DNA of 64,000 bases from Bacteroidales bacterium (GTDB lineage: Bacteria > Bacteroidota > Bacteroidia > Bacteroidales > WCHB1-69). The translations under genes were made by a program, and so were the position numbers. Where the stretch lies: NCBI GenBank assembly GCA_017395245.1, contig JAFPVR010000114.1, positions 645-64,644 of the forward strand, in the 5' to 3' direction. The notes under the pieces were generated by a model. That model did no database searches, had not been told where the DNA came from, and was given only the letters and a program-made list of their open reading frames with translations. Below, one piece after another: positions 1-64,000 of this stretch; within the stretch, counting starts at the first letter, position 1; each line of letters begins with the position of its first letter.

Positions 1-1619
1 GACTGCTCATCGGCTTCGGTGAAATCACGGCCTTCGATGATGTCGATGCCCATAAAGCGCAGGAAGTTCCACGAAACAGGATAAACCTGCCAACCGGCAT
101 CCTCGCCCCGCACTTTGCGGCCCCAGCTCATGCGTGAATCCTGTATGAAAGGTCCGTCACCCCAAGCGACATCCTTGATGGCGGCATCGGCTTTCAACTT
201 ACTCTCCACCGCCTCGCGGTTGTTGGCAAGATTCAACGAGACCTGCGACTGCAACAGACATTCTTGATCGAAGCCCATTTCGTGGTTCATCATGAAACGG
301 CGTTGCTCGTGAACGAATATCGCACAGATTATCAGCACAATGGAAACAGTGAACTGCAGACCAATCAGACCGATGCGGAAAGCCTTTCCCTTTTGCGTAG
401 AGCCGAAAGATCCTTTCAATGCAAAGGCTGGGTTGAACGAGGTGGCGAACAAGGCGGGATAAATACTGGCAGCTACGGAGATGAGCAATGCCAAGCCGAT
501 AGTCAATGCAACGACGCCACCATTTTGTCCGAAATCAAGTGAAGTGTCAATCAATGAAGCCAATGTAGATTGCTTGAAGAGGATAACCACACCTACAGCA
601 AGTGCCAAAGATATAGCCACCATCAGCACCGACTCTCCCACCGATGACATCACCAACTGAAAACGACTGCTGCCCAGTATCTTGCGTGTATTGACACTTC
701 TCAGTTTCAACGGCACCATCGCGAAAAAGAAGTTAATGTAGTTGATGAAGGCGATGACCACCACGAAGATGGCGATGATGAGCAGGGTCATCGTGGTGGT
801 TTTGTTTCCCGCCTTGCCAGGGGCAAAATACGAATTGCTGTCGAAGTACATATCGGTCAATCGCACAGGATAAAGTCCAAACTTGACATCCTCGTCGGTG
901 GCCTCTTTTCCCATCATTTCATTAAAAAAGCGTCTGACTACAGGCTTTGACACTTCGACAATCGCATTGGGATCTGCACCTTTGCGAAGCTTCAGAAAAT
1001 AGTTGAACGAAAACTCGCTCCAATCATCGGTGTAATTATCGCCCAAATCAGCCAGCATTTCGAAAGAGGAAAGGTCGCTGTGCTTCGGCATATCTTTGTA
1101 GATGACCACAATAGATATATCCCGCCACTCCGATCCATTGAAGAATTTCATAACGTCACCCACCTGGACACCAAGGCGTTTTGCCGCCGATTCCGAAAGA
1201 GCGAAGCCAGTACCGGTCAAATCGTCCCAATTGCCAGCCACCAATTCGAACCCGAACACGTCACGGGCACCTTTGTTCATGACAGCTATTGAGATGGACA
1301 CAGGCGATTGCTCATCGCTTACACGAACTGTGATGGGATTGCCTGTGATTCCACCACAGCCACCGACTTCAATGTCAGGGGTGGCGTTGACAACATATTC
1401 CCCCAGGGGTCGGCAAAGTAAAGAGGAATATTCACTTTGGTTGATTTCCTTCTTGGTAAGGACATAAATCCGGTCGCTGTCCTTAAGCGCCTTGTTGTAG
1501 GACAGGTCGTGGTGCACCTGCACGAGGATGATGTAGAGGGCGGCGAAGGCGGCCGTCAGCCCGAGTATGTTGAGGGCTGACGAGACGGCTTGGGTTCTGG
1601 ATTGTTTGATGATTCGCAT
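1..1619 (-). CDS. ABC transporter permease, FtsX/MacB-like (partial; 3' end lies beyond window start)
   Basis: Missing from the ORF track because its stop lies left of position 1. The minus-strand ATG at 1619-1617 opens a frame (MRIIKQSRTQAVSSALNILGLTAAFAALYIILVQVHHDLSYNK...) that stays open to position 1. It is paralogous to the three complete FtsX-type ORFs in the window. Confidence 0.8.
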   Translation of the reverse strand, partial: MRIIKQSRTQAVSSALNILGLTAAFAALYIILVQVHHDLSYNKALKDSDRIYVLTKKEINQSEYSSLLCRPLGEYVVNATPDIEVGGCGGITGNPITVRVSDEQSPVSISIAVMNKGARDVFGFELVAGNWDDLTGTGFALSESAAKRLGVQVGDVMKFFNGSEWRDISIVVIYKDMPKHSDLSSFEMLADLGDNYTDDWSEFSFNYFLKLRKGADPNAIVEVSKPVVRRFFNEMMGKEATDEDVKFGLYPVRLTDMYFDSNSYFAPGKAGNKTTTMTLLIIAIFVVVIAFINYINFFFAMVPLKLRSVNTRKILGSSRFQLVMSSVGESVLMVAISLALAVGVVILFKQSTLASLIDTSLDFGQNGGVVALTIGLALLISVAASIYPALFATSFNPAFALKGSFGSTQKGKAFRIGLIGLQFTVSIVLIICAIFVHEQRRFMMNHEMGFDQECLLQSQVSLNLANNREAVESKLKADAAIKDVAWGDGPFIQDSRMSWGRKVRGEDAGWQVYPVSWNFLRFMGIDIIEGRDFTEADEQ

Positions 1620-1647
1620 AATGGTAAATCTATAGCTGCAAATCCCA

Positions 1648-1663
1648 TACAGCAACCGTGCCA
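1648..1663 (-). promoter_or_regulatory. TGGCAC box, weak sigma-54 -24/-12-like (TGGCACGGTTGCTGTA)
   Basis: 52 nt downstream of dyad pair B and 28 nt upstream of ATG 1619. The -12 position reads TGT rather than TGC. Confidence 0.3.
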
Positions 1664-1714
1664 AACTGTGAAGTCATTGACGTTAAGCAGAATACAATAT
1701 GAATACCGCAAAAA

Positions 1715-1754
1715 GCGTAAACATCCTTTACAGCAGTGTAAGGATTCTTTACAC
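1715..1754 (-). promoter_or_regulatory. paired dyads TGTAA-N7-TTACA x2 (site B)
   Basis: Gene-sense sequence is GTGTAAAGAATCCTTACAC-TGC-TGTAAAGGATGTTTACGC. It has the same layout as sites A and C. Confidence 0.5.
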
Positions 1755-1757
1755 GCC

Positions 1758-2825
1758 CTATTCTTTACAATTGAAATAAATATCCAAATGGCCTGTTGCC
1801 CCATCCTGACATTGGACACATACTCCTACAGGAAGAGTCCCTGCATTATACCATCGCGTCAAATCAACGTATGGGGTTTTGTCATGCCGATCCGGGACAA
1901 TCCAAATTTCAATCGACTCCGCATCGCGAACCAGCCACTCCGGGATAACGGTTTTTACTTTCCAGCGACCGTAAGACATTTTACATGCAACTTCGAAACA
2001 CTTCCGCTCCTCTTTGACGTGAAAATCTTCAATTGGGATAACATTTCCAACGTATCGAACTTCTTTGATTTTATCCGCAAAAGACAATTTTTCGCTTTTT
2101 CCCCCAGTTTTCCCGCCCCATGCCTCAATCAAATCCCACACTACAGGCATCACCTTCACAATAGGTTTCACATTCCCTTCTCTTACAGCTTTTTCCACAG
2201 AGAAATGAATCCTATTGAAACGCTGAACATTCCGAACCGTGTCGTTTGAACAGGAATGACGGAACGGGTCATTCGCGACACCGCCAGGGAATGCTCCTGA
2301 ATAAAAAGACCATCCCCATCCATCCAAAATTGGCGGCTCATCGCTGACACAAGTGTCGGGACGGGCGGTCTTCACAGCCAAACGGTAAAGTTCCGTCAAA
2401 GGAGCCGCCAAACTATCGGGTAACTTGATCGAACGACGTTTGGTCTTTACCTTCTCTACTTCTTCAAAGATTGGATTGCCAGCCGAATCGATCATCGCGG
2501 AACCATCTGGATTCAGGCGAACACCGGGTATGTCAATAAACGTCTTACACTCCACCAGCGTCAACTTATGAGTCTTATGGCTATAGGAGTAACCGTAATC
2601 AGGTTTTTCAATCCCTGGAATGTAGAGGCATCCGAAATCATAGTCCTTGACGAGCAAATAGTCTTTTCTACATGAATCCCAATAAAGGAATCTGGCGTCT
2701 TTGTCATCGTAATACGGGGCAAACACCCGCTGAGCATGAAGTTTAAACGAAAAAGCTATGGAAGTAAACAAGATAACGACCATCATTAACAAGCCGTCAT
2801 GGATTAAAGATCTGTTGTATCTCAT
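1758..2825 (-). CDS. hypothetical protein with N-terminal hydrophobic anchor/signal
   Basis: ORF 1758..2858. I prefer the ATG at 2825 (MRYNRSLIHDGLLMMVVILFTSIAFSF...), 23 nt downstream of a TACTTTTG box. No family recognised. Visibly AT-richer than the flanking FtsX genes. Confidence 0.55.
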   Translation of the reverse strand: MRYNRSLIHDGLLMMVVILFTSIAFSFKLHAQRVFAPYYDDKDARFLYWDSCRKDYLLVKDYDFGCLYIPGIEKPDYGYSYSHKTHKLTLVECKTFIDIPGVRLNPDGSAMIDSAGNPIFEEVEKVKTKRRSIKLPDSLAAPLTELYRLAVKTARPDTCVSDEPPILDGWGWSFYSGAFPGGVANDPFRHSCSNDTVRNVQRFNRIHFSVEKAVREGNVKPIVKVMPVVWDLIEAWGGKTGGKSEKLSFADKIKEVRYVGNVIPIEDFHVKEERKCFEVACKMSYGRWKVKTVIPEWLVRDAESIEIWIVPDRHDKTPYVDLTRWYNAGTLPVGVCVQCQDGATGHLDIYFNCKE

Positions 2826-2847
2826 CTTGACATAGGAATTGTTTCTG

Positions 2848-2855
2848 CAAAAGTA
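2848..2855 (-). promoter_or_regulatory. Bacteroidota sigma-A -7 box (TACTTTTG)
   Basis: Matches TAnnTTTG, 23 nt upstream of ATG 2825. Confidence 0.55.
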
Positions 2856-2884
2856 CAAAATATTATGATATCAATGCGTGTTGT

Positions 2885-2956
2885 TTCCTTGATGGGAATT
2901 TGGATACCCTTTTCGCTCTAAACCGTTATCTGGACCATTTTGCACATATCAATTAA
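2885..2956 (+). pseudogene. 3'-terminal remnant of a paralogue of the 107-aa gene at 7629..7952
   Basis: Reads FLDGNLDTLFALNRYLDHFAHIN-stop. Compare FLDGDLDTLAALNRYLDHFAHIN-stop at 7881-7952. No upstream coding part remains. Confidence 0.7.
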
Positions 2957-2969
2957 CATTTTCAAGTAA

Positions 2970-3020
2970 CTACTCCTTCTTCAACGCCTCCGCCGGGTTC
3001 GTCTTCGCGGCGCGCAACGT
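2970..3020 (-). pseudogene. 3'-terminal remnant (17 codons) of an FtsX permease gene
   Basis: The reverse strand reads TLRAAKTNPAEALKKE-stop, the conserved C-terminus of the intact permeases (..LRAARTNPAEALKKE at 4672, ..ARANPAEALKKE at 7966). It is cut off by the stop of the ATPase gene at 3031. Confidence 0.75.
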
Positions 3021-3030
3021 AGCTGACAAT

Positions 3031-4452
3031 TCAGTCGGCAAACAGATCGTCCAGCGTAACCTGATATTGGACAGAGACGGAATATTCGTTATGAAAGAGA
3101 CCGAATGGAGTGATCCAAGTGGGAAGAATACCGTTTCGGGTCTTGGTCTCCCGGACGAATGCCGCCGTACGGTTACGGACTTTCAGGTCCTCATTGGAAG
3201 TGATGGTGTATTCTGATTGGGTGTATTTGATTTCGCAGAGGTTAACAAGACGATCGGCACGTTCGATAATCATATCCACTTGGGCACGTGGAGCTGTGGA
3301 ACTTCGCCATGAGTAATATTCAACGGCAATCTTGTCAAGGCCAAGAGCATGTCGTACCTGCCTAATATGAACCATGCACACATGCTCGAAGGCTAATCCT
3401 TGCCAACTGTTGAGAACTGGGGTGTTGAGACGCTGCTCCCAATAATCTTCAGTAGTTAGCTTTTTGGAGAAGGTGAGATGAAAAAGTGTAAAAAGGTCAA
3501 CCAGCTGGTAATAGGCCTCGTTAGTCTTTAGCCTGCCTCCAATTTTGGTCACATATCGGCGGATGATGTCGCAATATTCCAGATTTTCAAGCTGTTTACT
3601 CAGCGTCCCGCTGGATGATATTTTCAGTTTTTCTGCAATTTCTCCTCTCGTGAGTCCCTGCTTGTTCTTGCCTAATATCTCAACAATGCGAATGTAAGAC
3701 TCTGGCGACTTGAACAGAGAGGCGTAAAGACGTTGATACTCCTGTCCAAGTTCAGAATTTTTATGGAAATAGAGTCTGTCGATGTTTTGGGCAAGGCTCT
3801 CTTGAGGGTTGAGCAAACTGAGGTAATAGGGCACGCCCCCAAGCATCATGTAAGTCTCGACAATCATCTGCCGTGGCCAGTGGATTTTTTTAGTCTGCAG
3901 ATAGGATTCGGTTTCTGCTAACGTAAACTGTCTCAAATAAATAGTGTGTGTGGTTCGGTCATGGAGCCCTCCGTGGTCATTGACTATGTTTTCAATCATC
4001 CAAGAGGTGGCGGAACCGCAAACAATAAGTATGACATCTTTACGTAATGCGGCCCAAGTGTTCCAAAAATGTCCTAAAGCACGGACAAAGCCGGACTTGG
4101 GCGTATCAAAGCAAGGGAGCTCGTCAATATAGATAACCTGACGACCTTTGTGCAGCTGTCTCTCTAAAACAGATTTGAGTCCCTCAAATGCTTCGAGCCA
4201 AGTTTTGGGCTGAGGTCCCGTATAACCAACAGCAATCAAGGCACTCGTAAAGGCAAAGAGTTCCTCTTCACGGGTGCCTTTTAGGATACCCGTGGCGGAG
4301 AAGGCGAACTTGTTGTCGAAAAATTGTTGTATCAGATAAGTCTTGCCCACGCGCCGACGCCCGTAAACGGCCACAAATTCAGCTTTTCCAGAATCTTTAA
4401 TGTCTTGTAACATTTTGATTTCCTGTTTTCTGCCGATAAAATTTTTATCCAT
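3031..4452 (-). CDS. AAA-type ATP-binding protein (Arch_ATPase/DUF234-like)
   Basis: 473-aa ORF. The N-terminus FIGRKQEI...FVAVYGRRRVGKTYL carries a Walker A P-loop, typical of this ATPase family in Bacteroidales. It has its own TATCTTTG box at 4484-4477 and is AT-richer than its flanks. Confidence 0.75.
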   Translation of the reverse strand: MDKNFIGRKQEIKMLQDIKDSGKAEFVAVYGRRRVGKTYLIQQFFDNKFAFSATGILKGTREEELFAFTSALIAVGYTGPQPKTWLEAFEGLKSVLERQLHKGRQVIYIDELPCFDTPKSGFVRALGHFWNTWAALRKDVILIVCGSATSWMIENIVNDHGGLHDRTTHTIYLRQFTLAETESYLQTKKIHWPRQMIVETYMMLGGVPYYLSLLNPQESLAQNIDRLYFHKNSELGQEYQRLYASLFKSPESYIRIVEILGKNKQGLTRGEIAEKLKISSSGTLSKQLENLEYCDIIRRYVTKIGGRLKTNEAYYQLVDLFTLFHLTFSKKLTTEDYWEQRLNTPVLNSWQGLAFEHVCMVHIRQVRHALGLDKIAVEYYSWRSSTAPRAQVDMIIERADRLVNLCEIKYTQSEYTITSNEDLKVRNRTAAFVRETKTRNGILPTWITPFGLFHNEYSVSVQYQVTLDDLFAD

Positions 4453-4476
4453 AACAATACCGTTTTATGACAGGTG

Positions 4477-4484
4477 CAAAGATA
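4477..4484 (-). promoter_or_regulatory. -7 box (TATCTTTG)
   Basis: Matches TAnnTTTG, 25 nt upstream of ATG 4452. Confidence 0.55.
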
Positions 4485-4601
4485 CAATTTTATTCGGATA
4501 GTTCGCCAAAACAAATAAAAATAATTAAAAATGGCGAAATATAGGATATATAAATCGCCATTTTCAAAGTTTTTGATTAGTTTTGGTGACAGATACAGCC
4601 G

Positions 4602-4628
4602 GTAGAGACGCAAAATTTTGCATCTCAC
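4602..4628 (-). repeat. GTAGAGACGC-family inverted-repeat hairpin (possible terminator/RNA-stabilising hairpin)
   Basis: Sequence gtagagacgcaaaattttgcatctcac. The imperfection is a U-G wobble in the minus sense. Lies 44 nt downstream of the FtsX stop at 4672. Confidence 0.55.
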
Positions 4629-4671
4629 AATGCCAAAAAAGTCATACCTTTCGCAAGGTGATCCAAGGTTT

Positions 4672-7065
4672 CTACTCCTTCTTCAGCGCCTCCGCCGGGT
4701 TCGTCCGCGCGGCGCGGAGGGTCTGCCAAAGCACCGAGAGGAAGGCCATCAGCGCGGTGAGCAGGACCGCCACGGCGAAGACCCAGCCGTAATGCTCGAT
4801 GCGGTAGGCGAAACGTTCCAAGTATTTGCCACTGAGCCAAACGGAGATTGGAATGCCGATGACGGAGGCGATGCCCACGAGAAGCATGTAGCCTCTGACG
4901 TTGCGCCACAGCTCGCGACGCACATCGCTGCCGAAGGTTTTCCGGATGGCGATGCTCTTCGTGTTCTCGCCGCTATAGTAGGTGCTCATGGCGACGAGAC
5001 CGAGCAGGGAGATCAAGACGGATAGCAGCATGAACAGTTCGAGCAGGCGCATGGCCATTTTTGCAGGTTGCAGCGACAAGTTGTTAAGGTCCTTCACATA
5101 GCCGTTCTCTGCGGCTTCGACGACCATGCCGTTCTGTTCTTCGGAATAGGCACGGTAGGCTTGCATGATGGCTTTTTCGGTCTCTTTGTAATCGCCTGAA
5201 ACATCAATCATTACGCCGTTGCCCCAAGTCAAATCCTCCGCCTTGGCGATGATGATTGCCGAAAACTGGTTGGGTTCAGACGACGCAGCCGAGCGTGTCG
5301 GGATGTCCTCATAAACACCGCCCACGGTCTCGGGTCGAGAGCCATTGATGCGCATGTGTCGGGGGTAATAATGCATCGTTGAGTCGTTCAAAGCGAGTTT
5401 TTCGGCCAAAGTCTTCGACATCCAGACCGAATTGGTTTTTGGCACGCCGAAATCCTCAACAACCTGCAAACCGAGCATATCGAAATACGACTCGTCGCAC
5501 AGGATGAGTTGTATATTCACATTTTCGCCGTCGGGCGTTTTGACGCTGGTGCCCATGTTTAACTTTCCCGCAAAGCCGCGTCCGTAGCCCACTGCTTTCA
5601 CGTTCGGGATCTTCTCCAAACGGTCGATGAGAGGTGCTATATCGGAATAGTCCGCCACCCAGCATTGCAACGAATACAAGCCCTCCGAGCGCATGTTAGT
5701 GGGACGGTTCATCATGTGGCGCATCTGCACCTCCATCAGGATTGCCATGGCAATCAGGACGATGGTGATGGTGTTTTGGAACACGATGAACACCTTGCTG
5801 AACACCCTTTTGGTTTGAATCCGATAAGTGCCGCGCACCACGTTGATTGGCTCGAAACGCGAAGCGATGGCCGCTGGCGCGACGCCCGCCAAAGTGCCCA
5901 ACAGCACAACCGCCACAAGATATGCTGCCACAATGCCCGCCGACCACTCAAATCGAACAGGAACAAACTGCTCAAACGTCTCAGCATCGATACCCGTCTC
6001 GCCATCTGAAACGGCTCTTAGCAAGTCGTTTATCATCGGGAGCAAGGCGACAGCCAGCAGCAAGGCCAGCACGAAACAAACCGCCGTAAACGTCACAGAC
6101 TCAGTGATGTACTTCATCACAATACGGCCTTTCGTGGCACCGTGAAGCCGTCGTGTAGCCATCTCCTTGGCACGCTTTCCCGAGAGTGCCATGTTGAGGT
6201 TGACATAGTTGAAAATGGCCGAAAGCAAGAGCAACAAAACCACCACCGTAAGCATTTGCAGCACCGACTTGTTGCCTTTCTTGAACACCCACTGGCTATC
6301 ATTGAAAAAAACCTCTGGCAAGTTATAGATTGGCATAGCCTTCACGAAACCGTCGGAATAATTGGGAAGTCCGACCGCCTCGACTTTTTTCGCAAGCTGC
6401 TCACGGTCAGTGCCTTCATGGACTTTTATCAAGGTCATGTATTGCCCAATGGAACTGAAAGGCTCTTGGTTTCCCGAGGCATACAGCTCTTCAAATTCAG
6501 GATTGAAAAGCACATCAGTGTAAGGCACCATCGAGTTGGCGGCATCCTTAAACACGCCACAAACCACGCCTTCAATTTTTTCATCGAAATAACTGACTTT
6601 GAGCGGTTTACCAATAGCATCGCCATTGAAGGCGCGGTTGGCAAGTGACTCAGACACGAGACAATGCCCTTTGAGGCGGAACTCGTCGAGATTGCCGTCA
6701 ATCAAAATGAGACTTGGGAAGAGTTCAAAAAGCTCCGGGTCGGCCTCGGTGATGAAGGCTCTGACAGGCTGCTCGTCGCCGAAGGTGATGTAGCCGTCAT
6801 AGTCGGAGCCAGAGATGCGACACACGGCTTCAGCCTCGGGAAGCTTGTCCTCAAAGACGGCCTTGTCCCACCACGACAGCGACATAAAATCCTGGCATCC
6901 TACGGCATAAATCCTATCTCGATAAGGATTGCCGTAGGCCACGGAATACTGTTGATACACATAATTGCCAATCAGGATGACGAACGCAAGGCTCACCACC
7001 AGTCCCACCGCCTCGACGGCGGTGTAGAGTTTGTTTCTGCTGAGTAATTTAAGGTAGCTTTTCAT
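4672..7065 (-). CDS. ABC transporter permease, FtsX/MacB-like (two-domain, ~800 aa)
   Basis: ORF 4672..7089. Start moved to ATG 7065 (MKSYLKLLSRNKLYTAVEAVGLVVSLAF...), which matches the N-terminus of the 13630 paralogue. Two blocks of FtsX-type TM helices with large extracytoplasmic domains. Ends RTNPAEALKKE. Confidence 0.85.
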   Translation of the reverse strand: MKSYLKLLSRNKLYTAVEAVGLVVSLAFVILIGNYVYQQYSVAYGNPYRDRIYAVGCQDFMSLSWWDKAVFEDKLPEAEAVCRISGSDYDGYITFGDEQPVRAFITEADPELFELFPSLILIDGNLDEFRLKGHCLVSESLANRAFNGDAIGKPLKVSYFDEKIEGVVCGVFKDAANSMVPYTDVLFNPEFEELYASGNQEPFSSIGQYMTLIKVHEGTDREQLAKKVEAVGLPNYSDGFVKAMPIYNLPEVFFNDSQWVFKKGNKSVLQMLTVVVLLLLLSAIFNYVNLNMALSGKRAKEMATRRLHGATKGRIVMKYITESVTFTAVCFVLALLLAVALLPMINDLLRAVSDGETGIDAETFEQFVPVRFEWSAGIVAAYLVAVVLLGTLAGVAPAAIASRFEPINVVRGTYRIQTKRVFSKVFIVFQNTITIVLIAMAILMEVQMRHMMNRPTNMRSEGLYSLQCWVADYSDIAPLIDRLEKIPNVKAVGYGRGFAGKLNMGTSVKTPDGENVNIQLILCDESYFDMLGLQVVEDFGVPKTNSVWMSKTLAEKLALNDSTMHYYPRHMRINGSRPETVGGVYEDIPTRSAASSEPNQFSAIIIAKAEDLTWGNGVMIDVSGDYKETEKAIMQAYRAYSEEQNGMVVEAAENGYVKDLNNLSLQPAKMAMRLLELFMLLSVLISLLGLVAMSTYYSGENTKSIAIRKTFGSDVRRELWRNVRGYMLLVGIASVIGIPISVWLSGKYLERFAYRIEHYGWVFAVAVLLTALMAFLSVLWQTLRAARTNPAEALKKE

Positions 7066-7078
7066 ATCATTTGGTTTT

Positions 7079-7256
7079 AGGTTCCACACTGCGCTGCGTT
7101 TGTGTCACAGTCTCCACACTGCGCCGCGCCTTGTCGTTATCGCTGTCTCCGCAGTCCGGACTTTTCTGTCTTGTCAAGCCCCACACTACGGCTTCGCCTT
7201 GTGTGGGGTTAATTGCGCTTCGCGCGTTTTGCCTCTCCGAGGCTGCTCAAGGAAGA
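7079..7256 (-). repeat. structured 5'-leader repeat L1 (expanded; extra degenerate CCACAC modules)
   Basis: The core at 7179-7256 is gccccacactacggcttcgccttgtgtggggttaattgcgcttcgcgcgttttgcctctccgaggctgctcaaggaag. Two degenerate hairpin modules lie at 7082-7178. It ends 14 nt before ATG 7065. Confidence 0.8.
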
Positions 7257-7267
7257 TGATATTTTAT

Positions 7268-7275
7268 TATTTTTG
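7268..7275 (+). promoter_or_regulatory. -7 box (TATTTTTG)
   Basis: 16 nt upstream of ATG 7291, which implies a very short leader. Confidence 0.5.
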
Positions 7276-7290
7276 CCGAAAAAATGATTT

Positions 7291-7629
7291 ATGCAGGTAC
7301 TTACTGAAAAAATATCAAGAGAACAACTTAAAGAATTGGCATCCAATACTTTCATTGATATGATTAAGTGTGTGGCCGATGTGAGAAAAGGTCTTCTTGC
7401 TGTAGATGCAGAGCTCCATGCTGACTTGGAGTCGATGTTACTCGAGAACGGTTCGGAGCAGGAAAATCTTTGGGGTTTCAACCTGTATCCAGAAGAAACA
7501 GGGGATGACTTCATTGAATTCGACTCCTTAATCAATATCCGTTCTTGGCAAGGCAACCGCAGCCGTGATGTTGAGAATCCAGAAGTCAGGGAACAAATAA
7601 AATCCATCGTTTCAAAATTCGTTGAATAA
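7291..7629 (+). CDS. small conserved hypothetical protein (112 aa; possibly DUF5674-like, recalled from memory only)
   Basis: ORF follows a TATTTTTG box at 7268-7275. Its stop overlaps the next start (TAATG, 7627-7631). Confidence 0.6.
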   Translation: MQVLTEKISREQLKELASNTFIDMIKCVADVRKGLLAVDAELHADLESMLLENGSEQENLWGFNLYPEETGDDFIEFDSLINIRSWQGNRSRDVENPEVREQIKSIVSKFVE

Positions 7630-7952
7630 TGCAGCACGAGACACTCAGTAACGGAGCGTGGGCCGATATGCCCTTTCCAAAACAGATGGCCAATATTGGG
7701 AGCGAAACTTATCGTGCCACGAAATGGCTCGCCAAGGGCCGTCGCGACAACGCCGAAAAGGCTTTTGAGCGGATGCAGGAGCTCATCGACTTGACCATCG
7801 CATACGGTAGGCATGGGCAACCCAACCGCAAAGCCCTCCTGAAAGAGCTCTGCCGATTCCGGGAACTTTACTGCGGGGCTTTCCTTGATGGGGATTTGGA
7901 CACCCTTGCCGCGCTCAACCGTTATTTGGACCATTTTGCACATATCAATTGA
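7629..7952 (+). CDS. small hypothetical protein (107 aa)
   Basis: Translationally coupled to 7291..7629. A remnant copy of its last 23 codons survives at 2885-2956. Confidence 0.55.
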   Translation: MQHETLSNGAWADMPFPKQMANIGSETYRATKWLAKGRRDNAEKAFERMQELIDLTIAYGRHGQPNRKALLKELCRFRELYCGAFLDGDLDTLAALNRYLDHFAHIN

Positions 7953-7965
7953 TCTTTTCAAGTAA

Positions 7966-10308
7966 CTATTCCTTCTTCAGCGCCTCAGCAGGGTTAGCCC
8001 TCGCAATTCTGACACTACTCATAACGACTACAATTGCTACGATGAGAAGAACCACGGTTGCGCCAAAGATGAAATACAACGGCGAGAGGCTGATGCGCTC
8101 GGCAAATTGTTCAAGCCATTTGTCGGCAACAAAATAGGCGAAAACACACGCAAAAATCGACATAATAAGAGATAACTTCAACACACCCCAAGCAAAAATG
8201 CTTAGCACATCTCTCTCTGTAGCACCGTTAATTTTGCGGATGGCCATTTCTTTGCTCCGACGACTCGACTCATCGCGTATGAAACCGATGAGACCCAACA
8301 TGGCAATCATCAATGCAAAAATGGAACCGATGAAAACGGTGTTGCGCATCTTGCGACTATCTTCGTATGCCGAATGCATTTCGTCTGCATATACTTTCAG
8401 CTGTACATCTTTTCCATCAAGGGCCTTAGAAATGGTTTCCTTCAGTTTCCCCATCGTGGTTTCATCCATTTTATTCACTTTGAAAACCAGATGCGGCATA
8501 TAAGACTCTCCGTCCTCCAAACTGCCGTAGAAACGCACGCTCGGTCGGGTATCCATATCCAAGAGGCTACCCAAGCGATAGTCGCGGTAAACACCCGTAA
8601 TAGTGAACGATTTAAGATTTGTCAAAGAGTTTTCGTGTCCAGTAATCATAATCTGTTTCCCCACCGCTCCATCGCTCCAGTCCGTGAAGTCATTCATTCG
8701 TTTCACGAAACTCTCGCTCACCACCACTTCATTGGAATCGGCCGGTGCGCGACCGTCAACAAACTCCATTCCGAAAAGAGCATAGAATTGCGCTGTGGCC
8801 TCGTACTGGTCGGCCACGTTGAACAATTCACGATCGTCGCCGGGAAGATATATGTTGTCGCCATTCGACCAAATGTAAGGAAGACCATAGCTTGCTGCAA
8901 TGTGTGTCACTTCAGAAAGTTGGCCAAGAGCATTCACCACACGTTGTTGAGCCTCTTGATTCCCGTCGTACATATCCACAAATAGTACATTCTCATAATT
9001 GTAGCCCGGGTCGTCGTTCATCATTTTATGATATTGCGAAGCGATGACCATCAGCATCGAAACGACAAATACATTGATAAACACCTGAACGCCAAGCAGT
9101 CCTATTTTCCATCGCCGCGAGTTTTCCGTATAATTGCGGAAGGCCACCGAAACGGGAATGCGCATGTAAAGCTGCGCAGGAACGAAAACGGAAACGAACA
9201 GCACAAGCAACAGCACAGCCACAATAGTCCAAATGCTTTGGGGAACAAGTAATGTCCCAAATGGCACACCCAACAAGTTCTGTATCAATCCTTTTGTGGC
9301 AAAAATAATGACAGCTGCCAAAACGAGTGCCGACAACAGATGTACAATCGACTCCCGAGCTAGTAAACCATAAATACTGAAAGCGTTCGCTCCATAGCAC
9401 TTTCGTACCCCAATTTCTTTGGCACGATGCACCATAGACGAAATTGTGATCAGGATATAATTGAGTAAGCTGATGACAATCAGCATTGTTGCAATAACGG
9501 AAAGCAAAATCACCATTGAATGCACCGAAGACTCCTTGAGGTGGGTTTTACCAAATGGTGCAAGATAATACCACAGCTTCATGCCGTTCTTCTCAAACTC
9601 CTCCAATGGCTGATGAGCCTCCTGCATCCTACGGATGGCATCATTGAGCGATTGGGGATCAACACCTTGTTGCAATTTCACAAATCCCACATAGCGGTCG
9701 TTACCGACCCAGTTCTCCGTGCTGCTTTTTGAATAACTCTCCATCGACAGCAACATGTCGGCATCTATGGAACCATTTTTAGGAAAATCCTTGAATACGC
9801 CCTCAATAGTCATTTTCAACAAAGGAACATCCTCGTTGTAGATGATTTTGCCCATACATTCCTCCACGCCGCCCATTTTTTTTGCAAACGACTCCGACAC
9901 CATCAGACACAGCGGCTCAGACAGCACTTTCTCCGGATTGCCAGCCAGAATGGGACGGTCAAAAACGCGGAAGAAGCATGAATCGGCCAAACGGAGATTT
10001 CCGGTGATGACATTGCCGGCCTCGTCCAAATAACGGTCACTATTGAAATAGAAGGTCATTCGAGTGGCTTCTTCCACTCCCGGCACCTCTGCCTTGAATC
10101 CAAATGCCACCGCTCCACTCACCTGAGGGAAATCTTTGGATTCGCCCTGTAGTTCGTAACCAGAACGGATGCAATATATACGGTCCACATCTTTATAGAA
10201 ACTGTCGTACGACAACTCGAAACACACCTTGGCAATCAGCACAATGCCAATAGCGAGTCCCACCCCGAGGGAGAGTATCTGGATTAGGAGATTACTTTTT
10301 CGATACAT
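7966..10308 (-). CDS. ABC transporter permease, FtsX/MacB-like
   Basis: ORF 7966..10434. Start moved to ATG 10308 (MYRKSNLLIQILSLGVGLAIGIVLIAK...), because the upstream extension translates a hairpin repeat. Ends ARANPAEALKKE. Confidence 0.85.
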   Translation of the reverse strand: MYRKSNLLIQILSLGVGLAIGIVLIAKVCFELSYDSFYKDVDRIYCIRSGYELQGESKDFPQVSGAVAFGFKAEVPGVEEATRMTFYFNSDRYLDEAGNVITGNLRLADSCFFRVFDRPILAGNPEKVLSEPLCLMVSESFAKKMGGVEECMGKIIYNEDVPLLKMTIEGVFKDFPKNGSIDADMLLSMESYSKSSTENWVGNDRYVGFVKLQQGVDPQSLNDAIRRMQEAHQPLEEFEKNGMKLWYYLAPFGKTHLKESSVHSMVILLSVIATMLIVISLLNYILITISSMVHRAKEIGVRKCYGANAFSIYGLLARESIVHLLSALVLAAVIIFATKGLIQNLLGVPFGTLLVPQSIWTIVAVLLLVLFVSVFVPAQLYMRIPVSVAFRNYTENSRRWKIGLLGVQVFINVFVVSMLMVIASQYHKMMNDDPGYNYENVLFVDMYDGNQEAQQRVVNALGQLSEVTHIAASYGLPYIWSNGDNIYLPGDDRELFNVADQYEATAQFYALFGMEFVDGRAPADSNEVVVSESFVKRMNDFTDWSDGAVGKQIMITGHENSLTNLKSFTITGVYRDYRLGSLLDMDTRPSVRFYGSLEDGESYMPHLVFKVNKMDETTMGKLKETISKALDGKDVQLKVYADEMHSAYEDSRKMRNTVFIGSIFALMIAMLGLIGFIRDESSRRSKEMAIRKINGATERDVLSIFAWGVLKLSLIMSIFACVFAYFVADKWLEQFAERISLSPLYFIFGATVVLLIVAIVVVMSSVRIARANPAEALKKE

Positions 10309-10335
10309 ATAATTGATGTTTGGTTTCTGCAATTT

Positions 10336-10364
10336 AAGGTGGGTCTGTAGAGACGCGCATGGTG
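10336..10364 (-). repeat. GTAGAGACGC-family hairpin
   Basis: TGTAGAGACGC-gcatggt-GCGTCTCTACA, an 11-bp stem. Lies between the ABC ATPase stop (10415) and the FtsX start (10308). No U-tract. Confidence 0.6.
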
Positions 10365-10414
10365 CGTCTCTACAAAATCCCTTCAATATGTTATTAACCA
10401 AATTTAATATGGCA

Positions 10415-11095
10415 TCACAGTTCCGGCAGCACATCCTCCACGATGTGGCCGTCGAAGAGGTTGATGATGCGGTCGGCGTAGCCCGCGTCGCGCTGCGAGT
10501 GGGTGACCATCACGATGGTGGTGCCCTCCTTGTGGAGCTCGGTGAGCAGGTCCATCACCTCCTTGCCGTTCTTGGAGTCGAGGTTGCCGGTGGGTTCGTC
10601 GGCGAGGATGAGCTTGGGGTTGGCGACCACGGCGCGGGCGATGGCCACACGCTGCTGCTGTCCGCCCGACAACTGCTGCGGGAAGTGCTTGGCCCGGTGG
10701 GTGATGGCCATCCGCTTCATCATCGCCGTGACCCGCTCCTTGCGCTCCGACGCGCTGATGTTCAGGTAGCGCAGCGGCAGCTCGATGTTCTCATAGACGT
10801 TCAGCTCGTCGATGAGGTTGAAGCTCTGGAACACGAAGCCGATGTTGCCTTTGCGGAACTTGGTGCGCTCCTTCTCCTTCAGGCTGCCGACCTGCTGGCC
10901 GAGCAGCTCGTAGGTGCCCTCGGTGGGGTTGTCCAGGAGGCCGAGGATGTTGAGCAGCGTGGATTTGCCGCAGCCCGACGGCCCCATGACGGCGACGAAC
11001 TCGCCGTCGTTGATGGTGAATGACACCCCGTCCAACGCGAGGGTCTCGATGTCTTCCGTGCGGAAGATTTTGGTGAGGTTTTGTACTTTGATCAT
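10415..11095 (-). CDS. ABC transporter ATP-binding protein (MacB/LolD-type)
   Basis: 226 aa. Walker A GPSGCGKST, ABC signature LSGGQQQRVAIARA, Walker B LILADEPTGNLD. Confidence 0.9.
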   Translation of the reverse strand: MIKVQNLTKIFRTEDIETLALDGVSFTINDGEFVAVMGPSGCGKSTLLNILGLLDNPTEGTYELLGQQVGSLKEKERTKFRKGNIGFVFQSFNLIDELNVYENIELPLRYLNISASERKERVTAMMKRMAITHRAKHFPQQLSGGQQQRVAIARAVVANPKLILADEPTGNLDSKNGKEVMDLLTELHKEGTTIVMVTHSQRDAGYADRIINLFDGHIVEDVLPEL

Positions 11096-11123
11096 AATAT
11101 AAGGTATTTTGATGTTTCTATAC

Positions 11124-11215
11124 GCCCCACATTACGCTCCTCCGTCGCTCATGTGGGGTTATTAGCACTTCGTGCGTTTTGTCCCTCCGGGACTGCTCAA
11201 GGAAGTGGTTATTAT
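11124..11215 (-). repeat. structured 5'-leader repeat L2
   Basis: All three stems are changed by compensatory pairs (CCCCACAT/ATGTGGGG, GCAC/GTGC, GTCCC/GGGAC). 29 nt before ATG 11095. Confidence 0.8.
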
Positions 11216-11234
11216 ATTGGGGTTTTACGTTCAT

Positions 11235-11283
11235 AAATCTCAAGTCTTAAATCTCAAGTCTTAAGTCTCAAATCTCACGTCTC
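11235..11283 (-). repeat. 7-nt tandem array (7 units; gene-sense GAGAyKT/AAGACTT) overlapping the FtsX stop codon
   Basis: Plus strand: aaatctc aagtctt aaatctc aagtctt aagtctc aaatctc acgtctc. The stop tca is at 11282-11284. Confidence 0.85.
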
Positions 11284-13630
11284 AATTCGCTTTCAGCGCC
11301 CTCGCGGGGTTGGTCTTCGCTGCTCGTAACGTCTGCCATAACACCGAGAGGAAGGCCAGCAACAGGGTGACCACAACCGCCACGACAATGATCCAGCCGT
11401 AATGTTCGATTCGGTAGGCGAAACGTTCCAAGTATTTGCCGCTAAGCCAAACCGCAATGGGAGCTCCGATGATGGCGGCGATTCCGACGAGCATCATATA
11501 ACTCTTCACCGTGCGCAGCAACTCGCGGTTGACATCGCTGCCGAAGACCTTGCGGACGGCAATACTGTGGCTTCCTTCATCGCAATAGTAGGTGCTCATG
11601 GCGACGAGGCCGAGCAGCGACAGCAACACCGACAAGCCCATGAAAATCTCCAACAGCCGCACGGTGCGCTTGGCTGGCTCCAACGACTTAAGATTCAGGT
11701 CGTCCACATAACCGCAATCGTCCTGTCCCGCAAAGGGTTCCCCATCCTTTTCCGCCCACTGCTGGCACTGTTTCAGGATAATCTTCCGAGCCTCCGAATG
11801 GTCGCCGATGGTTCTGACAAATAGATCGCTTGCCCATGTCAACTTCCGGGTTTCCTGTACCAGTACACCCACGTTCTGGTTGCTTAAGCCATCCGGAGAG
11901 GCCGCGCTCTCCCCCGGGAAATCTTTAAGCATTCCGCCGATGTAGTCGGCATCCTGATTCATCATGATTGCAAGTTTTTTCGGCATGGTAACGGAAGTGT
12001 CAGAAGCCCCGCTTTTGGCAAAGGCGTGTTCACCAAGCCAGAGCGAGTTGGCGAGTGGATGGCCGAAATCTTCCACCACTTCGAAACCTAACATGCGAAA
12101 ATAAGCGCTGTCACCGATGAGCAACTTCAAGATAAAATCTTCCTCGTCCAAACGTATGCCGACAGAATAAGCCGCGCTTCCGGGAAATCCTCGCCCTATG
12201 CCAACCTCTTTGACACAAGGCAGTTGCGCTATTTCATCGGCTAAAGTAGCCAAATGAGGCACAGAATACCAGATGCCGCTGATGTAAAACAAGTCTTTCG
12301 TGTTCGCATGGGTGGGACGCCTGATCATGTGCCACATCTGAACCTCCATCACGATGGCAATGGCTATCAGTATAACAGACAGGACGTTCTGGAAGACGAT
12401 GAAGATTTTGTTGAGCCACATCTTGCTGTGATGGCGAAATGTACCCCGCACCACATCAATGGGTTCGTAATACGATGCATACAGTGCGGGTAACCATCCC
12501 GAGAGTGTTCCCATCAGCAAGATTCCGCTCAGATACGCGACTATATAAGTCGGTTTCGTCATCAACTGCAATTGAATGTCGCTTTCCGGTGTTGCACTGG
12601 CCAACAGCCAGTTCATCACGGGAACAAGGGCGTGAGCCAACAAAAAGGCAAAACCGAAACATACTGCCGTGAACAACACAGATTCGATAATAAGTTTGCC
12701 CATGACGGAGAGTTTCTGTGCCCCCAAAAGCCTGCGGGTAGCCATCTCCTTGGCGCGTTTACCCACCAAAGCCATATTGAGGTTGACGTAGTTGATGAGT
12801 GCCGACAGAAGGAGAAGGAACACCACCGCCGACAATATCCGTATGCTGCTGAGGTTGCCGCTGCGTAATACATAATCGTTCTCAGTGCGGAAGAACATCT
12901 CCTTGAAACTGAATATTTTAAGTTCTTTATTTATCCACGATCCATAGTTTTGACGGCATACTTCAAGTATTTGTGCCTTGAAATCTTCTTCGTTGGTGTT
13001 TTCCATCCTGCGAATAAAGGTCTTCGTGCCGTCCACGCTGTGGAAAGGTTCGCGCCCAGCCCACCATTTCTCATTCACCGGAATCAATACATCAATGTGG
13101 GCAACCAAGGTGTTTTCCGGACCATCCATAATGCCGCAAATGATGTATTCCTCATCCTCTCCTTCTATGACGAAACGTTGTCCTATAAGGTCGCCCTTTT
13201 TCTCCAGACTGTTCGCGAAACTCCGGCTGACAATGGCGTTATGGGTGCCGTCGAACGGGATGGCTGTGCCCTCCACAAGGCTAAACTGGGGAAAGATCTT
13301 GAAGAACTCCGCATCCACCTGACGAACTTCCGCTTCATAGTTTTTTTTGTGGTAAGAAATCTCGTCGGTGGCATAGCCAAAGCGAGCTATAGCCTCGATT
13401 CCAGGCACCTGCGCTTCGATGGAGGACTTATCCCACACTGAAAGTCCCAAGTTGGAGGTGGTGCCGAGGCCGTAAATGCGGTCATGGCCAGGTTGCTGAT
13501 ACACGACGGCCAGATGTTGGGCCACGTAACTGCCGATTAGGATGACGAAGGCGAGGCTCACGACGAGCCCCACCGCTTCGACGGCGGTGTAGAGTTTGTT
13601 GCGACTGAGGAATTTGAGGTAGCTCTTCAT
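11282..13630 (-). CDS. ABC transporter permease, FtsX/MacB-like
   Basis: ORF 11282..13651. Start moved to ATG 13630 (MKSYLKFLSRNKLYTAVEAVGLVVSLAF...). Same architecture as 4672..7065. Confidence 0.85.
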   Translation of the reverse strand: MKSYLKFLSRNKLYTAVEAVGLVVSLAFVILIGSYVAQHLAVVYQQPGHDRIYGLGTTSNLGLSVWDKSSIEAQVPGIEAIARFGYATDEISYHKKNYEAEVRQVDAEFFKIFPQFSLVEGTAIPFDGTHNAIVSRSFANSLEKKGDLIGQRFVIEGEDEEYIICGIMDGPENTLVAHIDVLIPVNEKWWAGREPFHSVDGTKTFIRRMENTNEEDFKAQILEVCRQNYGSWINKELKIFSFKEMFFRTENDYVLRSGNLSSIRILSAVVFLLLLSALINYVNLNMALVGKRAKEMATRRLLGAQKLSVMGKLIIESVLFTAVCFGFAFLLAHALVPVMNWLLASATPESDIQLQLMTKPTYIVAYLSGILLMGTLSGWLPALYASYYEPIDVVRGTFRHHSKMWLNKIFIVFQNVLSVILIAIAIVMEVQMWHMIRRPTHANTKDLFYISGIWYSVPHLATLADEIAQLPCVKEVGIGRGFPGSAAYSVGIRLDEEDFILKLLIGDSAYFRMLGFEVVEDFGHPLANSLWLGEHAFAKSGASDTSVTMPKKLAIMMNQDADYIGGMLKDFPGESAASPDGLSNQNVGVLVQETRKLTWASDLFVRTIGDHSEARKIILKQCQQWAEKDGEPFAGQDDCGYVDDLNLKSLEPAKRTVRLLEIFMGLSVLLSLLGLVAMSTYYCDEGSHSIAVRKVFGSDVNRELLRTVKSYMMLVGIAAIIGAPIAVWLSGKYLERFAYRIEHYGWIIVVAVVVTLLLAFLSVLWQTLRAAKTNPARALKAN

Positions 13631-13644
13631 ATATTTTTGTTTTA

Positions 13645-13718
13645 GCCCCACACTGCGCTTCGCTTGTATGGGGTTATTAGCGCTTCGCGCGTCTTGCCTC
13701 TCCGAGGCTGCTTAAGGA
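13645..13718 (-). repeat. structured 5'-leader repeat L3
   Basis: 15 nt before ATG 13630. The single stem change gives a U-G wobble in gene-sense RNA and a C-A mismatch in antisense. Confidence 0.8.
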
Positions 13719-13767
13719 TTTATTTTTTTTATAAACATCCATACATCGTTCTTCATCATTCTCATAC

Positions 13768-13783
13768 ATCATTTTCCGTGCCA
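13768..13783 (-). promoter_or_regulatory. TGGCAC box, weak sigma-54 -24/-12-like (TGGCACGGAAAATGAT)
   Basis: 52 nt downstream of dyad pair A. The -12 position reads TGA. Followed by leader repeat L3 and ATG 13630. Confidence 0.3.
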
Positions 13784-13834
13784 AAAACATAAACCATTGG
13801 TTGTCAATTCTCTAAACATCTAACAAAAGGGCCG

Positions 13835-13875
13835 CTGTAAAGATTTCTTACAGCAGGTGTAAGGTTTCTTTACAG
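13835..13875 (-). promoter_or_regulatory. paired dyads TGTAA-N7-TTACA x2 (site A)
   Basis: Gene-sense sequence is CTGTAAAGAAACCTTACAC-CTGC-TGTAAGAAATCTTTACAG. Confidence 0.5.
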
Positions 13876-13920
13876 GTATCACCATTTTATTAAAGGTCAT
13901 CATTGAAACTTTCATAATGG

Positions 13921-13937
13921 CAAAAATACTATTTTTG
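13921..13937. promoter_or_regulatory. back-to-back -7 boxes (CAAAAATA-C-TATTTTTG), one per strand
   Basis: Near-palindrome giving TATTTTTG on both strands. The minus copy faces FtsX 13630. The plus copy faces the candidate sRNA region. Confidence 0.4.
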
Positions 13938-14077
13938 GGACTTGCCATTGCCCCTTTGCAAAACAACTTCCTTGGCGCAATCCCATAAAGAAACAAAGAT
14001 TACGCCAGAATTCTACCACAAGGTTGGCGCAATCTCATATTTACGAAAACCAAAGCGTTGTCCATAACCAACAGTTT

Positions 14078-14120
14078 ATACACAAAAGTGTTGCCTATAG
14101 ACAACACTTTTGTGTATTTT
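14078..14120 (+). terminator. plus-strand intrinsic terminator-like hairpin
   Basis: 16-bp stem atACACAAAAGTGTTG-cctataga-CAACACTTTTGTGTat followed by TTTCG. The T-run is on the plus-strand side only. Confidence 0.5.
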
Positions 14121-14156
14121 CGAATTCTATTCTAAAAAAGCATATACTATCCCCAT

Positions 14157-14198
14157 CATTCATAATTCATAATTCATAATTCTTAATTCTTAATTTCC
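14157..14198 (-). repeat. 7-nt tandem array (6 units; gene-sense AAGAATT/ATGAATT) overlapping the HlyD stop
   Basis: Plus strand: cattcat aattcat aattcat aattctt aattctt aatttcc. Stop at 14183-14185. Confidence 0.85.
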
Positions 14199-15445
14199 AA
14201 CACTTCCGCCTCCCCATACCCGTCATACGACGACGTAATCACCCTCTCGCCCGGCTCCAGTCCTTCCAAAACCTCGTAGTACTGCGGATTCTGGCGACCG
14301 ATGCGTATCTCTCGCTTCACGGCACGTTTGCCGTCGGGGGAGACCACGTATATCCACTTGCCGCCGGTCTTTTGGTAGAAGGCGCCGCGCGGGATGAGCA
14401 CCGCCTCCACCGGCTGACCGAGCTGCAGGTTCAGGTAGAACGTCTGACCGTTGCGGATATTTTCCGGCTGACCGTCCGCAAATTTGAAGTCGGCCTTGAA
14501 CTTGCCGTCACGAACCTCGGGATAGACCTTGCGTATCAGCACGTTGCACTTGTCGCCCTGCCGCTCGAAGTCGGCCTCCAACCCTGCCGTCACCCGGTCG
14601 ATGTAGTGCTCGTCAATCAGGGCCTCGATCTTGTAGTTGTCCTGATTGTTAATCTGTCCGACCTTACTGCCCATCGCGACAGACTGTCCGAGCACCACAT
14701 CCACCAGGCCAAGTTCCCCGTCAATCGGAGCCTTGATGGTGAGATTGTCTTTACGCTGCCTAATCATCTGCATGTTGAGTTTCATGTTCTCCAAACTTTC
14801 GTGCATCTGCCGGATCTCCACCGAACGGTAGAGGCTGTCTTGCTTGGCGCGGTTCTCCACCAGCGTGAGGCGGTCTTTGGCCAACTGGTAGTCCTCCTCG
14901 GCCTGCAGAAAAGCCTCTCGGGCTATGAGGTTGTCGTCGTACAGCGACTTCTGCGCCTCGTAGGTGCGTTTCTTGCGGCGCACCTCCATCTGCAGCTGCA
15001 ACTTTTCCTGCTGCAGGGTCAGCTTCTGCTGCTCCATCTGGATCATCGTGTTGCGGAGGATGTTCTCCTTTTCGGCCAGGTCGGCTTCAGCATTGAGAAT
15101 CTGCATATCAAGACTTTCGTTGCTGAGTATCAGGATGATGTCGCCCTCACGGACGTGTGCGCCCTCCTCCGCGACGATTTCCTTCACTACCCCACCCTCC
15201 AACGGGCTAAGCTGCACGGTGGTCATCGGCACCACGCGCCCGCTCACGCGGATGTAGTCGTTGAACTCGCCCCGCCGCACCTCGCTGACGGTGATGGCTT
15301 CTCCGCCCACACGCAACTTCCTGGCGTCATCGCGCAGTGCCAGCCACCCGATGAAGACGAGCAGCAGTGCCCCGCCCCAGTAGGGCAACGCCTTGCGGGT
15401 GAAGAGTTTCCGGAATCCTTTTTTTTGCTCTATCGCTCTATCCAT
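14183..15445 (-). CDS. HlyD-family / efflux periplasmic adaptor subunit
   Basis: 420 aa with an N-terminal TM anchor, a long coiled-coil (QQEKLQLQMEVRRKKRTYEAQ...) and beta-barrel/lipoyl-like flanks. Located between the TolC-like and ABC genes. Confidence 0.85.
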   Translation of the reverse strand: MDRAIEQKKGFRKLFTRKALPYWGGALLLVFIGWLALRDDARKLRVGGEAITVSEVRRGEFNDYIRVSGRVVPMTTVQLSPLEGGVVKEIVAEEGAHVREGDIILILSNESLDMQILNAEADLAEKENILRNTMIQMEQQKLTLQQEKLQLQMEVRRKKRTYEAQKSLYDDNLIAREAFLQAEEDYQLAKDRLTLVENRAKQDSLYRSVEIRQMHESLENMKLNMQMIRQRKDNLTIKAPIDGELGLVDVVLGQSVAMGSKVGQINNQDNYKIEALIDEHYIDRVTAGLEADFERQGDKCNVLIRKVYPEVRDGKFKADFKFADGQPENIRNGQTFYLNLQLGQPVEAVLIPRGAFYQKTGGKWIYVVSPDGKRAVKREIRIGRQNPQYYEVLEGLEPGERVITSSYDGYGEAEVLEIKN

Positions 15446-15450
15446 TTAAT

Positions 15451-15478
15451 GGTTATTGGTTATGGGTTATAGGTTATT
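15451..15478 (-). repeat. 7-nt tandem array (4 units; gene-sense NATAACC) spanning the TolC stop and ending 5 nt before the HlyD ATG
   Basis: Plus strand: ggttatt ggttatg ggttata ggttatt. Confidence 0.85.
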
Positions 15479-16801
15479 GAAGCTGATACCAGCGTAATAT
15501 CGCACCACCCACGTCTTCAGAAACAGCTGCAACCGCGCGTTGAGGAGGTCGGCAACGGCGGTGAGGTGGTTGTCGGCAACGGTCTGGTAGTCAAGGGCGG
15601 AGATGAGGCCCTGTTCGAACTGGCGGACGCTCATGGCGTACAGCTGCTGCTGTAAGGCAGCGTGCTGCTGGGCTTGCTGGAGGGCAGCAGCGGCTCCGTC
15701 GCGGTCGGCAAGGGCGCGATGAATCTCGGCCTCAACGGTTTGCCGGGCCTGCGCGTATCGAGCTTCGGCACGGTCGCAGTCGTTGCGACGACGAGCAATC
15801 TCCGTCTGCCGCGACAGCCGGTTGTAGATCGGGATATTCAGCGAAAGCTGCACATACTCACCACCGTTGTTGGCAATCTGCTGTCCGTATGGGGCGGTCA
15901 CATAGTCCGTTCGACCAGGATAGGTGAAGTACGTAGAGGACCAGCCGCCATTCAGCGACAGCGAGGGTAGCAGCTGCCAGCGGGCGGTCTTGAGGGCGAG
16001 GCGGGCGGTCTGCCGCTCATTTTCGGCTATGATTACAGCGGGCAGACGATCTGCCGCCCGACTCACCTCCATCGTGTGCACCGCATCCGACAGCGACGTG
16101 TCCGCCTCCACATCCGTAACGGAAAACGGCTGTTCAGTCGGATATAACATAATGTCTTTCAACGTGATATAGGCATTCTGAAGCTGATTTTCACAGACGA
16201 TGTACTTGTATTTACGGTCGGAGAGTTCCGCCTCCATCTGTAGCACGTCCGCCTGCGACTTCTGCCCCAAATCTTTCTGTCGTTGTGCAAGCCGCAGAGC
16301 CGTCTCCGCTGTCTCCATCTGCGCCTGCACTGTCCTCGACAACTCCGTGAAATAGAGCACATTGCAGTAGGCTTCTATCGTGGCAAGCGTGATTTTGTCC
16401 TCCGTCTGCTGAATTCTCGTCACACCCGTCGCCTCCGCAATCTTCGTGATTTTCATGTTGTTGATTGCGCGAAAGCCGTTAAAGAGGGTGATACCTGCGG
16501 ATAGACTGTAGCCATTGTGGAAGGAGGTGGTGTTGCTGTAGGTATTGGTCTCAGGGTCAATGGAGCGCCCGAAGTTGGAATAGGCGTATGTATTGGCGTC
16601 AATCTCCGGGGTGAAAGCGTTGAGGATGGCGTTTCGGCGGGCCAGCTGCGCGTCCCCGAGGTCGGCCTGGAACACGCGCACCTCCGCTGAATGCGACAGC
16701 GCGTAACGTACGCAGTCGCGCAGGGTCATCATTGCCGTGTCCTGCGCGTGCGCCGCCCCGAACATCATCATCAACAGGATTATTATCGTTTTTTTGAACA
16801 T
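15467..16801 (-). CDS. TolC-family outer-membrane efflux protein
   Basis: ORF 15467..16831. Start moved to ATG 16801 (MFKKTIIILLMMMFGAAHAQ, signal peptide). Shows the repeated alpha-helical/beta-strand OEP pattern. Confidence 0.85.
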   Translation of the reverse strand: MFKKTIIILLMMMFGAAHAQDTAMMTLRDCVRYALSHSAEVRVFQADLGDAQLARRNAILNAFTPEIDANTYAYSNFGRSIDPETNTYSNTTSFHNGYSLSAGITLFNGFRAINNMKITKIAEATGVTRIQQTEDKITLATIEAYCNVLYFTELSRTVQAQMETAETALRLAQRQKDLGQKSQADVLQMEAELSDRKYKYIVCENQLQNAYITLKDIMLYPTEQPFSVTDVEADTSLSDAVHTMEVSRAADRLPAVIIAENERQTARLALKTARWQLLPSLSLNGGWSSTYFTYPGRTDYVTAPYGQQIANNGGEYVQLSLNIPIYNRLSRQTEIARRRNDCDRAEARYAQARQTVEAEIHRALADRDGAAAALQQAQQHAALQQQLYAMSVRQFEQGLISALDYQTVADNHLTAVADLLNARLQLFLKTWVVRYYAGISFNNL

Positions 16802-16825
16802 AGGATTTCCATTTGATGACAATGA

Positions 16826-16841
16826 TGCCAAAAGGATGCCA
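16826..16841 (-). promoter_or_regulatory. sigma-54-like -24/-12 element (TGGCATCCTTTTGGCA; GG-N10-GC spacing exact)
   Basis: 53 nt downstream of dyad pair C and 24 nt upstream of the tolC-like ATG at 16801. Confidence 0.45.
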
Positions 16842-16893
16842 AAAACATATCACACTGATTATCAAATAATCAGCAAAAACAGAAAAGAAAAAA

Positions 16894-16933
16894 GTGTAAG
16901 AAAAACTTACAGTATGTGTAATGGAATTTTACG
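16894..16933 (-). promoter_or_regulatory. paired dyads (C/T)GTAA-N7-TTACA x2 (site C)
   Basis: Gene-sense sequence is CGTAAAATTCCATTACA-CATAC-TGTAAGTTTTTCTTACAC. Confidence 0.5.
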
Positions 16934-16960
16934 ATGAATAGAAATAATTATCAGAATGGA

Positions 16961-17030
16961 CATTACATACTTCATTCATAATTCATAATTCTACATTCTT
17001 CATTCTACATTCCTAATTCTTAATTATCAG
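16961..17030 (-). repeat. 7-nt tandem array (~10 units; gene-sense NNGAATK) overlapping the EamA stop
   Basis: Plus strand: cattaca tacttca ttcataa ttcataa ttctaca ttcttca ttctaca ttcctaa ttcttaa ttatcag. Confidence 0.8.
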
Positions 17031-17885
17031 CAGCACCGCCGCCAAAATCAGCGCGATGCCCAGGACGAGGCGGGTGGTGAAGAGGCCGTCGAAGACGAAG
17101 ACGGAGATGCAGACAGCCGTGACGGGTTCGAGGGCGCCCATGATGGCCGTGGGGGTGGAGCCGGCGTTCTGGATGCCGATGTTGAGCATCGTCATGGCGA
17201 TGATGGTCGGCACAATGGCCACCATACATATCCAACCGAAGGCCGTCCAGCTCGGGATGGGCATGAGGTGACTGCCCGGCACGCAGAAGGAATAGATTCC
17301 GATGATAACCGCCGCAAAAGCCATGATGTAGAAGGTCATCTTGAAGGGCGGCATGGAGATGTGCGTGCGGTTCACCACGACGATATAGATGGCGTAGGTG
17401 AGCGAGGAAATCAGTACCAAAACGACGCCCCACAGCGACATTTTCACTTCACCATCGCCTTGATACAACAATAGTATTCCAATGACACTCAACACGATAG
17501 AGATTATCATCATCGGGGTGGTGCGCTCCTTGAAGAAGACCGCCATAATGACCGCCACCATCACGGGATAAGCGAACAAGATGGTAGAGGCGACCCCGGA
17601 ATCGAGGTGCTTGAACGAGGTATAGAGCGACAGTGCGGAGGCCGCGAAGAGCACCCCCAACGAGAGCAACACCTTGAACTCGTATTTCGTAATCTTGAAC
17701 GGCACTTTCTGCACTAACAAAATGATTGCCAATATGATAACCGCGAATGTAAACCGGTAAAATATCACGCTCGGCGGATTGAATCCCTCCTGGTACAAAA
17801 ACAACGCCCCCAACGGGTTGGTTCCGTACGCTATTGCCGCGATGATGCCGGCGATATATCCTTTTATCTTTGATTGTTCTGGCAT
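17013..17885 (-). CDS. EamA/DMT-family transporter
   Basis: 290 aa with about 10 predicted TM helices in the duplicated EamA arrangement. Confidence 0.8.
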   Translation of the reverse strand: MPEQSKIKGYIAGIIAAIAYGTNPLGALFLYQEGFNPPSVIFYRFTFAVIILAIILLVQKVPFKITKYEFKVLLSLGVLFAASALSLYTSFKHLDSGVASTILFAYPVMVAVIMAVFFKERTTPMMIISIVLSVIGILLLYQGDGEVKMSLWGVVLVLISSLTYAIYIVVVNRTHISMPPFKMTFYIMAFAAVIIGIYSFCVPGSHLMPIPSWTAFGWICMVAIVPTIIAMTMLNIGIQNAGSTPTAIMGALEPVTAVCISVFVFDGLFTTRLVLGIALILAAVLLIIKN

Positions 17886-17900
17886 AGTTTATTTGTTACC

Positions 17901-17975
17901 GCCCCACACTGCGGCTTCGCCTTGTGTGGGGTTATTTGCGCTCCGCGCGTTTTGCCTCTTCGAGGCTGCTCAAGG
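17901..17975 (-). repeat. structured 5'-leader repeat L4
   Basis: 16 nt before ATG 17885. Confidence 0.8.
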
Positions 17976-18023
17976 TATTATGTTTATTATAATTGTTGCT
18001 TTTCGGACCATCATTGTACATTG

Positions 18024-19337
18024 TTACGGGGCCATATTATAATATTCCTCCAGCATGTCGTCCTCCATTTGGGCGAGGGTAGCATTGATGTAGTGTTTCA
18101 GCAAGTACTTGTCGCCGTGGGTGTTGCAGATGCGGCGGAGGGCTTCGTTGACCTCGCGGACGGTGCCGACGCACTCGAAGGGCTTGATCTTGGAGAGGCC
18201 GGAGAGTTCGTCGAAGGTCTGCTCCAAGGTCGGGTCGTCGAGGAGGTCGTGGCCGAAAATCTCCTGCAGTTGGGCATCTGGAATAAATGGCGAGAGAATA
18301 ATGTACGCGAAGAGGCATTTCGGACAGTGACCGCACCACTTGTTTTCCTTGCTGCCGACATTGCAGCTCTTGAAAACGGGAAAATACTGAGGATATTGCG
18401 CGAAACGCTCGGCAATCTGCAGCTCGTTGAGCGGACGCAGGTGACTGTAATAGTGGTTACTATCGCCCATCCAGTCTTGGACGTAATCGCGGAAGTCGGT
18501 CTCGAACTCCAACGACTTGGAGTACTGGTGGTTGATGTAGGTACCGGGGATAGTCGGCTCGTTCGCGCTCGACTCGTTCGAGAGGGCCACGTCGCGGATG
18601 CCGGTAACCGCGCTCAGCAGCACCGAGTAGAAGGCTAACATCGCGGAGAACGGTGTGTGTCCGTTGAGGTAGCCGTTCGCGTTGAGTTCCAATAGTTTGC
18701 GGTCGATCTCGCGATGGAGAATCAGAATCTGCACCTCGCGGTCGAAGCCAGCCACACGAGCACAGTCGAGGGTCGCACCGCGCGGGTTGATGATGAACGG
18801 CACCACCTTGCGCGTACGACGGAGGTCCTCCAACGTCACCACGGAATCCTTGCCTCCGCCAATGGGAACAATCACGGAATCAGTGTCTTGCGCCTTCGGA
18901 TAAGTCAGCGCAGAAGAGGGCCTTGCATCCACTGGGAACACAAAGTTCAGGAACTGCAGATGGTCGGTCTCGATACTGTTCTTGTACATGAACTCTCCCA
19001 GCCCGTACCAGTAGAGTTTGCGCCACCACCATTGCTGATCCTCGTCCAGCGAATAGGGCTTGATGAGGATGGTGGGACAGCAGGCGCACTTCCAGTAGCT
19101 GATCAGCTCGATCATGCCAATATGGAAGATAACGCCTTCCAACTGCTTGAGGTCGAAGGTGTTCCAGTCGGGGGTATGCTCCCCGGCGGACAGCACCATC
19201 TTCGGGACGAAATGGATCTCCTCCCCTATCGAAAAATGGAAAACGAGGTGCAAGTCCCCGTTTTCGATGCCATATTGATACCCCTCATACGTAAATACGG
19301 GGTGCTTCTCGCGTAATTCGTCAAATTTTGCGTTCAT
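18024..19337 (-). CDS. PP-loop (adenine-nucleotide alpha-hydrolase)-like protein of unknown function
   Basis: 437 aa. Contains VPIGGGKDS (SGGxDS-type PP-loop) and a C-terminal CGHCPKC cysteine cluster. TACTTTTG box at 19386-19379. Confidence 0.55.
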   Translation of the reverse strand: MNAKFDELREKHPVFTYEGYQYGIENGDLHLVFHFSIGEEIHFVPKMVLSAGEHTPDWNTFDLKQLEGVIFHIGMIELISYWKCACCPTILIKPYSLDEDQQWWWRKLYWYGLGEFMYKNSIETDHLQFLNFVFPVDARPSSALTYPKAQDTDSVIVPIGGGKDSVVTLEDLRRTRKVVPFIINPRGATLDCARVAGFDREVQILILHREIDRKLLELNANGYLNGHTPFSAMLAFYSVLLSAVTGIRDVALSNESSANEPTIPGTYINHQYSKSLEFETDFRDYVQDWMGDSNHYYSHLRPLNELQIAERFAQYPQYFPVFKSCNVGSKENKWCGHCPKCLFAYIILSPFIPDAQLQEIFGHDLLDDPTLEQTFDELSGLSKIKPFECVGTVREVNEALRRICNTHGDKYLLKHYINATLAQMEDDMLEEYYNMAP

Positions 19338-19378
19338 TATACTTCTAATGAGTTATTTCCTATTTTGAGAATCAGCGG

Positions 19379-19386
19379 CAAAAGTA
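19379..19386 (-). promoter_or_regulatory. -7 box (TACTTTTG)
   Basis: 42 nt upstream of ATG 19337. Confidence 0.55.
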
Positions 19387-19410
19387 CTATTTTTTCGTAC
19401 ATGAAATGGA

Positions 19411-20049
19411 TTATGGAAGAATCGGGAAACATTTTCTGAACAATGTTGTATCTACGAATAATTCAACGATCTCATTCTGTTTTTCCTCATTAGGAAAAAG
19501 CGTGCTGGAAGACAACAAGTAGATACACTTATCATCTGCATCATAATATTTTGCATAAACACTACTTACCCGATAATTGCTATCCAAATGGACCCACAAC
19601 ATCGGATAGGATTTGAGGATGCTCATTAGGAAGAATGGCTTCTTCGTGTAAGTAAGCGTAATATTTTTTTCTATGGTCTTCATCATTTCCCTGTTTGTTT
19701 CACAACAATAATTCGTATCTTGATAGATACTGTCCATCACATGAATAATATCCGTTTCTTTTGTCATTTTAATATCAGAAACATTACGCGATTGTTTGCA
19801 AGTCAGATCATGGCAACCAAGATCACTACTAAAGGAGCACGGTTGACCTAACACCAAAACCACGCTATCAAGTGGCATTCCTATATAAATCCGCTCAATA
19901 TCGCAATATTGTATCGCATGCATGTTCGCATGGGTGTCTCTGCAAGAATCCATCATGACCAAAATCGGATAAAGTACCAATGCTATTAAATAAATACGTC
20001 GTACCTTTTTTGTGATTACCATTTTACTGTGCTTATAAACATACTTCAT
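19411..20049 (-). CDS. hypothetical protein (Cys-rich, possible lipoprotein; AT-rich gene)
   Basis: 212-aa ORF. Hydrophobic N-terminus ending ..LVMMDSC (lipobox-like). No family recognised. Lies in a markedly AT-rich islet. Confidence 0.45.
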   Translation of the reverse strand: MKYVYKHSKMVITKKVRRIYLIALVLYPILVMMDSCRDTHANMHAIQYCDIERIYIGMPLDSVVLVLGQPCSFSSDLGCHDLTCKQSRNVSDIKMTKETDIIHVMDSIYQDTNYCCETNREMMKTIEKNITLTYTKKPFFLMSILKSYPMLWVHLDSNYRVSSVYAKYYDADDKCIYLLSSSTLFPNEEKQNEIVELFVDTTLFRKCFPILP

Positions 20050-20241
20050 GCTAACGCCACATATCAGCGAATATTATGTTTGTGCACGTCATTTTTCAGA
20101 ACTCAACCGACCATTTCTTGCGGAAAGCCACTTCAAAAATTAACTATTCAAACTCGAATAGTTAAATTCAAAACATCAACACATTGGTTTCCAGAAACTA
20201 AAAAAAATCACAAAACTATTGACAAACGGGTCTTTTTGTTG

Positions 20242-20249
20242 TATATTTG
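20242..20249 (+). promoter_or_regulatory. -7 box (TATATTTG)
   Basis: 44 nt upstream of ATG 20293, with a TTG about 23 nt further upstream. Confidence 0.5.
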
Positions 20250-20292
20250 CAGTCTAAAATTTATTAAAACCACAAACGAAATTTTCAGTATT

Positions 20293-21030
20293 ATGGAAAT
20301 AAAAAGATTCGGTTACTACTGGTTAGACACTTGGGTGCTGGCAAACGTGATTCAACTGGCCACGCAGGAGTTTTGCATGCGGCACCTAAACCGCAAGAAC
20401 GACCCCTGCGGTCGCCAATACGACCAGATGACCCAAGCAGCACGCTCCGTACCCGCTAATATTGCAGAAGGTGGCTCCCGGCATTACACTTCAAGAGAGA
20501 CCGAGATGAAGCTCACAGACGTGGCTCGTGCAAGCCTCGCAGAGCTGGGCAATGACTTCCTAAACTGGCTTCTGTTAGGAGAGAATGTGCCGTGGTCGGT
20601 GAAATCGGAGGAACACCTAGCAGTTACGGCAATCCAACTTGACCGCCCCTCCTACAAAGATGACGTGCAGCATCTGAGCAGCATCCACATTTTGGCGCAA
20701 AAGCGGAAATTCGACAAATGGCTTCGTTCGGGGGATTCTATCGTGGAAGCAAACTGCCTGCTGGTCCTTTGCCACCGACTAATCCTGATGCTAAACAAAC
20801 AGCTGGCAAACCTGCTGGCTTCGTTCAAAGAAGAAGGCGGCTTTACCGAGACCCTGACCGCTGAACGACTCGCCTACAGGACAGCGCAAAGCATCAAAGC
20901 TGATGCGCCAAAATGCCCTAAATGCGGCAAGCCCATGATCAAACGCGTCGCCAAGAGGGGGCTTAACGCCGGAAACGAGTTCTGGAGCTGCAGCGGATAC
21001 CCAGATTGCAACGGGACGAGGAATATGTAA
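20293..21030 (+). CDS. four-helix-bundle (23S rRNA IVS / Avd-like family) protein fused to a topoisomerase-type C4 zinc ribbon
   Basis: The ORF-track start at 20029 is AT-rich read-through. The ATG at 20293 (MEIKRFGYYWLDTWVLANVIQLAT..ANIAEGGSR..) follows a TATATTTG box at 20242-20249. The C-terminus is CPKCGKPMIKR...FWSCSGYPDCNGT. Confidence 0.65.
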   Translation: MEIKRFGYYWLDTWVLANVIQLATQEFCMRHLNRKNDPCGRQYDQMTQAARSVPANIAEGGSRHYTSRETEMKLTDVARASLAELGNDFLNWLLLGENVPWSVKSEEHLAVTAIQLDRPSYKDDVQHLSSIHILAQKRKFDKWLRSGDSIVEANCLLVLCHRLILMLNKQLANLLASFKEEGGFTETLTAERLAYRTAQSIKADAPKCPKCGKPMIKRVAKRGLNAGNEFWSCSGYPDCNGTRNM

Positions 21031-21056
21031 GGTCGGGAAGTTGTTTATGTCGACAT

Positions 21057-21094
21057 GGTGACATGTCAACGTGTCAACACGTCGACATGTCACC
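21057..21094. terminator. long hairpin between convergent genes (20293..21030 and argS)
   Basis: GGTGACATGTCaACGTGT-ca-ACACGTcGACATGTCACC, built from TGTC(A/G)AC-type 8-mers, followed by A8 on the plus strand (T8 precedes it on the minus strand). Confidence 0.5.
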
Positions 21095-21114
21095 ATAAAA
21101 AAAACGACCCTACC

Positions 21115-22902
21115 TTACATCTTTTCCGGAACATCAACCCCTAACAGTCCCATCCCACTCCGCAGCACCAATGACACCCAGCGGGAAAGTTTAAGGCGCA
21201 AAAGGCGCTTTGCGGCGTCTTCTTCCTTGAAAATCGGAGTGTCCTGATAGAAGTGGTTGAATTGCTTGGCCAGGTCGTAGCAGTAGTTTGCGATGAGCGC
21301 GGGACTGAAGTTGTCACCGGCAACCGACACGGTCTTCGGGTATTGGTACAACAGGTTGATTAAGGTCTTTTCTTCCTCATTGAGAGCAATTTGCGGCAAC
21401 TTGGCGGCGAGGTCGATGCCGTTTTCCGCGCCCTTGCGCAGCATCGAGCGAATGCGGGCATGCGTATATTGGATAAACGGTGCCGTGTTGCCGTTGAAGT
21501 CGATGGATTCCGCCGGGTTGAAGAGCATATTTTTGGTCGGATCCACCTTGAGGATGAAGTACTTGAGAGCACCCAACCCGATCATCTCGTAGAGTTTGTC
21601 GGCCTCTTCGGGGGTGAACTGGAACTTGCCTAATGCCTCGGTGCTCTTCTTGGCCTCCTCGTACATGGCGTCCATGAGGTCGTCGGCATCCACTACCGTG
21701 CCCTCGCGGGACTTCATCTTGCCCGATGGCAGCTCCACCATCCCATAGGACAAATGGTAGATAAACCCACCGAAGGGCTTCTCCAACTTCTTGGACAACA
21801 CCAACTTGAGCACGTCGAAGTGGTAGTTCTGTTCGTTGCCGACCACATAGATCATCTTCTGCGGATGGAACTCTTCGTAACGCAGTTGCGCGGTACCCAA
21901 ATCCTGCGTCATATAGACAGAAGTGCCGTCTTTGCGCAACAATACCTTTTCGTCCAAACCTTCATCCGTGAGATCCACGCGCACAGAGCCGTCCTCATGT
22001 TTATAGAACGCGCCCTTGTCCAATCCCTCCTGCACCAGGCTCTTGCCCAACAGGTAAGTCTGGGACTCATAATACGTCTTGTCGAAGTGGATGCCCAAAC
22101 GTTCGTAAGTCTGGTCGAAGCCGGCATAGACCCATCCGTTCATCGTTGCCCACAATTCACGGACTTCCGGATCGCCCGCCTCCCACTTGCGAAGCATCTC
22201 ACGAGCCTCCAAAATCAGGGGAGCTTTGTCTTTCGCCTCGTCTTCCGAAAACCCTTGTTCAACAAGCTCTTTCTGTTCTTCTTTATAATGCTGGTCAAAA
22301 ACGACATAGTACTTGCCAACAAGGTGGTCTCCCTTCATGCCAGAGTTCTCGGGAGTCTCGCCATTGCCGTATTTCAACCACGCCAGCATCGACTTGCAGA
22401 TGTGGATACCGCGGTCGTTGACCAAGTTAACTTGTACTACAGGATGGCCGCACGCCTTCAAGATCTGCGACACGGAATGACCGAGCAGGTTGTTGCGGAT
22501 ATGTCCGAGGTGCAACGGCTTGTTGGTATTCGGCGACGAGTACTCAATCAGTACGGGGGCCTCATCGTAAGTCTCCAGCCGACCATAACCCTCATTATCA
22601 GACTCTTGCTCCAACAGTTGCAGCCAAAAATCCTCCTTGACTTGCAGGTTCAGATAGCCTTTCACCACGTTGAAATCTTGGATACAATCCAGATTTTCAA
22701 GCAGTTGCTGACCGATTTCCGCACCGAGCACGTCGGGCGACTTGCGGGCGGTCTTCACCCACGGGAACACCACGACGGTGAGGTCGCCGGTGAAACCTTT
22801 GCGGGTGGGCTGCACGAGATTCGCATCGGGTTCGATGTCAATGTTGTACAGGTTCTTTAGAGCGTTTTGTAACGCGATGGCGATTTGGGTCTCTAGTATC
22901 AT
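21115..22902 (-). CDS. argS: arginine--tRNA ligase
   Basis: 595 aa. Class-I HIGH region SSPNTNKPLHLGHIRN and the full-length ArgRS layout, ending ..PEKM. Confidence 0.95.
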   Translation of the reverse strand: MILETQIAIALQNALKNLYNIDIEPDANLVQPTRKGFTGDLTVVVFPWVKTARKSPDVLGAEIGQQLLENLDCIQDFNVVKGYLNLQVKEDFWLQLLEQESDNEGYGRLETYDEAPVLIEYSSPNTNKPLHLGHIRNNLLGHSVSQILKACGHPVVQVNLVNDRGIHICKSMLAWLKYGNGETPENSGMKGDHLVGKYYVVFDQHYKEEQKELVEQGFSEDEAKDKAPLILEAREMLRKWEAGDPEVRELWATMNGWVYAGFDQTYERLGIHFDKTYYESQTYLLGKSLVQEGLDKGAFYKHEDGSVRVDLTDEGLDEKVLLRKDGTSVYMTQDLGTAQLRYEEFHPQKMIYVVGNEQNYHFDVLKLVLSKKLEKPFGGFIYHLSYGMVELPSGKMKSREGTVVDADDLMDAMYEEAKKSTEALGKFQFTPEEADKLYEMIGLGALKYFILKVDPTKNMLFNPAESIDFNGNTAPFIQYTHARIRSMLRKGAENGIDLAAKLPQIALNEEEKTLINLLYQYPKTVSVAGDNFSPALIANYCYDLAKQFNHFYQDTPIFKEEDAAKRLLRLKLSRWVSLVLRSGMGLLGVDVPEKM

Positions 22903-22923
22903 TTTGATTATGGGTTATGGTGT

Positions 22924-23000
22924 GCCCCACACTGCGGCTTCGCCTTGTGTGGGGTTAATTGCGCTTCGCGCTTTTTGCCTCTTCGAGGCTGCTTAAGGAA
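22924..23000 (-). repeat. structured 5'-leader repeat L5 (archetype)
   Basis: Gene-sense sequence: TTCCTTAAGCAGCCTCGAAGAGGCAAAAAGCGCGAAGCGCAATTAACCCCACACAAGGCGAAGCCGCAGTGTGGGGC. 22 nt before the argS ATG at 22902. Confidence 0.85.
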
Positions 23001-23029
23001 TATGTTTAAATGTAGCTGGGTTAACGCAA

Positions 23030-23059
23030 TGTAGAGACGTGCCACGGCGCGTCTCTACA
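23030..23059 (-). repeat. GTAGAGACGC-family hairpin
   Basis: tGTAGAGACG...CGTCTCTACa, downstream of the FKBP stop (23118) and just before leader repeat L5. Confidence 0.6.
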
Positions 23060-23117
23060 CGTATTATATGGTTTGTTTGTTGTGGAGCCGCCATAATATG
23101 ACGGCTCTACGGGAAAA

Positions 23118-23789
23118 TTATTCGAAGGAAATCAATTCCACGTCGAAAATCAGGGTGGCGCCGCCGGGGATCATGCCGCCTGCACCTTGTTCGCCGTAAG
23201 CGAGGTTATAGGGGATGAAGAGACGGTATTTAGAGCCGGGGGTCATCAGCTGGAGGCCTTCCGTCCAACCGGGAATCACTTGGTTGAGGCCGAAAGTGAT
23301 GGGCTCGCCGCGATCCACGGAGGAGTCGAACACGGTGCCGTCAAGGAGTTTGCCGGTGTAGTGGACCGTAACCTTGCTGGTGGCCGTCGGATGCTCGCCC
23401 TTGCCCTCTTGCAGCACCATGTACTGCAGACCGGAGGCCGTCTCCTTCACATCGGGGTTCTTCTTATTCTCTTCAAGGAACTTCGCGCCCTTGGCAATCT
23501 CGGCGGCAGTCCCGCTCTGTCTCTTGGCCTGCAAGTCCTCTTGGAGCTCAGCAAAAATCTGCTGCATCTGCTCGTCCGTGAACTTGTTCGTGCCGGCGTA
23601 AGCGTCCTTGATGCCCTGCACGAAAGCATCGTAATCCAGTTCCACGCCGTCGTGGCTCATGCCGTTGCCAACGTTGAAGCCGATGGCGTAGCTGCTTTTC
23701 TGTTGTTTCGTCATTTCTGTCTGTGATTTTGCGGAAAAGCCCAGGCACACAAGCGCGAGAACCATTCCGATGGTGAACATTTTTTTCAT
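23118..23789 (-). CDS. FKBP-type peptidyl-prolyl cis-trans isomerase (secreted, FkpA/Mip-like)
   Basis: 223 aa. Signal peptide, an FKBP_N-like helix, and an FKBP core (..FDSSVDRGEPITFGLNQVIPGWTEGL..GATLIFDVELISFE). Confidence 0.9.
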   Translation of the reverse strand: MKKMFTIGMVLALVCLGFSAKSQTEMTKQQKSSYAIGFNVGNGMSHDGVELDYDAFVQGIKDAYAGTNKFTDEQMQQIFAELQEDLQAKRQSGTAAEIAKGAKFLEENKKNPDVKETASGLQYMVLQEGKGEHPTATSKVTVHYTGKLLDGTVFDSSVDRGEPITFGLNQVIPGWTEGLQLMTPGSKYRLFIPYNLAYGEQGAGGMIPGGATLIFDVELISFE

Positions 23790-23872
23790 TTTTCCTATGT
23801 TTTTAATTTATTTCAACGATGGGGTGGACAGCCTGAACCGCCCAAGGTTTAGCCTTTTTTTCAAAGCGGCCG

Positions 23873-23880
23873 CAAAAATA
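23873..23880 (-). promoter_or_regulatory. -7 box (TATTTTTG)
   Basis: 84 nt upstream of the FKBP ATG at 23789. Confidence 0.5.
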
Positions 23881-23930
23881 CACTTTTTTCTGCAACATCC
23901 ATTCAACTTTTTCGTTAATGGCAAGTCTAC

Positions 23931-23996
23931 TGACTTTGACCTTTGACTATTGACTTTGACCTTTGACTTTGACTATTGACTTTGACTGTTGACCTC
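23931..23996 (+). repeat. 6/7-nt tandem array TGAC(T/C)TT / GACTAT (about 10 units) upstream of mpl
   Basis: Sequence: tgactttgacctttgactattgactttgacctttgactttgactattgactttgactgttgacctc. Confidence 0.8.
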
Positions 23997-24031
23997 TATA
24001 ACCAATAACCTATAACCCATAACCATTAAAA
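23997..24031 (+). repeat. 7-nt tandem array NATAACC (5 units) ending 4 nt before the mpl ATG
   Basis: tataacc aataacc tataacc cataacc attaaaa. This is the same heptamer family as 15451-15478 and the two units at 22905-22918. Confidence 0.85.
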
Positions 24032-24035
24032 AAGA

Positions 24036-25400
24036 ATGAAAGTACATTTTATCGCCATTGGGGGCAGTGCCATGCACAATTTGGCCATCGCCCTGAAAAT
24101 CAAAGGTTTCGATGTTACAGGCTCGGACGATGAAATCTTCGATCCCGCCAAGAGTCGACTCGCCAAATACGGCATCCTGCCCGACGACATCGGCTGGCAC
24201 CCTGAAAAGATAACCCCGGACCTCGACGCCATCATACTTGGCATGCACGCCCGAGAGGACAACCCCGAACTTCTGAAAGCCAAAGAGTTGGGAATCAAAA
24301 TCTTCTCCTATCCCGAATATCTCTACGAGCAAAGCAAAGACAAAACCCGCGTGGTGGTCGGCGGCAGCCACGGCAAGACCACCATCACCTCCATGATCAT
24401 CCACGTGCTGCAACATTGCGGCATCGACTGCGACTACATGGTCGGGGCGCAGCTGGAGGGCTTCGAGGTCATGGTACGGCTTTCCGACACGGCCAAGGTC
24501 ATGGTCATCGAGGGCGACGAGTACCTCACCTCTCCCATCGACCGCCGCCCCAAATTCCACGTCTACCAGCCCACTGTCGGCATCATCAGCGGCATCGCGT
24601 GGGACCACATCAACGTCTTCCCGACCTTCGAAAACTACGTGGAACAGTTCGAAATCTTCGCCAAGATGATACCGCAAGATGGACAACTCATTTACTGCCA
24701 AGAAGATGAAGAACTCCGAAAACTTGGTGCAAAAATCACGAACACAACCTGCAAGCCCTACGGTGTACATCCCTACACCATCCGCGACGGGATAACCTAC
24801 CTGACCCATGACGGCCAGGAGACTCCGCTGTTGATTTTCGGAAAACATAACCTGATGAACCTCAATGCGGCCCGGTTGGCCTGCAACGCCATCGGTGTCA
24901 CCGATGGACAATTCTACGAGGCAATCGCCACGTTCAAGGGCGCCTCAAAACGATTGGAATTGGTCGCGAATAGCGCGGACTGCGCTGTTTACAAGGATTT
25001 TGCGCATTCCCCGTCGAAACTCAAGGCCACCATCAACGCCGTGCGGGAACAGTATCCCGACCGCAAGCTCGTGGCCTGCATGGAGTTGCACACGTTCAGC
25101 AGCCTCACCGAGGAGTTCCTGCGGCAATACGCCCACGCGATGGACGAGGCTGATACGGCTATAGTATACTACTCCCCCGCCGCCGTGGCGCACAAAAAAC
25201 TGCCGCCCATTCATCCGGAAGCCATCTTCAATGCCTTCCAACGCCGTGATCTGCTTATATATAATGAATCTGAAAAGATGAAAAACGACCTACTGTCAAT
25301 GGATTGGCGCGGTTCCGTACTGCTTTTGATGTCGTCCGGAAATTTTGACGGAATAAATTTGAACCAGTTCGGCGAAAAAATTATATCTTTGCAGGCTTAA
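24036..25400 (+). CDS. mpl: Mur-ligase family protein, Mpl-like (UDP-MurNAc:tripeptide ligase)
   Basis: 454 aa. N-terminus MKVHFIAIGGSAMHNLAIAL..., ATP site GGSHGKTTITSMI, and the Mur ligase middle and C-terminal layout. Confidence 0.75.
   Translation: MKVHFIAIGGSAMHNLAIALKIKGFDVTGSDDEIFDPAKSRLAKYGILPDDIGWHPEKITPDLDAIILGMHAREDNPELLKAKELGIKIFSYPEYLYEQSKDKTRVVVGGSHGKTTITSMIIHVLQHCGIDCDYMVGAQLEGFEVMVRLSDTAKVMVIEGDEYLTSPIDRRPKFHVYQPTVGIISGIAWDHINVFPTFENYVEQFEIFAKMIPQDGQLIYCQEDEELRKLGAKITNTTCKPYGVHPYTIRDGITYLTHDGQETPLLIFGKHNLMNLNAARLACNAIGVTDGQFYEAIATFKGASKRLELVANSADCAVYKDFAHSPSKLKATINAVREQYPDRKLVACMELHTFSSLTEEFLRQYAHAMDEADTAIVYYSPAAVAHKKLPPIHPEAIFNAFQRRDLLIYNESEKMKNDLLSMDWRGSVLLLMSSGNFDGINLNQFGEKIISLQA
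25384..25391 (+). promoter_or_regulatory. -7 box (TATCTTTG) inside the mpl 3' end
   Basis: 57 nt upstream of ATG 25448. Confidence 0.5.
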
Positions 25401-25447
25401 ATTTCGAGCACTAAAAAAAGTAAAAAAACAACAAAAAATAATTGACA

Positions 25448-26545
25448 ATGAAAAAGTTAAGTTTATTATTGGTAGCGGTTGTCACCTGCATATTCTGCAT
25501 GGCTCAACCGGAAATCAAGTTTGAGAACACCACCTACGACTTCGGCAAAATCAAGGAAGAGGGTGGCAAAGTGACCGGCAAGTTCATCTTCACGAACGTC
25601 GGCAATGAGCCGCTGGAACTCACCAACGTGCGTCCAGGCTGCGGCTGCACAGCTGCCAATTACACCAAAGGGGCCATCGCTCCTGGTGAGAAAGGCTACA
25701 TCGAGGCCACTTACAACCCCTACAACCGTCCCGGCGCCTTCAACAAGAACATCCGCGTGACGACCAACGAGCCGAAATTCCTGGAAAACGACAAGGCCAC
25801 CCCGCACATGATTTTCATCAAGGGCGAGGTCATCAAACGCCCCCCGACAGAGTTCGAATTGGCCGGTTACACCAAGACCAGCGGTATGCTGCGCATCAAA
25901 GAACCCGATGTTGCACACAACATGCTGAACACCGAGAGCGTGAACGACACCTTCTACGTGCGTAACTTCTGGACGAAACCCATCTCCATCAAGTTAGACA
26001 AGGCAGGTGAGTACGTCAACGAAGTCAACCGCAACTTCGGCAGCGAGCTGAACCCCGGTCAGGAAGGCTACATCGTGTTGAAGTATGATGCCGCCAAGCG
26101 CGATGCTTTCGGCCAGCAGAAAGACATGGTCACCTTCACCACCAACGACTCCCTCGAGCAGACGAAGCGCGTGCATTACGCCATCAACATCAAGGAGGAT
26201 TTCTCCAAGATGACCCCGAAACAACTGAAGAAAGCCCCCGTTTCGTCCGTGAGCGCACAAGAGATCAACTTCGGAGACATGCAGAAGAACACCTCCAAGA
26301 CCGAAACCATCACGATCCAAAACACGGGCAAGGATCCGCTGATTATCCGCAAACTGGAGCCTTCCAACTCCCTCTTCTCGGCCAATTCCAGCATGATGGT
26401 GATTCCGTCCGGCGCCACAGCCGAGATTACGGTCACGTTCAAGGCCCCCAGCCGTCCCAGCACGCAAAATGCTACTTTCGACATTATCACCAACGATCCT
26501 GTGAACCCTATCCGCACCCTCAACATGGTCGCGAAGGTTCATTAA
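25448..26545 (+). CDS. DUF1573 domain-containing secreted protein (tandem Ig-like DUF1573 modules)
   Basis: The ORF-track start at 25442 is a TTG. The ATG at 25448 gives MKKLSLLLVAVVTCIFCMAQ. Contains the DUF1573 hallmark ..LELTNVRPGCGCTAA... Confidence 0.8.
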   Translation: MKKLSLLLVAVVTCIFCMAQPEIKFENTTYDFGKIKEEGGKVTGKFIFTNVGNEPLELTNVRPGCGCTAANYTKGAIAPGEKGYIEATYNPYNRPGAFNKNIRVTTNEPKFLENDKATPHMIFIKGEVIKRPPTEFELAGYTKTSGMLRIKEPDVAHNMLNTESVNDTFYVRNFWTKPISIKLDKAGEYVNEVNRNFGSELNPGQEGYIVLKYDAAKRDAFGQQKDMVTFTTNDSLEQTKRVHYAINIKEDFSKMTPKQLKKAPVSSVSAQEINFGDMQKNTSKTETITIQNTGKDPLIIRKLEPSNSLFSANSSMMVIPSGATAEITVTFKAPSRPSTQNATFDIITNDPVNPIRTLNMVAKVH

Positions 26546-26573
26546 CAGCGATTGTTTCACATTATCCAAAAAT

Positions 26574-26607
26574 CCCCGCATCCGAAAGGTTGTGGGGATT
26601 TTTGTTT
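26574..26607 (+). terminator. intrinsic terminator of the DUF1573 gene
   Basis: CCCCGCATCC-GAAA-GGTTGTGGGG hairpin (GNRA loop, one G-U pair, one T-T mismatch) followed by ATTTTTGTTT. Confidence 0.75.
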
Positions 26608-26633
26608 GGCTTCGTAGAAACACGAACGTTTGC

Positions 26634-26661
26634 GTAGAGACGCAAAATTTTGCGTCTCTAC
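26634..26661. repeat. GTAGAGACGC-family hairpin (perfect 14-bp palindrome)
   Basis: GTAGAGACGCAAAA/TTTTGCGTCTCTAC, overlapping the ALDH stop at 26658. Sits between convergent genes. Confidence 0.6.
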
Positions 26662-28076
26662 CGTTCAAACCACCGCAAGAATTTCATTTTCCATTCGCCG
26701 GCCTTGCCCGTGTAGGGGTGCTCGCGCAAGGAGAGATTGAAACGGGTGCGGCCCATGAGGACCGTCTGCGGGTGCGTAAACTCGCGGAAGCCCCACTCGC
26801 CATGGTAGGCGCCCATGCCCGAATGGCCCGTGCCATTGAACGGCACACCCTTGACCATCAGGTGGATGCAGACCTCGTTGACACATCCGCCCCCGTATTG
26901 CTGCGACTGCATCACGCGATTGGCCCATCGCATATTCTTGGTGAACAGATACATGGCCAACGGATGCTCACGGTCGGCGATAGTCTCCATCATCGCATCG
27001 ACCTCGCTGTCCGGGAAGGGGACGACGGGCAGCAGCGGACAGAACAGTTCGTGCATCACGATGGGCTCGTCTTGGTTCACAGGGTAGATGATGGTGGGCG
27101 CATATTTGCAGCTCGCTCTGTCGCCAAAGCCGCCAAAGACGATGCGGTCGCGGTATTCGTCTGCCTGTGCCGCACATTTGTCGTAAGCGGCCTCCGTAAT
27201 GAGTTTGGGGTATTCTTCGTTCGCAATCGGATTTTCACCGATCTGCTTCGTAAAGGCTTTCTTCAACTCCTCCAAGAAGGGCTCAGCCACCTCTTTCGCC
27301 ACCGCTATCTGGTTGATGTTAATGCAAATCTGTCCGGCGTTGAGAATCTTGAAGAAGGCAATCTTGCGGGCCGCGTCCTTGAGGTCGGCATCCTTGCGCA
27401 CAACACACCAGTTGCCGGTCTCACCGCCCAGCTCCAACGCCACAGGCGTGAGGTTCTTGGCCGCCTCCGCCATCACGTGCTTGCCCACGGCTGGTGAACC
27501 AGTGTAGAAGATTTTGTCGAAACGTTGCGCGAGACATAGATCCGCCACGTCGTGACCGCCGTCAATGAGGGTGACGTACTCGGGAGGGAAAAGCTCCGCG
27601 AAGAAGCGTTTCATCACGCCAGTGCAGGCCGATGATTTGCTGCTGGCCTTGATGACGACCGTGTTGCCGCCGCACATCGCCGCCGCCACCACCCCGATGG
27701 TAAGCAGAATCGGGAAGTTGAACGGGCTAATGACCAACGAGACACCGTAGGGCAATTTATAGACTTTGGTGACGGTGCTCGGAAAGCACATCAGCCCGCT
27801 GTAGTGTCGTTCGGGCCGCGCCCAACGCCGCAAGCCCCGAATCATCTCGTTGATTTCCACAACGATGGGGCCTACATCGCAGAGAAAAGCCTCTGCCCTA
27901 CTCCGCCCGAGGTCTGCGGTCAGCGCATCCTCAAACTCAGTGGCGTGCGCAATGACCGCCGCCTTGAGTTTCTTAAGCTGTTGTATCCGCCATTTGACAG
28001 ACAACGTCGCGCCCGTGCGGAAGAACTTGCGCTGGGCGGCGACGATTTCTTTTATTTCAGTTTCAGTATATGACAT
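26658..28076 (-). CDS. aldehyde dehydrogenase family protein
   Basis: 472 aa. Contains ..VALELGG.. and the catalytic-Cys context FKILNAGQICININ. Length is typical of class-3-like ALDH. Confidence 0.9.
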   Translation of the reverse strand: MSYTETEIKEIVAAQRKFFRTGATLSVKWRIQQLKKLKAAVIAHATEFEDALTADLGRSRAEAFLCDVGPIVVEINEMIRGLRRWARPERHYSGLMCFPSTVTKVYKLPYGVSLVISPFNFPILLTIGVVAAAMCGGNTVVIKASSKSSACTGVMKRFFAELFPPEYVTLIDGGHDVADLCLAQRFDKIFYTGSPAVGKHVMAEAAKNLTPVALELGGETGNWCVVRKDADLKDAARKIAFFKILNAGQICININQIAVAKEVAEPFLEELKKAFTKQIGENPIANEEYPKLITEAAYDKCAAQADEYRDRIVFGGFGDRASCKYAPTIIYPVNQDEPIVMHELFCPLLPVVPFPDSEVDAMMETIADREHPLAMYLFTKNMRWANRVMQSQQYGGGCVNEVCIHLMVKGVPFNGTGHSGMGAYHGEWGFREFTHPQTVLMGRTRFNLSLREHPYTGKAGEWKMKFLRWFER

Positions 28077-28096
28077 AGTTTCTGGCTTTTCCGTTC

Positions 28097-28124
28097 ATAA
28101 CTACTAACTGCTAACTACTAACTC
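28097..28124 (-). repeat. 7-nt tandem array (4 units; gene-sense TAGTTAG) overlapping the Fe-ADH stop
   Basis: Plus strand: ataacta ctaactg ctaacta ctaactc. Lies between the Fe-ADH stop (28111) and the ALDH start (28076). Confidence 0.85.
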
Positions 28125-29313
28125 GTTCCAGCACCCTCATAACATCCTCATTGCTGAAGGTCATCGGGGCGGAATAGTTGATGGAGTCGGCAGCGATCAT
28201 GCGCGTGAGCTCCTCGTAATCAGCAGATTGCACGGGCGAGTTCAACTTATCCAAGCCGCAGGTGACAATCAAGTCGGATACGGCCTGCAGGAATTTGTCA
28301 GCGGCGTGACGATCGTCGGTGTGGTCGTCCGCCAACTGGCAGTAGCGAGCCATCATCGCATATTTCGACAGGCAGGCAGCCTTTTGGTATTGCAACACGG
28401 GCAACATCATCAGGGTGATAGCCTGGCCGTGCGGGACGTGGTATTTGGCTCCGATGCTGTGCGCGAAGGCATGTATGTAACCCGCCAGCTGCGTGTTGAT
28501 GGCGTTGCCGCCGTACATGGCCGCGCGGCACATCGCCAATCGCGACTCGATGTTATCGGGCTCGCGCATCACCACGGGCAGATGCTGCAGAATCAGCCGC
28601 ACACCCTCCAGAGAATGGTACGCATCTTCCACATAGACTGCCACATCGCTCAGCGTACCCTCCACCACGTGACTAAGGGCATCCATTCCGCAGGCAGCGG
28701 TCACCATCTGAGGTGCATGGACGGTGAGCTCGCTGTCGAGAATCACGTGCGTCACATCCAGCCCGACCAGCACAGTGGAGCCCTTCGTGCCGCGCGCGTT
28801 GGTCACGACCGCACCCACGGTCACCTCCGCGCCCGTACCAGCCGTAGAGGGCACAGTGATCATCGGTAACGTCTTGCCTGGCACCACCAAAAACTTGCGC
28901 AACAAGGTTTTAGTACTAAGATGCGGCAGTTTCACACCAGCGGCGATCATCTTGCACGTGTCCATCACCGATCCACCTCCAAGAGCAATTACGCAATCGG
29001 CTTGGCATTCCATCGCAATTTTTCGACCTTCATCAATCAGCGCGATATTCGGTTCGGAGTTGATGTTGGCAAAGAGGGTGCATCCTACCCCAACCTCCTC
29101 CAACGACTGCACAATTTTCTGCTCATAGCCGAGCTTTTGCAAGGTCTGATCGGTCACTAACAGCACCTGTTTGTAACCGCACTCCTCGCAAATTTCGCCA
29201 ATCTTCACCCGCGCCCCGTGGCCTTCCACAACCTGTGGTTCAGGCAACGGCACGCGGTGGATCACCTTGCCCGGAAGTTTATGTATCTGTTTTCTAAAAC
29301 GATATGTATCCAT
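28111..29313 (-). CDS. iron-containing alcohol dehydrogenase
   Basis: 400 aa. Contains ..ALGGGSVMDTCK.. and the His-rich metal site (HAFAHSIGAKYHVPHG). Confidence 0.9.
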   Translation of the reverse strand: MDTYRFRKQIHKLPGKVIHRVPLPEPQVVEGHGARVKIGEICEECGYKQVLLVTDQTLQKLGYEQKIVQSLEEVGVGCTLFANINSEPNIALIDEGRKIAMECQADCVIALGGGSVMDTCKMIAAGVKLPHLSTKTLLRKFLVVPGKTLPMITVPSTAGTGAEVTVGAVVTNARGTKGSTVLVGLDVTHVILDSELTVHAPQMVTAACGMDALSHVVEGTLSDVAVYVEDAYHSLEGVRLILQHLPVVMREPDNIESRLAMCRAAMYGGNAINTQLAGYIHAFAHSIGAKYHVPHGQAITLMMLPVLQYQKAACLSKYAMMARYCQLADDHTDDRHAADKFLQAVSDLIVTCGLDKLNSPVQSADYEELTRMIAADSINYSAPMTFSNEDVMRVLERVSS

Positions 29314-29317
29314 AATG

Positions 29318-29728
29318 TTAGTACTCGTCGTACCCGCCGTCCTTGTCCGTCAAATGGATGACGATGACGTCAAACATCGGGTAATCCTTGTATTCCACGA
29401 AAAAGGAGACCTCCTCCGTGAATTTTTTCGGAAACTTGATGCCCAACAGAGAGTCTCTTTTGATTCTGCTTTTTGTTCCGCTTTTGGTGTTCGAATCCGA
29501 ATCCCCCTTTTCCTTCAGCGTGTAGTCGCCATAGACCTCCTTTTCGGTGCTGTCGGCATTGAGTACGACCACTCGGCAATGGAAATCCGTGTAGGAGGTC
29601 TCGTTCACGACCTTCACTTGGTTGTAGGTTTTCTCTTCGCCCTTCACTGTGAAGGTCAACATTGGTTGTTGGGCGAAAACGGCCATCGCGGCCATCACGA
29701 TAAATACGGATAAAATTGTTCTTTTCAT
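29318..29728 (-). CDS. small secreted hypothetical protein
   Basis: 136 aa with signal peptide MKRTILSVFIVMAAMAVFAQQ. Its stop is 4 nt before the Fe-ADH start. Confidence 0.55.
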   Translation of the reverse strand: MKRTILSVFIVMAAMAVFAQQPMLTFTVKGEEKTYNQVKVVNETSYTDFHCRVVVLNADSTEKEVYGDYTLKEKGDSDSNTKSGTKSRIKRDSLLGIKFPKKFTEEVSFFVEYKDYPMFDVIVIHLTDKDGGYDEY

Positions 29729-29795
29729 TTTTTATGGGTAATTATTTTTCTTCTTTTATCGTCTCTTTCACCCCAAAATCTCATTACGTCTAATG

Positions 29796-31229
29796 TTAGT
29801 CGCGCACGCAGCGCACGGAAAAGCCGAGAACCTTGGTGAGGGAACCGGGCAGGAAAGTGCCTACGCCCGATCCGTCGCTTTTGATTTTGAACCAAAACGC
29901 ATAGGTCGCATTGTATTCTGTAGCAGTCCAAAAGAACGCACAGTTGCCAAAATTGTGGTAGTAATTGGGGTTTCCACCCACGTCACCGGTGCCGAAACCA
30001 CCGGCAGGACGAGCCGAAAAGCCCGTGGCGTTGTTGCTGCCTGGGTCGTTGCCCACTTCACAGAACCCAGTACTGGAATCCCACCCTGTGCTGTCTGCTA
30101 ACGCTTTGGCAATGAGAATGTTGTTGTTAAGGCCACACACATATTCCTCTCGACTGCCCACATATTCGGTGAGTTGTGTCCATTCTGTATAGCTTGGCAC
30201 ATGCCAACCTGTCGGACAGATACCCTGCACCCCACTCGGATTGCCATTGCTACCGCCTGCCCCGTGCATTACCGCAGCCCAATTGTACAGGTAACCGTAA
30301 ATGGAGACATTGCTTGCCTCCCCGTCGGGTGCAAAGCGATAGGGGTCATGACTGACCGTGTCAAGCATGGGGATAATCGCATTATCGGCGAAATGCGTTG
30401 TCCGTAAGTTCTCCTTCATCCAGCACTGCGTGCCGAGCATCACCGTGTTATAGACATTGCCGTCGATGTCGGTAAGGGTGGGTGTGCCGGGACAGGGCAA
30501 GGCATCGGTACTGCCTTGAGACGCAGCAAACATCAGGACAATCGTCTCCGAGCCGTTCTGCGCCCGCGTCACATGCTCGCTCTCCACTTCTACACCGTTG
30601 ATGGTGGCAAACCCAACGTATTCCATCTGGTCGCCGAGATCAAACGGGTTGTCGGTTTGGCTGCGGATGCCGGATTTGGTCTGTAGAGTCGACTCATTAT
30701 TCACCCCCATCACGTCGGCAAATTCAATTATATTGCCGCCGCCGTTGCCCCTGTTCACTATTTTCACCGAGACGGCACGCCCGTTCTGCCGAGCCGTCAG
30801 GAAATAGATACCCGCCGTAGAGAGGGTGACACGAATCTCGTGTGTGCCCGGTTGCACGAGCGAATAATGATTCGTTCCTACGACACGTCCAGTAATGTCT
30901 GTAATTTCCACCGCCACATCGCCCCGCTCAGCCACATAGAGCTTTGCGAATGTGGTACCGTCGAATGGGTTCGGGTTGTTTTGCGACAATGCGAATCCGC
31001 CGTCCTTGACAAATTCATCAATGCCGTTCCCGTTCTGCATCACCAATACCGTGTCTTCGGGTGATGTCAGCGTATCTTGCCAGCCCTTGGTAAGGTTACT
31101 GATGACCACGCGGTCAAGAGGCACATTTTGGTTGTTGGCGTCACGTCCGGTGAAGGTCAGCGTCACCGTCTGCGCCGAAGCTACCATAACCAGCAGCATG
31201 ATTGAAATCGAAGTGATATATTTTTTCAT
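29796..31229 (-). CDS. FISUMP (Fibrobacter succinogenes major paralogous, TIGR02145-type) domain protein with internal T9SS-CTD-like module
   Basis: The ORF-track start at 31247 is a TTG. The ATG at 31229 (MKKYITSISIMLLVMVASAQ) lies 23 nt after a TATTTTTG box. FISUMP hallmark DIDGNVYNTVMLGTQCWMKENLRT...GICPTGWHVPS. Confidence 0.8.
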   Translation of the reverse strand: MKKYITSISIMLLVMVASAQTVTLTFTGRDANNQNVPLDRVVISNLTKGWQDTLTSPEDTVLVMQNGNGIDEFVKDGGFALSQNNPNPFDGTTFAKLYVAERGDVAVEITDITGRVVGTNHYSLVQPGTHEIRVTLSTAGIYFLTARQNGRAVSVKIVNRGNGGGNIIEFADVMGVNNESTLQTKSGIRSQTDNPFDLGDQMEYVGFATINGVEVESEHVTRAQNGSETIVLMFAASQGSTDALPCPGTPTLTDIDGNVYNTVMLGTQCWMKENLRTTHFADNAIIPMLDTVSHDPYRFAPDGEASNVSIYGYLYNWAAVMHGAGGSNGNPSGVQGICPTGWHVPSYTEWTQLTEYVGSREEYVCGLNNNILIAKALADSTGWDSSTGFCEVGNDPGSNNATGFSARPAGGFGTGDVGGNPNYYHNFGNCAFFWTATEYNATYAFWFKIKSDGSGVGTFLPGSLTKVLGFSVRCVRD

Positions 31230-31251
31230 AAGGTCAGAATATTTCAAGGCG

Positions 31252-31259
31252 CAAAAATA
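31252..31259 (-). promoter_or_regulatory. -7 box (TATTTTTG)
   Basis: 23 nt upstream of ATG 31229. Confidence 0.55.
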
Positions 31260-31299
31260 GCATTTTTAATGGATATTGGATTTGGTATTGAAAAAGTTT

Positions 31300-31446
31300 A
31301 AGTCTTAAGTCTCAAGTCTCAAGTCTTAAGTCTCAAGTCTTAAGTCTCAAGTCTTAAGTCTCAAGTCTTAAGTCTCAAGTCTTAAGTCTCAAGTCTTAAG
31401 TCTTAAGTCTTAAGTCTTAAGTCTCAAGTCTTAAGTCTCAAGTCTC
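31300..31446 (-). repeat. 21-unit perfect-period heptamer array AAGTCT(T/C) (gene-sense RAGACTT)
   Basis: 147 bp with no indels and only T/C alternation at position 7. Lies between the DUF3667 stop (31472) and the FISUMP promoter box (31259-31252). Confidence 0.95.
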
Positions 31447-31471
31447 AAATTATCCCGTCGTTTCATTGTCT

Positions 31472-32410
31472 TCATCCGAACTTCTTTACACAAACGCCAA
31501 CAAGAAGCACCCCAAAGATGATGAACAAAATGAACAGCACAAAAATAGTCACGAAAGCGACGGTAAACTTCAAGATGGTACGCCACCAGCTGTAGCCGCT
31601 GAACTGTTTGAGAGGAATCAACGTGAGGAAGAAGGCGTACGAGGAGAGCCTTCCCAGGCAGAAGAAGTCAAACACAATGCTGTAGATGGTGTACATGTTG
31701 GTGGTGTAGAGCAGCATGACAAAGAACTCGGAATAACGCAAGTCGGGGATGTTTGGACTGCGCCGGAAGAAAAAAAAGAGAATTCCTGACATCATAACCA
31801 GCAGCAGCAATATGTTCATGGCGGGGTAATTCTTCGCAAAAAGCACCGCCTTATCAAAGACACCATAGAGAATCTCCTTGATACGGTTAGATTCGGGATT
31901 CTCCTTCTCGCCAATCCCCGAAAGATCTATTTCCACCACTTGCCTAGCCTCGGCTTGTTCCTCCTCTTTCACCTCCTGAACAGCGGATTCAAAATCGTCA
32001 GAAAACGAGAAATTCTCCCCTTTGATGTTCAGTCCGTGGGTCACAAGCAGGGATACGGCAAAGAGCAGGAAGTACATCTTGAAAGGGGCGAAATAGGAGG
32101 CCCTCATGCCACGAAGATAGTCGAGAATCAGGTAACCGGGACGCAGGAGAAGATTGCCCATGGTGCGGAACATACCACGCTCCCCGAGACCATAAGCATC
32201 AATAAAGCTCGCCACGGCCACCTTCCATGAGAAACGAGTGGTGGTTGCCGGCTGTCCACAGCGGGGACAGAAACTGCCGGTGTAATGGTCGTGGCAGTTC
32301 AAACACTCGTGCTCATCCTGGGACATCGGAGCAACTTCCCGAGGTCTCACCTGCCATGCCTTGAACTGCCGATACTTCTCTTTGAGATCGAATTTCTTCT
32401 TCTTTACCAT
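31472..32410 (-). CDS. DUF3667-like membrane protein (N-terminal zinc ribbon + TM helices)
   Basis: ORF 31472..32485. ATG 32410 gives MVKKKKF...CLNCHDHYTGSFCPRCGQ. The start is uncertain because the -7 box sits only 5 nt upstream; the alternative is MSQDEHEC at 32326. Confidence 0.6.
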   Translation of the reverse strand: MVKKKKFDLKEKYRQFKAWQVRPREVAPMSQDEHECLNCHDHYTGSFCPRCGQPATTTRFSWKVAVASFIDAYGLGERGMFRTMGNLLLRPGYLILDYLRGMRASYFAPFKMYFLLFAVSLLVTHGLNIKGENFSFSDDFESAVQEVKEEEQAEARQVVEIDLSGIGEKENPESNRIKEILYGVFDKAVLFAKNYPAMNILLLLVMMSGILFFFFRRSPNIPDLRYSEFFVMLLYTTNMYTIYSIVFDFFCLGRLSSYAFFLTLIPLKQFSGYSWWRTILKFTVAFVTIFVLFILFIIFGVLLVGVCVKKFG

Positions 32411-32414
32411 GGCG

Positions 32415-32422
32415 CAAAAATA
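32415..32422 (-). promoter_or_regulatory. -7 box (TATTTTTG)
   Basis: Immediately after the thrS terminator and only 5 nt before ATG 32410. Confidence 0.45.
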
Positions 32423-32436
32423 CGATTTTTTCGCAT

Positions 32437-32469
32437 TATAAAAATGGGGAACCCTTTCGAATCCCCCAT
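32437..32469 (-). terminator. intrinsic terminator of thrS
   Basis: Minus sense reads ATGGGGGATTC-GAAA-GGGTTCCCCAT followed by TTTTATAA. Confidence 0.7.
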
Positions 32470-32504
32470 TAGTCTCAAGTCTCAAGTCTTAAGTCTTAAT
32501 TCTC
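32470..32504 (-). repeat. 7-nt tandem array (5 units, RAGACTT family) overlapping the thrS stop
   Basis: Plus strand: tagtctc aagtctc aagtctt aagtctt aattctc. Stop at 32496-32498. Confidence 0.85.
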
Positions 32505-34433
32505 CAATTCCGCCTTGATGGCATTATTGATGAGGGTCACAAAGCCCTCCAACGGCATCGTGCCGTCGTTGATATTGCCGTGACGGCGCACGGAGACGGT
32601 GCCGTCCTTCTCCTCATTCTCGCCCACGATGACCATGTAGGGCACCTTGGCGGTTTCGGCGTCGCGGATCTTGCGGCCGGTCTTCTCGCTGCGCTCGTCG
32701 ATGTAGCAGCGGATGTCCTGCTCGTCCAACGCGGCCTGCACCTTGCGTGCGTAGTCCATGTACTTCTCGCTGATGGGCAGGATAACAACCTGGTCGGAGG
32801 TAAGCCACAACGGGAAGTTGCCGCCAGTGTGCTCCAGCAACACGGCCACAAAACGCTCCATGGAGCCGAACGGGGCGCGGTGGATCATCACCGGACGTTT
32901 CTTCTGACCGTCGGCATCGGTATATTCCAAACCGAAACGCTCGGGCAGGTTGTAATCGACTTGGACAGTACCCAGCTGCCACTCACGACCGATGGCATCC
33001 TTCACCATGAAGTCGAGCTTCGGACCGTAGAACGCAGCCTCGCCCTCCACCTCGATGGTGTTCAGACCCTTCTCGGCAGCAGCCTCGATGATGGCACGTT
33101 GCGCCTTCTCCCAATTCTCGTCCGTACCGATGTATTTCTCCTTATTGTTGGGGTCGCGCAAGGAAACCTGAGCCTTGTAGTTTTCGAACTTCAGAGTCTT
33201 GAAGATGTAGAGGATGATGTCGATGACCTTGCAGAACTCCTCCTTGATCTGATCAGCGGTGCAATAGAGATGCGCATCATCCTGCGTAAAGCCTCTAACC
33301 CTGGTCAGACCGTGCAGCTCACCGCTCTGCTCGTAACGATAGACGGTGCCGAACTCCGCGAGACGGAGGGGCAGTTCCTTGTACGAGCGCGGACGGGCGG
33401 CGTAAATCTGGCAGTGGTGCGGGCAGTTCATCGGCTTGAGGAAGAACTCCTCGCCCTCCTGAGGGGTAGTAATCGGGCGGAAGGAGTCCGCACCGTATTT
33501 GGCATAGTGGCCGGAGGTCTTATAGAGGTTGACGTTACCGATATGCGGGGTGATAACCTGCTGGTAGCCATACTTTTTCTGCACTTTGCGGAGGAACTGT
33601 TCGAGGCGGTCGCGCAGGGCGGCACCCTTGGGCAGCCACAACGGCAGACCCTGACCCACGAGCGGGGAGAAGGTGAACAATTCCAGCTCACGACCCAACT
33701 TGCGGTGGTCGCGTTTGGCGGCCTCTTCAAGGAGAGCCAAATATTCGTCGAGTTCTTTCTTCTTCGGGAAAGTGACGGCGTAGATACGGGTCAGTTGTTT
33801 GCGCTTCTCGTCGCCGCGCCAGTAAGCACCCGCTGTCTTCAGCAGCTTGATGGCCTTGATGGCGGAGGTATCGTGCAAGTGCGGACCACGGCAAAGGTCG
33901 GTGAAGGGACCGCTCTCGTAGAACGAGATCTGGCCATCTTCAAGACCGTCAATGAGTTCGAGTTTGTACTCATCTCCCTTCTTGGTGAAATAATCCAGAG
34001 CCTCCGCTTTCGGCACTTCGCGGCGCACGAACTGGATTTTCTGGGAGGCCAGTTCCTTCATCTTCTCCTCGATTTTCGGGAAGTCGTCGGAGGAGATGCT
34101 GTAGTCCATGAAGTCGATGTCGTAGTAGAAGCCGGTCTCAATGTGGGGTCCGATACCGAACTTCACACCCGGGTACAGCGACTCGATGGCGGCGGCCATG
34201 AGGTGCGCGGAACTGTGCCAGAAGGTGTCCTTTCCTTCGCGGTCGTTCCACGTGTAGAGGGTGAGGGTGGCGTCCTCGTTGATGGGTTTGTCGAGTTCCA
34301 CCAGTTGGTCGTTCACTTTAGCAACCAGCACGTTACGGGCCAGTCCTTCGCTAATGGCCTGCGCCACCTCGTAGGGGGTGCAGCCTTTTTCCATTTGTTT
34401 GACAGAGCCGTCAGGCAATGTAATGTTGATCAT
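32496..34433 (-). CDS. thrS: threonine--tRNA ligase
   Basis: 645 aa with an N-terminal TGS domain ([13 protein letters not shown]...), editing domain, class-II core and anticodon-binding domain. Confidence 0.95.
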
Positions 34434-34468
34434 ATCAATACTTTTTATCCATTTTCAAAAAAAGTCGG

Positions 34469-34476
34469 CAAAAGTA
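34469..34476 (-). promoter_or_regulatory. -7 box (TACTTTTG)
   Basis: 36 nt upstream of the thrS ATG at 34433. Confidence 0.55.
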
Positions 34477-34507
34477 CGAATTTTTCGGATATGGGGAGAC
34501 GGGATTT

Positions 34508-37500
34508 TTACTTCACCCACACCTCATCCACGAACAACCAGGCCTGCTGGCCGGCACTCAGATGCCACTCGGGAAGCTTGCCGTAGTTTCGGATGACAAT
34601 CTTCACGTAGCGGGCATTGGCCTTGCCACGGACTTCAACGTCTTGGATATGTGCGCCTTCGGTGCGCGGGACGTTCACCTCCGTCTTGCCGAAGAGCTTG
34701 TAGTCCTTGCCATCGTCGGAGATGTAGACCTCCATGGCCGTCGGGTAGAAGATCCAGGCGCGCTGCTCCTCCAACACGCCCGCACCGACCTTGCTAACCG
34801 CTTTCTTCTCCCGCAGGTCGAGAATCACCTCGCAGTCGGTGGTGAAGCCCTGCCAGCCTCCGATGCGGTAGTTGACCTTGCCGCGCAGGTTGTCCACCAA
34901 CCCCGCGTCGCCGCCGGCATAGTACTGCGGATTGGGCATGGTGACGTATGTCAAATCCTTGTCGCGGGTGTAGCGCACGTAATGCGCCTCCGCCACCTGG
35001 CTGGTCTTACCCTTCACATCCACCGCCACCGCCTTGATGGTCATGTCTTTGTCAACCAAAATAGGCTCCTTATAGAGGATACCGGTCTTCGGTGAGGGTT
35101 CGCGTCCATCGGTGGTGTAGAATATGGCATAGCCTCCGTCGCCATCCACCGGCACGGCGTGTATCTGAGCTTTCAAATCGCGCTTCGCATCCGGCTTCAC
35201 CTCATCCTGCTTCTCCCTTTTTGGGGCGACGTTCTTATGGGTCATATCCATCACCTCCGGCATCATCAGTGCAATGCGGGTCTGGTCCTGGAAGGAGACC
35301 TTGTCGGTGGAGAAGACCGGCACCGGCACAATGGCCATCTTCGGGTCTATACGCGTCACGGGCATGTTGCCTGCGCCTCTGCCCCAGGCCTCGCCGGGTT
35401 TGTCACCCATCGTGAACACCAGTTCACCACCCTTGGAAATCTCCTCGTATGTGAGGTAGGAACGGGTCAGCGGTTTGCCGTTCAACGTCACCGTCTGGAT
35501 ATACGGTTTGTCGCCATTCTTGATGATAGTCAGAGGTTTGGATTTTTCCAATTGGAGATCTACGCGATCGAAGAGCGGATAGCCGATGATGTACTGGTTG
35601 CTGCCCGGACAGACGGGATAGAAGCCCACCGCGCTGAGCACGTACCACGCCGACATCTGGCCGCAGTCCTCGTTGCCGCACAATCCGTCGGGCTTGGAAG
35701 TGTAGAGTTCCGTGAGGATTTTCTTGACCATCTCCTGCGTTTTGTCGGGACGGCCCACGAAGTTGTAGAGGTAGGCGGCGTGATGGCTCGGTTCATTGCC
35801 GTGGGCATACTGCCCGATGACGCCGGTGATGTCGCTTTGCTGGCGACCGGCCATCTCGGAGGAGGAGTTGAAGAGGCGGTCGAGGAACATTTCCATCTTC
35901 TTAGGACCGCCCATCATGTCGATGTAGCTGTTGAAATCGTGCGGCACGTACGTGGTGTATTGCCAACAGTTGGCCTCGGTGTAGAAATTGTTGACCTCGC
36001 GCGGGTTGAACGGGGTCATAAAGCCGCCGTTCATCCTGCCGCGCATGAAACCGCTCGGATCCATAATGTTTTTATAGGACTGTGCACGACGGATGTATTC
36101 GTCATAAACCTTCTGATTTCCAATGGCTTTGGCATACATAGCAATACACCAGTCGTCGTAAGCATACTCCAATGTCTTCGACACGGACTCGTTCTCCATG
36201 TCACCCGGCACGAAGCCGTATTTGACGTACTCGGGACGACCAAGTTTGTTGAGGTTGGCCGTGGCAATCATCGCCTCCAACATCTCGTCGGCAGGGAAAT
36301 CGTTGATGCCCTTCTGGTAGGCATCGAAGACAACGGGGACGGCATGGTAACCAATCATACACCAGGTTTCAAACGCCGACAGCTCCCACATGGGCAGGTA
36401 ACCCGACTGGCGGTACTGGTTCATAAACGTGTAGAGGAAGTCCGCGCTGCGTTTGCGGTCGATGATGTTGAGCAGCGGATGCAGGGCGCGATAGGTGTCC
36501 CACAGGGAGAAAACGGTGTACATCTTCCTGTCCCCATCCACATGGTGGATTTTCTGATCTTCACCACGATAGCGGCCGTCAAGGTCGGAATAAAGATACG
36601 GCGAGGTAAAGCAATGATACAAAGCCGTATAGAAGGTCTTAAGATATTCGGTGTTTTTGGAAACAACTCTGATTTTGCCCAGTTCCTTGTTCCAAATCTC
36701 CGTCGCCTGCTTATGCACACGGTCGAAGTTGAAATCGGCAACCTCGGTCTGGTTGTTGACAGCCCCACTCATATCGACGGCGGAGATGGCCACCTTGACC
36801 ACCACCTGCGTGACTCTCTCGTCGAAATAGAGAACCGCCTTGCAATTGGTACCCTTTATCTCTTTGACGTTCACAGGTTTGTCATCTTGATAATAAACGA
36901 CTTCCGTGGGATTGACGGAGGTTTTGAGGGAGAAGGCGCAGTACTGGTCGTCATTCCAAGCTTCGGAACGGCGGAATCCCACCAAATCATTGGCTTTAAG
37001 GGTCATATAGCTCTCAAGCGTTTTATCGCGATGCTTCAAATCGACAATAATGCCGTGCTTGCCGTCCTTGGGGAAGGTGTAGCGGTGCACACCCACGTAG
37101 TTAGCAGCGGTCATCTCGGCATTGATACCGTTGTCGAATTTCACTGCGTAGTAACCGGGCTCAGCCTTCTCGTTGGCATGAGAGAAAGCGAGGGCGTACT
37201 TCTCGTTGATGACAGAGGGCTCGCCGACAAACGGGGTGACGAGAATGTCGCCGTAGTCCTCGCAGCCGGTACCATTGAGGTGGGTGTGCGAGAAGCCGTA
37301 GATGCGGTTGTCGCTGTAGTGGTAGGCGGAACAGCCGTCCCAGCCCTCCAAACGCGAGTCCGGACTAAGCTGGATGGCGCCAAACGGCAGGATGGCACCG
37401 GGATAGGTGTGTCCATGCTCGGCAGTACCCACGAACGGGTTGACATACTGCGACTGCGCATTGCCGACAAAAACGGCGATAATCAGCGCAAACAGAATCA

Positions 37501-37516
37501 AAGTTGTCTTTTTCAT
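34508..37516 (-). CDS. GH92-family glycoside hydrolase (alpha-mannosidase-like) with C-terminal CHB_HEX_C-like and discoidin (F5/8 type C)-like domains
   Basis: 1002 aa. Signal peptide, then the GH92 N-terminal hallmark YVNPFVGTAEHGHTYPGAILPFGAIQLSPDS. The C-terminal ~250 aa resemble carbohydrate-binding modules. Confidence 0.88.
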   Translation of the reverse strand: MKKTTLILFALIIAVFVGNAQSQYVNPFVGTAEHGHTYPGAILPFGAIQLSPDSRLEGWDGCSAYHYSDNRIYGFSHTHLNGTGCEDYGDILVTPFVGEPSVINEKYALAFSHANEKAEPGYYAVKFDNGINAEMTAANYVGVHRYTFPKDGKHGIIVDLKHRDKTLESYMTLKANDLVGFRRSEAWNDDQYCAFSLKTSVNPTEVVYYQDDKPVNVKEIKGTNCKAVLYFDERVTQVVVKVAISAVDMSGAVNNQTEVADFNFDRVHKQATEIWNKELGKIRVVSKNTEYLKTFYTALYHCFTSPYLYSDLDGRYRGEDQKIHHVDGDRKMYTVFSLWDTYRALHPLLNIIDRKRSADFLYTFMNQYRQSGYLPMWELSAFETWCMIGYHAVPVVFDAYQKGINDFPADEMLEAMIATANLNKLGRPEYVKYGFVPGDMENESVSKTLEYAYDDWCIAMYAKAIGNQKVYDEYIRRAQSYKNIMDPSGFMRGRMNGGFMTPFNPREVNNFYTEANCWQYTTYVPHDFNSYIDMMGGPKKMEMFLDRLFNSSSEMAGRQQSDITGVIGQYAHGNEPSHHAAYLYNFVGRPDKTQEMVKKILTELYTSKPDGLCGNEDCGQMSAWYVLSAVGFYPVCPGSNQYIIGYPLFDRVDLQLEKSKPLTIIKNGDKPYIQTVTLNGKPLTRSYLTYEEISKGGELVFTMGDKPGEAWGRGAGNMPVTRIDPKMAIVPVPVFSTDKVSFQDQTRIALMMPEVMDMTHKNVAPKREKQDEVKPDAKRDLKAQIHAVPVDGDGGYAIFYTTDGREPSPKTGILYKEPILVDKDMTIKAVAVDVKGKTSQVAEAHYVRYTRDKDLTYVTMPNPQYYAGGDAGLVDNLRGKVNYRIGGWQGFTTDCEVILDLREKKAVSKVGAGVLEEQRAWIFYPTAMEVYISDDGKDYKLFGKTEVNVPRTEGAHIQDVEVRGKANARYVKIVIRNYGKLPEWHLSAGQQAWLFVDEVWVK

Positions 37517-37582
37517 TTTATTGTTATTTTTTATTTGTTATTATCGTTTTGTCAACGTTATAAAAATTTAAAAATCATTTCC

Positions 37583-40500
37583 TTACAGCACCGTAATACT
37601 TCCCACCAACTTCTGCGGCCGTCCTGCCGTGTCCGTGTACTCAATCACATAGTTGTAAATCGTCTGATACTGGGTCTGGCCACGGTACTCGCCGTACCAA
37701 CGGAAATTCTTGTCCGTGCTGTAGAAGACCAGCTCGCCCCAACGGTTGTAGATGTAGACCTTGAAGAGGTTGATGTTGGAGGTGAAACCTTCCGGAATGT
37801 AGAAACAGTCGTTGAGGCCGTCCCCGCGTGAGGGGGTGATGGCATTGGGAAGCACAAGCTCGTAGTGGCAGCCTTCCACCCGGATATGCGCCGTCGCGCT
37901 GCAGCCACCCTCCGTGGCTGTCACCGAGTAAATGCCCGGCGATGTCACCACGATGGTCGTGGCTGTTTCGCCCGTGCTCCATACGTAGTCCGTCATCGGG
38001 CTCAAAACTGTCAGCGAGGCCTCGTTGTACTCGCAGAAGTCTTCCGTCAGCATCTCAATGCGCAAGGCCGTGTCAATGATTGTAAGCTGCAACGTCACCA
38101 CGCTGTCGCAACCATTGACCGTCTGCAGGTTCTGCACGCGTGTGAGCTCACCCGCCCCTATCGTCTCCTGCGGGCTGATGGCGAAGCCGTTCGCGTTGTA
38201 GCCCTCACCTTCGCAGACCGTGGCTTCGACAAGTTCAGCCACCACTGGGTTGACCGTCAAAAGCAGGACAACCATGCTGTCGCAGTGACCTGTGGCATGG
38301 TGTTGCTCGAAGGTGTAAACGCCCGCTTCCACAGTCTGATCCGCAGTAACATCAAAGTTGTATTCTGTATAAGTTTCACCTTGGCAGACACTTGCGGTAA
38401 CCGTATCGACAGAATTCGGCCATACATTGACCGTCACTACATTGCTATAGACCGTGCCGCAACTCTGACTCACCCATGCGCGACGCAACGAGAAAGCGTA
38501 GGCCGCGGTGTTCGGATAGGTGTAGCCCTGGGCATTGGCCGTACCGGGCGCAGGAGCCCAGTCCGTGCCGTTCGTGCTTATCTGCCACTGGTAGCCGCCA
38601 TTGTTGCCGCCCGAAGCCACCGTGCCCGTGAAGGGGGCAATGTCCTCGCCGTCGCACACCTCCTGCGAGGCGGCGATAGTGCCGGGTGTCAACTCGCCAT
38701 TCAGCGTATTGAGCGTCACCGTAGCGGTGGCTGTACAGCCAATGTGGTCTGTCACCGTGAAGGTGTACGTCCCCGCCGGACGGTTGCTGATGGAGGTTGT
38801 CATGGCGATATTCGTACCCGAGGCGTTCGTCCAAGCGTAGGTCATCGGGGTCTGCCCGCCTGTAACCGAAGCTGTGGCAGAACCCGTGGATTCGCCGTAG
38901 CAGGTGATGTGGGTGACATTACCGATGTTGGCAGAAATATTGTCCACAGAGAGGTGATACGTCACCACGCTGTCGGCCCCGTGCGAGGTGAGCAGCGTCA
39001 CCACGTGCGTGCCCGCCGCCGTGAAACTGTACCCGTGCCAGGTGTACGGCAGGTCGTCGGCGCAGACGGTGGTGTCGACGGTGGTCGTCACGTTCTGATA
39101 TACGGTCAGATGAATTGTCAGGACGCTGTCGCAGCCGAGTGTGTTTGTGAAATTTTGGGTGTAGGTGCCCGCTTCGATATACGAGATTTCGTTATATTGA
39201 AGGGGCAGGGCATTTTCGATGACAGCCGTGTCGATTGTGGCGTTCGTGACATGGTTCACGGTCAAATGCATCGTCACCACCGAGTCGCAGCCGAGAACAT
39301 TGGCATACGTATGCGGGTAATCGCCGGAAGTGGTGTACGTCACGCCACTCCATACAAAGCTTTCGCATACAGTGGTATCCAGCTCCGAATAGACGGAGGC
39401 CCGGAATGTGACGACAACCGAGGTATCCACCGAGCATCCGGATGTATCATAAATAGTGAAAGTATAGACAATAGTGGTGTCGTGGTCGAGATCCGCCGGC
39501 GGTTGGATGGTGAAGACCGAGTCGTTTACGGGTGTCACCCACGGACCTTGCGCTGTGGAGTAGTCAAAGACAAAGGTTGCTTCCGGCAACGCTTCGGTAC
39601 TCAAGGCCAATTCCCAACCGAAGATGTAGCCGTTGTCCACGCTCCAGCCGTCCATCACCTCGATAAACCAAGAGCCGTTCAGCGGACAACCTATCAGGTT
39701 GCTAAACGAATCGTCGGGATGGTAGAAGTGCGTGCCGGCCGCCACATTGGAGGAATCAACAATGCCATTATGCTCGTTTTCAGCACGGTAAATCAGGCTT
39801 CCCTCGCCCGGCGCATACGTGTAGCCCTGCGTAGTGTTGTTCGACCAGCAGTAATTCCATCCATTGCCCGGTTCGTTTCCAAAAGCAGTCGGGTCGCAAG
39901 TGCTCACGGAATAGTCGTATGCATCCCCTAAGAAGGTGCCCACATCCAGATTTGATCCGCTCTGCCAGCCGCGCGACGAAGGCGCTATCTGCGAGTTGCA
40001 ACTTGAACTACCCCAGCCTCCATATTTCAACAAATCCGCTTTTTGTCCATTGGGACAGGTGATATTAATATAAAGGTCGCCAATCCAGGAGTGCTCCATG
40101 TTGAGACGCACGTAGTAAATGTCGTCCACGCTCTCTATCGTGTCGCCGGGGGCGTAGGCCGAGAAGGTCAGCGGCGACTGGTAGGAACAACCGTATGGGT
40201 CACAGGAATATCCGTCGGGCAGGAAGATGGTGTCGGACAAAGTGAGCGTTGTCTCCCGGTTGCCCAAGAGGATATTGCTGCCCGGCTGGTAGCCCACCGT
40301 CACTGTATAAGCGCTGCCCGCGCAGAGCGAAGTGTCTATATCCACCGAAATGATCGGGTCATAAGTGGATGATACATAGTGTTCTGCGGTAACAGAGCAT
40401 CCGTAATTGTCTACTACCGTCACCGAGTAGAGACCTGCGGCGGTCACCGTAATGGACTGTGTCGTGTCGCCGGTATTCCACATATAGGAAGAGGCGTAGT

Positions 40501-43500
40501 CGGCGGTAAGGGCCACCGACGAATCCAAACACATCACAGAAGGACCTGCAATATGGTACGGAATGACGGGATAGGTGTTCAGCGTCATCACCACCGTGCT
40601 GTCCGCACCGGTAGCGGCGGCAAGGACCGCGTTCTGTGTGCCTGTCTCTGTAAAAGTGACCCCGTTCCAGGTGAACGGCAGCTCACTTTCGCAAACGGTG
40701 GAGTCAATCTCGGATGTCACGTTGGGGAAGACCGTCAGCGTGAGGGTGAGGATACTGTCGCAGCCAGAGACATTTGTTAAATACTGGATGTAAATGCCTT
40801 CTTCGATATACGAGATTTCGTTATATTGATAGGGCAATGCGTTTTCGACAATGGCCGTGTCGATAGTGCCGTAGGTGGTCGGAAGCATGGTCACCGTCAT
40901 GGTGATGGTGCTGTCCGCACCGGTATGGGCCAGGATGGTGGTCGTCTTCGTGCCCGCCACCGTGAACACGCTGTCGTTCCACGTGAACGGAAAGGCGGTT
41001 TCGCAGACGGCGGAATCGAGCTCGGAAGTGACGTTGGGGAAAACATTTAGGTTAACTGTCAGGATACTGTCACAGCCTGAAGCATTTGTTAAGTATTGGG
41101 TGTAGATGCCGGCTTCGACATACGTGCTGTCGTTATATTGATAAGGCAGGGCATTTTCGATGACGGCCAGTGTCACCGTGCCGTAGGTCGTCGAGGATTC
41201 CGTCACCGTCATCACCACTACGCTGTCCGCGCCCGTGGCGGCCTGCAGCAACACGCTGTCGGTGCCCGCCGCCGAAAACACCACGCCGTTCCAGGTAATC
41301 GGGAAACCGCCCTCGCAGACGATGGAATCCACCTCGACCATAACGTTAATCTGGAGGGTAAGAACACTGTCGCAACCCGCTGCATTCGTCAGGTATTGGG
41401 TGTAAATGCCAGCTTCGACATACGTGCTGTCGTTATATTGGATGGGCAGGGTGTTCACGTTGACGAGGGTGTCGAATGTGCCGTAGGTGGTCGGGAGCAT
41501 CGTCACCGTCATGGTGATGGCGCTGTCCGCACCGGTGTGGGCCAGAATCGTGGTAACTTTCGTACCGGCTTCCGTAAACACGCTGTCGTTCCATGTAAAC
41601 GGGAAGGCGGTTTCGCAGACGGCGGAATCAAGTTCCACTATAACGCCAAGATGGAGGGTGAGAATACTGTCGCAGCCGGCCGCATTCGTCAGCAATTGGG
41701 TATAGATACCTGCTTCGACATACGTGCTATCGTTATATTGATAGGGCAAGGCGTTTTCGATGACAGCCGTGTCGAAGGTGCCGTAGGTGGTCGGAGTCAC
41801 CGTCAGGGTCATCACCACGGTGCTGTCCGCGCCTTCTGCGGACAGAATGGTGGTGGTCTTCGTGCCCGCCGCCGTGAACACGCTGTCGTTCCAGGTGATG
41901 GGCAATTCGCCTTCGCAAACGACGGAGTCAACGAACGTGGTCACGTTCTCGTAAACATTGATAACGACGGTAAGGACGCTGTCGCAGCCGGCCGCGTTCG
42001 TCAGGTATTGGGTGTAGGTACCGGCTCCGGCACACGTACTGTCGTTATATTGATAGGGCAAGGCATTTTCGATGACGGCCAGCGTCACCGTGCCGTAGGT
42101 CGTCGGGGATTCCGTCACCGTCATCACCACCACGCTGTCCGCGCCCGTGGCGGCCTGCAGCAACACACTGTCGATGCCCGCCGCCGCAAACACCACGCCG
42201 TTCCAAGTGATCGGGAAACCGCCCTCGCAAACGACGGAGTCGAGATAGTTCGTCACGTTGGGGTAAACCGTCAGGGAGAGGGTGAGGATGCTGTCGCAAC
42301 CGGCGGCATTTGTGAGGTATTGGGTGTAAGTGCCGGCTTCGACATACGTGCTGTCGTTATATTGATAAGGCAAGGCGTTTTCGACAACAGCCGTGTCAAA
42401 GGTGCCGTAGGTGGTCGGAAGCACGGTGAGATTCATCGTGATGGTGCTGTCCGCGCCGGTGTGGGACAAGATCGTGGTCATTTTTGTTCCCGCTGCAGTG
42501 AAGATGCTGTCGTTCCAAGTGATGGGAAGCTCGCCCTCGCAGACGGTGGAGTCGATTTCAGAAGTCACATTCGGGAAAACCGCCAGGGTGAGGGTGAGGA
42601 TGCTGTCGCAGCCTAAAGAATTCGTCAAATATTGGGTGTAAGTACCAGCTTCGATATACGAGATGTCGTTATATTGATATGGTAGGGCATTTTCGATGAC
42701 GGCCGTATCGAAAGAGCCATAGGTAGTCGGAATCATCGTCACCGTCATGGTAATGGTGCTGTCCGCGCCCGTGTGGGCGAAGATGTTGGTCGTCTTCGTG
42801 CCTGCCGCCGTAAATACGCTGTCGTTCCAGGTAAACGGGAAGGCTGTTTCACAGACGGCGGAATCGAGCTCGGAAGTGACATTGGGGAAGACCGTCAGAG
42901 TGAGCGTGAGGATACTGTCGCAGCCGGCAGAATTCACCAGCATCTGGGTGTAGGTTCCGGCTTCGACATACGAGATTTCGTTATGTTGATAAGGCAGGGC
43001 ATTTTCGATGACCGCCGTGTCGAGGGTGCCGTAGGTGGTCGGAATGACGGTCAGCGTCATCGTGATGGTGCTGTCCGCGCCGGTATGGGCCGGAATGGTG
43101 GTCGTTATCGTTCCTGCTGCATTGAAGATGCTGTCGTTCCAGATGACTGGGAGCTCGCCTTCGCAGACGGTGGAGTCAATTTCAGCGGCAACATTCGGAA
43201 AAACCGTCAGGGTAATGGTGAGGAGGCTGTCGCAGCCGGCAGCATTTGTCAAGTACTGGGTGTAAGTGCCTGCTTCGACATACGTGCTGTCGTTATAGTG
43301 ATAGGGCAAGGCGTTTTCGACGATGGTCGTGTCGAAGGTGCCGTAGGTGGTCGGGACTACGGAAACATTCATCACCACCAGGCTGTCCGCACCGGTGGAA
43401 GCCGTCAAAATGGCCACCAGCGTGTCCGCCTGCGTGAACGTCACTCCGTTCCAGATGAACGGCAGCGCACCCTCGCAAATGGTGCTGTCCGCCGCATTGG

Positions 43501-46500
43501 TCACGTTGCTCAGCACATTCAACACAATGGTCAGCGTACTGTCGCAGCCCTCTGCATTGGTCAGCAATTGCGTGTAAGTGCCCTCCCCATAATAAATGCT
43601 GTCGTTGAGATGATACGGCAGGTTGTTTTCCAGAATGGTGATGGTCAGGGTGTCGGCAGTGGCCGCATGCACCGTCAAGGTCAGCGTCACCAAACTGTCG
43701 CAGCCATGCACGGTGGCGAACGGATACTGGATAACGGACCATGCGGGCGTTCCAACACCGAAAGTCGTATCAATCAAACCGTTGACATAGTGATACGGCA
43801 GGTCATTCTCGCAGAGGGTGAGACTGGTATCGGTGAAAGCGGAGTGGTTCACCGTCAAATGCAGCGTCACCACCGAGTCGCAACCGTTGGCCGCCGTGAG
43901 ATAGTAGCGACTGGTATCGTTGCTCTCGTAATAGGTCACACCGTCAATCCACGTCAGCGAGTCGCACACCTCAACCTCATAAACGGAACTGGCAACCGGC
44001 ATGCCCGCCAAAGTCAGATGCACCACACTGTCGCAACCGTCAACTGTCGGGAGGGTGATGAGGTGGGTGCCCGCATCTGCGAGGAGCGTATCGTGGTAAA
44101 GGTACGGGAAGTCATTGACGCAAACCCCGATGGTGTCCGCCACCTCGTAAACAGGCAGGAAAACGAGTCGCAGCACCGTGGTACTGTCGCAACCGCCCGC
44201 CGCCGTGTCGTGGCGGATAAACAGGTCGTTGCTGTCGGAAACGTTCGTCAGCTCAAAGCCGAAACGGTTATATTCGGTAATATTGGCGCACAGCGTGTCA
44301 TAAATCTGCACGTAGCTGTATTCCTGCGGGTAAAGGGTCCGGCACCAATTCAGCTCGCCGCAACCGCCAGTGGCCGTGACGCAGATGTCCATCGAATCGG
44401 CATAGACCCCGAACAGCAACGTAATACTATAGGGATCCTCTACCGGCAGCACAATGAGACTGTCGGGCACTGTCCACACCACATTCTGCAACCCTGAAAG
44501 GGAATCGATCGTGTAGGTGTATTCGCCACCCTGGCAAGGCCAGCCCTCGCCCTCGATGGCGGGCGGATTGTCCGTGTTGGGTGTGACAGAAAGCTGCAAA
44601 ATAACCAGACTGTCACAACCATAACTGTCATGCCCGGCCACTATCGTATCCTGATAAAGTCCAGTCTCTGTTGGGGTTATATCAAATCCATACGTTGTAT
44701 AATGATTATTGACACAGATGGTGTCTTCTATAATCCGATAGTTTTCACGCACCTCCAACTCCAAGACATAGGTGCTGTCACAATAACTCGACTCGGAGTT
44801 CGCACTGCGGGTGAAGGTATGGTGGCCCGCTGCGGGTGTCAGCACTTCGAAGCCATACCCCAAATAGTCTTGACCCTGACAAATGGAATCGTAATAGGTG
44901 ATGGTCGGACCCTCCACCACGCGGATGCGGGCATAAAGGTTCGAGCAGAAGACCGCGCCGTTGCTGGTGATGTAGAGCGTGGCAGCCACCGTGTAGGTGC
45001 CCGCCTCAGCATAGCTATGAACCGTCTGCATGCCGGTCACCGTCGGGGTGCTGTCGCCGAAATTCCAGACCACGCTGTCGCAAGGATAGTTGACTTCCAC
45101 ATTGAAGTTGATGGGCTCATACGGACAGAACTTGGTGCCCGGCGGCAGGTCGGTGTTGAGGATACCGTTCACGTAGAGCTGCTCTTTGAGCGGTACGGCC
45201 TTAGAACCAGCAGCATAGCCGTACGACTCGTGGAAGCCGAGGCCGTAGCAGTGGGCGATGAAGCCACCGTCGCAATGCAGCGTGTGCGTGCCGTTGGCGA
45301 TATGCCGGCGCACGAACGCGTAAGAGGTGTTGCCGACCACGGGTGCGAACTGCCCACCGATATTGACACCGTCGAGGGTCACGCCACTGGTTTCGGCAGC
45401 CGGCACCACAATGTTGACGTAGTGGTCGGTGATGCCCGGCGAGTTGAAGGTTGCAAAGGTGATGTCGTTGAGCATCTGCTCGGTAGGCGGAATCCAAACC
45501 ATCGACGGGTCACTGCGTTCCCGCGGATTGCCCTGCACGGCACCGGCAATGTAGAGATAGACACCGACAGGCTCGGAAGTCTCCAAATAGCAGGAGCCCT
45601 CGTTGCCGGGAAGCTGGAATTCATACGTCTGGCGCGACTGGATAGTGGCCAGCAGCGTGCCATTCTTACGGATTTCAGTGTTGTCACGCAGCGCAGTCAC
45701 CCGCACCACATCAAAATTCTGACTCTCCGTGGAGGTGATGGCAAAATTGCGGCCCCAATACTTGACGCCGATGGCCTGCTCCACCAAATGGTCGGAGTAG
45801 GAGTTGTCGATGGGCACCAGAGCGCAGACGTTGCCGTTGAAGACCGCCACCGGCTTGTTGTCATGCGACTGGATCAGCGTACCCGACAGGTCGCCGAGCG
45901 TGCCGCCATACTGCGACAACCCGAGGTAGGTCTGGCCCGCCTGCAACGTCACCGTGAAGGTCTGCTGCGCGGGATGGCCGCCCTGCAACGCCCGCGACGG
46001 CGTGATGTCCACCTCCGTGTTGTCCACCGTTGCCACAATGACGAACTCCGCATTCATCATCGGCATGTAGGTTTGCAGGACATATTCGTCGGACAAAGCC
46101 TCCACAGGCAGCACGTCGGTGACATCAAAGCTGCTGGTGTTGTAGTTGGCGGCATAGACCGACACCGAATCTGTGGTCTCCACCAAGAGGCCGAAATCGC
46201 CCGCCACATCCGCCACCTGCGGATAGGCCTGCGACACGGGGATTGTGACAGTGGTCACGGAATGGTCGGCGACGGCAAACGGCATACTCCAGCCGGTGCG
46301 CGGGTTGCTCACCGTACCGGTACAAGCGTCCTCAGCCGAAATGTTCAGCGTAATCGTGGGCGTGTGGAAGTGGTTACGCAGATACGACAGCCAGAAGGTC
46401 TTGCCCACCGATGCCGGCGAGCCCAACGAATCGGACAACATCGACGACGGAATCACATACACCGATGCCGTATCGACGCACTCGCCGCCGTTGCTGGCAA

Positions 46501-49500
46501 TGACCGTGTATTCCGTCGGCAAAAGCGGAGACACCTGCACCACATTTGTGTCCTCGTTGCTGTGCGACCAATAGTAATGCTGCGCCCCGGGCGTGGCCGT
46601 GAGCTGGATGTAGTAGCCTTGACAGTTGTCAGTGGGCACCTCCAAAGCGTAAACCGTGGTGTTCAGCGTCTCGAACGTCACCTCATAAGCACCCTGATCC
46701 ACGATATTGCCGCAGGCGATGCGCGGGTCATCCTTCAAATCTGTGGGCCATGAAACCCATTGGTTGTCACCCGCATCCACCGCCGGCGACTGTGCCGTCA
46801 GCGTGTAATCGTCGGCATCGTTCGTGAAAACGCCAGGCGTGTCGTCCAATAAATTGTGGTCGCCGATAATGTTGCCGCCCACGTTGAGCGCATGGCCGGG
46901 GTTGTAGATGACAATGTTGTTGTACATCCGCAGTTTCAGTGCGTTGGTGATGGAATCGTTACCGCCGGTACCCGTGGTGTCTGTGCCGGAACCGCCGCCA
47001 GAGCCACCGCCTCCGCCGGGATCACCGCCGGAGCCTCCACCGGAACCACCTTCGTTAGAACCTCCACCAAAATCGTCACCATTGACCGCATAAAGTTCAA
47101 CCGTATCGTGCGAGCGCAACTCGTATGCACCGATGTCGATGACCTCTGCGAAGATACGGTCTTTCGTGACCATATCCTTCGACCAGCTTGCGCAATCGTT
47201 ATTTCCCTGATTGACCGCCGGGGAATTCGGTCGCGGCCGATAGTCAAAACGCCGGTCAACAAACAACGTGTCATGGACACCTACAATATTATAGGCAGGA
47301 ACCTCATCAAGGTTAATGTCCTGCGAGTACTTGTTGTTGACAATTATATTGTTACACAAGACCAGAGCATCCGTATCCAACGTCAAAACCGTTGTAAGTT
47401 TCTGCGTGTCAATATATTGTTCAAAAGCACCTATATCCACAATTTCCTCATAGATACGAATATTGTCCTCCATATCACTTCCCCACCCCACACAGGCGTT
47501 GCTGCCGGCATTCACCGCAATACTCGTCGGACGCAAACGGTAGTTATAATCGTTATCCACAAACAGCGTATCATTGTCCAACACAATATTGTTTTCAGGT
47601 ATATCACTAATATTCAGATTGTTGGAATACTTGTTATTGATAATAATATTGTTGCAGAGCGTCCAATCCGTACCAGTTTCATCCCCAAGGAAGGCGATGG
47701 CCGTATCATACTCGACCCGAGGCTCGAACGCGCCGATGTCGATAACGTTCTCATAGACACGGGTTTTCTCGCACAGGTCGGAAGCTAACGTGCAACAGAT
47801 GTTGTCACCCGCATTGACAGCCGCAGAACTCGACCTCGGCGTGTAGTCGTAGATGCTGTGAACGAACAAATCCTCGCCTGCGGAGAGAATATTGTGCCCC
47901 GCATCCACCTGGGCGTTCGTGCTGACCGCATTCGGATTGTTGACGATAATGTTGTTGCAGAGCGTCAGCGTGTGGTTCTCTTTTTGCAACACGGCGACCA
48001 CGGAATCCTCCTCCGCGGTGGATTGTTCAAACGCACCGAAATCAATGGTATCCTGATAGATACGATTAACATCAGCCATATCCAAGCCCAATAGACAGCA
48101 GTCGTTGTTGCCCACGTTGATGACAATGGAGTTCTCTCGCGGCGTGTAGTCCAGCACATTGTCGCGGAACACGTCGTGATGATCCACCAACAAGTTGAAA
48201 GCGGAAACCTCGTCATCGCTCACGGGGTTGGTACCGCTGTTGTTGATAATAATGTTGTTGCAGAGGTTCAGCTGATGGCCTTCCCGCCCGTACACCACAA
48301 AAATATCGGAATCGGAGAAGTGGGTAATCTCATACGCGCCGATGTCAATGATGTCCATGTAAATACGAGCGCCATCCTTGAGGTCGGTCGCCAACGGACA
48401 GCAATCGTTGTTGCCCTGGTTGACCGCCGCACTGGTCGGACGAGGCATATAGTTCAACTCGTTGTCCCTGAACACCTGATTATTGTCAATCAACAGATTG
48501 TTGCCCGGCGTGTTCATGTCGTTCACGCTAAAGGAACGCATATTGTTGATAATGATATTGTTGCAAACCGTCATCTGATGGTTTTCCTCCTGGAACACCG
48601 CCACATACTGCGGCTCCGGCCAGAACTCAAAGGCGCCGATGTCAATGGTATCTTGAATAATACGATCACGCTTGGCAATATCCTCCGGCAGGTCGTTGCA
48701 GCCGTTGCGGCCCCGGTTCACGGCAGGAGAGACCTCAATCAGCCGGAAATCATGATTCGCGTCGCGGAAAATCGCCACGGTATCCTGAATCAAATTGCAA
48801 TACGCCGTGTCGAAGCCGAACCAGGTGTTCGTGTTGGCAGCAAAACGATTGTTGACGATGATATTGTTGCAAAGGTACAAGGAGGCGGATGTCCGTTCGC
48901 AAACGATGCCGTTGTAGTCGGGATCCATGTAGCCACCACCGTCGCCTCCCCAGCTGCCACCGCCGCCGCCGCCACCGCCACCTCCGGCATAGTTGGTGTC
49001 GTAATAAACGGGGTTTTCGAACGCACCGATGTCGATACGGCCACCGCTGATACGGGTTACCGTGTCAATATCGGTGGACAGACCGTTACAGCCGTTGTCG
49101 CCGGCATCCACTGCGTCGGAGTGCATAGTCAGACGGAAGTCCAAAAGTTCGTCGCGGAACACCTCCACGAGGTCGTTGACGATGTTGCTTTCCGGCACCG
49201 GCGAGAAGTTGACGTTGGGCGCATGCGGCGAGTTCAGAATGATGACGTTATTGCAGAGATTCAGCGTGGTGCCGGAATCCTGATACACCACCGCCCGCTG
49301 GTTGTCAATGTAAATCTCGAACGCGCCGAGATCAATCACTTCATGCAGTACACGTGTCGTGTCCACCAGATCAAACGCCCACGTACAGCAGGGATTCGAA
49401 CCGGCATCCACGGCAATAGAGCCATCCAACAACTTGTAGTTCTGATACTTGTCAACAAAGACATAGTCATTGTCCACCGTTAAATTGTGCGGACCCGCCG

Positions 49501-51130
49501 CCACGTTCACATTGCTGTCGACGGAATGGTTATTGCTCAGGATATTGTTACAGAAGGTCAGGTTGCCATTCTCCTCTTGGTAGATGCCAAACTGCCGCGG
49601 CCAGAAACGCCGCTCAAACGCACCGATATCGATTAACTCATTTTCCACACGAGGCGCTCCCGCAAGATCAAGTGTTTCGGACATGCAGGTGTTGCTTCCC
49701 GCGTCAATGGCCACGCTGCTGTCGGCCAGCATGAAAAGTGTAAGGTCGCCGACAAAAACGCCGGAACCGTTCTGCACCAGGTTATTGTCATTCACCGTCA
49801 CATTGACATTTGAGTCGGCGTAGTTGTTGATTATGATGTTGTTACAGAAGTGCAAGACAGCCGTACCTTCCTTCAGCACAGGGTAGTTGACGACCGGCGG
49901 ACGGTACTCATACGCGCCAATATCAATAGTGCCGTTCAACACACGATCCTCGCCGTTCAGGTCGCTGGCGATTCCCGACGCGCAGGTATTCTGCCCCGCA
50001 TCAATAATCGGGCTCTGTGCCTTCGGCCGGAAGTTGATGTATAGATTCAAGAAGACTTCCGCACTGTCTGTCAGGAAGTTGTTAGCCTCCACCGCTACGT
50101 TGATATTCGTGTCGGCGTGATTGTTCATGATAATATTGTTGCAGAAATGGAGGTCTCCTGTACCTTCCTTAAACACAGGGTAATAGGCACGGTCGTAGCG
50201 GATTTCGAAAGCACCGAGATCCACCGTATAGTTCATCACACGCCCTTCGCCGGTAAGATCCGTAGCGATGGTGGAAGCGCAATTGTTATTGCCCGCATCC
50301 ACCGTCACACTATGCGACTGCACACAGAAATTGGCGTATGGGTGGAGAAACACCTGCTCGCTGTTGGCCACAAAATTGTAAGCTGTCACCGCAACATTGA
50401 CATTGCTGTCCGCATGGTTGTTGATGATGATGTTGTTACAGAAGGTCAAGTTCCCATTCGTCTCCTGAAAGACAGGGAATTGATCCTCCACATAGCGGGT
50501 TTCGAAAGCACCGATATCTACCGTGTCGTGCTGCACGCGCACATTGCCGGAAAGGTCAGTGGGTATAATGCCGGCACAGCTATTGCTTCCGACGTTCACC
50601 ACAGGCGCATCCGACTTCGGGTGGAAGTTCAGATGGTCGTTAAGAAACACGCCGGAGCCGTCGGCAAGGTAGTTATTCGACAAAAGCGTCGCATTGACAT
50701 TGTCCCCACTGAAGTTGTTGATAATAATGTTATTGCAGAACGTCAGCGTGCCTTCAACATCCTGAAAAACCGCATAGTTGACGAAATAAGGATACTCGAA
50801 AGCGCCGAGATCAACGGTGTCGTTATACTTGCGAAGGATGCCGTTCAAATCGTACAGCCATGTGGCGTAAGTGTTGCTGCCAAGGTTGTAGACCAGCGAC
50901 GGCATCACGATGTGGAAGTCGGTATGGCTGTTGGCGAAGAGGGGATACTGGCCGAAGAGGTTGTAGGTGGCGTTGACGTTGGAGGGACTGTCCCCGTTGT
51001 TGACGACCACGTTGTTGCGCACCGACAGCGAGCCACCGTCCTCCATCAGGAGGGCGTAACCCGACTGCGCCCTTCCTGTGAGGAAGGCCGCGACGGTAAG
51101 CAGACACAACAACAGGGCACGTCTCATCAT
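37583..51130 (-). CDS. giant (4,515 aa) T9SS type-B (gliding-motility C-terminal domain) surface protein
   Basis: Domain order from the N-terminus: signal peptide MMRRALLLCLLTVAAFLTGRAQS; 14 tandem ~95-aa beta-helix-type modules each ending D(I/L/F/Q)GA(F/Y)E; two Gly-rich linkers; an IgGFc-binding-N-terminal-like region (FWLSYLRNH..); a PKD-like module (WNFGDS..); about 10 tandem 104-aa Cys-bracketed repeats; a proprotein-convertase P-domain-like module (MEHSWIGDLYINITCPNG); a SprB-type repeat (ITCYGESTGSATASVTGG); and a C-terminal sorting domain (LVLPNAITPSRGDGLNDCFYI...). Confidence 0.85.
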   Translation of the reverse strand: MMRRALLLCLLTVAAFLTGRAQSGYALLMEDGGSLSVRNNVVVNNGDSPSNVNATYNLFGQYPLFANSHTDFHIVMPSLVYNLGSNTYATWLYDLNGILRKYNDTVDLGAFEYPYFVNYAVFQDVEGTLTFCNNIIINNFSGDNVNATLLSNNYLADGSGVFLNDHLNFHPKSDAPVVNVGSNSCAGIIPTDLSGNVRVQHDTVDIGAFETRYVEDQFPVFQETNGNLTFCNNIIINNHADSNVNVAVTAYNFVANSEQVFLHPYANFCVQSHSVTVDAGNNNCASTIATDLTGEGRVMNYTVDLGAFEIRYDRAYYPVFKEGTGDLHFCNNIIMNNHADTNINVAVEANNFLTDSAEVFLNLYINFRPKAQSPIIDAGQNTCASGIASDLNGEDRVLNGTIDIGAYEYRPPVVNYPVLKEGTAVLHFCNNIIINNYADSNVNVTVNDNNLVQNGSGVFVGDLTLFMLADSSVAIDAGSNTCMSETLDLAGAPRVENELIDIGAFERRFWPRQFGIYQEENGNLTFCNNILSNNHSVDSNVNVAAGPHNLTVDNDYVFVDKYQNYKLLDGSIAVDAGSNPCCTWAFDLVDTTRVLHEVIDLGAFEIYIDNQRAVVYQDSGTTLNLCNNVIILNSPHAPNVNFSPVPESNIVNDLVEVFRDELLDFRLTMHSDAVDAGDNGCNGLSTDIDTVTRISGGRIDIGAFENPVYYDTNYAGGGGGGGGGGSWGGDGGGYMDPDYNGIVCERTSASLYLCNNIIVNNRFAANTNTWFGFDTAYCNLIQDTVAIFRDANHDFRLIEVSPAVNRGRNGCNDLPEDIAKRDRIIQDTIDIGAFEFWPEPQYVAVFQEENHQMTVCNNIIINNMRSFSVNDMNTPGNNLLIDNNQVFRDNELNYMPRPTSAAVNQGNNDCCPLATDLKDGARIYMDIIDIGAYEITHFSDSDIFVVYGREGHQLNLCNNIIINNSGTNPVSDDEVSAFNLLVDHHDVFRDNVLDYTPRENSIVINVGNNDCCLLGLDMADVNRIYQDTIDFGAFEQSTAEEDSVVAVLQKENHTLTLCNNIIVNNPNAVSTNAQVDAGHNILSAGEDLFVHSIYDYTPRSSSAAVNAGDNICCTLASDLCEKTRVYENVIDIGAFEPRVEYDTAIAFLGDETGTDWTLCNNIIINNKYSNNLNISDIPENNIVLDNDTLFVDNDYNYRLRPTSIAVNAGSNACVGWGSDMEDNIRIYEEIVDIGAFEQYIDTQKLTTVLTLDTDALVLCNNIIVNNKYSQDINLDEVPAYNIVGVHDTLFVDRRFDYRPRPNSPAVNQGNNDCASWSKDMVTKDRIFAEVIDIGAYELRSHDTVELYAVNGDDFGGGSNEGGSGGGSGGDPGGGGGSGGGSGTDTTGTGGNDSITNALKLRMYNNIVIYNPGHALNVGGNIIGDHNLLDDTPGVFTNDADDYTLTAQSPAVDAGDNQWVSWPTDLKDDPRIACGNIVDQGAYEVTFETLNTTVYALEVPTDNCQGYYIQLTATPGAQHYYWSHSNEDTNVVQVSPLLPTEYTVIASNGGECVDTASVYVIPSSMLSDSLGSPASVGKTFWLSYLRNHFHTPTITLNISAEDACTGTVSNPRTGWSMPFAVADHSVTTVTIPVSQAYPQVADVAGDFGLLVETTDSVSVYAANYNTSSFDVTDVLPVEALSDEYVLQTYMPMMNAEFVIVATVDNTEVDITPSRALQGGHPAQQTFTVTLQAGQTYLGLSQYGGTLGDLSGTLIQSHDNKPVAVFNGNVCALVPIDNSYSDHLVEQAIGVKYWGRNFAITSTESQNFDVVRVTALRDNTEIRKNGTLLATIQSRQTYEFQLPGNEGSCYLETSEPVGVYLYIAGAVQGNPRERSDPSMVWIPPTEQMLNDITFATFNSPGITDHYVNIVVPAAETSGVTLDGVNIGGQFAPVVGNTSYAFVRRHIANGTHTLHCDGGFIAHCYGLGFHESYGYAAGSKAVPLKEQLYVNGILNTDLPPGTKFCPYEPINFNVEVNYPCDSVVWNFGDSTPTVTGMQTVHSYAEAGTYTVAATLYITSNGAVFCSNLYARIRVVEGPTITYYDSICQGQDYLGYGFEVLTPAAGHHTFTRSANSESSYCDSTYVLELEVRENYRIIEDTICVNNHYTTYGFDITPTETGLYQDTIVAGHDSYGCDSLVILQLSVTPNTDNPPAIEGEGWPCQGGEYTYTIDSLSGLQNVVWTVPDSLIVLPVEDPYSITLLFGVYADSMDICVTATGGCGELNWCRTLYPQEYSYVQIYDTLCANITEYNRFGFELTNVSDSNDLFIRHDTAAGGCDSTTVLRLVFLPVYEVADTIGVCVNDFPYLYHDTLLADAGTHLITLPTVDGCDSVVHLTLAGMPVASSVYEVEVCDSLTWIDGVTYYESNDTSRYYLTAANGCDSVVTLHLTVNHSAFTDTSLTLCENDLPYHYVNGLIDTTFGVGTPAWSVIQYPFATVHGCDSLVTLTLTVHAATADTLTITILENNLPYHLNDSIYYGEGTYTQLLTNAEGCDSTLTIVLNVLSNVTNAADSTICEGALPFIWNGVTFTQADTLVAILTASTGADSLVVMNVSVVPTTYGTFDTTIVENALPYHYNDSTYVEAGTYTQYLTNAAGCDSLLTITLTVFPNVAAEIDSTVCEGELPVIWNDSIFNAAGTITTTIPAHTGADSTITMTLTVIPTTYGTLDTAVIENALPYQHNEISYVEAGTYTQMLVNSAGCDSILTLTLTVFPNVTSELDSAVCETAFPFTWNDSVFTAAGTKTTNIFAHTGADSTITMTVTMIPTTYGSFDTAVIENALPYQYNDISYIEAGTYTQYLTNSLGCDSILTLTLAVFPNVTSEIDSTVCEGELPITWNDSIFTAAGTKMTTILSHTGADSTITMNLTVLPTTYGTFDTAVVENALPYQYNDSTYVEAGTYTQYLTNAAGCDSILTLSLTVYPNVTNYLDSVVCEGGFPITWNGVVFAAAGIDSVLLQAATGADSVVVMTVTESPTTYGTVTLAVIENALPYQYNDSTCAGAGTYTQYLTNAAGCDSVLTVVINVYENVTTFVDSVVCEGELPITWNDSVFTAAGTKTTTILSAEGADSTVVMTLTVTPTTYGTFDTAVIENALPYQYNDSTYVEAGIYTQLLTNAAGCDSILTLHLGVIVELDSAVCETAFPFTWNDSVFTEAGTKVTTILAHTGADSAITMTVTMLPTTYGTFDTLVNVNTLPIQYNDSTYVEAGIYTQYLTNAAGCDSVLTLQINVMVEVDSIVCEGGFPITWNGVVFSAAGTDSVLLQAATGADSVVVMTVTESSTTYGTVTLAVIENALPYQYNDSTYVEAGIYTQYLTNASGCDSILTVNLNVFPNVTSELDSAVCETAFPFTWNDSVFTVAGTKTTTILAHTGADSTITMTVTMLPTTYGTIDTAIVENALPYQYNEISYIEEGIYIQYLTNVSGCDSILTLTLTVFPNVTSEIDSTVCESELPFTWNGVTFTETGTQNAVLAAATGADSTVVMTLNTYPVIPYHIAGPSVMCLDSSVALTADYASSYMWNTGDTTQSITVTAAGLYSVTVVDNYGCSVTAEHYVSSTYDPIISVDIDTSLCAGSAYTVTVGYQPGSNILLGNRETTLTLSDTIFLPDGYSCDPYGCSYQSPLTFSAYAPGDTIESVDDIYYVRLNMEHSWIGDLYINITCPNGQKADLLKYGGWGSSSCNSQIAPSSRGWQSGSNLDVGTFLGDAYDYSVSTCDPTAFGNEPGNGWNYCWSNNTTQGYTYAPGEGSLIYRAENEHNGIVDSSNVAAGTHFYHPDDSFSNLIGCPLNGSWFIEVMDGWSVDNGYIFGWELALSTEALPEATFVFDYSTAQGPWVTPVNDSVFTIQPPADLDHDTTIVYTFTIYDTSGCSVDTSVVVTFRASVYSELDTTVCESFVWSGVTYTTSGDYPHTYANVLGCDSVVTMHLTVNHVTNATIDTAVIENALPLQYNEISYIEAGTYTQNFTNTLGCDSVLTIHLTVYQNVTTTVDTTVCADDLPYTWHGYSFTAAGTHVVTLLTSHGADSVVTYHLSVDNISANIGNVTHITCYGESTGSATASVTGGQTPMTYAWTNASGTNIAMTTSISNRPAGTYTFTVTDHIGCTATATVTLNTLNGELTPGTIAASQEVCDGEDIAPFTGTVASGGNNGGYQWQISTNGTDWAPAPGTANAQGYTYPNTAAYAFSLRRAWVSQSCGTVYSNVVTVNVWPNSVDTVTASVCQGETYTEYNFDVTADQTVEAGVYTFEQHHATGHCDSMVVLLLTVNPVVAELVEATVCEGEGYNANGFAISPQETIGAGELTRVQNLQTVNGCDSVVTLQLTIIDTALRIEMLTEDFCEYNEASLTVLSPMTDYVWSTGETATTIVVTSPGIYSVTATEGGCSATAHIRVEGCHYELVLPNAITPSRGDGLNDCFYIPEGFTSNINLFKVYIYNRWGELVFYSTDKNFRWYGEYRGQTQYQTIYNYVIEYTDTAGRPQKLVGSITVL
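40575..43650 (-). repeat. about 10 tandem copies of a ~312-bp (104-aa) coding repeat inside the giant ORF
   Basis: Recurring peptide ..TTYGTFDTAVIENALPYQYNDSTYVEAGTYTQYLTNAAGCDSILTLTLTVFPNVTSE(I/L)DS(T/A)VCE..P(I/F)TWNDS(I/V)FTAAGTK.TTIL.HTGADSTITMT(L/V)T... The antisense ORF track shows the same peptide recurring about every 300 nt. Confidence 0.85.
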
Positions 51131-51133
51131 CGA

Positions 51134-52489
51134 TTAGTCGCCGTTACCCTCCGTTTCAACGTCTTTCACGCAACGCACGGACAGACCATGATAAATATGC
51201 CGATCGCCGGACATGAGCCCGCGTTCCGAATAACCCAGATAACGAACGTATGTGTAATCCGTACTTGACTCTTTGCGCGCCGAGGTCATAAAGTAGCAGT
51301 TGTAGTTAAACGCGCCGAGATTATTGTTATATACACCTGCGGGCTGGGCAGTGAAAAGCGTGATATTATTGGATGTCATGTCGTTACCTACTGCGCAAGA
51401 GGTGGTGGAGGTGTTCCAGTGGTCGGTGGAGGCCAATGCCTTGCCGACATAGTCAGCGTTGTTTCCGCAGAGGTTGTTGGCATCGTATTTGAGGAACGTA
51501 ACCATCTGGTCGAACTCGGCGGGTGACGGCAGATGCCAGCCCTCAGGACAAATGCCCTGCATGCCACTCGGGTTCAAGGTGGAGCCTGTGGAGCTATTGG
51601 TGCCCCGCCAAGCGGCCGTCCGGTTGTAGAGCAGTCCGTACACCTGCGTTTCCGCCTCGGAAGTATAGGGGTTATAGTAACGAGGATCGGAAGTATTGCT
51701 GGTGCCTTGCACGATCTCCGCCCCGTCGCTGTAGTGCTTGGTGCGGAGGTTCTCGCGCATCCAGCACTGGTCACCGATAACCACGGTCTTGTAAACGTTT
51801 CCGTCATAGTCGGCCACGGTGCCGCAATTGGTACCGTAGTTCTGGGTGATGGTGTTGTTGACGATGTTGCCGGTGGTGCCCGCCATGCCGAAACCGTTGT
51901 CGGCGCGGTTATAGCAAAGCACGCTGTTGAGCAGCTGGCCGTTGTTCTGCACGTAGGCGCCGCCGCCCTTGGCCTGGCTGGTCTCCGCCGTGTTGTAGGC
52001 CATGTTGTTCATCAGCACACAGTGGGTGACTTTGCCACCGTCGATAAGTGCGCCCGCGCCGTTACCCGTGGTGCGCCCGTAGCGAACGACACAGCCTTCA
52101 AGCGTCCCGCGCACCGTGGCAATGCGATGCGTGTAGTCGCCCGACAGGATGGTGCAAAGCGTCGGGTTCACCCAGTTGCTATTGTAACCCGGCGCTAACT
52201 TGTGCGTCGTGTCCGTGCCCGCGCTGGTGAGTTCGTAGCCGCCCATGACCATCACGCCGTTGGGGATGGTGATTTCCGACGTCAGCGTGTATTCGCCCAC
52301 CATCAGGTGGATAACGGTGTTGTTGTTGGCGTTGGTGAGCGCGGCCTGCAGTGTGTAGGCATTCTCCCAGCTCAGGCCGTTGGCACTGCCCGCACCGGCA
52401 GGCGTGGCGTACAGATGGGTCTGCGCCTGCGCGCCGATCCCCCACCCTGCCAGCAGGATTATGGTCCATAGTAGTTTTTTTCTGTTCAT
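51134..52489 (-). CDS. FISUMP-domain protein with N-terminal beta-helix-like module
   Basis: 451 aa with signal peptide. Contains ..GGGAYVQNNGQLLNSVLCYNRADNG.. then DYDGNVYKTVVIGDQCWMRENLRT..GICPEGWHLPS. Its stop is 3 nt before the giant ORF start. Confidence 0.8.
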   Translation of the reverse strand: MNRKKLLWTIILLAGWGIGAQAQTHLYATPAGAGSANGLSWENAYTLQAALTNANNNTVIHLMVGEYTLTSEITIPNGVMVMGGYELTSAGTDTTHKLAPGYNSNWVNPTLCTILSGDYTHRIATVRGTLEGCVVRYGRTTGNGAGALIDGGKVTHCVLMNNMAYNTAETSQAKGGGAYVQNNGQLLNSVLCYNRADNGFGMAGTTGNIVNNTITQNYGTNCGTVADYDGNVYKTVVIGDQCWMRENLRTKHYSDGAEIVQGTSNTSDPRYYNPYTSEAETQVYGLLYNRTAAWRGTNSSTGSTLNPSGMQGICPEGWHLPSPAEFDQMVTFLKYDANNLCGNNADYVGKALASTDHWNTSTTSCAVGNDMTSNNITLFTAQPAGVYNNNLGAFNYNCYFMTSARKESSTDYTYVRYLGYSERGLMSGDRHIYHGLSVRCVKDVETEGNGD

Positions 52490-52521
52490 ATTCTTGGTAT
52501 TACTTGTTATCGACTTTGCTT

Positions 52522-52596
52522 CTCCACACTGCGCTCCGCTTGTGTGGAGTTAATTGCGCTTTGCGCGTTTTGCCTCTCCGAGGCTGCTTAAGGAAG
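52522..52596 (-). repeat. structured 5'-leader repeat L6
   Basis: Stem CTCCACAC/GTGTGGAG shows a compensatory change. 33 nt before ATG 52489 and only 15 nt after the preceding stop at 52612. Confidence 0.8.
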
Positions 52597-52611
52597 CTTT
52601 TATTCTGCATT

Positions 52612-54309
52612 TTAATCATTCTTAAGGCACCGCACGGAAAAGCCGTAGGACATGTTCCGGGTGTGGCGGGTGAAAGAGCTGCTGTAGTAATAGTATTCCC
52701 GTTGCCATAGTTCTGAGCCGCTCCGGGTGGAAGACCAAATGCTGGTAAATTCGCCAAAGCTGTAGTATGAAGTTCCAGAGTATTCCTTGTAGCCGGTAGG
52801 ATATGCGGAAAACCAAGTGGCATTGTTCTGGGTCTGTTGCTGATAACCCACACAGCACTGAGAATTGCTGTTCGCCCATCCGGAATTATTGGAGAGTGCC
52901 TTGACAATAGAATTCGTATTGTTACCACAGCGGTATTTGGGCTGGGCACCCACGTAATTCGTGAGTTGCGTCAGCTCGGCATCCGTAGGGACGTGCCAGC
53001 CGTCGGGACAAAGGTTCTTGAGCGAATCCGTGCCGCACTTGACCTCCAAATAGAGACCCGCATACTGCGAGCTTCCGTTGGAGTAGAATCGCAACGTGAG
53101 GGCACCGGCAGTGGAATTCACAGAGAAAATACCCGTGCCCCCATATTCGCCTATCAGATTGTCCGTACCCACACCATCGTACACGTAAAGTTTGTCGCAA
53201 CAGTTCTCTGTCACGTAACGGCCGCTCAGCGACAGCTGCTGTCCCTCCTCTCCGGGCAACACCACCAGATAGCCGTTGCAGTTACTGGAATAATACGCGT
53301 TCTCGCCGCCATTGTCGTAAATCCGCATGCCACAGGTGGTGACAGTATCCCATCCCGTGACAGGCATATTGTAAACGGACGTGCTGGTGGCGGGCGCCAA
53401 TCCCAAAACGGCATAACCATTGTAAAGGTATCCGTATTTCTGGAGTATTTCGGCATTCATATAGTTGTAGTAGCCATCAAAACGCAGCGTGTTCGCCAAT
53501 TCATCGCCACTGGTGTAGAGCGGGATGTACGTTCCATCGCTGAAGTGGGTGGTGCGGAGACTTTCGCGCATCCAGCACTGGTCACCGATGACGACGGTCT
53601 TATAGACGTTGCCGTCGTAGTCCTGCACGGGACCGCAGCCTAACGGGGTGTTATTGGTGATGGTATTGTTAATAAGCGTGGAGCCGCTGCCGGCCACTCC
53701 CGCCCCGTCGTCGGCACGGTTTTGGGTTACGACACAGTTCAGCAGCTGCGCGTTGTTGCGCACGTAGACACCGCCGCCTCGTGCTGTACCGTCCAACGGG
53801 TCAATGGCGTCGCACTCCTTGATAACGCAGTGGCGGGCAATGCCGCCGTCGAGAAAGAGACCGCCGCCAAAGCCGTCGGTATAGCCGTTGCGCACCACAC
53901 AGCCGTCAATGACGCCGCCTACCCAGGCTATGCGGTGCGTGCCCGCGCCCGAGATAATGGAACAGTAGGTCGTGTCCGTCCACCGGCTGTTCACGCCGGG
54001 GAAACGCCGCAGGTTGGTATCCGTGCTGTGGGAATCTGTGCGGTAGCCGCCCCGCACGGTCACGCCGGCGGGAATCGTCACCTCGGCGGTGAGACCGTAG
54101 TCACCCACCATCATGTAGACATCGCCGCTGCCAACGCCGGTGCTGTCGACAATCACCGCCAGCGCGGCAGGCAGGGTCCGTTTGGCCGTCTCCCAGGTCT
54201 GACCGCTATTGCCGTCATTCCCGTGCGAGGACGACACGAACACCTGCGCGGGTGCCTGCAGCATGCATGCGCATAACATCAAAATCGGAATTATTCTCTT
54301 TATACTCAT
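52612..54309 (-). CDS. FISUMP-domain protein with beta-helix-like N-terminus and inserted CUB-like module
   Basis: 565 aa. Contains DYDGNVYKTVVIGDQCWMRESLRT and NLCPDGWHVPT, separated by a ~110-aa insert (TCGMRIYDNGG...DKLYVYDGVGTDNLIGEYGG...LTLRFYSNGSSQYAGLYLEV). Confidence 0.8.
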   Translation of the reverse strand: MSIKRIIPILMLCACMLQAPAQVFVSSSHGNDGNSGQTWETAKRTLPAALAVIVDSTGVGSGDVYMMVGDYGLTAEVTIPAGVTVRGGYRTDSHSTDTNLRRFPGVNSRWTDTTYCSIISGAGTHRIAWVGGVIDGCVVRNGYTDGFGGGLFLDGGIARHCVIKECDAIDPLDGTARGGGVYVRNNAQLLNCVVTQNRADDGAGVAGSGSTLINNTITNNTPLGCGPVQDYDGNVYKTVVIGDQCWMRESLRTTHFSDGTYIPLYTSGDELANTLRFDGYYNYMNAEILQKYGYLYNGYAVLGLAPATSTSVYNMPVTGWDTVTTCGMRIYDNGGENAYYSSNCNGYLVVLPGEEGQQLSLSGRYVTENCCDKLYVYDGVGTDNLIGEYGGTGIFSVNSTAGALTLRFYSNGSSQYAGLYLEVKCGTDSLKNLCPDGWHVPTDAELTQLTNYVGAQPKYRCGNNTNSIVKALSNNSGWANSNSQCCVGYQQQTQNNATWFSAYPTGYKEYSGTSYYSFGEFTSIWSSTRSGSELWQREYYYYSSSFTRHTRNMSYGFSVRCLKND

Positions 54310-54353
54310 CTCTGTATATGTTCGTTCATCTCATCATCGTTTCATTATCCTCT

Positions 54354-54535
54354 TTCACCCAGGGCTCACTTCGTTCACCCTCACCTCTCCTTCACCCAGG
54401 GTGCTCACTTCGTTCACCCTCACCTCTCCTTCACCCAGGGCTCACTTCGTTCACCCTCACCTCTCCTTCACCCAGGGCTCACTTCGTTCACCCTCACCTC
54501 TCCTTCACCCAGGGCTCACTTCGTTCACCCTGGGC
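54354..54535 (-). repeat. 37-39-bp tandem repeat, 4 full + 1 partial units, in the leader of FISUMP 52612..54309
   Basis: Unit is ttcacccagggctcacttcgttcaccctcacctctcc (unit 2 has +tg). In gene sense each unit can fold as (C/G)AGGG-TGAACGAAGTGAG-CCCTG. The promoter-proximal partial unit (first in gene sense, 54504-54535) has a 7-bp stem, CCCAGGG/CCCTGGG. Confidence 0.9.
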
Positions 54536-54546
54536 TGACATACGAC

Positions 54547-54569
54547 GCCCTTACAGGGCTTTCAAGGAA
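54547..54569 (-). repeat. divergent leader-repeat 5' module (TTCCTTGAAAGCCCTGTAAGGGC)
   Basis: Shares the TTCCTTGA boundary and a GCCC-TGTAA-GGGC hairpin. Here the 37-bp tandem array takes the place of the usual hairpins. Confidence 0.45.
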
Positions 54570-54587
54570 TTATGTTTCAATATATTA

Positions 54588-54596
54588 GGGGGGGGG
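54588..54596. repeat. G9 (C9 in gene sense) homopolymer tract
   Basis: Sequence attaGGGGGGGGGtaacg. Intergenic, just upstream (gene sense) of an AT-rich box and the TTCCTTGA leader boundary. Confidence 0.9.
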
Positions 54597-54607
54597 TAAC
54601 GTTTACT

Positions 54608-54642
54608 CATTCTTCATTCTTCATTCTACATTCTTCATTCTG
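54608..54642 (-). repeat. 7-nt tandem array (5 units; gene-sense NAGAATG) immediately after a FISUMP stop
   Basis: Plus strand: cattctt cattctt cattcta cattctt cattctg, then the stop tca at 54643. Confidence 0.85.
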
Positions 54643-55986
54643 TCAGTCTTTCACGCAGCGGACGGAAAAACCGTATCGCTGGTCAATGTAAGAACTGTGC
54701 AAGTAATTATGGTAATTAAACATGTATCGATAATATGCGGAGCTTCCATAGAGGCTTGAAGTCCAGAAAACCGCTTGGGCTTTCCAATCACTGTAATAGT
54801 TGCTTGTGTTGAAATAGCCCACAGCATATATGCCGAACAGGGAGGCGTTGTTGGCGGACGGCTGGCAACCCACATTGCAAGTAGTGTTATTATCGTTCCA
54901 AAGTGTTTTGGCGGCCAGCGCCTTGCCGTAATTGTTATTGTTGCCGTTGCACCAATATCTCGGTACGCTCTGCACATAATTGACCAATTGGTCCCATTCA
55001 GCATTGCTCGGCACGTGCCAGCCATTTGGACAGATGCCCTGCACACCACTTGGGTTGGCGTTGGAGGAGGCCGCGCCGTGCATCACCGCCGCCCAGTTGT
55101 ATAGATAACCGCAGCGAATGAAAATGCTGGGGTCGGCCTGATGGTCATTCTCAGACACATAACCCCTGTAGCGGTATGGATCCGTGGAGGAGCACACCGT
55201 TCCCTCGGGTATGAGGGTGCCGTCGGCGAAACGGGTGGTGCGGAGGTTCTCGCGCATCCAGCATTGGTCGCCAAGCACAACCGTATGGTAGAGATTGCCG
55301 TCGTAATCGGCCACCACGCCGCAGTCAGTGGGCCGGTTGCGGGTGATCGTGTTGCTGATGAGACTGCCATTGCCGCCAGCCGCGCCCGCACCCTTGTCGC
55401 CCCGGCACTCCGTGACCACACAGTTGAGCAACGTACCGCCATTCCGCACATAAGCACCGCCGCCCTCGGCAGGTGTTCCGTCAGGATCCTCGTTGTAGGC
55501 GTCGCACTCCTTGAGGACGCAGTAGCGCACGACCGCATTAGTCCCGTCAATGAGGACGCCACCGCCGTAGGTGCTCGTAAACCCGTGACGGATCACACAG
55601 CCGTCCAAAGCACCGTTCACAGTGGCAATGCGGTGGACGCCCGTGCCCGTAACGATAGTGCACCAGTTGGTATCCGCCCAGTGGAGGTTCGCACCCGGGA
55701 GCCGCCGTTGCGAGGTGTCGGTGCCGGTCGATGTCGGATCGTAGCCGCCCATGACGGTCTTCCCTTGCGGGATGACCAGCTCCGCATCCGTGCTGTACGC
55801 ACCTGCCTTCACAAAGACCGTACCGCCCGGCTGTGCAAGACCCGCCGCGAGCGTCTTCTTCGCAGTCTCCCATGAGGTACCCGCGCCGCTGTCGTCGGTA
55901 GCGGAGGAGGAGACGTAGATATTCTGCGCATGGACGCATGTCACCCATACGCACAGCACGACGAGGGCCAGCATGTGCCGCATCAT
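54643..55986 (-). CDS. FISUMP-domain protein with N-terminal beta-helix-like module
   Basis: ORF 54643..56136. Start moved to ATG 55986 (MMRHMLALVVLCVWVTCVHAQ), because the upstream 50 codons translate the leader repeat. Contains DYDGNLYHTVVLGDQCWMRENLRT. Confidence 0.8.
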   Translation of the reverse strand: MMRHMLALVVLCVWVTCVHAQNIYVSSSATDDSGAGTSWETAKKTLAAGLAQPGGTVFVKAGAYSTDAELVIPQGKTVMGGYDPTSTGTDTSQRRLPGANLHWADTNWCTIVTGTGVHRIATVNGALDGCVIRHGFTSTYGGGVLIDGTNAVVRYCVLKECDAYNEDPDGTPAEGGGAYVRNGGTLLNCVVTECRGDKGAGAAGGNGSLISNTITRNRPTDCGVVADYDGNLYHTVVLGDQCWMRENLRTTRFADGTLIPEGTVCSSTDPYRYRGYVSENDHQADPSIFIRCGYLYNWAAVMHGAASSNANPSGVQGICPNGWHVPSNAEWDQLVNYVQSVPRYWCNGNNNNYGKALAAKTLWNDNNTTCNVGCQPSANNASLFGIYAVGYFNTSNYYSDWKAQAVFWTSSLYGSSAYYRYMFNYHNYLHSSYIDQRYGFSVRCVKD

Positions 55987-56002
55987 GCCCCATTCTTCGC
56001 GC

Positions 56003-56115
56003 GCCCCACACTGCGGCTTCGCCTTGTGTGGGGTTATTTGCACTGCGTGCGTGTTGCCTTGCCACCCCGCCCTTCGGGCACCCCTCCAAAGGAGGGGAAT
56101 TGGCTGCTTAAGGAA
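56003..56115 (-). repeat. structured 5'-leader repeat L7 (module-swapped variant)
   Basis: The CCCCACAC hairpin and the GCAC-TGC-GTGC hairpin are kept. The GCCTC hairpin is replaced by GCCC-TTC-GGGC plus CCCCTCC-AAA-GGAGGGG. 17 nt before ATG 55986. Confidence 0.75.
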
Positions 56116-56117
56116 AT

Positions 56118-56161
56118 CATATTCAGCATTCATCATTCAGCATTCATCATTATACATTGAA
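56118..56161 (-). repeat. 7-nt tandem array (~6 units; gene-sense NNGAATG) immediately after a FISUMP stop
   Basis: Plus strand: cattcat cattcag cattcat cattata cattgaa, then the stop tca at 56162. Confidence 0.8.
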
Positions 56162-58471
56162 TCAGTCTTTTACACAGCGGATAGAAATCCAATAATTCTT
56201 GTTCACATTGGTGGAATTGAGGTTCGCATCGTCGTATCGAACCCTGAACCGATAGGCATCCCCGTCATTGTACTGGGTGGCGGACCAGTAGGATGCCTCC
56301 ACCGCGAAATCGGAAAAGTTGTTGTTCCACCAGAAGCCTGCCGGCATGGCCGTGAAGCCAGTGGCATTGTTGCCGGACTGGTTGTAGCCAGGATTGCAGC
56401 TGCTCCAGGAGTAGTTCTGCCAACCGGAGGTGGCGGCAAGCGACCGCCCGATATAGGCCGAGTTGTTGTCGCAACGGTTGGCGGGCAGGCTCCCAACATA
56501 CGTAGCCAGCTGTTCCCACTCTGAACGGCTCGGCAAGTGCCAAGCGTTCGGACAAACACCCTGCACGTAAGAGGGATTTCCGTTGGAGGAGGTGGCACCG
56601 TTCATCACCCCGGACCAGTTGTAGAGCAGGCCGTATGTGCTCTGAGTGGCCGCCTGACCATTCGGGTACTTATGATCCACCTCGCCACCCGCGGCATAGT
56701 GCTTGGTGCGGAGGTTCTCCTTCATCCAGCACTGTTGCCCGATCAGCACAGTGTTATAAGTGTTGCCGTCGTAGTCGGTGACGGTGGGTGCGCCAGGACA
56801 GGGCTGTCCGGCCGTGGTGAACGTGACGGTCTCCCCGTAGGCTGTCCCAATGGCGTTGGTGGCGTAGGCTCGAACGTAATAGGTGGTGTTGGCGGAAAGT
56901 CCAGTCAGGTTGCTGACGAAGTTGCCCACGCCATTACCGTCGGTGGTGTGGTTGCCGCTCACGGTCGGGTTCTCCTCCGTGCCCCAACAAACGCCTCTGG
57001 CCGTCACCACTGAGCCGCCGTCGGAGGTGATATTGCCGCCGCACGTGGCTGAAATGGCCGACACGTTCGTCACCGGCGAGGTGGTGATCACCGGCACCGT
57101 CTGCCCATCTACATTCGCAATCGTCGCATCACGCAGGCAGCGCACCGAACAACCATATTCCTTATTGAAATTTGATTTGTCCACAGTCGACCAAGTGCAG
57201 TAAAGACCGACAAAATAGCCAGAATTCACACTATATTGCGTAGCAGTCCAATAACGCGCATCATCCTTGGGATATTGGAACCCGCTGTTCCAATATCCGC
57301 CCGGGTATGCTGTAAAGCGGGTGGCGTTGTTCGAAGACTGGTTCCAACCGATAACGCAGGTACTGTTAGAACCATTCCAACCCGAATTCGACGCGAGCGA
57401 CTTGGCAATATGGGTACTATTATTGTTGCAAGCATACATCGGCATAGAGGAAACATAGTCGAAAAGCAACAGCCACTCCGCACGGGAAGGAAGATGCCAG
57501 CCGTCAGGACAGATGCCCTGTACGCCGCTCGGATTGCCATTGGAGGAAGCGGCCCCGTTCATGACGGCGTGCCAGTTGTAGAGCAACCCGCTCTTGGCGA
57601 TATTCAACGCCGTGTTTTCATAATAGCATGAGGTGCTCTGACTCGCAGTCGCTAACGGGATGGCGTTGCCGTCGGGAAAGTGGGTGACACGCAGGTTCTG
57701 CTTCATCCAGCACTGGGTGCCGATGAGCACGGCATCATAATAGTTGCCGTCGACATCGACCACATAACCACAGCTGATCGGGGCATTTCGGGTGATGGTG
57801 TTGTTGATGAGAGAACCGTCCTCACCGGCCACGCCCACCCCATTGTCGGCGCGGCACTCCGTGACCACGCTGTTGATGAGCACGCCGTTGTTGCGCACAT
57901 ACACGCCGCCGCCCTCCGCGCTGTAGTCATCGTCGTCGATGGCATCGCACTCCTTGACTACGCAGTAACGGGCCATACCGCCATCGAGGAGCAGACCGCC
58001 GCCGATGGTGGAGGAATGACCCATACGTACCACACAACCTTCAAGGGTACCGTTCACTGTGGCGATACGGTGGTTGCCCGCGCCGGAGATGATGGTACAC
58101 CATGTGTTGTCTGTCCAGTGGGCATTCACGCCGGGCAACCGCCGCAGCGTGGTGTCCGTACCCTCGGAAATCTGCTGGTAGCCGCCCTTCACGATGACGC
58201 CCTGCGGAATGATGAACTCGGCCGTGGTGGCATAGTCGCCCGCCATCACATAGACGATGCCGTTTGTGCCAGCCGCCACAATACCCGCTTGGACAGTTTG
58301 TTTAGCTGTTGTCCACGAGGAACCGTCGCCGGAATCGTCCGTCGCCGCAGAAGAGACAAACACAACGGTCTGCGCCCCGGCAGAGAAAAACAAGCCAAAG
58401 CACAACATCAAACACAACCAATTGACTATTAAAATATTGCTATTTCTAAAAAAAGTAAACCTATCCGCCAT
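56162..58471 (-). CDS. double-FISUMP-domain protein (beta-helix-like N-terminus, Fn3/Ig-like middle)
   Basis: The ORF-track start at 58519 is a TTG. The ATG at 58471 (MADRFTFFRNSNILIVNWLCLMLCFGLFFSAGAQ) lies 19 nt after a TATATTTG box. Two FISUMP cores: DVDGNYYDAVLIGTQCWMKQNLRV and DYDGNTYNTVLIGQQCWMKENLRT. Confidence 0.8.
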   Translation of the reverse strand: MADRFTFFRNSNILIVNWLCLMLCFGLFFSAGAQTVVFVSSAATDDSGDGSSWTTAKQTVQAGIVAAGTNGIVYVMAGDYATTAEFIIPQGVIVKGGYQQISEGTDTTLRRLPGVNAHWTDNTWCTIISGAGNHRIATVNGTLEGCVVRMGHSSTIGGGLLLDGGMARYCVVKECDAIDDDDYSAEGGGVYVRNNGVLINSVVTECRADNGVGVAGEDGSLINNTITRNAPISCGYVVDVDGNYYDAVLIGTQCWMKQNLRVTHFPDGNAIPLATASQSTSCYYENTALNIAKSGLLYNWHAVMNGAASSNGNPSGVQGICPDGWHLPSRAEWLLLFDYVSSMPMYACNNNSTHIAKSLASNSGWNGSNSTCVIGWNQSSNNATRFTAYPGGYWNSGFQYPKDDARYWTATQYSVNSGYFVGLYCTWSTVDKSNFNKEYGCSVRCLRDATIANVDGQTVPVITTSPVTNVSAISATCGGNITSDGGSVVTARGVCWGTEENPTVSGNHTTDGNGVGNFVSNLTGLSANTTYYVRAYATNAIGTAYGETVTFTTAGQPCPGAPTVTDYDGNTYNTVLIGQQCWMKENLRTKHYAAGGEVDHKYPNGQAATQSTYGLLYNWSGVMNGATSSNGNPSYVQGVCPNAWHLPSRSEWEQLATYVGSLPANRCDNNSAYIGRSLAATSGWQNYSWSSCNPGYNQSGNNATGFTAMPAGFWWNNNFSDFAVEASYWSATQYNDGDAYRFRVRYDDANLNSTNVNKNYWISIRCVKD

Positions 58472-58489
58472 AATGACAATTTTAGGCGG

Positions 58490-58497
58490 CAAATATA
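58490..58497 (-). promoter_or_regulatory. -7 box (TATATTTG)
   Basis: 19 nt upstream of ATG 58471, just after the stop of the second giant gene. Confidence 0.55.
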
Positions 58498-58547
58498 CAT
58501 TTTTTATGACAAGAAACAATCAGATATTAACAAAAAAATGTGCATTA

Positions 58548-61500
58548 CTACAGCACCGTGATTTGCCCCACCAACCGTTGCGGTCGTCCCGCCGTGTCAG
58601 TATATTCTATCACGTAGTTGTAAACGGTCTGGTACTGCGTCTGGCCGCGGTACTCGCCGTACCAACGGAAGTTCTTGTCCGTGCTGTAGAAGACCAGCTC
58701 GCCCCAGCGGTTGTAGATGTATACCTTGAAGAGATTGATGTTGGGGATGAAACCCTCCGAAATGTAGAAGCAGTCGTTGAGACCGTCGCCGCGCGAGGGG
58801 GTGATGGCATTGGGGAGCACCAGCTCGTAGTGGCAACCCTCCACCCGGATACGCGCCGTCGCGCTGCAACCGCCCTCCGAGGCCGTCACCGTGTATATGC
58901 CCGGCGATGACACCACGATGGTCGTGGCCGTCTCGCCCGTACTCCACACATAATCCTGCATCGGACTCAACACCGTCAACGCCGCCTCGTTGTGTTCGCA
59001 GAAGTCGTCCGTCAGCATCTCAATGCGCAAGGCCGTGTCGATGACCGTGAGCTGCAACGTCACCACGCTGTCGCATCCGTTGACTGTCTGCAGGTTTTGT
59101 ACTCGGGTGAGAACACTCTCCCCTATCGTCTCCTGCGGACTGACGCTGAAGCCGTTCGCATCGTAGCCTTCGCCCTCGCAGACCGTGGCTTCGACAAGCT
59201 CTGCCACCGTGGGATTGACCGTCAGCAGCAAGATCACCGCGCTGTCGCAGTGGCCCGTGGCATGGTGCTGTTCGAAAGTGTATTCGCCCGCCTCGGATGT
59301 TTGGTCGGCGGGAACGTTGAAGTTGTATTCGTCGTAAATCTCACCCTGACAGATACTTGCGCTTATCGTGTCGCTGGAGTTCGGCCATACGCTGACCGTT
59401 ACCGTATTGCTGTAGACCGTGCCGCAAGTCTGGCTCACCCATGCGCGCCGCAGTGAGAACGAATTCGTGGCTGAATTCGGGTAGGTGTAAGTCTGGGCGT
59501 TGTTCGTGCCCGGTGCGGGAGTCCAGTCCGTGCCGTTCGTGCTTATCTGCCACTGGCAGCTGCCATTGTCGCCACCCGAGGCCACCGTGCCAGTAAACGG
59601 GGCGATGTCCTCGCCGTCGCACACCTCCTGCGAGGCGGCGATGGTGCCGGGTTGCAGTTCGCCATTCAGCGTATTGAGCGTCACCGAGGCCGTGGCCGTA
59701 CAGCCAACATGGTCGGTCACCGTGAAAGTGTACGCACCCGCCGGACGGTTGCCGATGGAAGTCGTAGTGGCTATATTCGTGCCCGAGGCATTCGTCCAGG
59801 CGTAGGTCATCGGGGTCTGCCCGCCTGTAACCGAGGCTGTGGCAGAACCGGTGGATTCACCGTAGCAGGTGATGTGGGTGATATTGCCGATGTTGGCCGC
59901 GATGTTATCCACCGAGAGATGATACGTCACCACGCTGTCAGCCCCGTGCGAGGTGAACAGCGTCACCACGTGCGTGCCCGCCGCCGTGAAGTTGTGTCCG
60001 TGCCAGGTGTAGGGCAGGTCGGCGGCGCAGACGGTGGTGTCGACGATGGTAGTAACATTCTGATAAACAGTCAGGTGGATTGTCAGGATGCTGTCGCAGC
60101 CGAGTGTGTTTGTGAAATTTTGGGTGTAGGTGCCCGCTTCGATATACGAGATTTCGTTATATTGAAGGGGCAGGGCATTTTCGATGACCGCCGTGTCGAT
60201 TGTGGTGTACGACAGCGGATTGACGTGTAGCGTCATAGTCACCACGCTGTCCGCGCCGGTGTGGGCCAAAATTGTGGTGGTTTTCGTGCCTGCCGCCGTG
60301 AACACGCTATCGTTCCAAGTCAAAGGCAGGGCGGCTTCGCAGACAGTGGAGTCTACTGAGACGGACACGTTCTCAATAACGTCTATAAGGACAGTAAGGA
60401 CACTATCGCAGCCGGCGGCGTTCGTCAGGTATTGGGTGTAGGTTCCTGCTTCGAAATACGAAATATCGTTATATTGACATGGCAGGGAATTTTCGATAAC
60501 TGCTGTGTCGAAAGTGCCATAAGTCGTCGGAATTATCGTGAGGGTCATCGTGATGGTGCTGTCGGCGCCGGTGTGGGCCGGAATCATGGTCGTTTTCGTG
60601 CCCGCCGCCGTGAACACGCTGTCGTTCCAGGTGAACGGGAAGGCGGTCTCGCAGACGGCGGAATCGAGTTCGGAAGTGACGTTGGGGAAGACTGTCAGGT
60701 TAACGGTTAGGATGCTGTCGCAGCCGGCGGCGTTTGTAAGGTGTTGGGTGTAGGTGCCGGCTTCGATATACGAGATTCCGTTATATTGAAGGGGCAGGGC
60801 GTTTTCGACAACAGCGGTATCGAAGGTGTTGTATGACAGCGCATTGACGTGAAGGTTCATCACTACGACGCTATCCGTGCCGTCGGAAGCGGTGATGGTG
60901 GCGGTCTGCGTGCCCGCCACCGTGAACTCCACCCCGTTCCAGATGAACGGCAACGCATCGGCACAAACGGTGCTGTCTGTCTGTCCCGACACATACACTG
61001 TCACGGAGTCTGTCACATTGCAGAAATTGAGCGGGCTGAACTGAATGTCATCGACCCCGAAGTCGTTGCCACCGCCCGTGGTGTTCTGGTTGAGAATGGT
61101 GAGCGTGGCCGTCGTGTTTTCACCACTGTACCACACCTCATAGTAACGGTTCCAGACGCTTGTGCTGGACGGTGAATGGAATATCTCGCCAAGCTGCGTG
61201 GCGTTCACACTAAACTGAAGCCGCGCCAAGGAAGAATATCCTCCCACAAGTGTGCAGACCCAGGCCGAAAAAGCGTAGGATGTGTGCGGTATCACGGGCA
61301 CCGTCTGGGTCCAAAGGTTAGTGCCGGCAACGGTGGCCCCGTTGACAATCATGTAGAGGCCGCTTCCTGTGGTATGGTCATACCAGTTGGGGAAGTTGCC
61401 GTGGTGGTCGTGGGCGTTGGTTCCCACGTAATAGTTGCCTTCCGGCCAAAGGTTCGAATTGTACTGGTAGGCCGTGGTGAAACCCGTATTGCCGCTTTCA

Positions 61501-64000
61501 AAGTCCCCGTTCGTGACAACACTGTTCCCCTCATTGAATGCCGTAATGTAATAGGTGGTCGTGGCTGTCGGAGCGACGGTGAGGTTGCCGCCGCTGGAAA
61601 GGGGATTGCCGTCGGCATCGGTCCAAGCCATAATGTCCGCACCGGTCGCCCAAAGGTTGACACTCGCACCAGGCATAATCACCGTATCGGCACTGTGCGT
61701 CAAAACGGGAAGTGCTACCACATGCAAGGTCATCACCACCGTGCTGTCCGCGCCCGTAGCCGCCTGCAACGTCACGCTGTCCGTGCCCGCCGCCGTGAAC
61801 GATACCCCGTTCCAAGTGACCGGCAGGTCGCTTTCGCAGACGGTGGAGTCGAGCTCGGTGGTGACATTCGGGAAGACCGTCAGCGTTACGGTCAGGATGC
61901 TGTCGCAACCGGCCGCGTTCGTCAGGTGTTGGGTGTAAGTGCCGGCTTCGACATACGAGATTTCGTTATATTGAAGGGGCAAGGCATTTTCGATGACGGC
62001 AGTGTCGAAATTGCTGTATGACAGTGCATTGACATGTAGCGTCATGGTCACTATGCTGTCCGCGCCGGTGGAGGCAGCCAGCGTGGCCGTCTGCGTGCCC
62101 GCCTGCGTGAACGTCACCCCGTTCCATTCGTATGGCAACTCACTTTCACAGATAGTCATCGTGTCAACCACATTGTAAATCACTGACACGCACACCGAGT
62201 CCGTGACAAAGCACTCGGGCATCGGGGCAAAAACAATGTCATCAAGACCGAAATCGTTGCCCTGCCCGTTGGTGTTCTGGTTCAATATCGTGATAGTGGC
62301 GACGGTATCGTTCCCGCTGTTCCAGAAATCGTGGAATTTCACCCACTGGTAGAGTGTAGACGGGGCCTCAAAGATCGGCCCAAGCTGCACCCCGTTCACC
62401 ACAAATTGCAGACGGGCGACAGAGATGTCGGAGGCACACAGTGAAACGATTTGCGCTGAGAAATCGTAAGAGGTGTTGGGCTGCACATTCACGGTCTGGC
62501 TCCATACGGTCGCATTGGGGTAGCTGGCCCCATCTACAATCATAAACAACCCGTCGCCGCCATATCCGTACTGGTGTTGCAGCGGCCACACATTGTGCGC
62601 ATCCTCATTAATCACAAAATTGCCGAACCCCAAATTGTGCTGGGACGGATTGGCCACATAGTTGTAATCGGTCGTGAAACCGGTATAGCCCGCCTCAAAA
62701 CCTCCGTTCACCACCACATTATCTTGTTCAGCAGGGGCCGCATAGCCCGTCACCTGATAGCACGTAGACTGTAAAGGAGTCGCCAACGGTGTCGCGGAAT
62801 TGGGATCCGACAGGCCGTCCGTCGGGAACCATTGGTAATAGTCGGCACCCGATGCCCAAAGCGACACCGATGTGCCAAAGATAATGGTTGTGTCGGGCGA
62901 AAGGGTGAGCTCCGGCAGGGGGATGACAACAAGATGCAGCGTGTCAACACTCGGACAGCCGTCGGCGTTGGTGTATTCGTATGTATAGACACCCGATGCC
63001 GTGTACGCGCTGTCGTGCCATTCGTAACTATCGCAAGCCGTCTCAGTTGTGGCATTGTGCGTACCGTGATGAACGGTCAGGTGCAACGTCACGATGGAGT
63101 CGCAGCCGCCGGCCGCAGTAAAGGTCTGCGGGTAGTCGCCTGATTCGGTGTAGTTCGTACCATTCCAGTTGTAACTTTCACAGGCGGTGACTTCGACAAG
63201 CTCAGTCACCGTGGGTATCACCGTCAAGAGCATGGTGATGGTGCTGTCCGCGCCATTAGCGGCCAGAACAGTGGTGGCTTTCGTACCCGCCGCCGTGAAG
63301 ATGCTGTCGTTCCAGGTCAAAGGCAGGGCAGTTTCACAGACGGTGGAGTCTAATGAAACGGACACGTTCTCGAAAACATCTATAACGACGGTGAGGATGC
63401 TGTCGCAACCGGCCGCGTTCGTCAGGTGTTGGGTGTAAGTGCCGGCTTCGACATACGAGATTTCGTTATATTGATAAGGCAGGGCGTTCTCCAAAACAAC
63501 AATGTGGATAGTGGTGTCCGTGGGACTGTTCACCGTCAGGTTCAGCGCAGAGACGCTGTCACAGCCCGCCGCACTCACGAAGTGGCGCACATACTGGCCG
63601 CTCGTTGTGTAGAGGCTGTCGTTCCACACGAAACCCTCACAGACGACCGTGTCCAACTCCGTGTGGCGGATTGTGTAGAAGTTGACACTGACCGTGGTAT
63701 CGTAAGCGCAACCCGTGGTGTCATACACCGTGAAGGTATAGACAATAGTGGTATCGTGGCTGAGATTTGCCGGCGGGTCGATCTGGAAGAGGGAGTCCGA
63801 CAGTGCTGTAATCCACGGACCGTCGGCAGTGGCGTACGCCAGCTCGAAGGAGATGTCCGGCAGCATCTCGCTGCTCAGCGCCAGCTCCCAACCGAAGATG
63901 TAGCCGTTGTCCGAGCTCCAGCCGTCCTGCACCTCGATGTACCATGGACCGTTGAGCGGGCATCCAATCAGGTTGCTGAACGGGTCGTCCGGGTGGTAGA
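58548..64000 (-). CDS. second giant T9SS type-B surface protein (partial; 5' end beyond window end)
   Basis: The frame stays open past the ORF-track Met at 63932 to the window edge. Bases 63933-64000 encode ..HPDDPFSNLIGCPLNGPWYIEV, homologous to the P-domain end of the first giant. The C-terminal ~550 aa are nearly identical to 37583-39240. Confidence 0.85.
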   Translation of the reverse strand, partial: YHPDDPFSNLIGCPLNGPWYIEVQDGWSSDNGYIFGWELALSSEMLPDISFELAYATADGPWITALSDSLFQIDPPANLSHDTTIVYTFTVYDTTGCAYDTTVSVNFYTIRHTELDTVVCEGFVWNDSLYTTSGQYVRHFVSAAGCDSVSALNLTVNSPTDTTIHIVVLENALPYQYNEISYVEAGTYTQHLTNAAGCDSILTVVIDVFENVSVSLDSTVCETALPLTWNDSIFTAAGTKATTVLAANGADSTITMLLTVIPTVTELVEVTACESYNWNGTNYTESGDYPQTFTAAGGCDSIVTLHLTVHHGTHNATTETACDSYEWHDSAYTASGVYTYEYTNADGCPSVDTLHLVVIPLPELTLSPDTTIIFGTSVSLWASGADYYQWFPTDGLSDPNSATPLATPLQSTCYQVTGYAAPAEQDNVVVNGGFEAGYTGFTTDYNYVANPSQHNLGFGNFVINEDAHNVWPLQHQYGYGGDGLFMIVDGASYPNATVWSQTVNVQPNTSYDFSAQIVSLCASDISVARLQFVVNGVQLGPIFEAPSTLYQWVKFHDFWNSGNDTVATITILNQNTNGQGNDFGLDDIVFAPMPECFVTDSVCVSVIYNVVDTMTICESELPYEWNGVTFTQAGTQTATLAASTGADSIVTMTLHVNALSYSNFDTAVIENALPLQYNEISYVEAGTYTQHLTNAAGCDSILTVTLTVFPNVTTELDSTVCESDLPVTWNGVSFTAAGTDSVTLQAATGADSTVVMTLHVVALPVLTHSADTVIMPGASVNLWATGADIMAWTDADGNPLSSGGNLTVAPTATTTYYITAFNEGNSVVTNGDFESGNTGFTTAYQYNSNLWPEGNYYVGTNAHDHHGNFPNWYDHTTGSGLYMIVNGATVAGTNLWTQTVPVIPHTSYAFSAWVCTLVGGYSSLARLQFSVNATQLGEIFHSPSSTSVWNRYYEVWYSGENTTATLTILNQNTTGGGNDFGVDDIQFSPLNFCNVTDSVTVYVSGQTDSTVCADALPFIWNGVEFTVAGTQTATITASDGTDSVVVMNLHVNALSYNTFDTAVVENALPLQYNGISYIEAGTYTQHLTNAAGCDSILTVNLTVFPNVTSELDSAVCETAFPFTWNDSVFTAAGTKTTMIPAHTGADSTITMTLTIIPTTYGTFDTAVIENSLPCQYNDISYFEAGTYTQYLTNAAGCDSVLTVLIDVIENVSVSVDSTVCEAALPLTWNDSVFTAAGTKTTTILAHTGADSVVTMTLHVNPLSYTTIDTAVIENALPLQYNEISYIEAGTYTQNFTNTLGCDSILTIHLTVYQNVTTIVDTTVCAADLPYTWHGHNFTAAGTHVVTLFTSHGADSVVTYHLSVDNIAANIGNITHITCYGESTGSATASVTGGQTPMTYAWTNASGTNIATTTSIGNRPAGAYTFTVTDHVGCTATASVTLNTLNGELQPGTIAASQEVCDGEDIAPFTGTVASGGDNGSCQWQISTNGTDWTPAPGTNNAQTYTYPNSATNSFSLRRAWVSQTCGTVYSNTVTVSVWPNSSDTISASICQGEIYDEYNFNVPADQTSEAGEYTFEQHHATGHCDSAVILLLTVNPTVAELVEATVCEGEGYDANGFSVSPQETIGESVLTRVQNLQTVNGCDSVVTLQLTVIDTALRIEMLTDDFCEHNEAALTVLSPMQDYVWSTGETATTIVVSSPGIYTVTASEGGCSATARIRVEGCHYELVLPNAITPSRGDGLNDCFYISEGFIPNINLFKVYIYNRWGELVFYSTDKNFRWYGEYRGQTQYQTVYNYVIEYTDTAGRPQRLVGQITVL

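Follow-up and report, generated by a model that had tools for sequence, protein, structure and literature searches.

[quoted passage not shown] It was further reported that PorP-like proteins keep type-B cargo anchored (PMC9143113). SprB of F. johnsoniae is huge and repeat-rich, and carries a signal peptide, a type-B CTD and the SprB repeat. Fibrillar adhesin-like proteins, which are long and multidomain, combine a stalk of tandem repeats with a distal region free of repeats and with a recognised anchor, and in the work of Monzon, Lafita and Bateman CHU_C is a listed anchor of those from Bacteroidetes, 134 of which contain it (PMC8286594).

We have found that the window, by which we mean the whole 64-kb stretch of DNA that was analysed, holds a giant gene whose product shares all of the features just named for SprB and for fibrillar adhesin-like proteins (Table 1). 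It differs from SprB in its head, made of 14 choice-of-anchor Q modules and IgGFc_binding, and in its stalk unit, and, it seems, from the fibrillar adhesin-like proteins in that no known "adhesive domain" was detected in it. A preliminary description of this DNA had reported one uninterrupted ORF of 13.5 kb, and indeed 4,515 codons follow from the ATG, covering 21.2% of the window. In kind the protein is ordinary, some of its details being unusual, and it is already present in NCBI under the name [quoted passage not shown], which is generic for the CHU_C domain. Its host is an uncultured "Bacteroidales bacterium" of the gut, known from metagenomes only. We consider it likely that the giant is a fibrillar adhesin-like protein of the cell surface and a cargo of the T9SS.

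Table 1. Features of the giant gene and its neighbours, with residues of the giant protein and positions in the window
Feature	Residues	Position	Strand	Remark
GH92 gene		34508..37516		follows the giant gene
Giant gene (4,515 aa)		37583..51130	-	ATG start; stop codon 37583-37585; NCBI MBQ3734956.1
Sec signal peptide	1-21	51068..51130	-	MMRRALLLCLLTVAAFLTGRA, cleaved before Q; cleavage site by inspection
Head part 1, 14 tandem modules of ~99 aa	23-1483	46682..51064	-	NCBIfam choice-of-anchor Q
Gly-rich insert in module 8	715-733	48932..48988	-	long module 8 kept in orthologs
Gly/Ser-rich insert in module 14	1355-1392	46955..47068	-	
Head part 2, IgGFc_binding PF17517	1673-1963	45242..46114	-	Pfam E 3e-63, full profile length
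PKD_4	2000-2051	44978..45133	-	Pfam
Stalk, 26 of 31 G[CA]DS units	2078-3521	40568..44899	-	
PKD_6 (Bacteroidota PKD-like)	2187-2259	44354..44572	-	absent from the preliminary description
Regular array, ten 104-aa A/B double units	2490-3521	40568-43663	-	within main stalk
P-domain-like module, large internal insertion	3590-3850	39581..40363	-	P_proprotein
Three further G[CA]DS units	3909-4064	38939..39406	-	
Single SprB repeat PF13573	4071-4104	38819..38920	-	Pfam, 31-37 bits
Final two G[CA]DS-type units	4244-4353	38072..38401	-	
T9SS type-B CTD (CHU_C PF13585 / TIGR04131)	4427-4515	37586..37852	-	
Four tandem FISUMP-domain genes, signal-peptide-bearing		51134-52489, 52612-54264, 54643-56133, 56162-58408	-	
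Second T9SS type-B giant, 3' part		58548..64000	-	cut by the window edge; another contig gives at least 3,948 aa

At the C-terminus, where a type-B sorting domain had been proposed, CHU_C was matched at aa 4427-4505 of 4515 with 52.9 bits for the whole protein and 58 for the segment (cut-off 27), and TIGR04131 (type B) with 34.7 bits, marginally under its curated cut-off of 35. The CTD is also the most constrained part of the giant (dN/dS 0.04). No T9SS core machinery gene was found in the window, no ORF of at least 200 aa within it matched PorP/SprF (PF11751), and no PorP/SprF gene was found within 10 kb of the ortholog, so that it is from the CTD that we infer both secretion and surface tethering. 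A type-B cargo with no shuttle gene nearby is not anomalous, because orphan substrates are documented; the F. johnsoniae orphans are likewise type-B cargo without a porP/sprF-like gene directly downstream (PMC12618676). Besides the giant, the window encodes another type-B protein as well as a type-A-like domain. The two paralogous giants have nearly identical CTDs and, by analogy with the F. johnsoniae orphan substrates, could share one shuttle.

The signal peptide proposed for the other end looks by inspection like a Sec signal: its n-region is basic, its core hydrophobic and its residue at -1 small, with QS following the cleavage site. A cleavage pattern between A and Q is shared by the neighbouring secreted proteins. 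Each of the 14 modules that follow ends in a D-x-G-A-[FY]-E motif (n=14, aa 107-1478, period of about 100 aa); the modules are 30-57% alike among themselves, and NCBIfam choice_anch_Q was matched in 13 stretches with an E of 2.8e-102. Judged by motif and profile, these are choice-of-anchor Q domains. Their number and endings had been given correctly in the preliminary description; the beta-helix fold that it assigned to them was not borne out, a rung-like CNNIIxNN motif being all that backs it. Pfam beta-helix profiles gave no hit on the 14 modules, the best being B_solenoid_ydck with an E of 0.03 in one of them, and hhalign found nothing (probability <1%) between the Q profile and the beta-helix N-domains of the neighbouring FISUMP proteins. 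An AlphaFold model of four Q modules had a mean pLDDT of 28.7, obtained from overlapping windows self-aligned by MAFFT and hence from an alignment that was effectively very shallow. Searches of PDB by sequence and profile returned nothing meaningful for the entire giant, its stalk unit or its Q module. A homolog search with the Q array gave few matches, but it returns only proteins below about 700 aa, and the low count is poor evidence for rarity.

The second part of the head, an IgGFc-binding region first placed at about aa 1573-1977, was located more closely by Pfam, and the PKD-like module first placed at about aa 2017-2060 corresponds to PKD_4. Although PF17517, the N-terminal domain of animal FCGBP, is matched over its full profile, it is named after its founding animal protein; the giant is bacterial, and there is no sign that it binds immunoglobulin. 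A literature search on PF17517 and choice-of-anchor Q found nothing relevant.

Most of the remaining protein is built from 31 copies of a 52-aa "G[CA]DS" unit, which are 65-87% alike within the array; at the DNA level the array shows an identity of about 72%. The Cys-bracketed repeats of the preliminary description thus exist as an array, except that the Cys pairs straddle the unit junctions and do not bracket each unit. The unit matched no Pfam or NCBIfam model, and a literature search for its motif found nothing relevant, yet about 13,700 protein clusters contain relatives of it, many being 2,000-6,300 aa long, and all three of those scanned with Pfam (P0163, P0164 and P0165) end in CHU_C. 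As the unit has no Pfam model, domain-based screens could miss such proteins. An AlphaFold model of a 208-aa double unit was all-beta, with a mean pLDDT of 40.2 that makes it unusable.

The P-domain without a protease that had been noted at about aa 3627-3842 was matched by P_proprotein (34.4 bits, cut-off 21) in two stretches of the module; there is no peptidase domain anywhere in the protein, and Pfam found no peptidase S8, the subtilisin-like catalytic domain of proprotein convertase, in the whole giant. The cassette is optional, being present in two of the four complete orthologs as well as in the upstream paralog. Stand-alone Bacteroidales proteins of about 614 aa with P_proprotein and CHU_C are 50-59% identical to this module and also have a type-B CTD, but they are short and single-module, whereas in the giant the module is a stalk insert.

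Both neighbours named in the preliminary description are in place: a FISUMP gene lies exactly 3 nt before the ATG of the giant, and a GH92 gene, which carries an F5/8 type C domain, follows it. The context was found to be wider, with four FISUMP genes upstream rather than one, and a paralogous giant beyond them. In 11 of 11 related loci, L042 and ten recovered by a single-sequence scan of metagenomes, the four genes are conserved immediately upstream of the giant and on its strand. A dN of 0.15-0.22 is common to them and the giant, compared with 0.014-0.05 for the flanking genes. The four FISUMP genes are probably co-transcribed with the giant and functionally linked to it. A P-domain and G[CA]DS units recur in the paralogous giant, and no Q modules were found in the 3,287 aa of it that were seen. 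Over their last 1.66 kb the two giants share 86% DNA identity; recent gene conversion between the paralogous C-termini was considered and is unsupported, orthologous sequences being about 87-90% identical as against 83-86% for paralogous ones.

The presence of GH92 directly downstream and of conserved FISUMP genes upstream might suggest that the giant serves to capture or degrade polysaccharides, as a scaffold or as an enzyme, its head or P-domain binding or cleaving glycans of plants or of the host in concert with the GH92 and FISUMP proteins. P-domains belong to a family of jelly-roll binding domains, and the giant would then resemble the multimodular glycoside hydrolases, cellulases among them, that rumen Bacteroidetes export by way of the T9SS (PMC5831590). 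We nevertheless regard this role as unlikely, since neither Pfam nor NCBIfam found a catalytic or CBM domain in the giant, and the P-domain is dispensable in half of the complete orthologs. Furthermore, GH92 has a dN of 0.045, like the housekeeping flank and unlike the cassette, and in the related locus L047 it lies instead upstream of the FISUMP genes.

Since it is of giant size and repeat-rich like SprB, and ends in a type-B CTD, the protein could also be a mobile gliding-motility adhesin of the SprB type, which the gliding machinery would move over the cell, and its NCBI name, generic as it is, mentions gliding motility. The SprB-type repeat listed in the preliminary description was recovered, but as one copy only, of 31-37 bits (Table 1). 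In addition, there is no operon of the sprC-sprD-sprB-sprF type and no adjacent sprC-, sprD- or sprF-like gene, the neighbours being the FISUMP genes and GH92. The uncultured host is known only from metagenomes, and gut Bacteroidales are generally not known to be gliders. A gliding adhesin is thus quite improbable.

The giant gene is real, intact, conserved and under purifying selection, with a dN/dS of 0.16 overall (dS about 1.2) and of 0.10 in the Q array. The preliminary description had cautioned that repeats might be collapsed or expanded in the assembly; exact repeats inside the gene reach 42 nt at most, and six independent metagenome assemblies, all short-read and made by different pipelines, reproduce its 13,548 nt with 0-1 differences. 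Complete orthologs of 4,399-4,639 aa were found in three related genomes. An assembly artefact, pseudogene or chance ORF, as repeat-rich sequence seen in short-read assemblies only and the frameshifts of a more distant relative might lead one to suspect, is scarcely credible in view of these agreeing assemblies, the four intact orthologs and the low dN/dS, and 4,515 codons without a stop cannot come about by chance. That relative (L007) is the best match among GTDB representative genomes, which contain no close ortholog; it is 31% identical. The idea of an intraspecies hypervariable hotspot, prompted by a ThrS identity of 98-100% between strains with giants 10-30% apart, was rejected: compared with the relative M1, the flanking DNA is itself only 91-93% identical and the cassette 87-89%, and ThrS is under very strong constraint (dN/dS 0.03).

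Across orthologs the head is fixed and the stalk variable. All four complete orthologs have 14 Q modules, kept in order and length and pairing one to one with 66-73% identity, while the number of G[CA]DS units is 31, 33, 35 and 37. This contrast between an unchanging 14-module head and a changing stalk singles out the head as the likely functional end.

On the reading of the giant as a fibrillar adhesin-like T9SS cargo, the N-terminal signal peptide would carry it through Sec, the T9SS translocon would recognise its type-B CTD, and a PorP/SprF-type shuttle in the outer membrane, with its gene at another place in the genome, would take the protein and keep its C-terminal tether. The small beta-rich 52-aa units, about 31 in number, may together with the PKD, Ig-like and SprB modules build a long stalk that would hold the fixed head away from the cell. 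The head, comprising the 14 choice-of-anchor Q modules, an Ig-like module and IgGFc_binding, would be the probable ligand-binding end, and the P-domain module might serve as an optional extra binding cassette. Pfam and NCBIfam found no domain with known ligand specificity in the giant, so adhesion is argued from architecture. The adhesin or glycan-binding fibre of the preliminary description is the most reasonable interpretation of an N-terminal head, a repeat stalk and a C-terminal CHU_C anchor.

A bolder idea is that the five genes, for four secreted lectin-like FISUMP proteins and the giant, form a multi-component surface organelle, in which the invariant 14-module Q array would be a scaffoldin-like platform where the FISUMP proteins, or else a defined polymeric ligand, would dock, and the stalk would consist of a widespread, undescribed 52-aa domain with copies stapled by inter-unit disulfides. 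We hold this to be a long shot. If true, both the pairing of FISUMP proteins with a T9SS giant and the disulfide-stapled stalk domain would be new.

The giant leaves the understanding of T9SS cargo unchanged. Giant T9SS cargo are probably major determinants of adhesion in uncultured gut and rumen Bacteroidales, and almost none have been characterised. Since the 52-aa repeat is missed by current Pfam and NCBIfam models, domain-based surveys of adhesins may under-count the Bacteroidota proteins built on it. Finally, the strict link between FISUMP genes and the giant offers a testable partner for the large FISUMP family of unknown function.

The preliminary description had a single uninterrupted reading frame filling 21% of the window, and this was borne out by the ORF listing, in which the giant (the gene for the T9SS type-B surface protein) is one ATG-initiated ORF. 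Its exact protein has been recorded on at least 10 metagenome contigs and is held by NCBI as MBQ3734956.1, [quoted passage not shown]. Six of these contigs, obtained from different samples and with different assemblers, all assemblies being short-read, had 0-1 nt differences from the window gene over 13,548 nt. Since exact repeats within the gene reach no more than 42 nt, exact matches to its upstream paralog no more than 99 nt, and the DNA identity between copies of the tandem array is just ~72%, repeat collapse or expansion is disfavoured. When the giant was compared with P0163, a complete ortholog of 4,549 aa at locus L042 (69% identity in global alignment), the Nei-Gojobori dN/dS was 0.16 for the whole gene, 0.10 for the N-terminal array and 0.04 for the C-terminal domain, at a dS of ~1.2. 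An assembly artefact or pseudogene is excluded by the agreement of the six assemblies and the overall dN/dS, and, judged from these comparisons, the giant is functional, with purifying selection acting over its full length. Four long ORFs (506-707 aa) were also seen on the opposite strand; probable shadow ORFs of a gene with biased composition, they are not called as genes in the metagenome contigs.

Nearly every item in the domain list first proposed was recovered by Pfam and NCBIfam, close to where it had been placed; PKD_6 is an addition to that list. The N-terminus, MMRRALLLCLLTVAAFLTGRA with the cut before QS, fits the claimed signal peptide and by inspection resembles a signal peptidase I signal, and the same A/Q cleavage pattern is found in secreted proteins encoded next to the giant. 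The suggestion of a P-domain without a protease held, as P_proprotein was matched and no protease domain was found anywhere in the giant. This module is the core of a Bacteroidales family combining P_proprotein and CHU_C, of ~614 aa and 50-59% identical to the giant's. The type-B sorting domain was likewise recognized, with CHU_C above its cut-off at the C-terminus and the type-B model TIGR04131 scoring 34.7 bits against a cut-off of 35. Nothing in the results supports immunoglobulin binding by the IgGFc_binding domain.

Features of the window and of the giant (aa, residues of the 4,515-aa protein; other positions are those of the window)
Feature	Position	Strand	Remarks
Giant	37583-51130	-	4,515 aa
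Choice-of-anchor Q (NCBIfam NF041518)	aa 23-1483		13 stretches over 14 modules, E 2.8e-102
IgGFc_binding	aa 1673-1963		E 3e-63, full profile
PKD_4	aa 2000-2051		Pfam
PKD_6	aa 2187-2259		
Alternating stalk units	aa 2490-3521 (40568-43663)		ten 104-aa double units
P_proprotein	inside aa 3590-3850		two pieces, 34.4 bits, cut-off 21
SprB repeat	aa 4071-4104		one copy
CHU_C	aa 4427-4505		53-58 bits, cut-off 27
Antisense ORFs	37865-39931, 41096-42616, 42773-44497, 44630-46753	+	opposite the giant
Four tandem FISUMP (Fib_succ_major) genes	51134-58408	-	each with signal peptide
Second T9SS type-B giant	58548 to beyond 64000; also L038:1-9861	-	upstream of FISUMP genes
Fifth FISUMP gene	29796-31247	-	Por_Secre_tail, aa 92-164
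Efflux cluster	4672-16831	-	
ORF with odd domain pairing	20029-21030	+	

The 14 N-terminal choice-of-anchor Q modules, each of which ends in D-x-G-A-F/Y-E, had been labelled beta-helix-type, and this label was not substantiated. Pfam gave no beta-helix match and the PDB no match, and profile comparison showed no similarity to the beta-helix regions of the FISUMP proteins encoded nearby; an AlphaFold model of the modules reached a pLDDT of 28.7, and a CNNIIxNN motif is their sole feature resembling a beta-helix rung. Metagenomes were scanned with four of the Q modules, and with the loci already identified this brought the related loci to 11; their Q arrays are 39-99% identical to the giant's. 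All four complete orthologs (4,515, 4,549, 4,639 and 4,399 aa) carry 14 Q modules, with 31, 35, 33 and 37 stalk units, respectively, and only two of them have the P-domain module. Every Q module has its own one-to-one ortholog at 66-73% identity, and the modules keep their lengths, the Gly-rich inserts of modules 8 and 14 included. Within the protein, Q modules are only 30-57% alike and stalk units 65-87%. Thus, the giant is built of three parts that behave differently, namely an old head that stays fixed, a stalk in which units and cassettes are still gained and lost, and a highly constrained C-terminal anchor. The frozen head was seen only in this orthologous group; its rarity is not established by the sparse search results, because the homolog search seems blind to long proteins, all matches to two giant-derived queries being shorter than ~700 aa and the giant's own 90% cluster being represented by a 1,128-aa fragment.

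The Cys-bracketed repeat arrays of the preliminary description are real and consist of 31 copies of a 52-aa stalk unit (consensus ..D..VCE..LP...N......AGT.T..L....GCDS..T..LTV.P), although the cysteine pairs do not bracket single units. Over one stretch the units alternate strictly between subtype A, with the first Cys only and GADS, and subtype B, in which the first Cys is lost and GCDS kept. The unit has no matching Pfam or NCBIfam model and no match among PDB sequences, and the AlphaFold model of a double unit was all-beta at low confidence (pLDDT 40.2). A phmmer search of 1.84 billion cluster representatives with one 208-aa double unit retrieved 13,690 proteins at E<=1e-3, of which 2,383 reached E<=1e-30; lengths of 2,000-6,300 aa are frequent among them, and all three that were scanned end in CHU_C. 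Among 3,814 units from 150 such proteins, the GCDS Cys of one unit and the first Cys of the next, 23 residues apart, were kept or lost jointly (phi 0.52; 0.85 inside the giant alone), whereas the two Cys of one unit showed no such association (phi -0.10); units of one protein are not independent, which inflates p-values; the effect has a clear direction. The paired cysteines therefore lie across the unit junction, which suggests either disulfide staples between consecutive units or a true domain boundary that is shifted. Gut and rumen-type habitats are anaerobic and reducing, and inter-unit disulfides would be curious in a protein from such metagenomes.

Along the minus strand run, in this order, the second giant, four FISUMP genes, the giant, GH92 and thrS, confirming both the 3-nt gap reported between the last FISUMP stop codon and the giant and the position of GH92 next after it. 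Two of the four FISUMP proteins have weak Beta_helix matches. In 11 of 11 related loci the giant has FISUMP genes immediately upstream, in its own orientation. Divergence measured per gene between the window and L042 fell into two classes: the FISUMP genes (dN 0.145-0.22, dS 1.05-1.49) and the giant (dN 0.19, dS 1.2) on one side, and thrS (dN 0.014, dS 0.53), GH92 (dN 0.045, dS 0.63) and Fe-ADH with aldehyde dehydrogenase (dN ~0.05, dS ~0.84) on the other. By this measure the four FISUMP genes and the giant behave as one fast-evolving unit, with GH92 outside it. A strain-level hypervariable locus had been considered since ThrS is 98-100% identical among the relatives, and was dropped, as flanking DNA shows the relatives themselves to be 7-9% diverged. 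In other organisms, diversity-generating retroelements are reported to target FISUMP-family domains (PMC11661182); no reverse transcriptase was found among window ORFs scanned with Pfam. In the fifth FISUMP protein the T9SS type-A sorting domain match is N-terminal, before the FISUMP domain and not C-terminal, and the strain variant L002 has separate small Por_Secre_tail genes and an HTH gene in this region instead.

The second giant, which reaches at least 3,948 aa on a different contig, is a paralog whose last 560 aa are ~90% identical to the giant's (86% in DNA over 1.66 kb). It also has a P-domain and stalk units, of the canonical two-Cys form; no Q modules were found in the 3,287 aa visible, and the gene is missing from the more distant L042. 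A region starting NLVANGDFEQG resembles a carbohydrate-binding jelly-roll, with no Pfam match. Elsewhere in the window, three MacB-type FtsX permeases, an ABC ATPase, an HlyD-family adaptor and an outer-membrane efflux protein make up a tripartite efflux system in which the permease gene is triplicated, and an ORF matching both a 23S rRNA-intervening-sequence protein and a topoisomerase-type zinc ribbon, an odd pairing, may be mis-called.

Proteins with a type-B sorting domain pass the inner membrane through Sec, and the T9SS then recognizes them by that domain. From domain content we infer that the giant would take the same route. PorP/SprF-type shuttles extract type-B proteins from the SprA/Sov translocon (PMC12618676), and type-B proteins remain surface-bound to PorP-like proteins (PMC9143113); the giant would likewise be extracted and stay bound on the surface. 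A PorP/SprF-like gene was found neither in the 64-kb window, scanned for ORFs of 200 aa or more, nor in the surroundings of the ortholog out to 10 kb, and two unrelated giants with the stalk repeat had neither an adjacent shuttle nor FISUMP neighbours. The shuttle gene is usually downstream, and orphan substrates share one encoded elsewhere (PMC12618676); as their sorting domains are nearly identical, the two paralogous giants would be expected to share one shuttle. The C-terminus would then be cell-proximal and the conserved head of Q modules and IgGFc_binding distal. CHU_C is a listed anchor of the fibrillar adhesin class (PMC8286594), and the giant's predicted layout is that of such an adhesin. 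An SprB-like gliding adhesin is possible, if weakly supported, as the giant holds an SprB repeat, but in one copy only, with no spr operon beside it and a generic NCBI name. A glycan-capture or enzymatic role together with GH92 is not supported, since the giant has no catalytic or CBM match and GH92 shows no co-evolution with the cassette.

The giant, a putative fibrillar adhesin, is already deposited under a generic annotation, and type-B cargo proteins of giant size are known as a kind. Less ordinary are the frozen 14-module choice-of-anchor Q head, the strict FISUMP linkage, and a widespread stalk repeat, unmodelled in curated libraries, with cysteine pairs that span its junctions.
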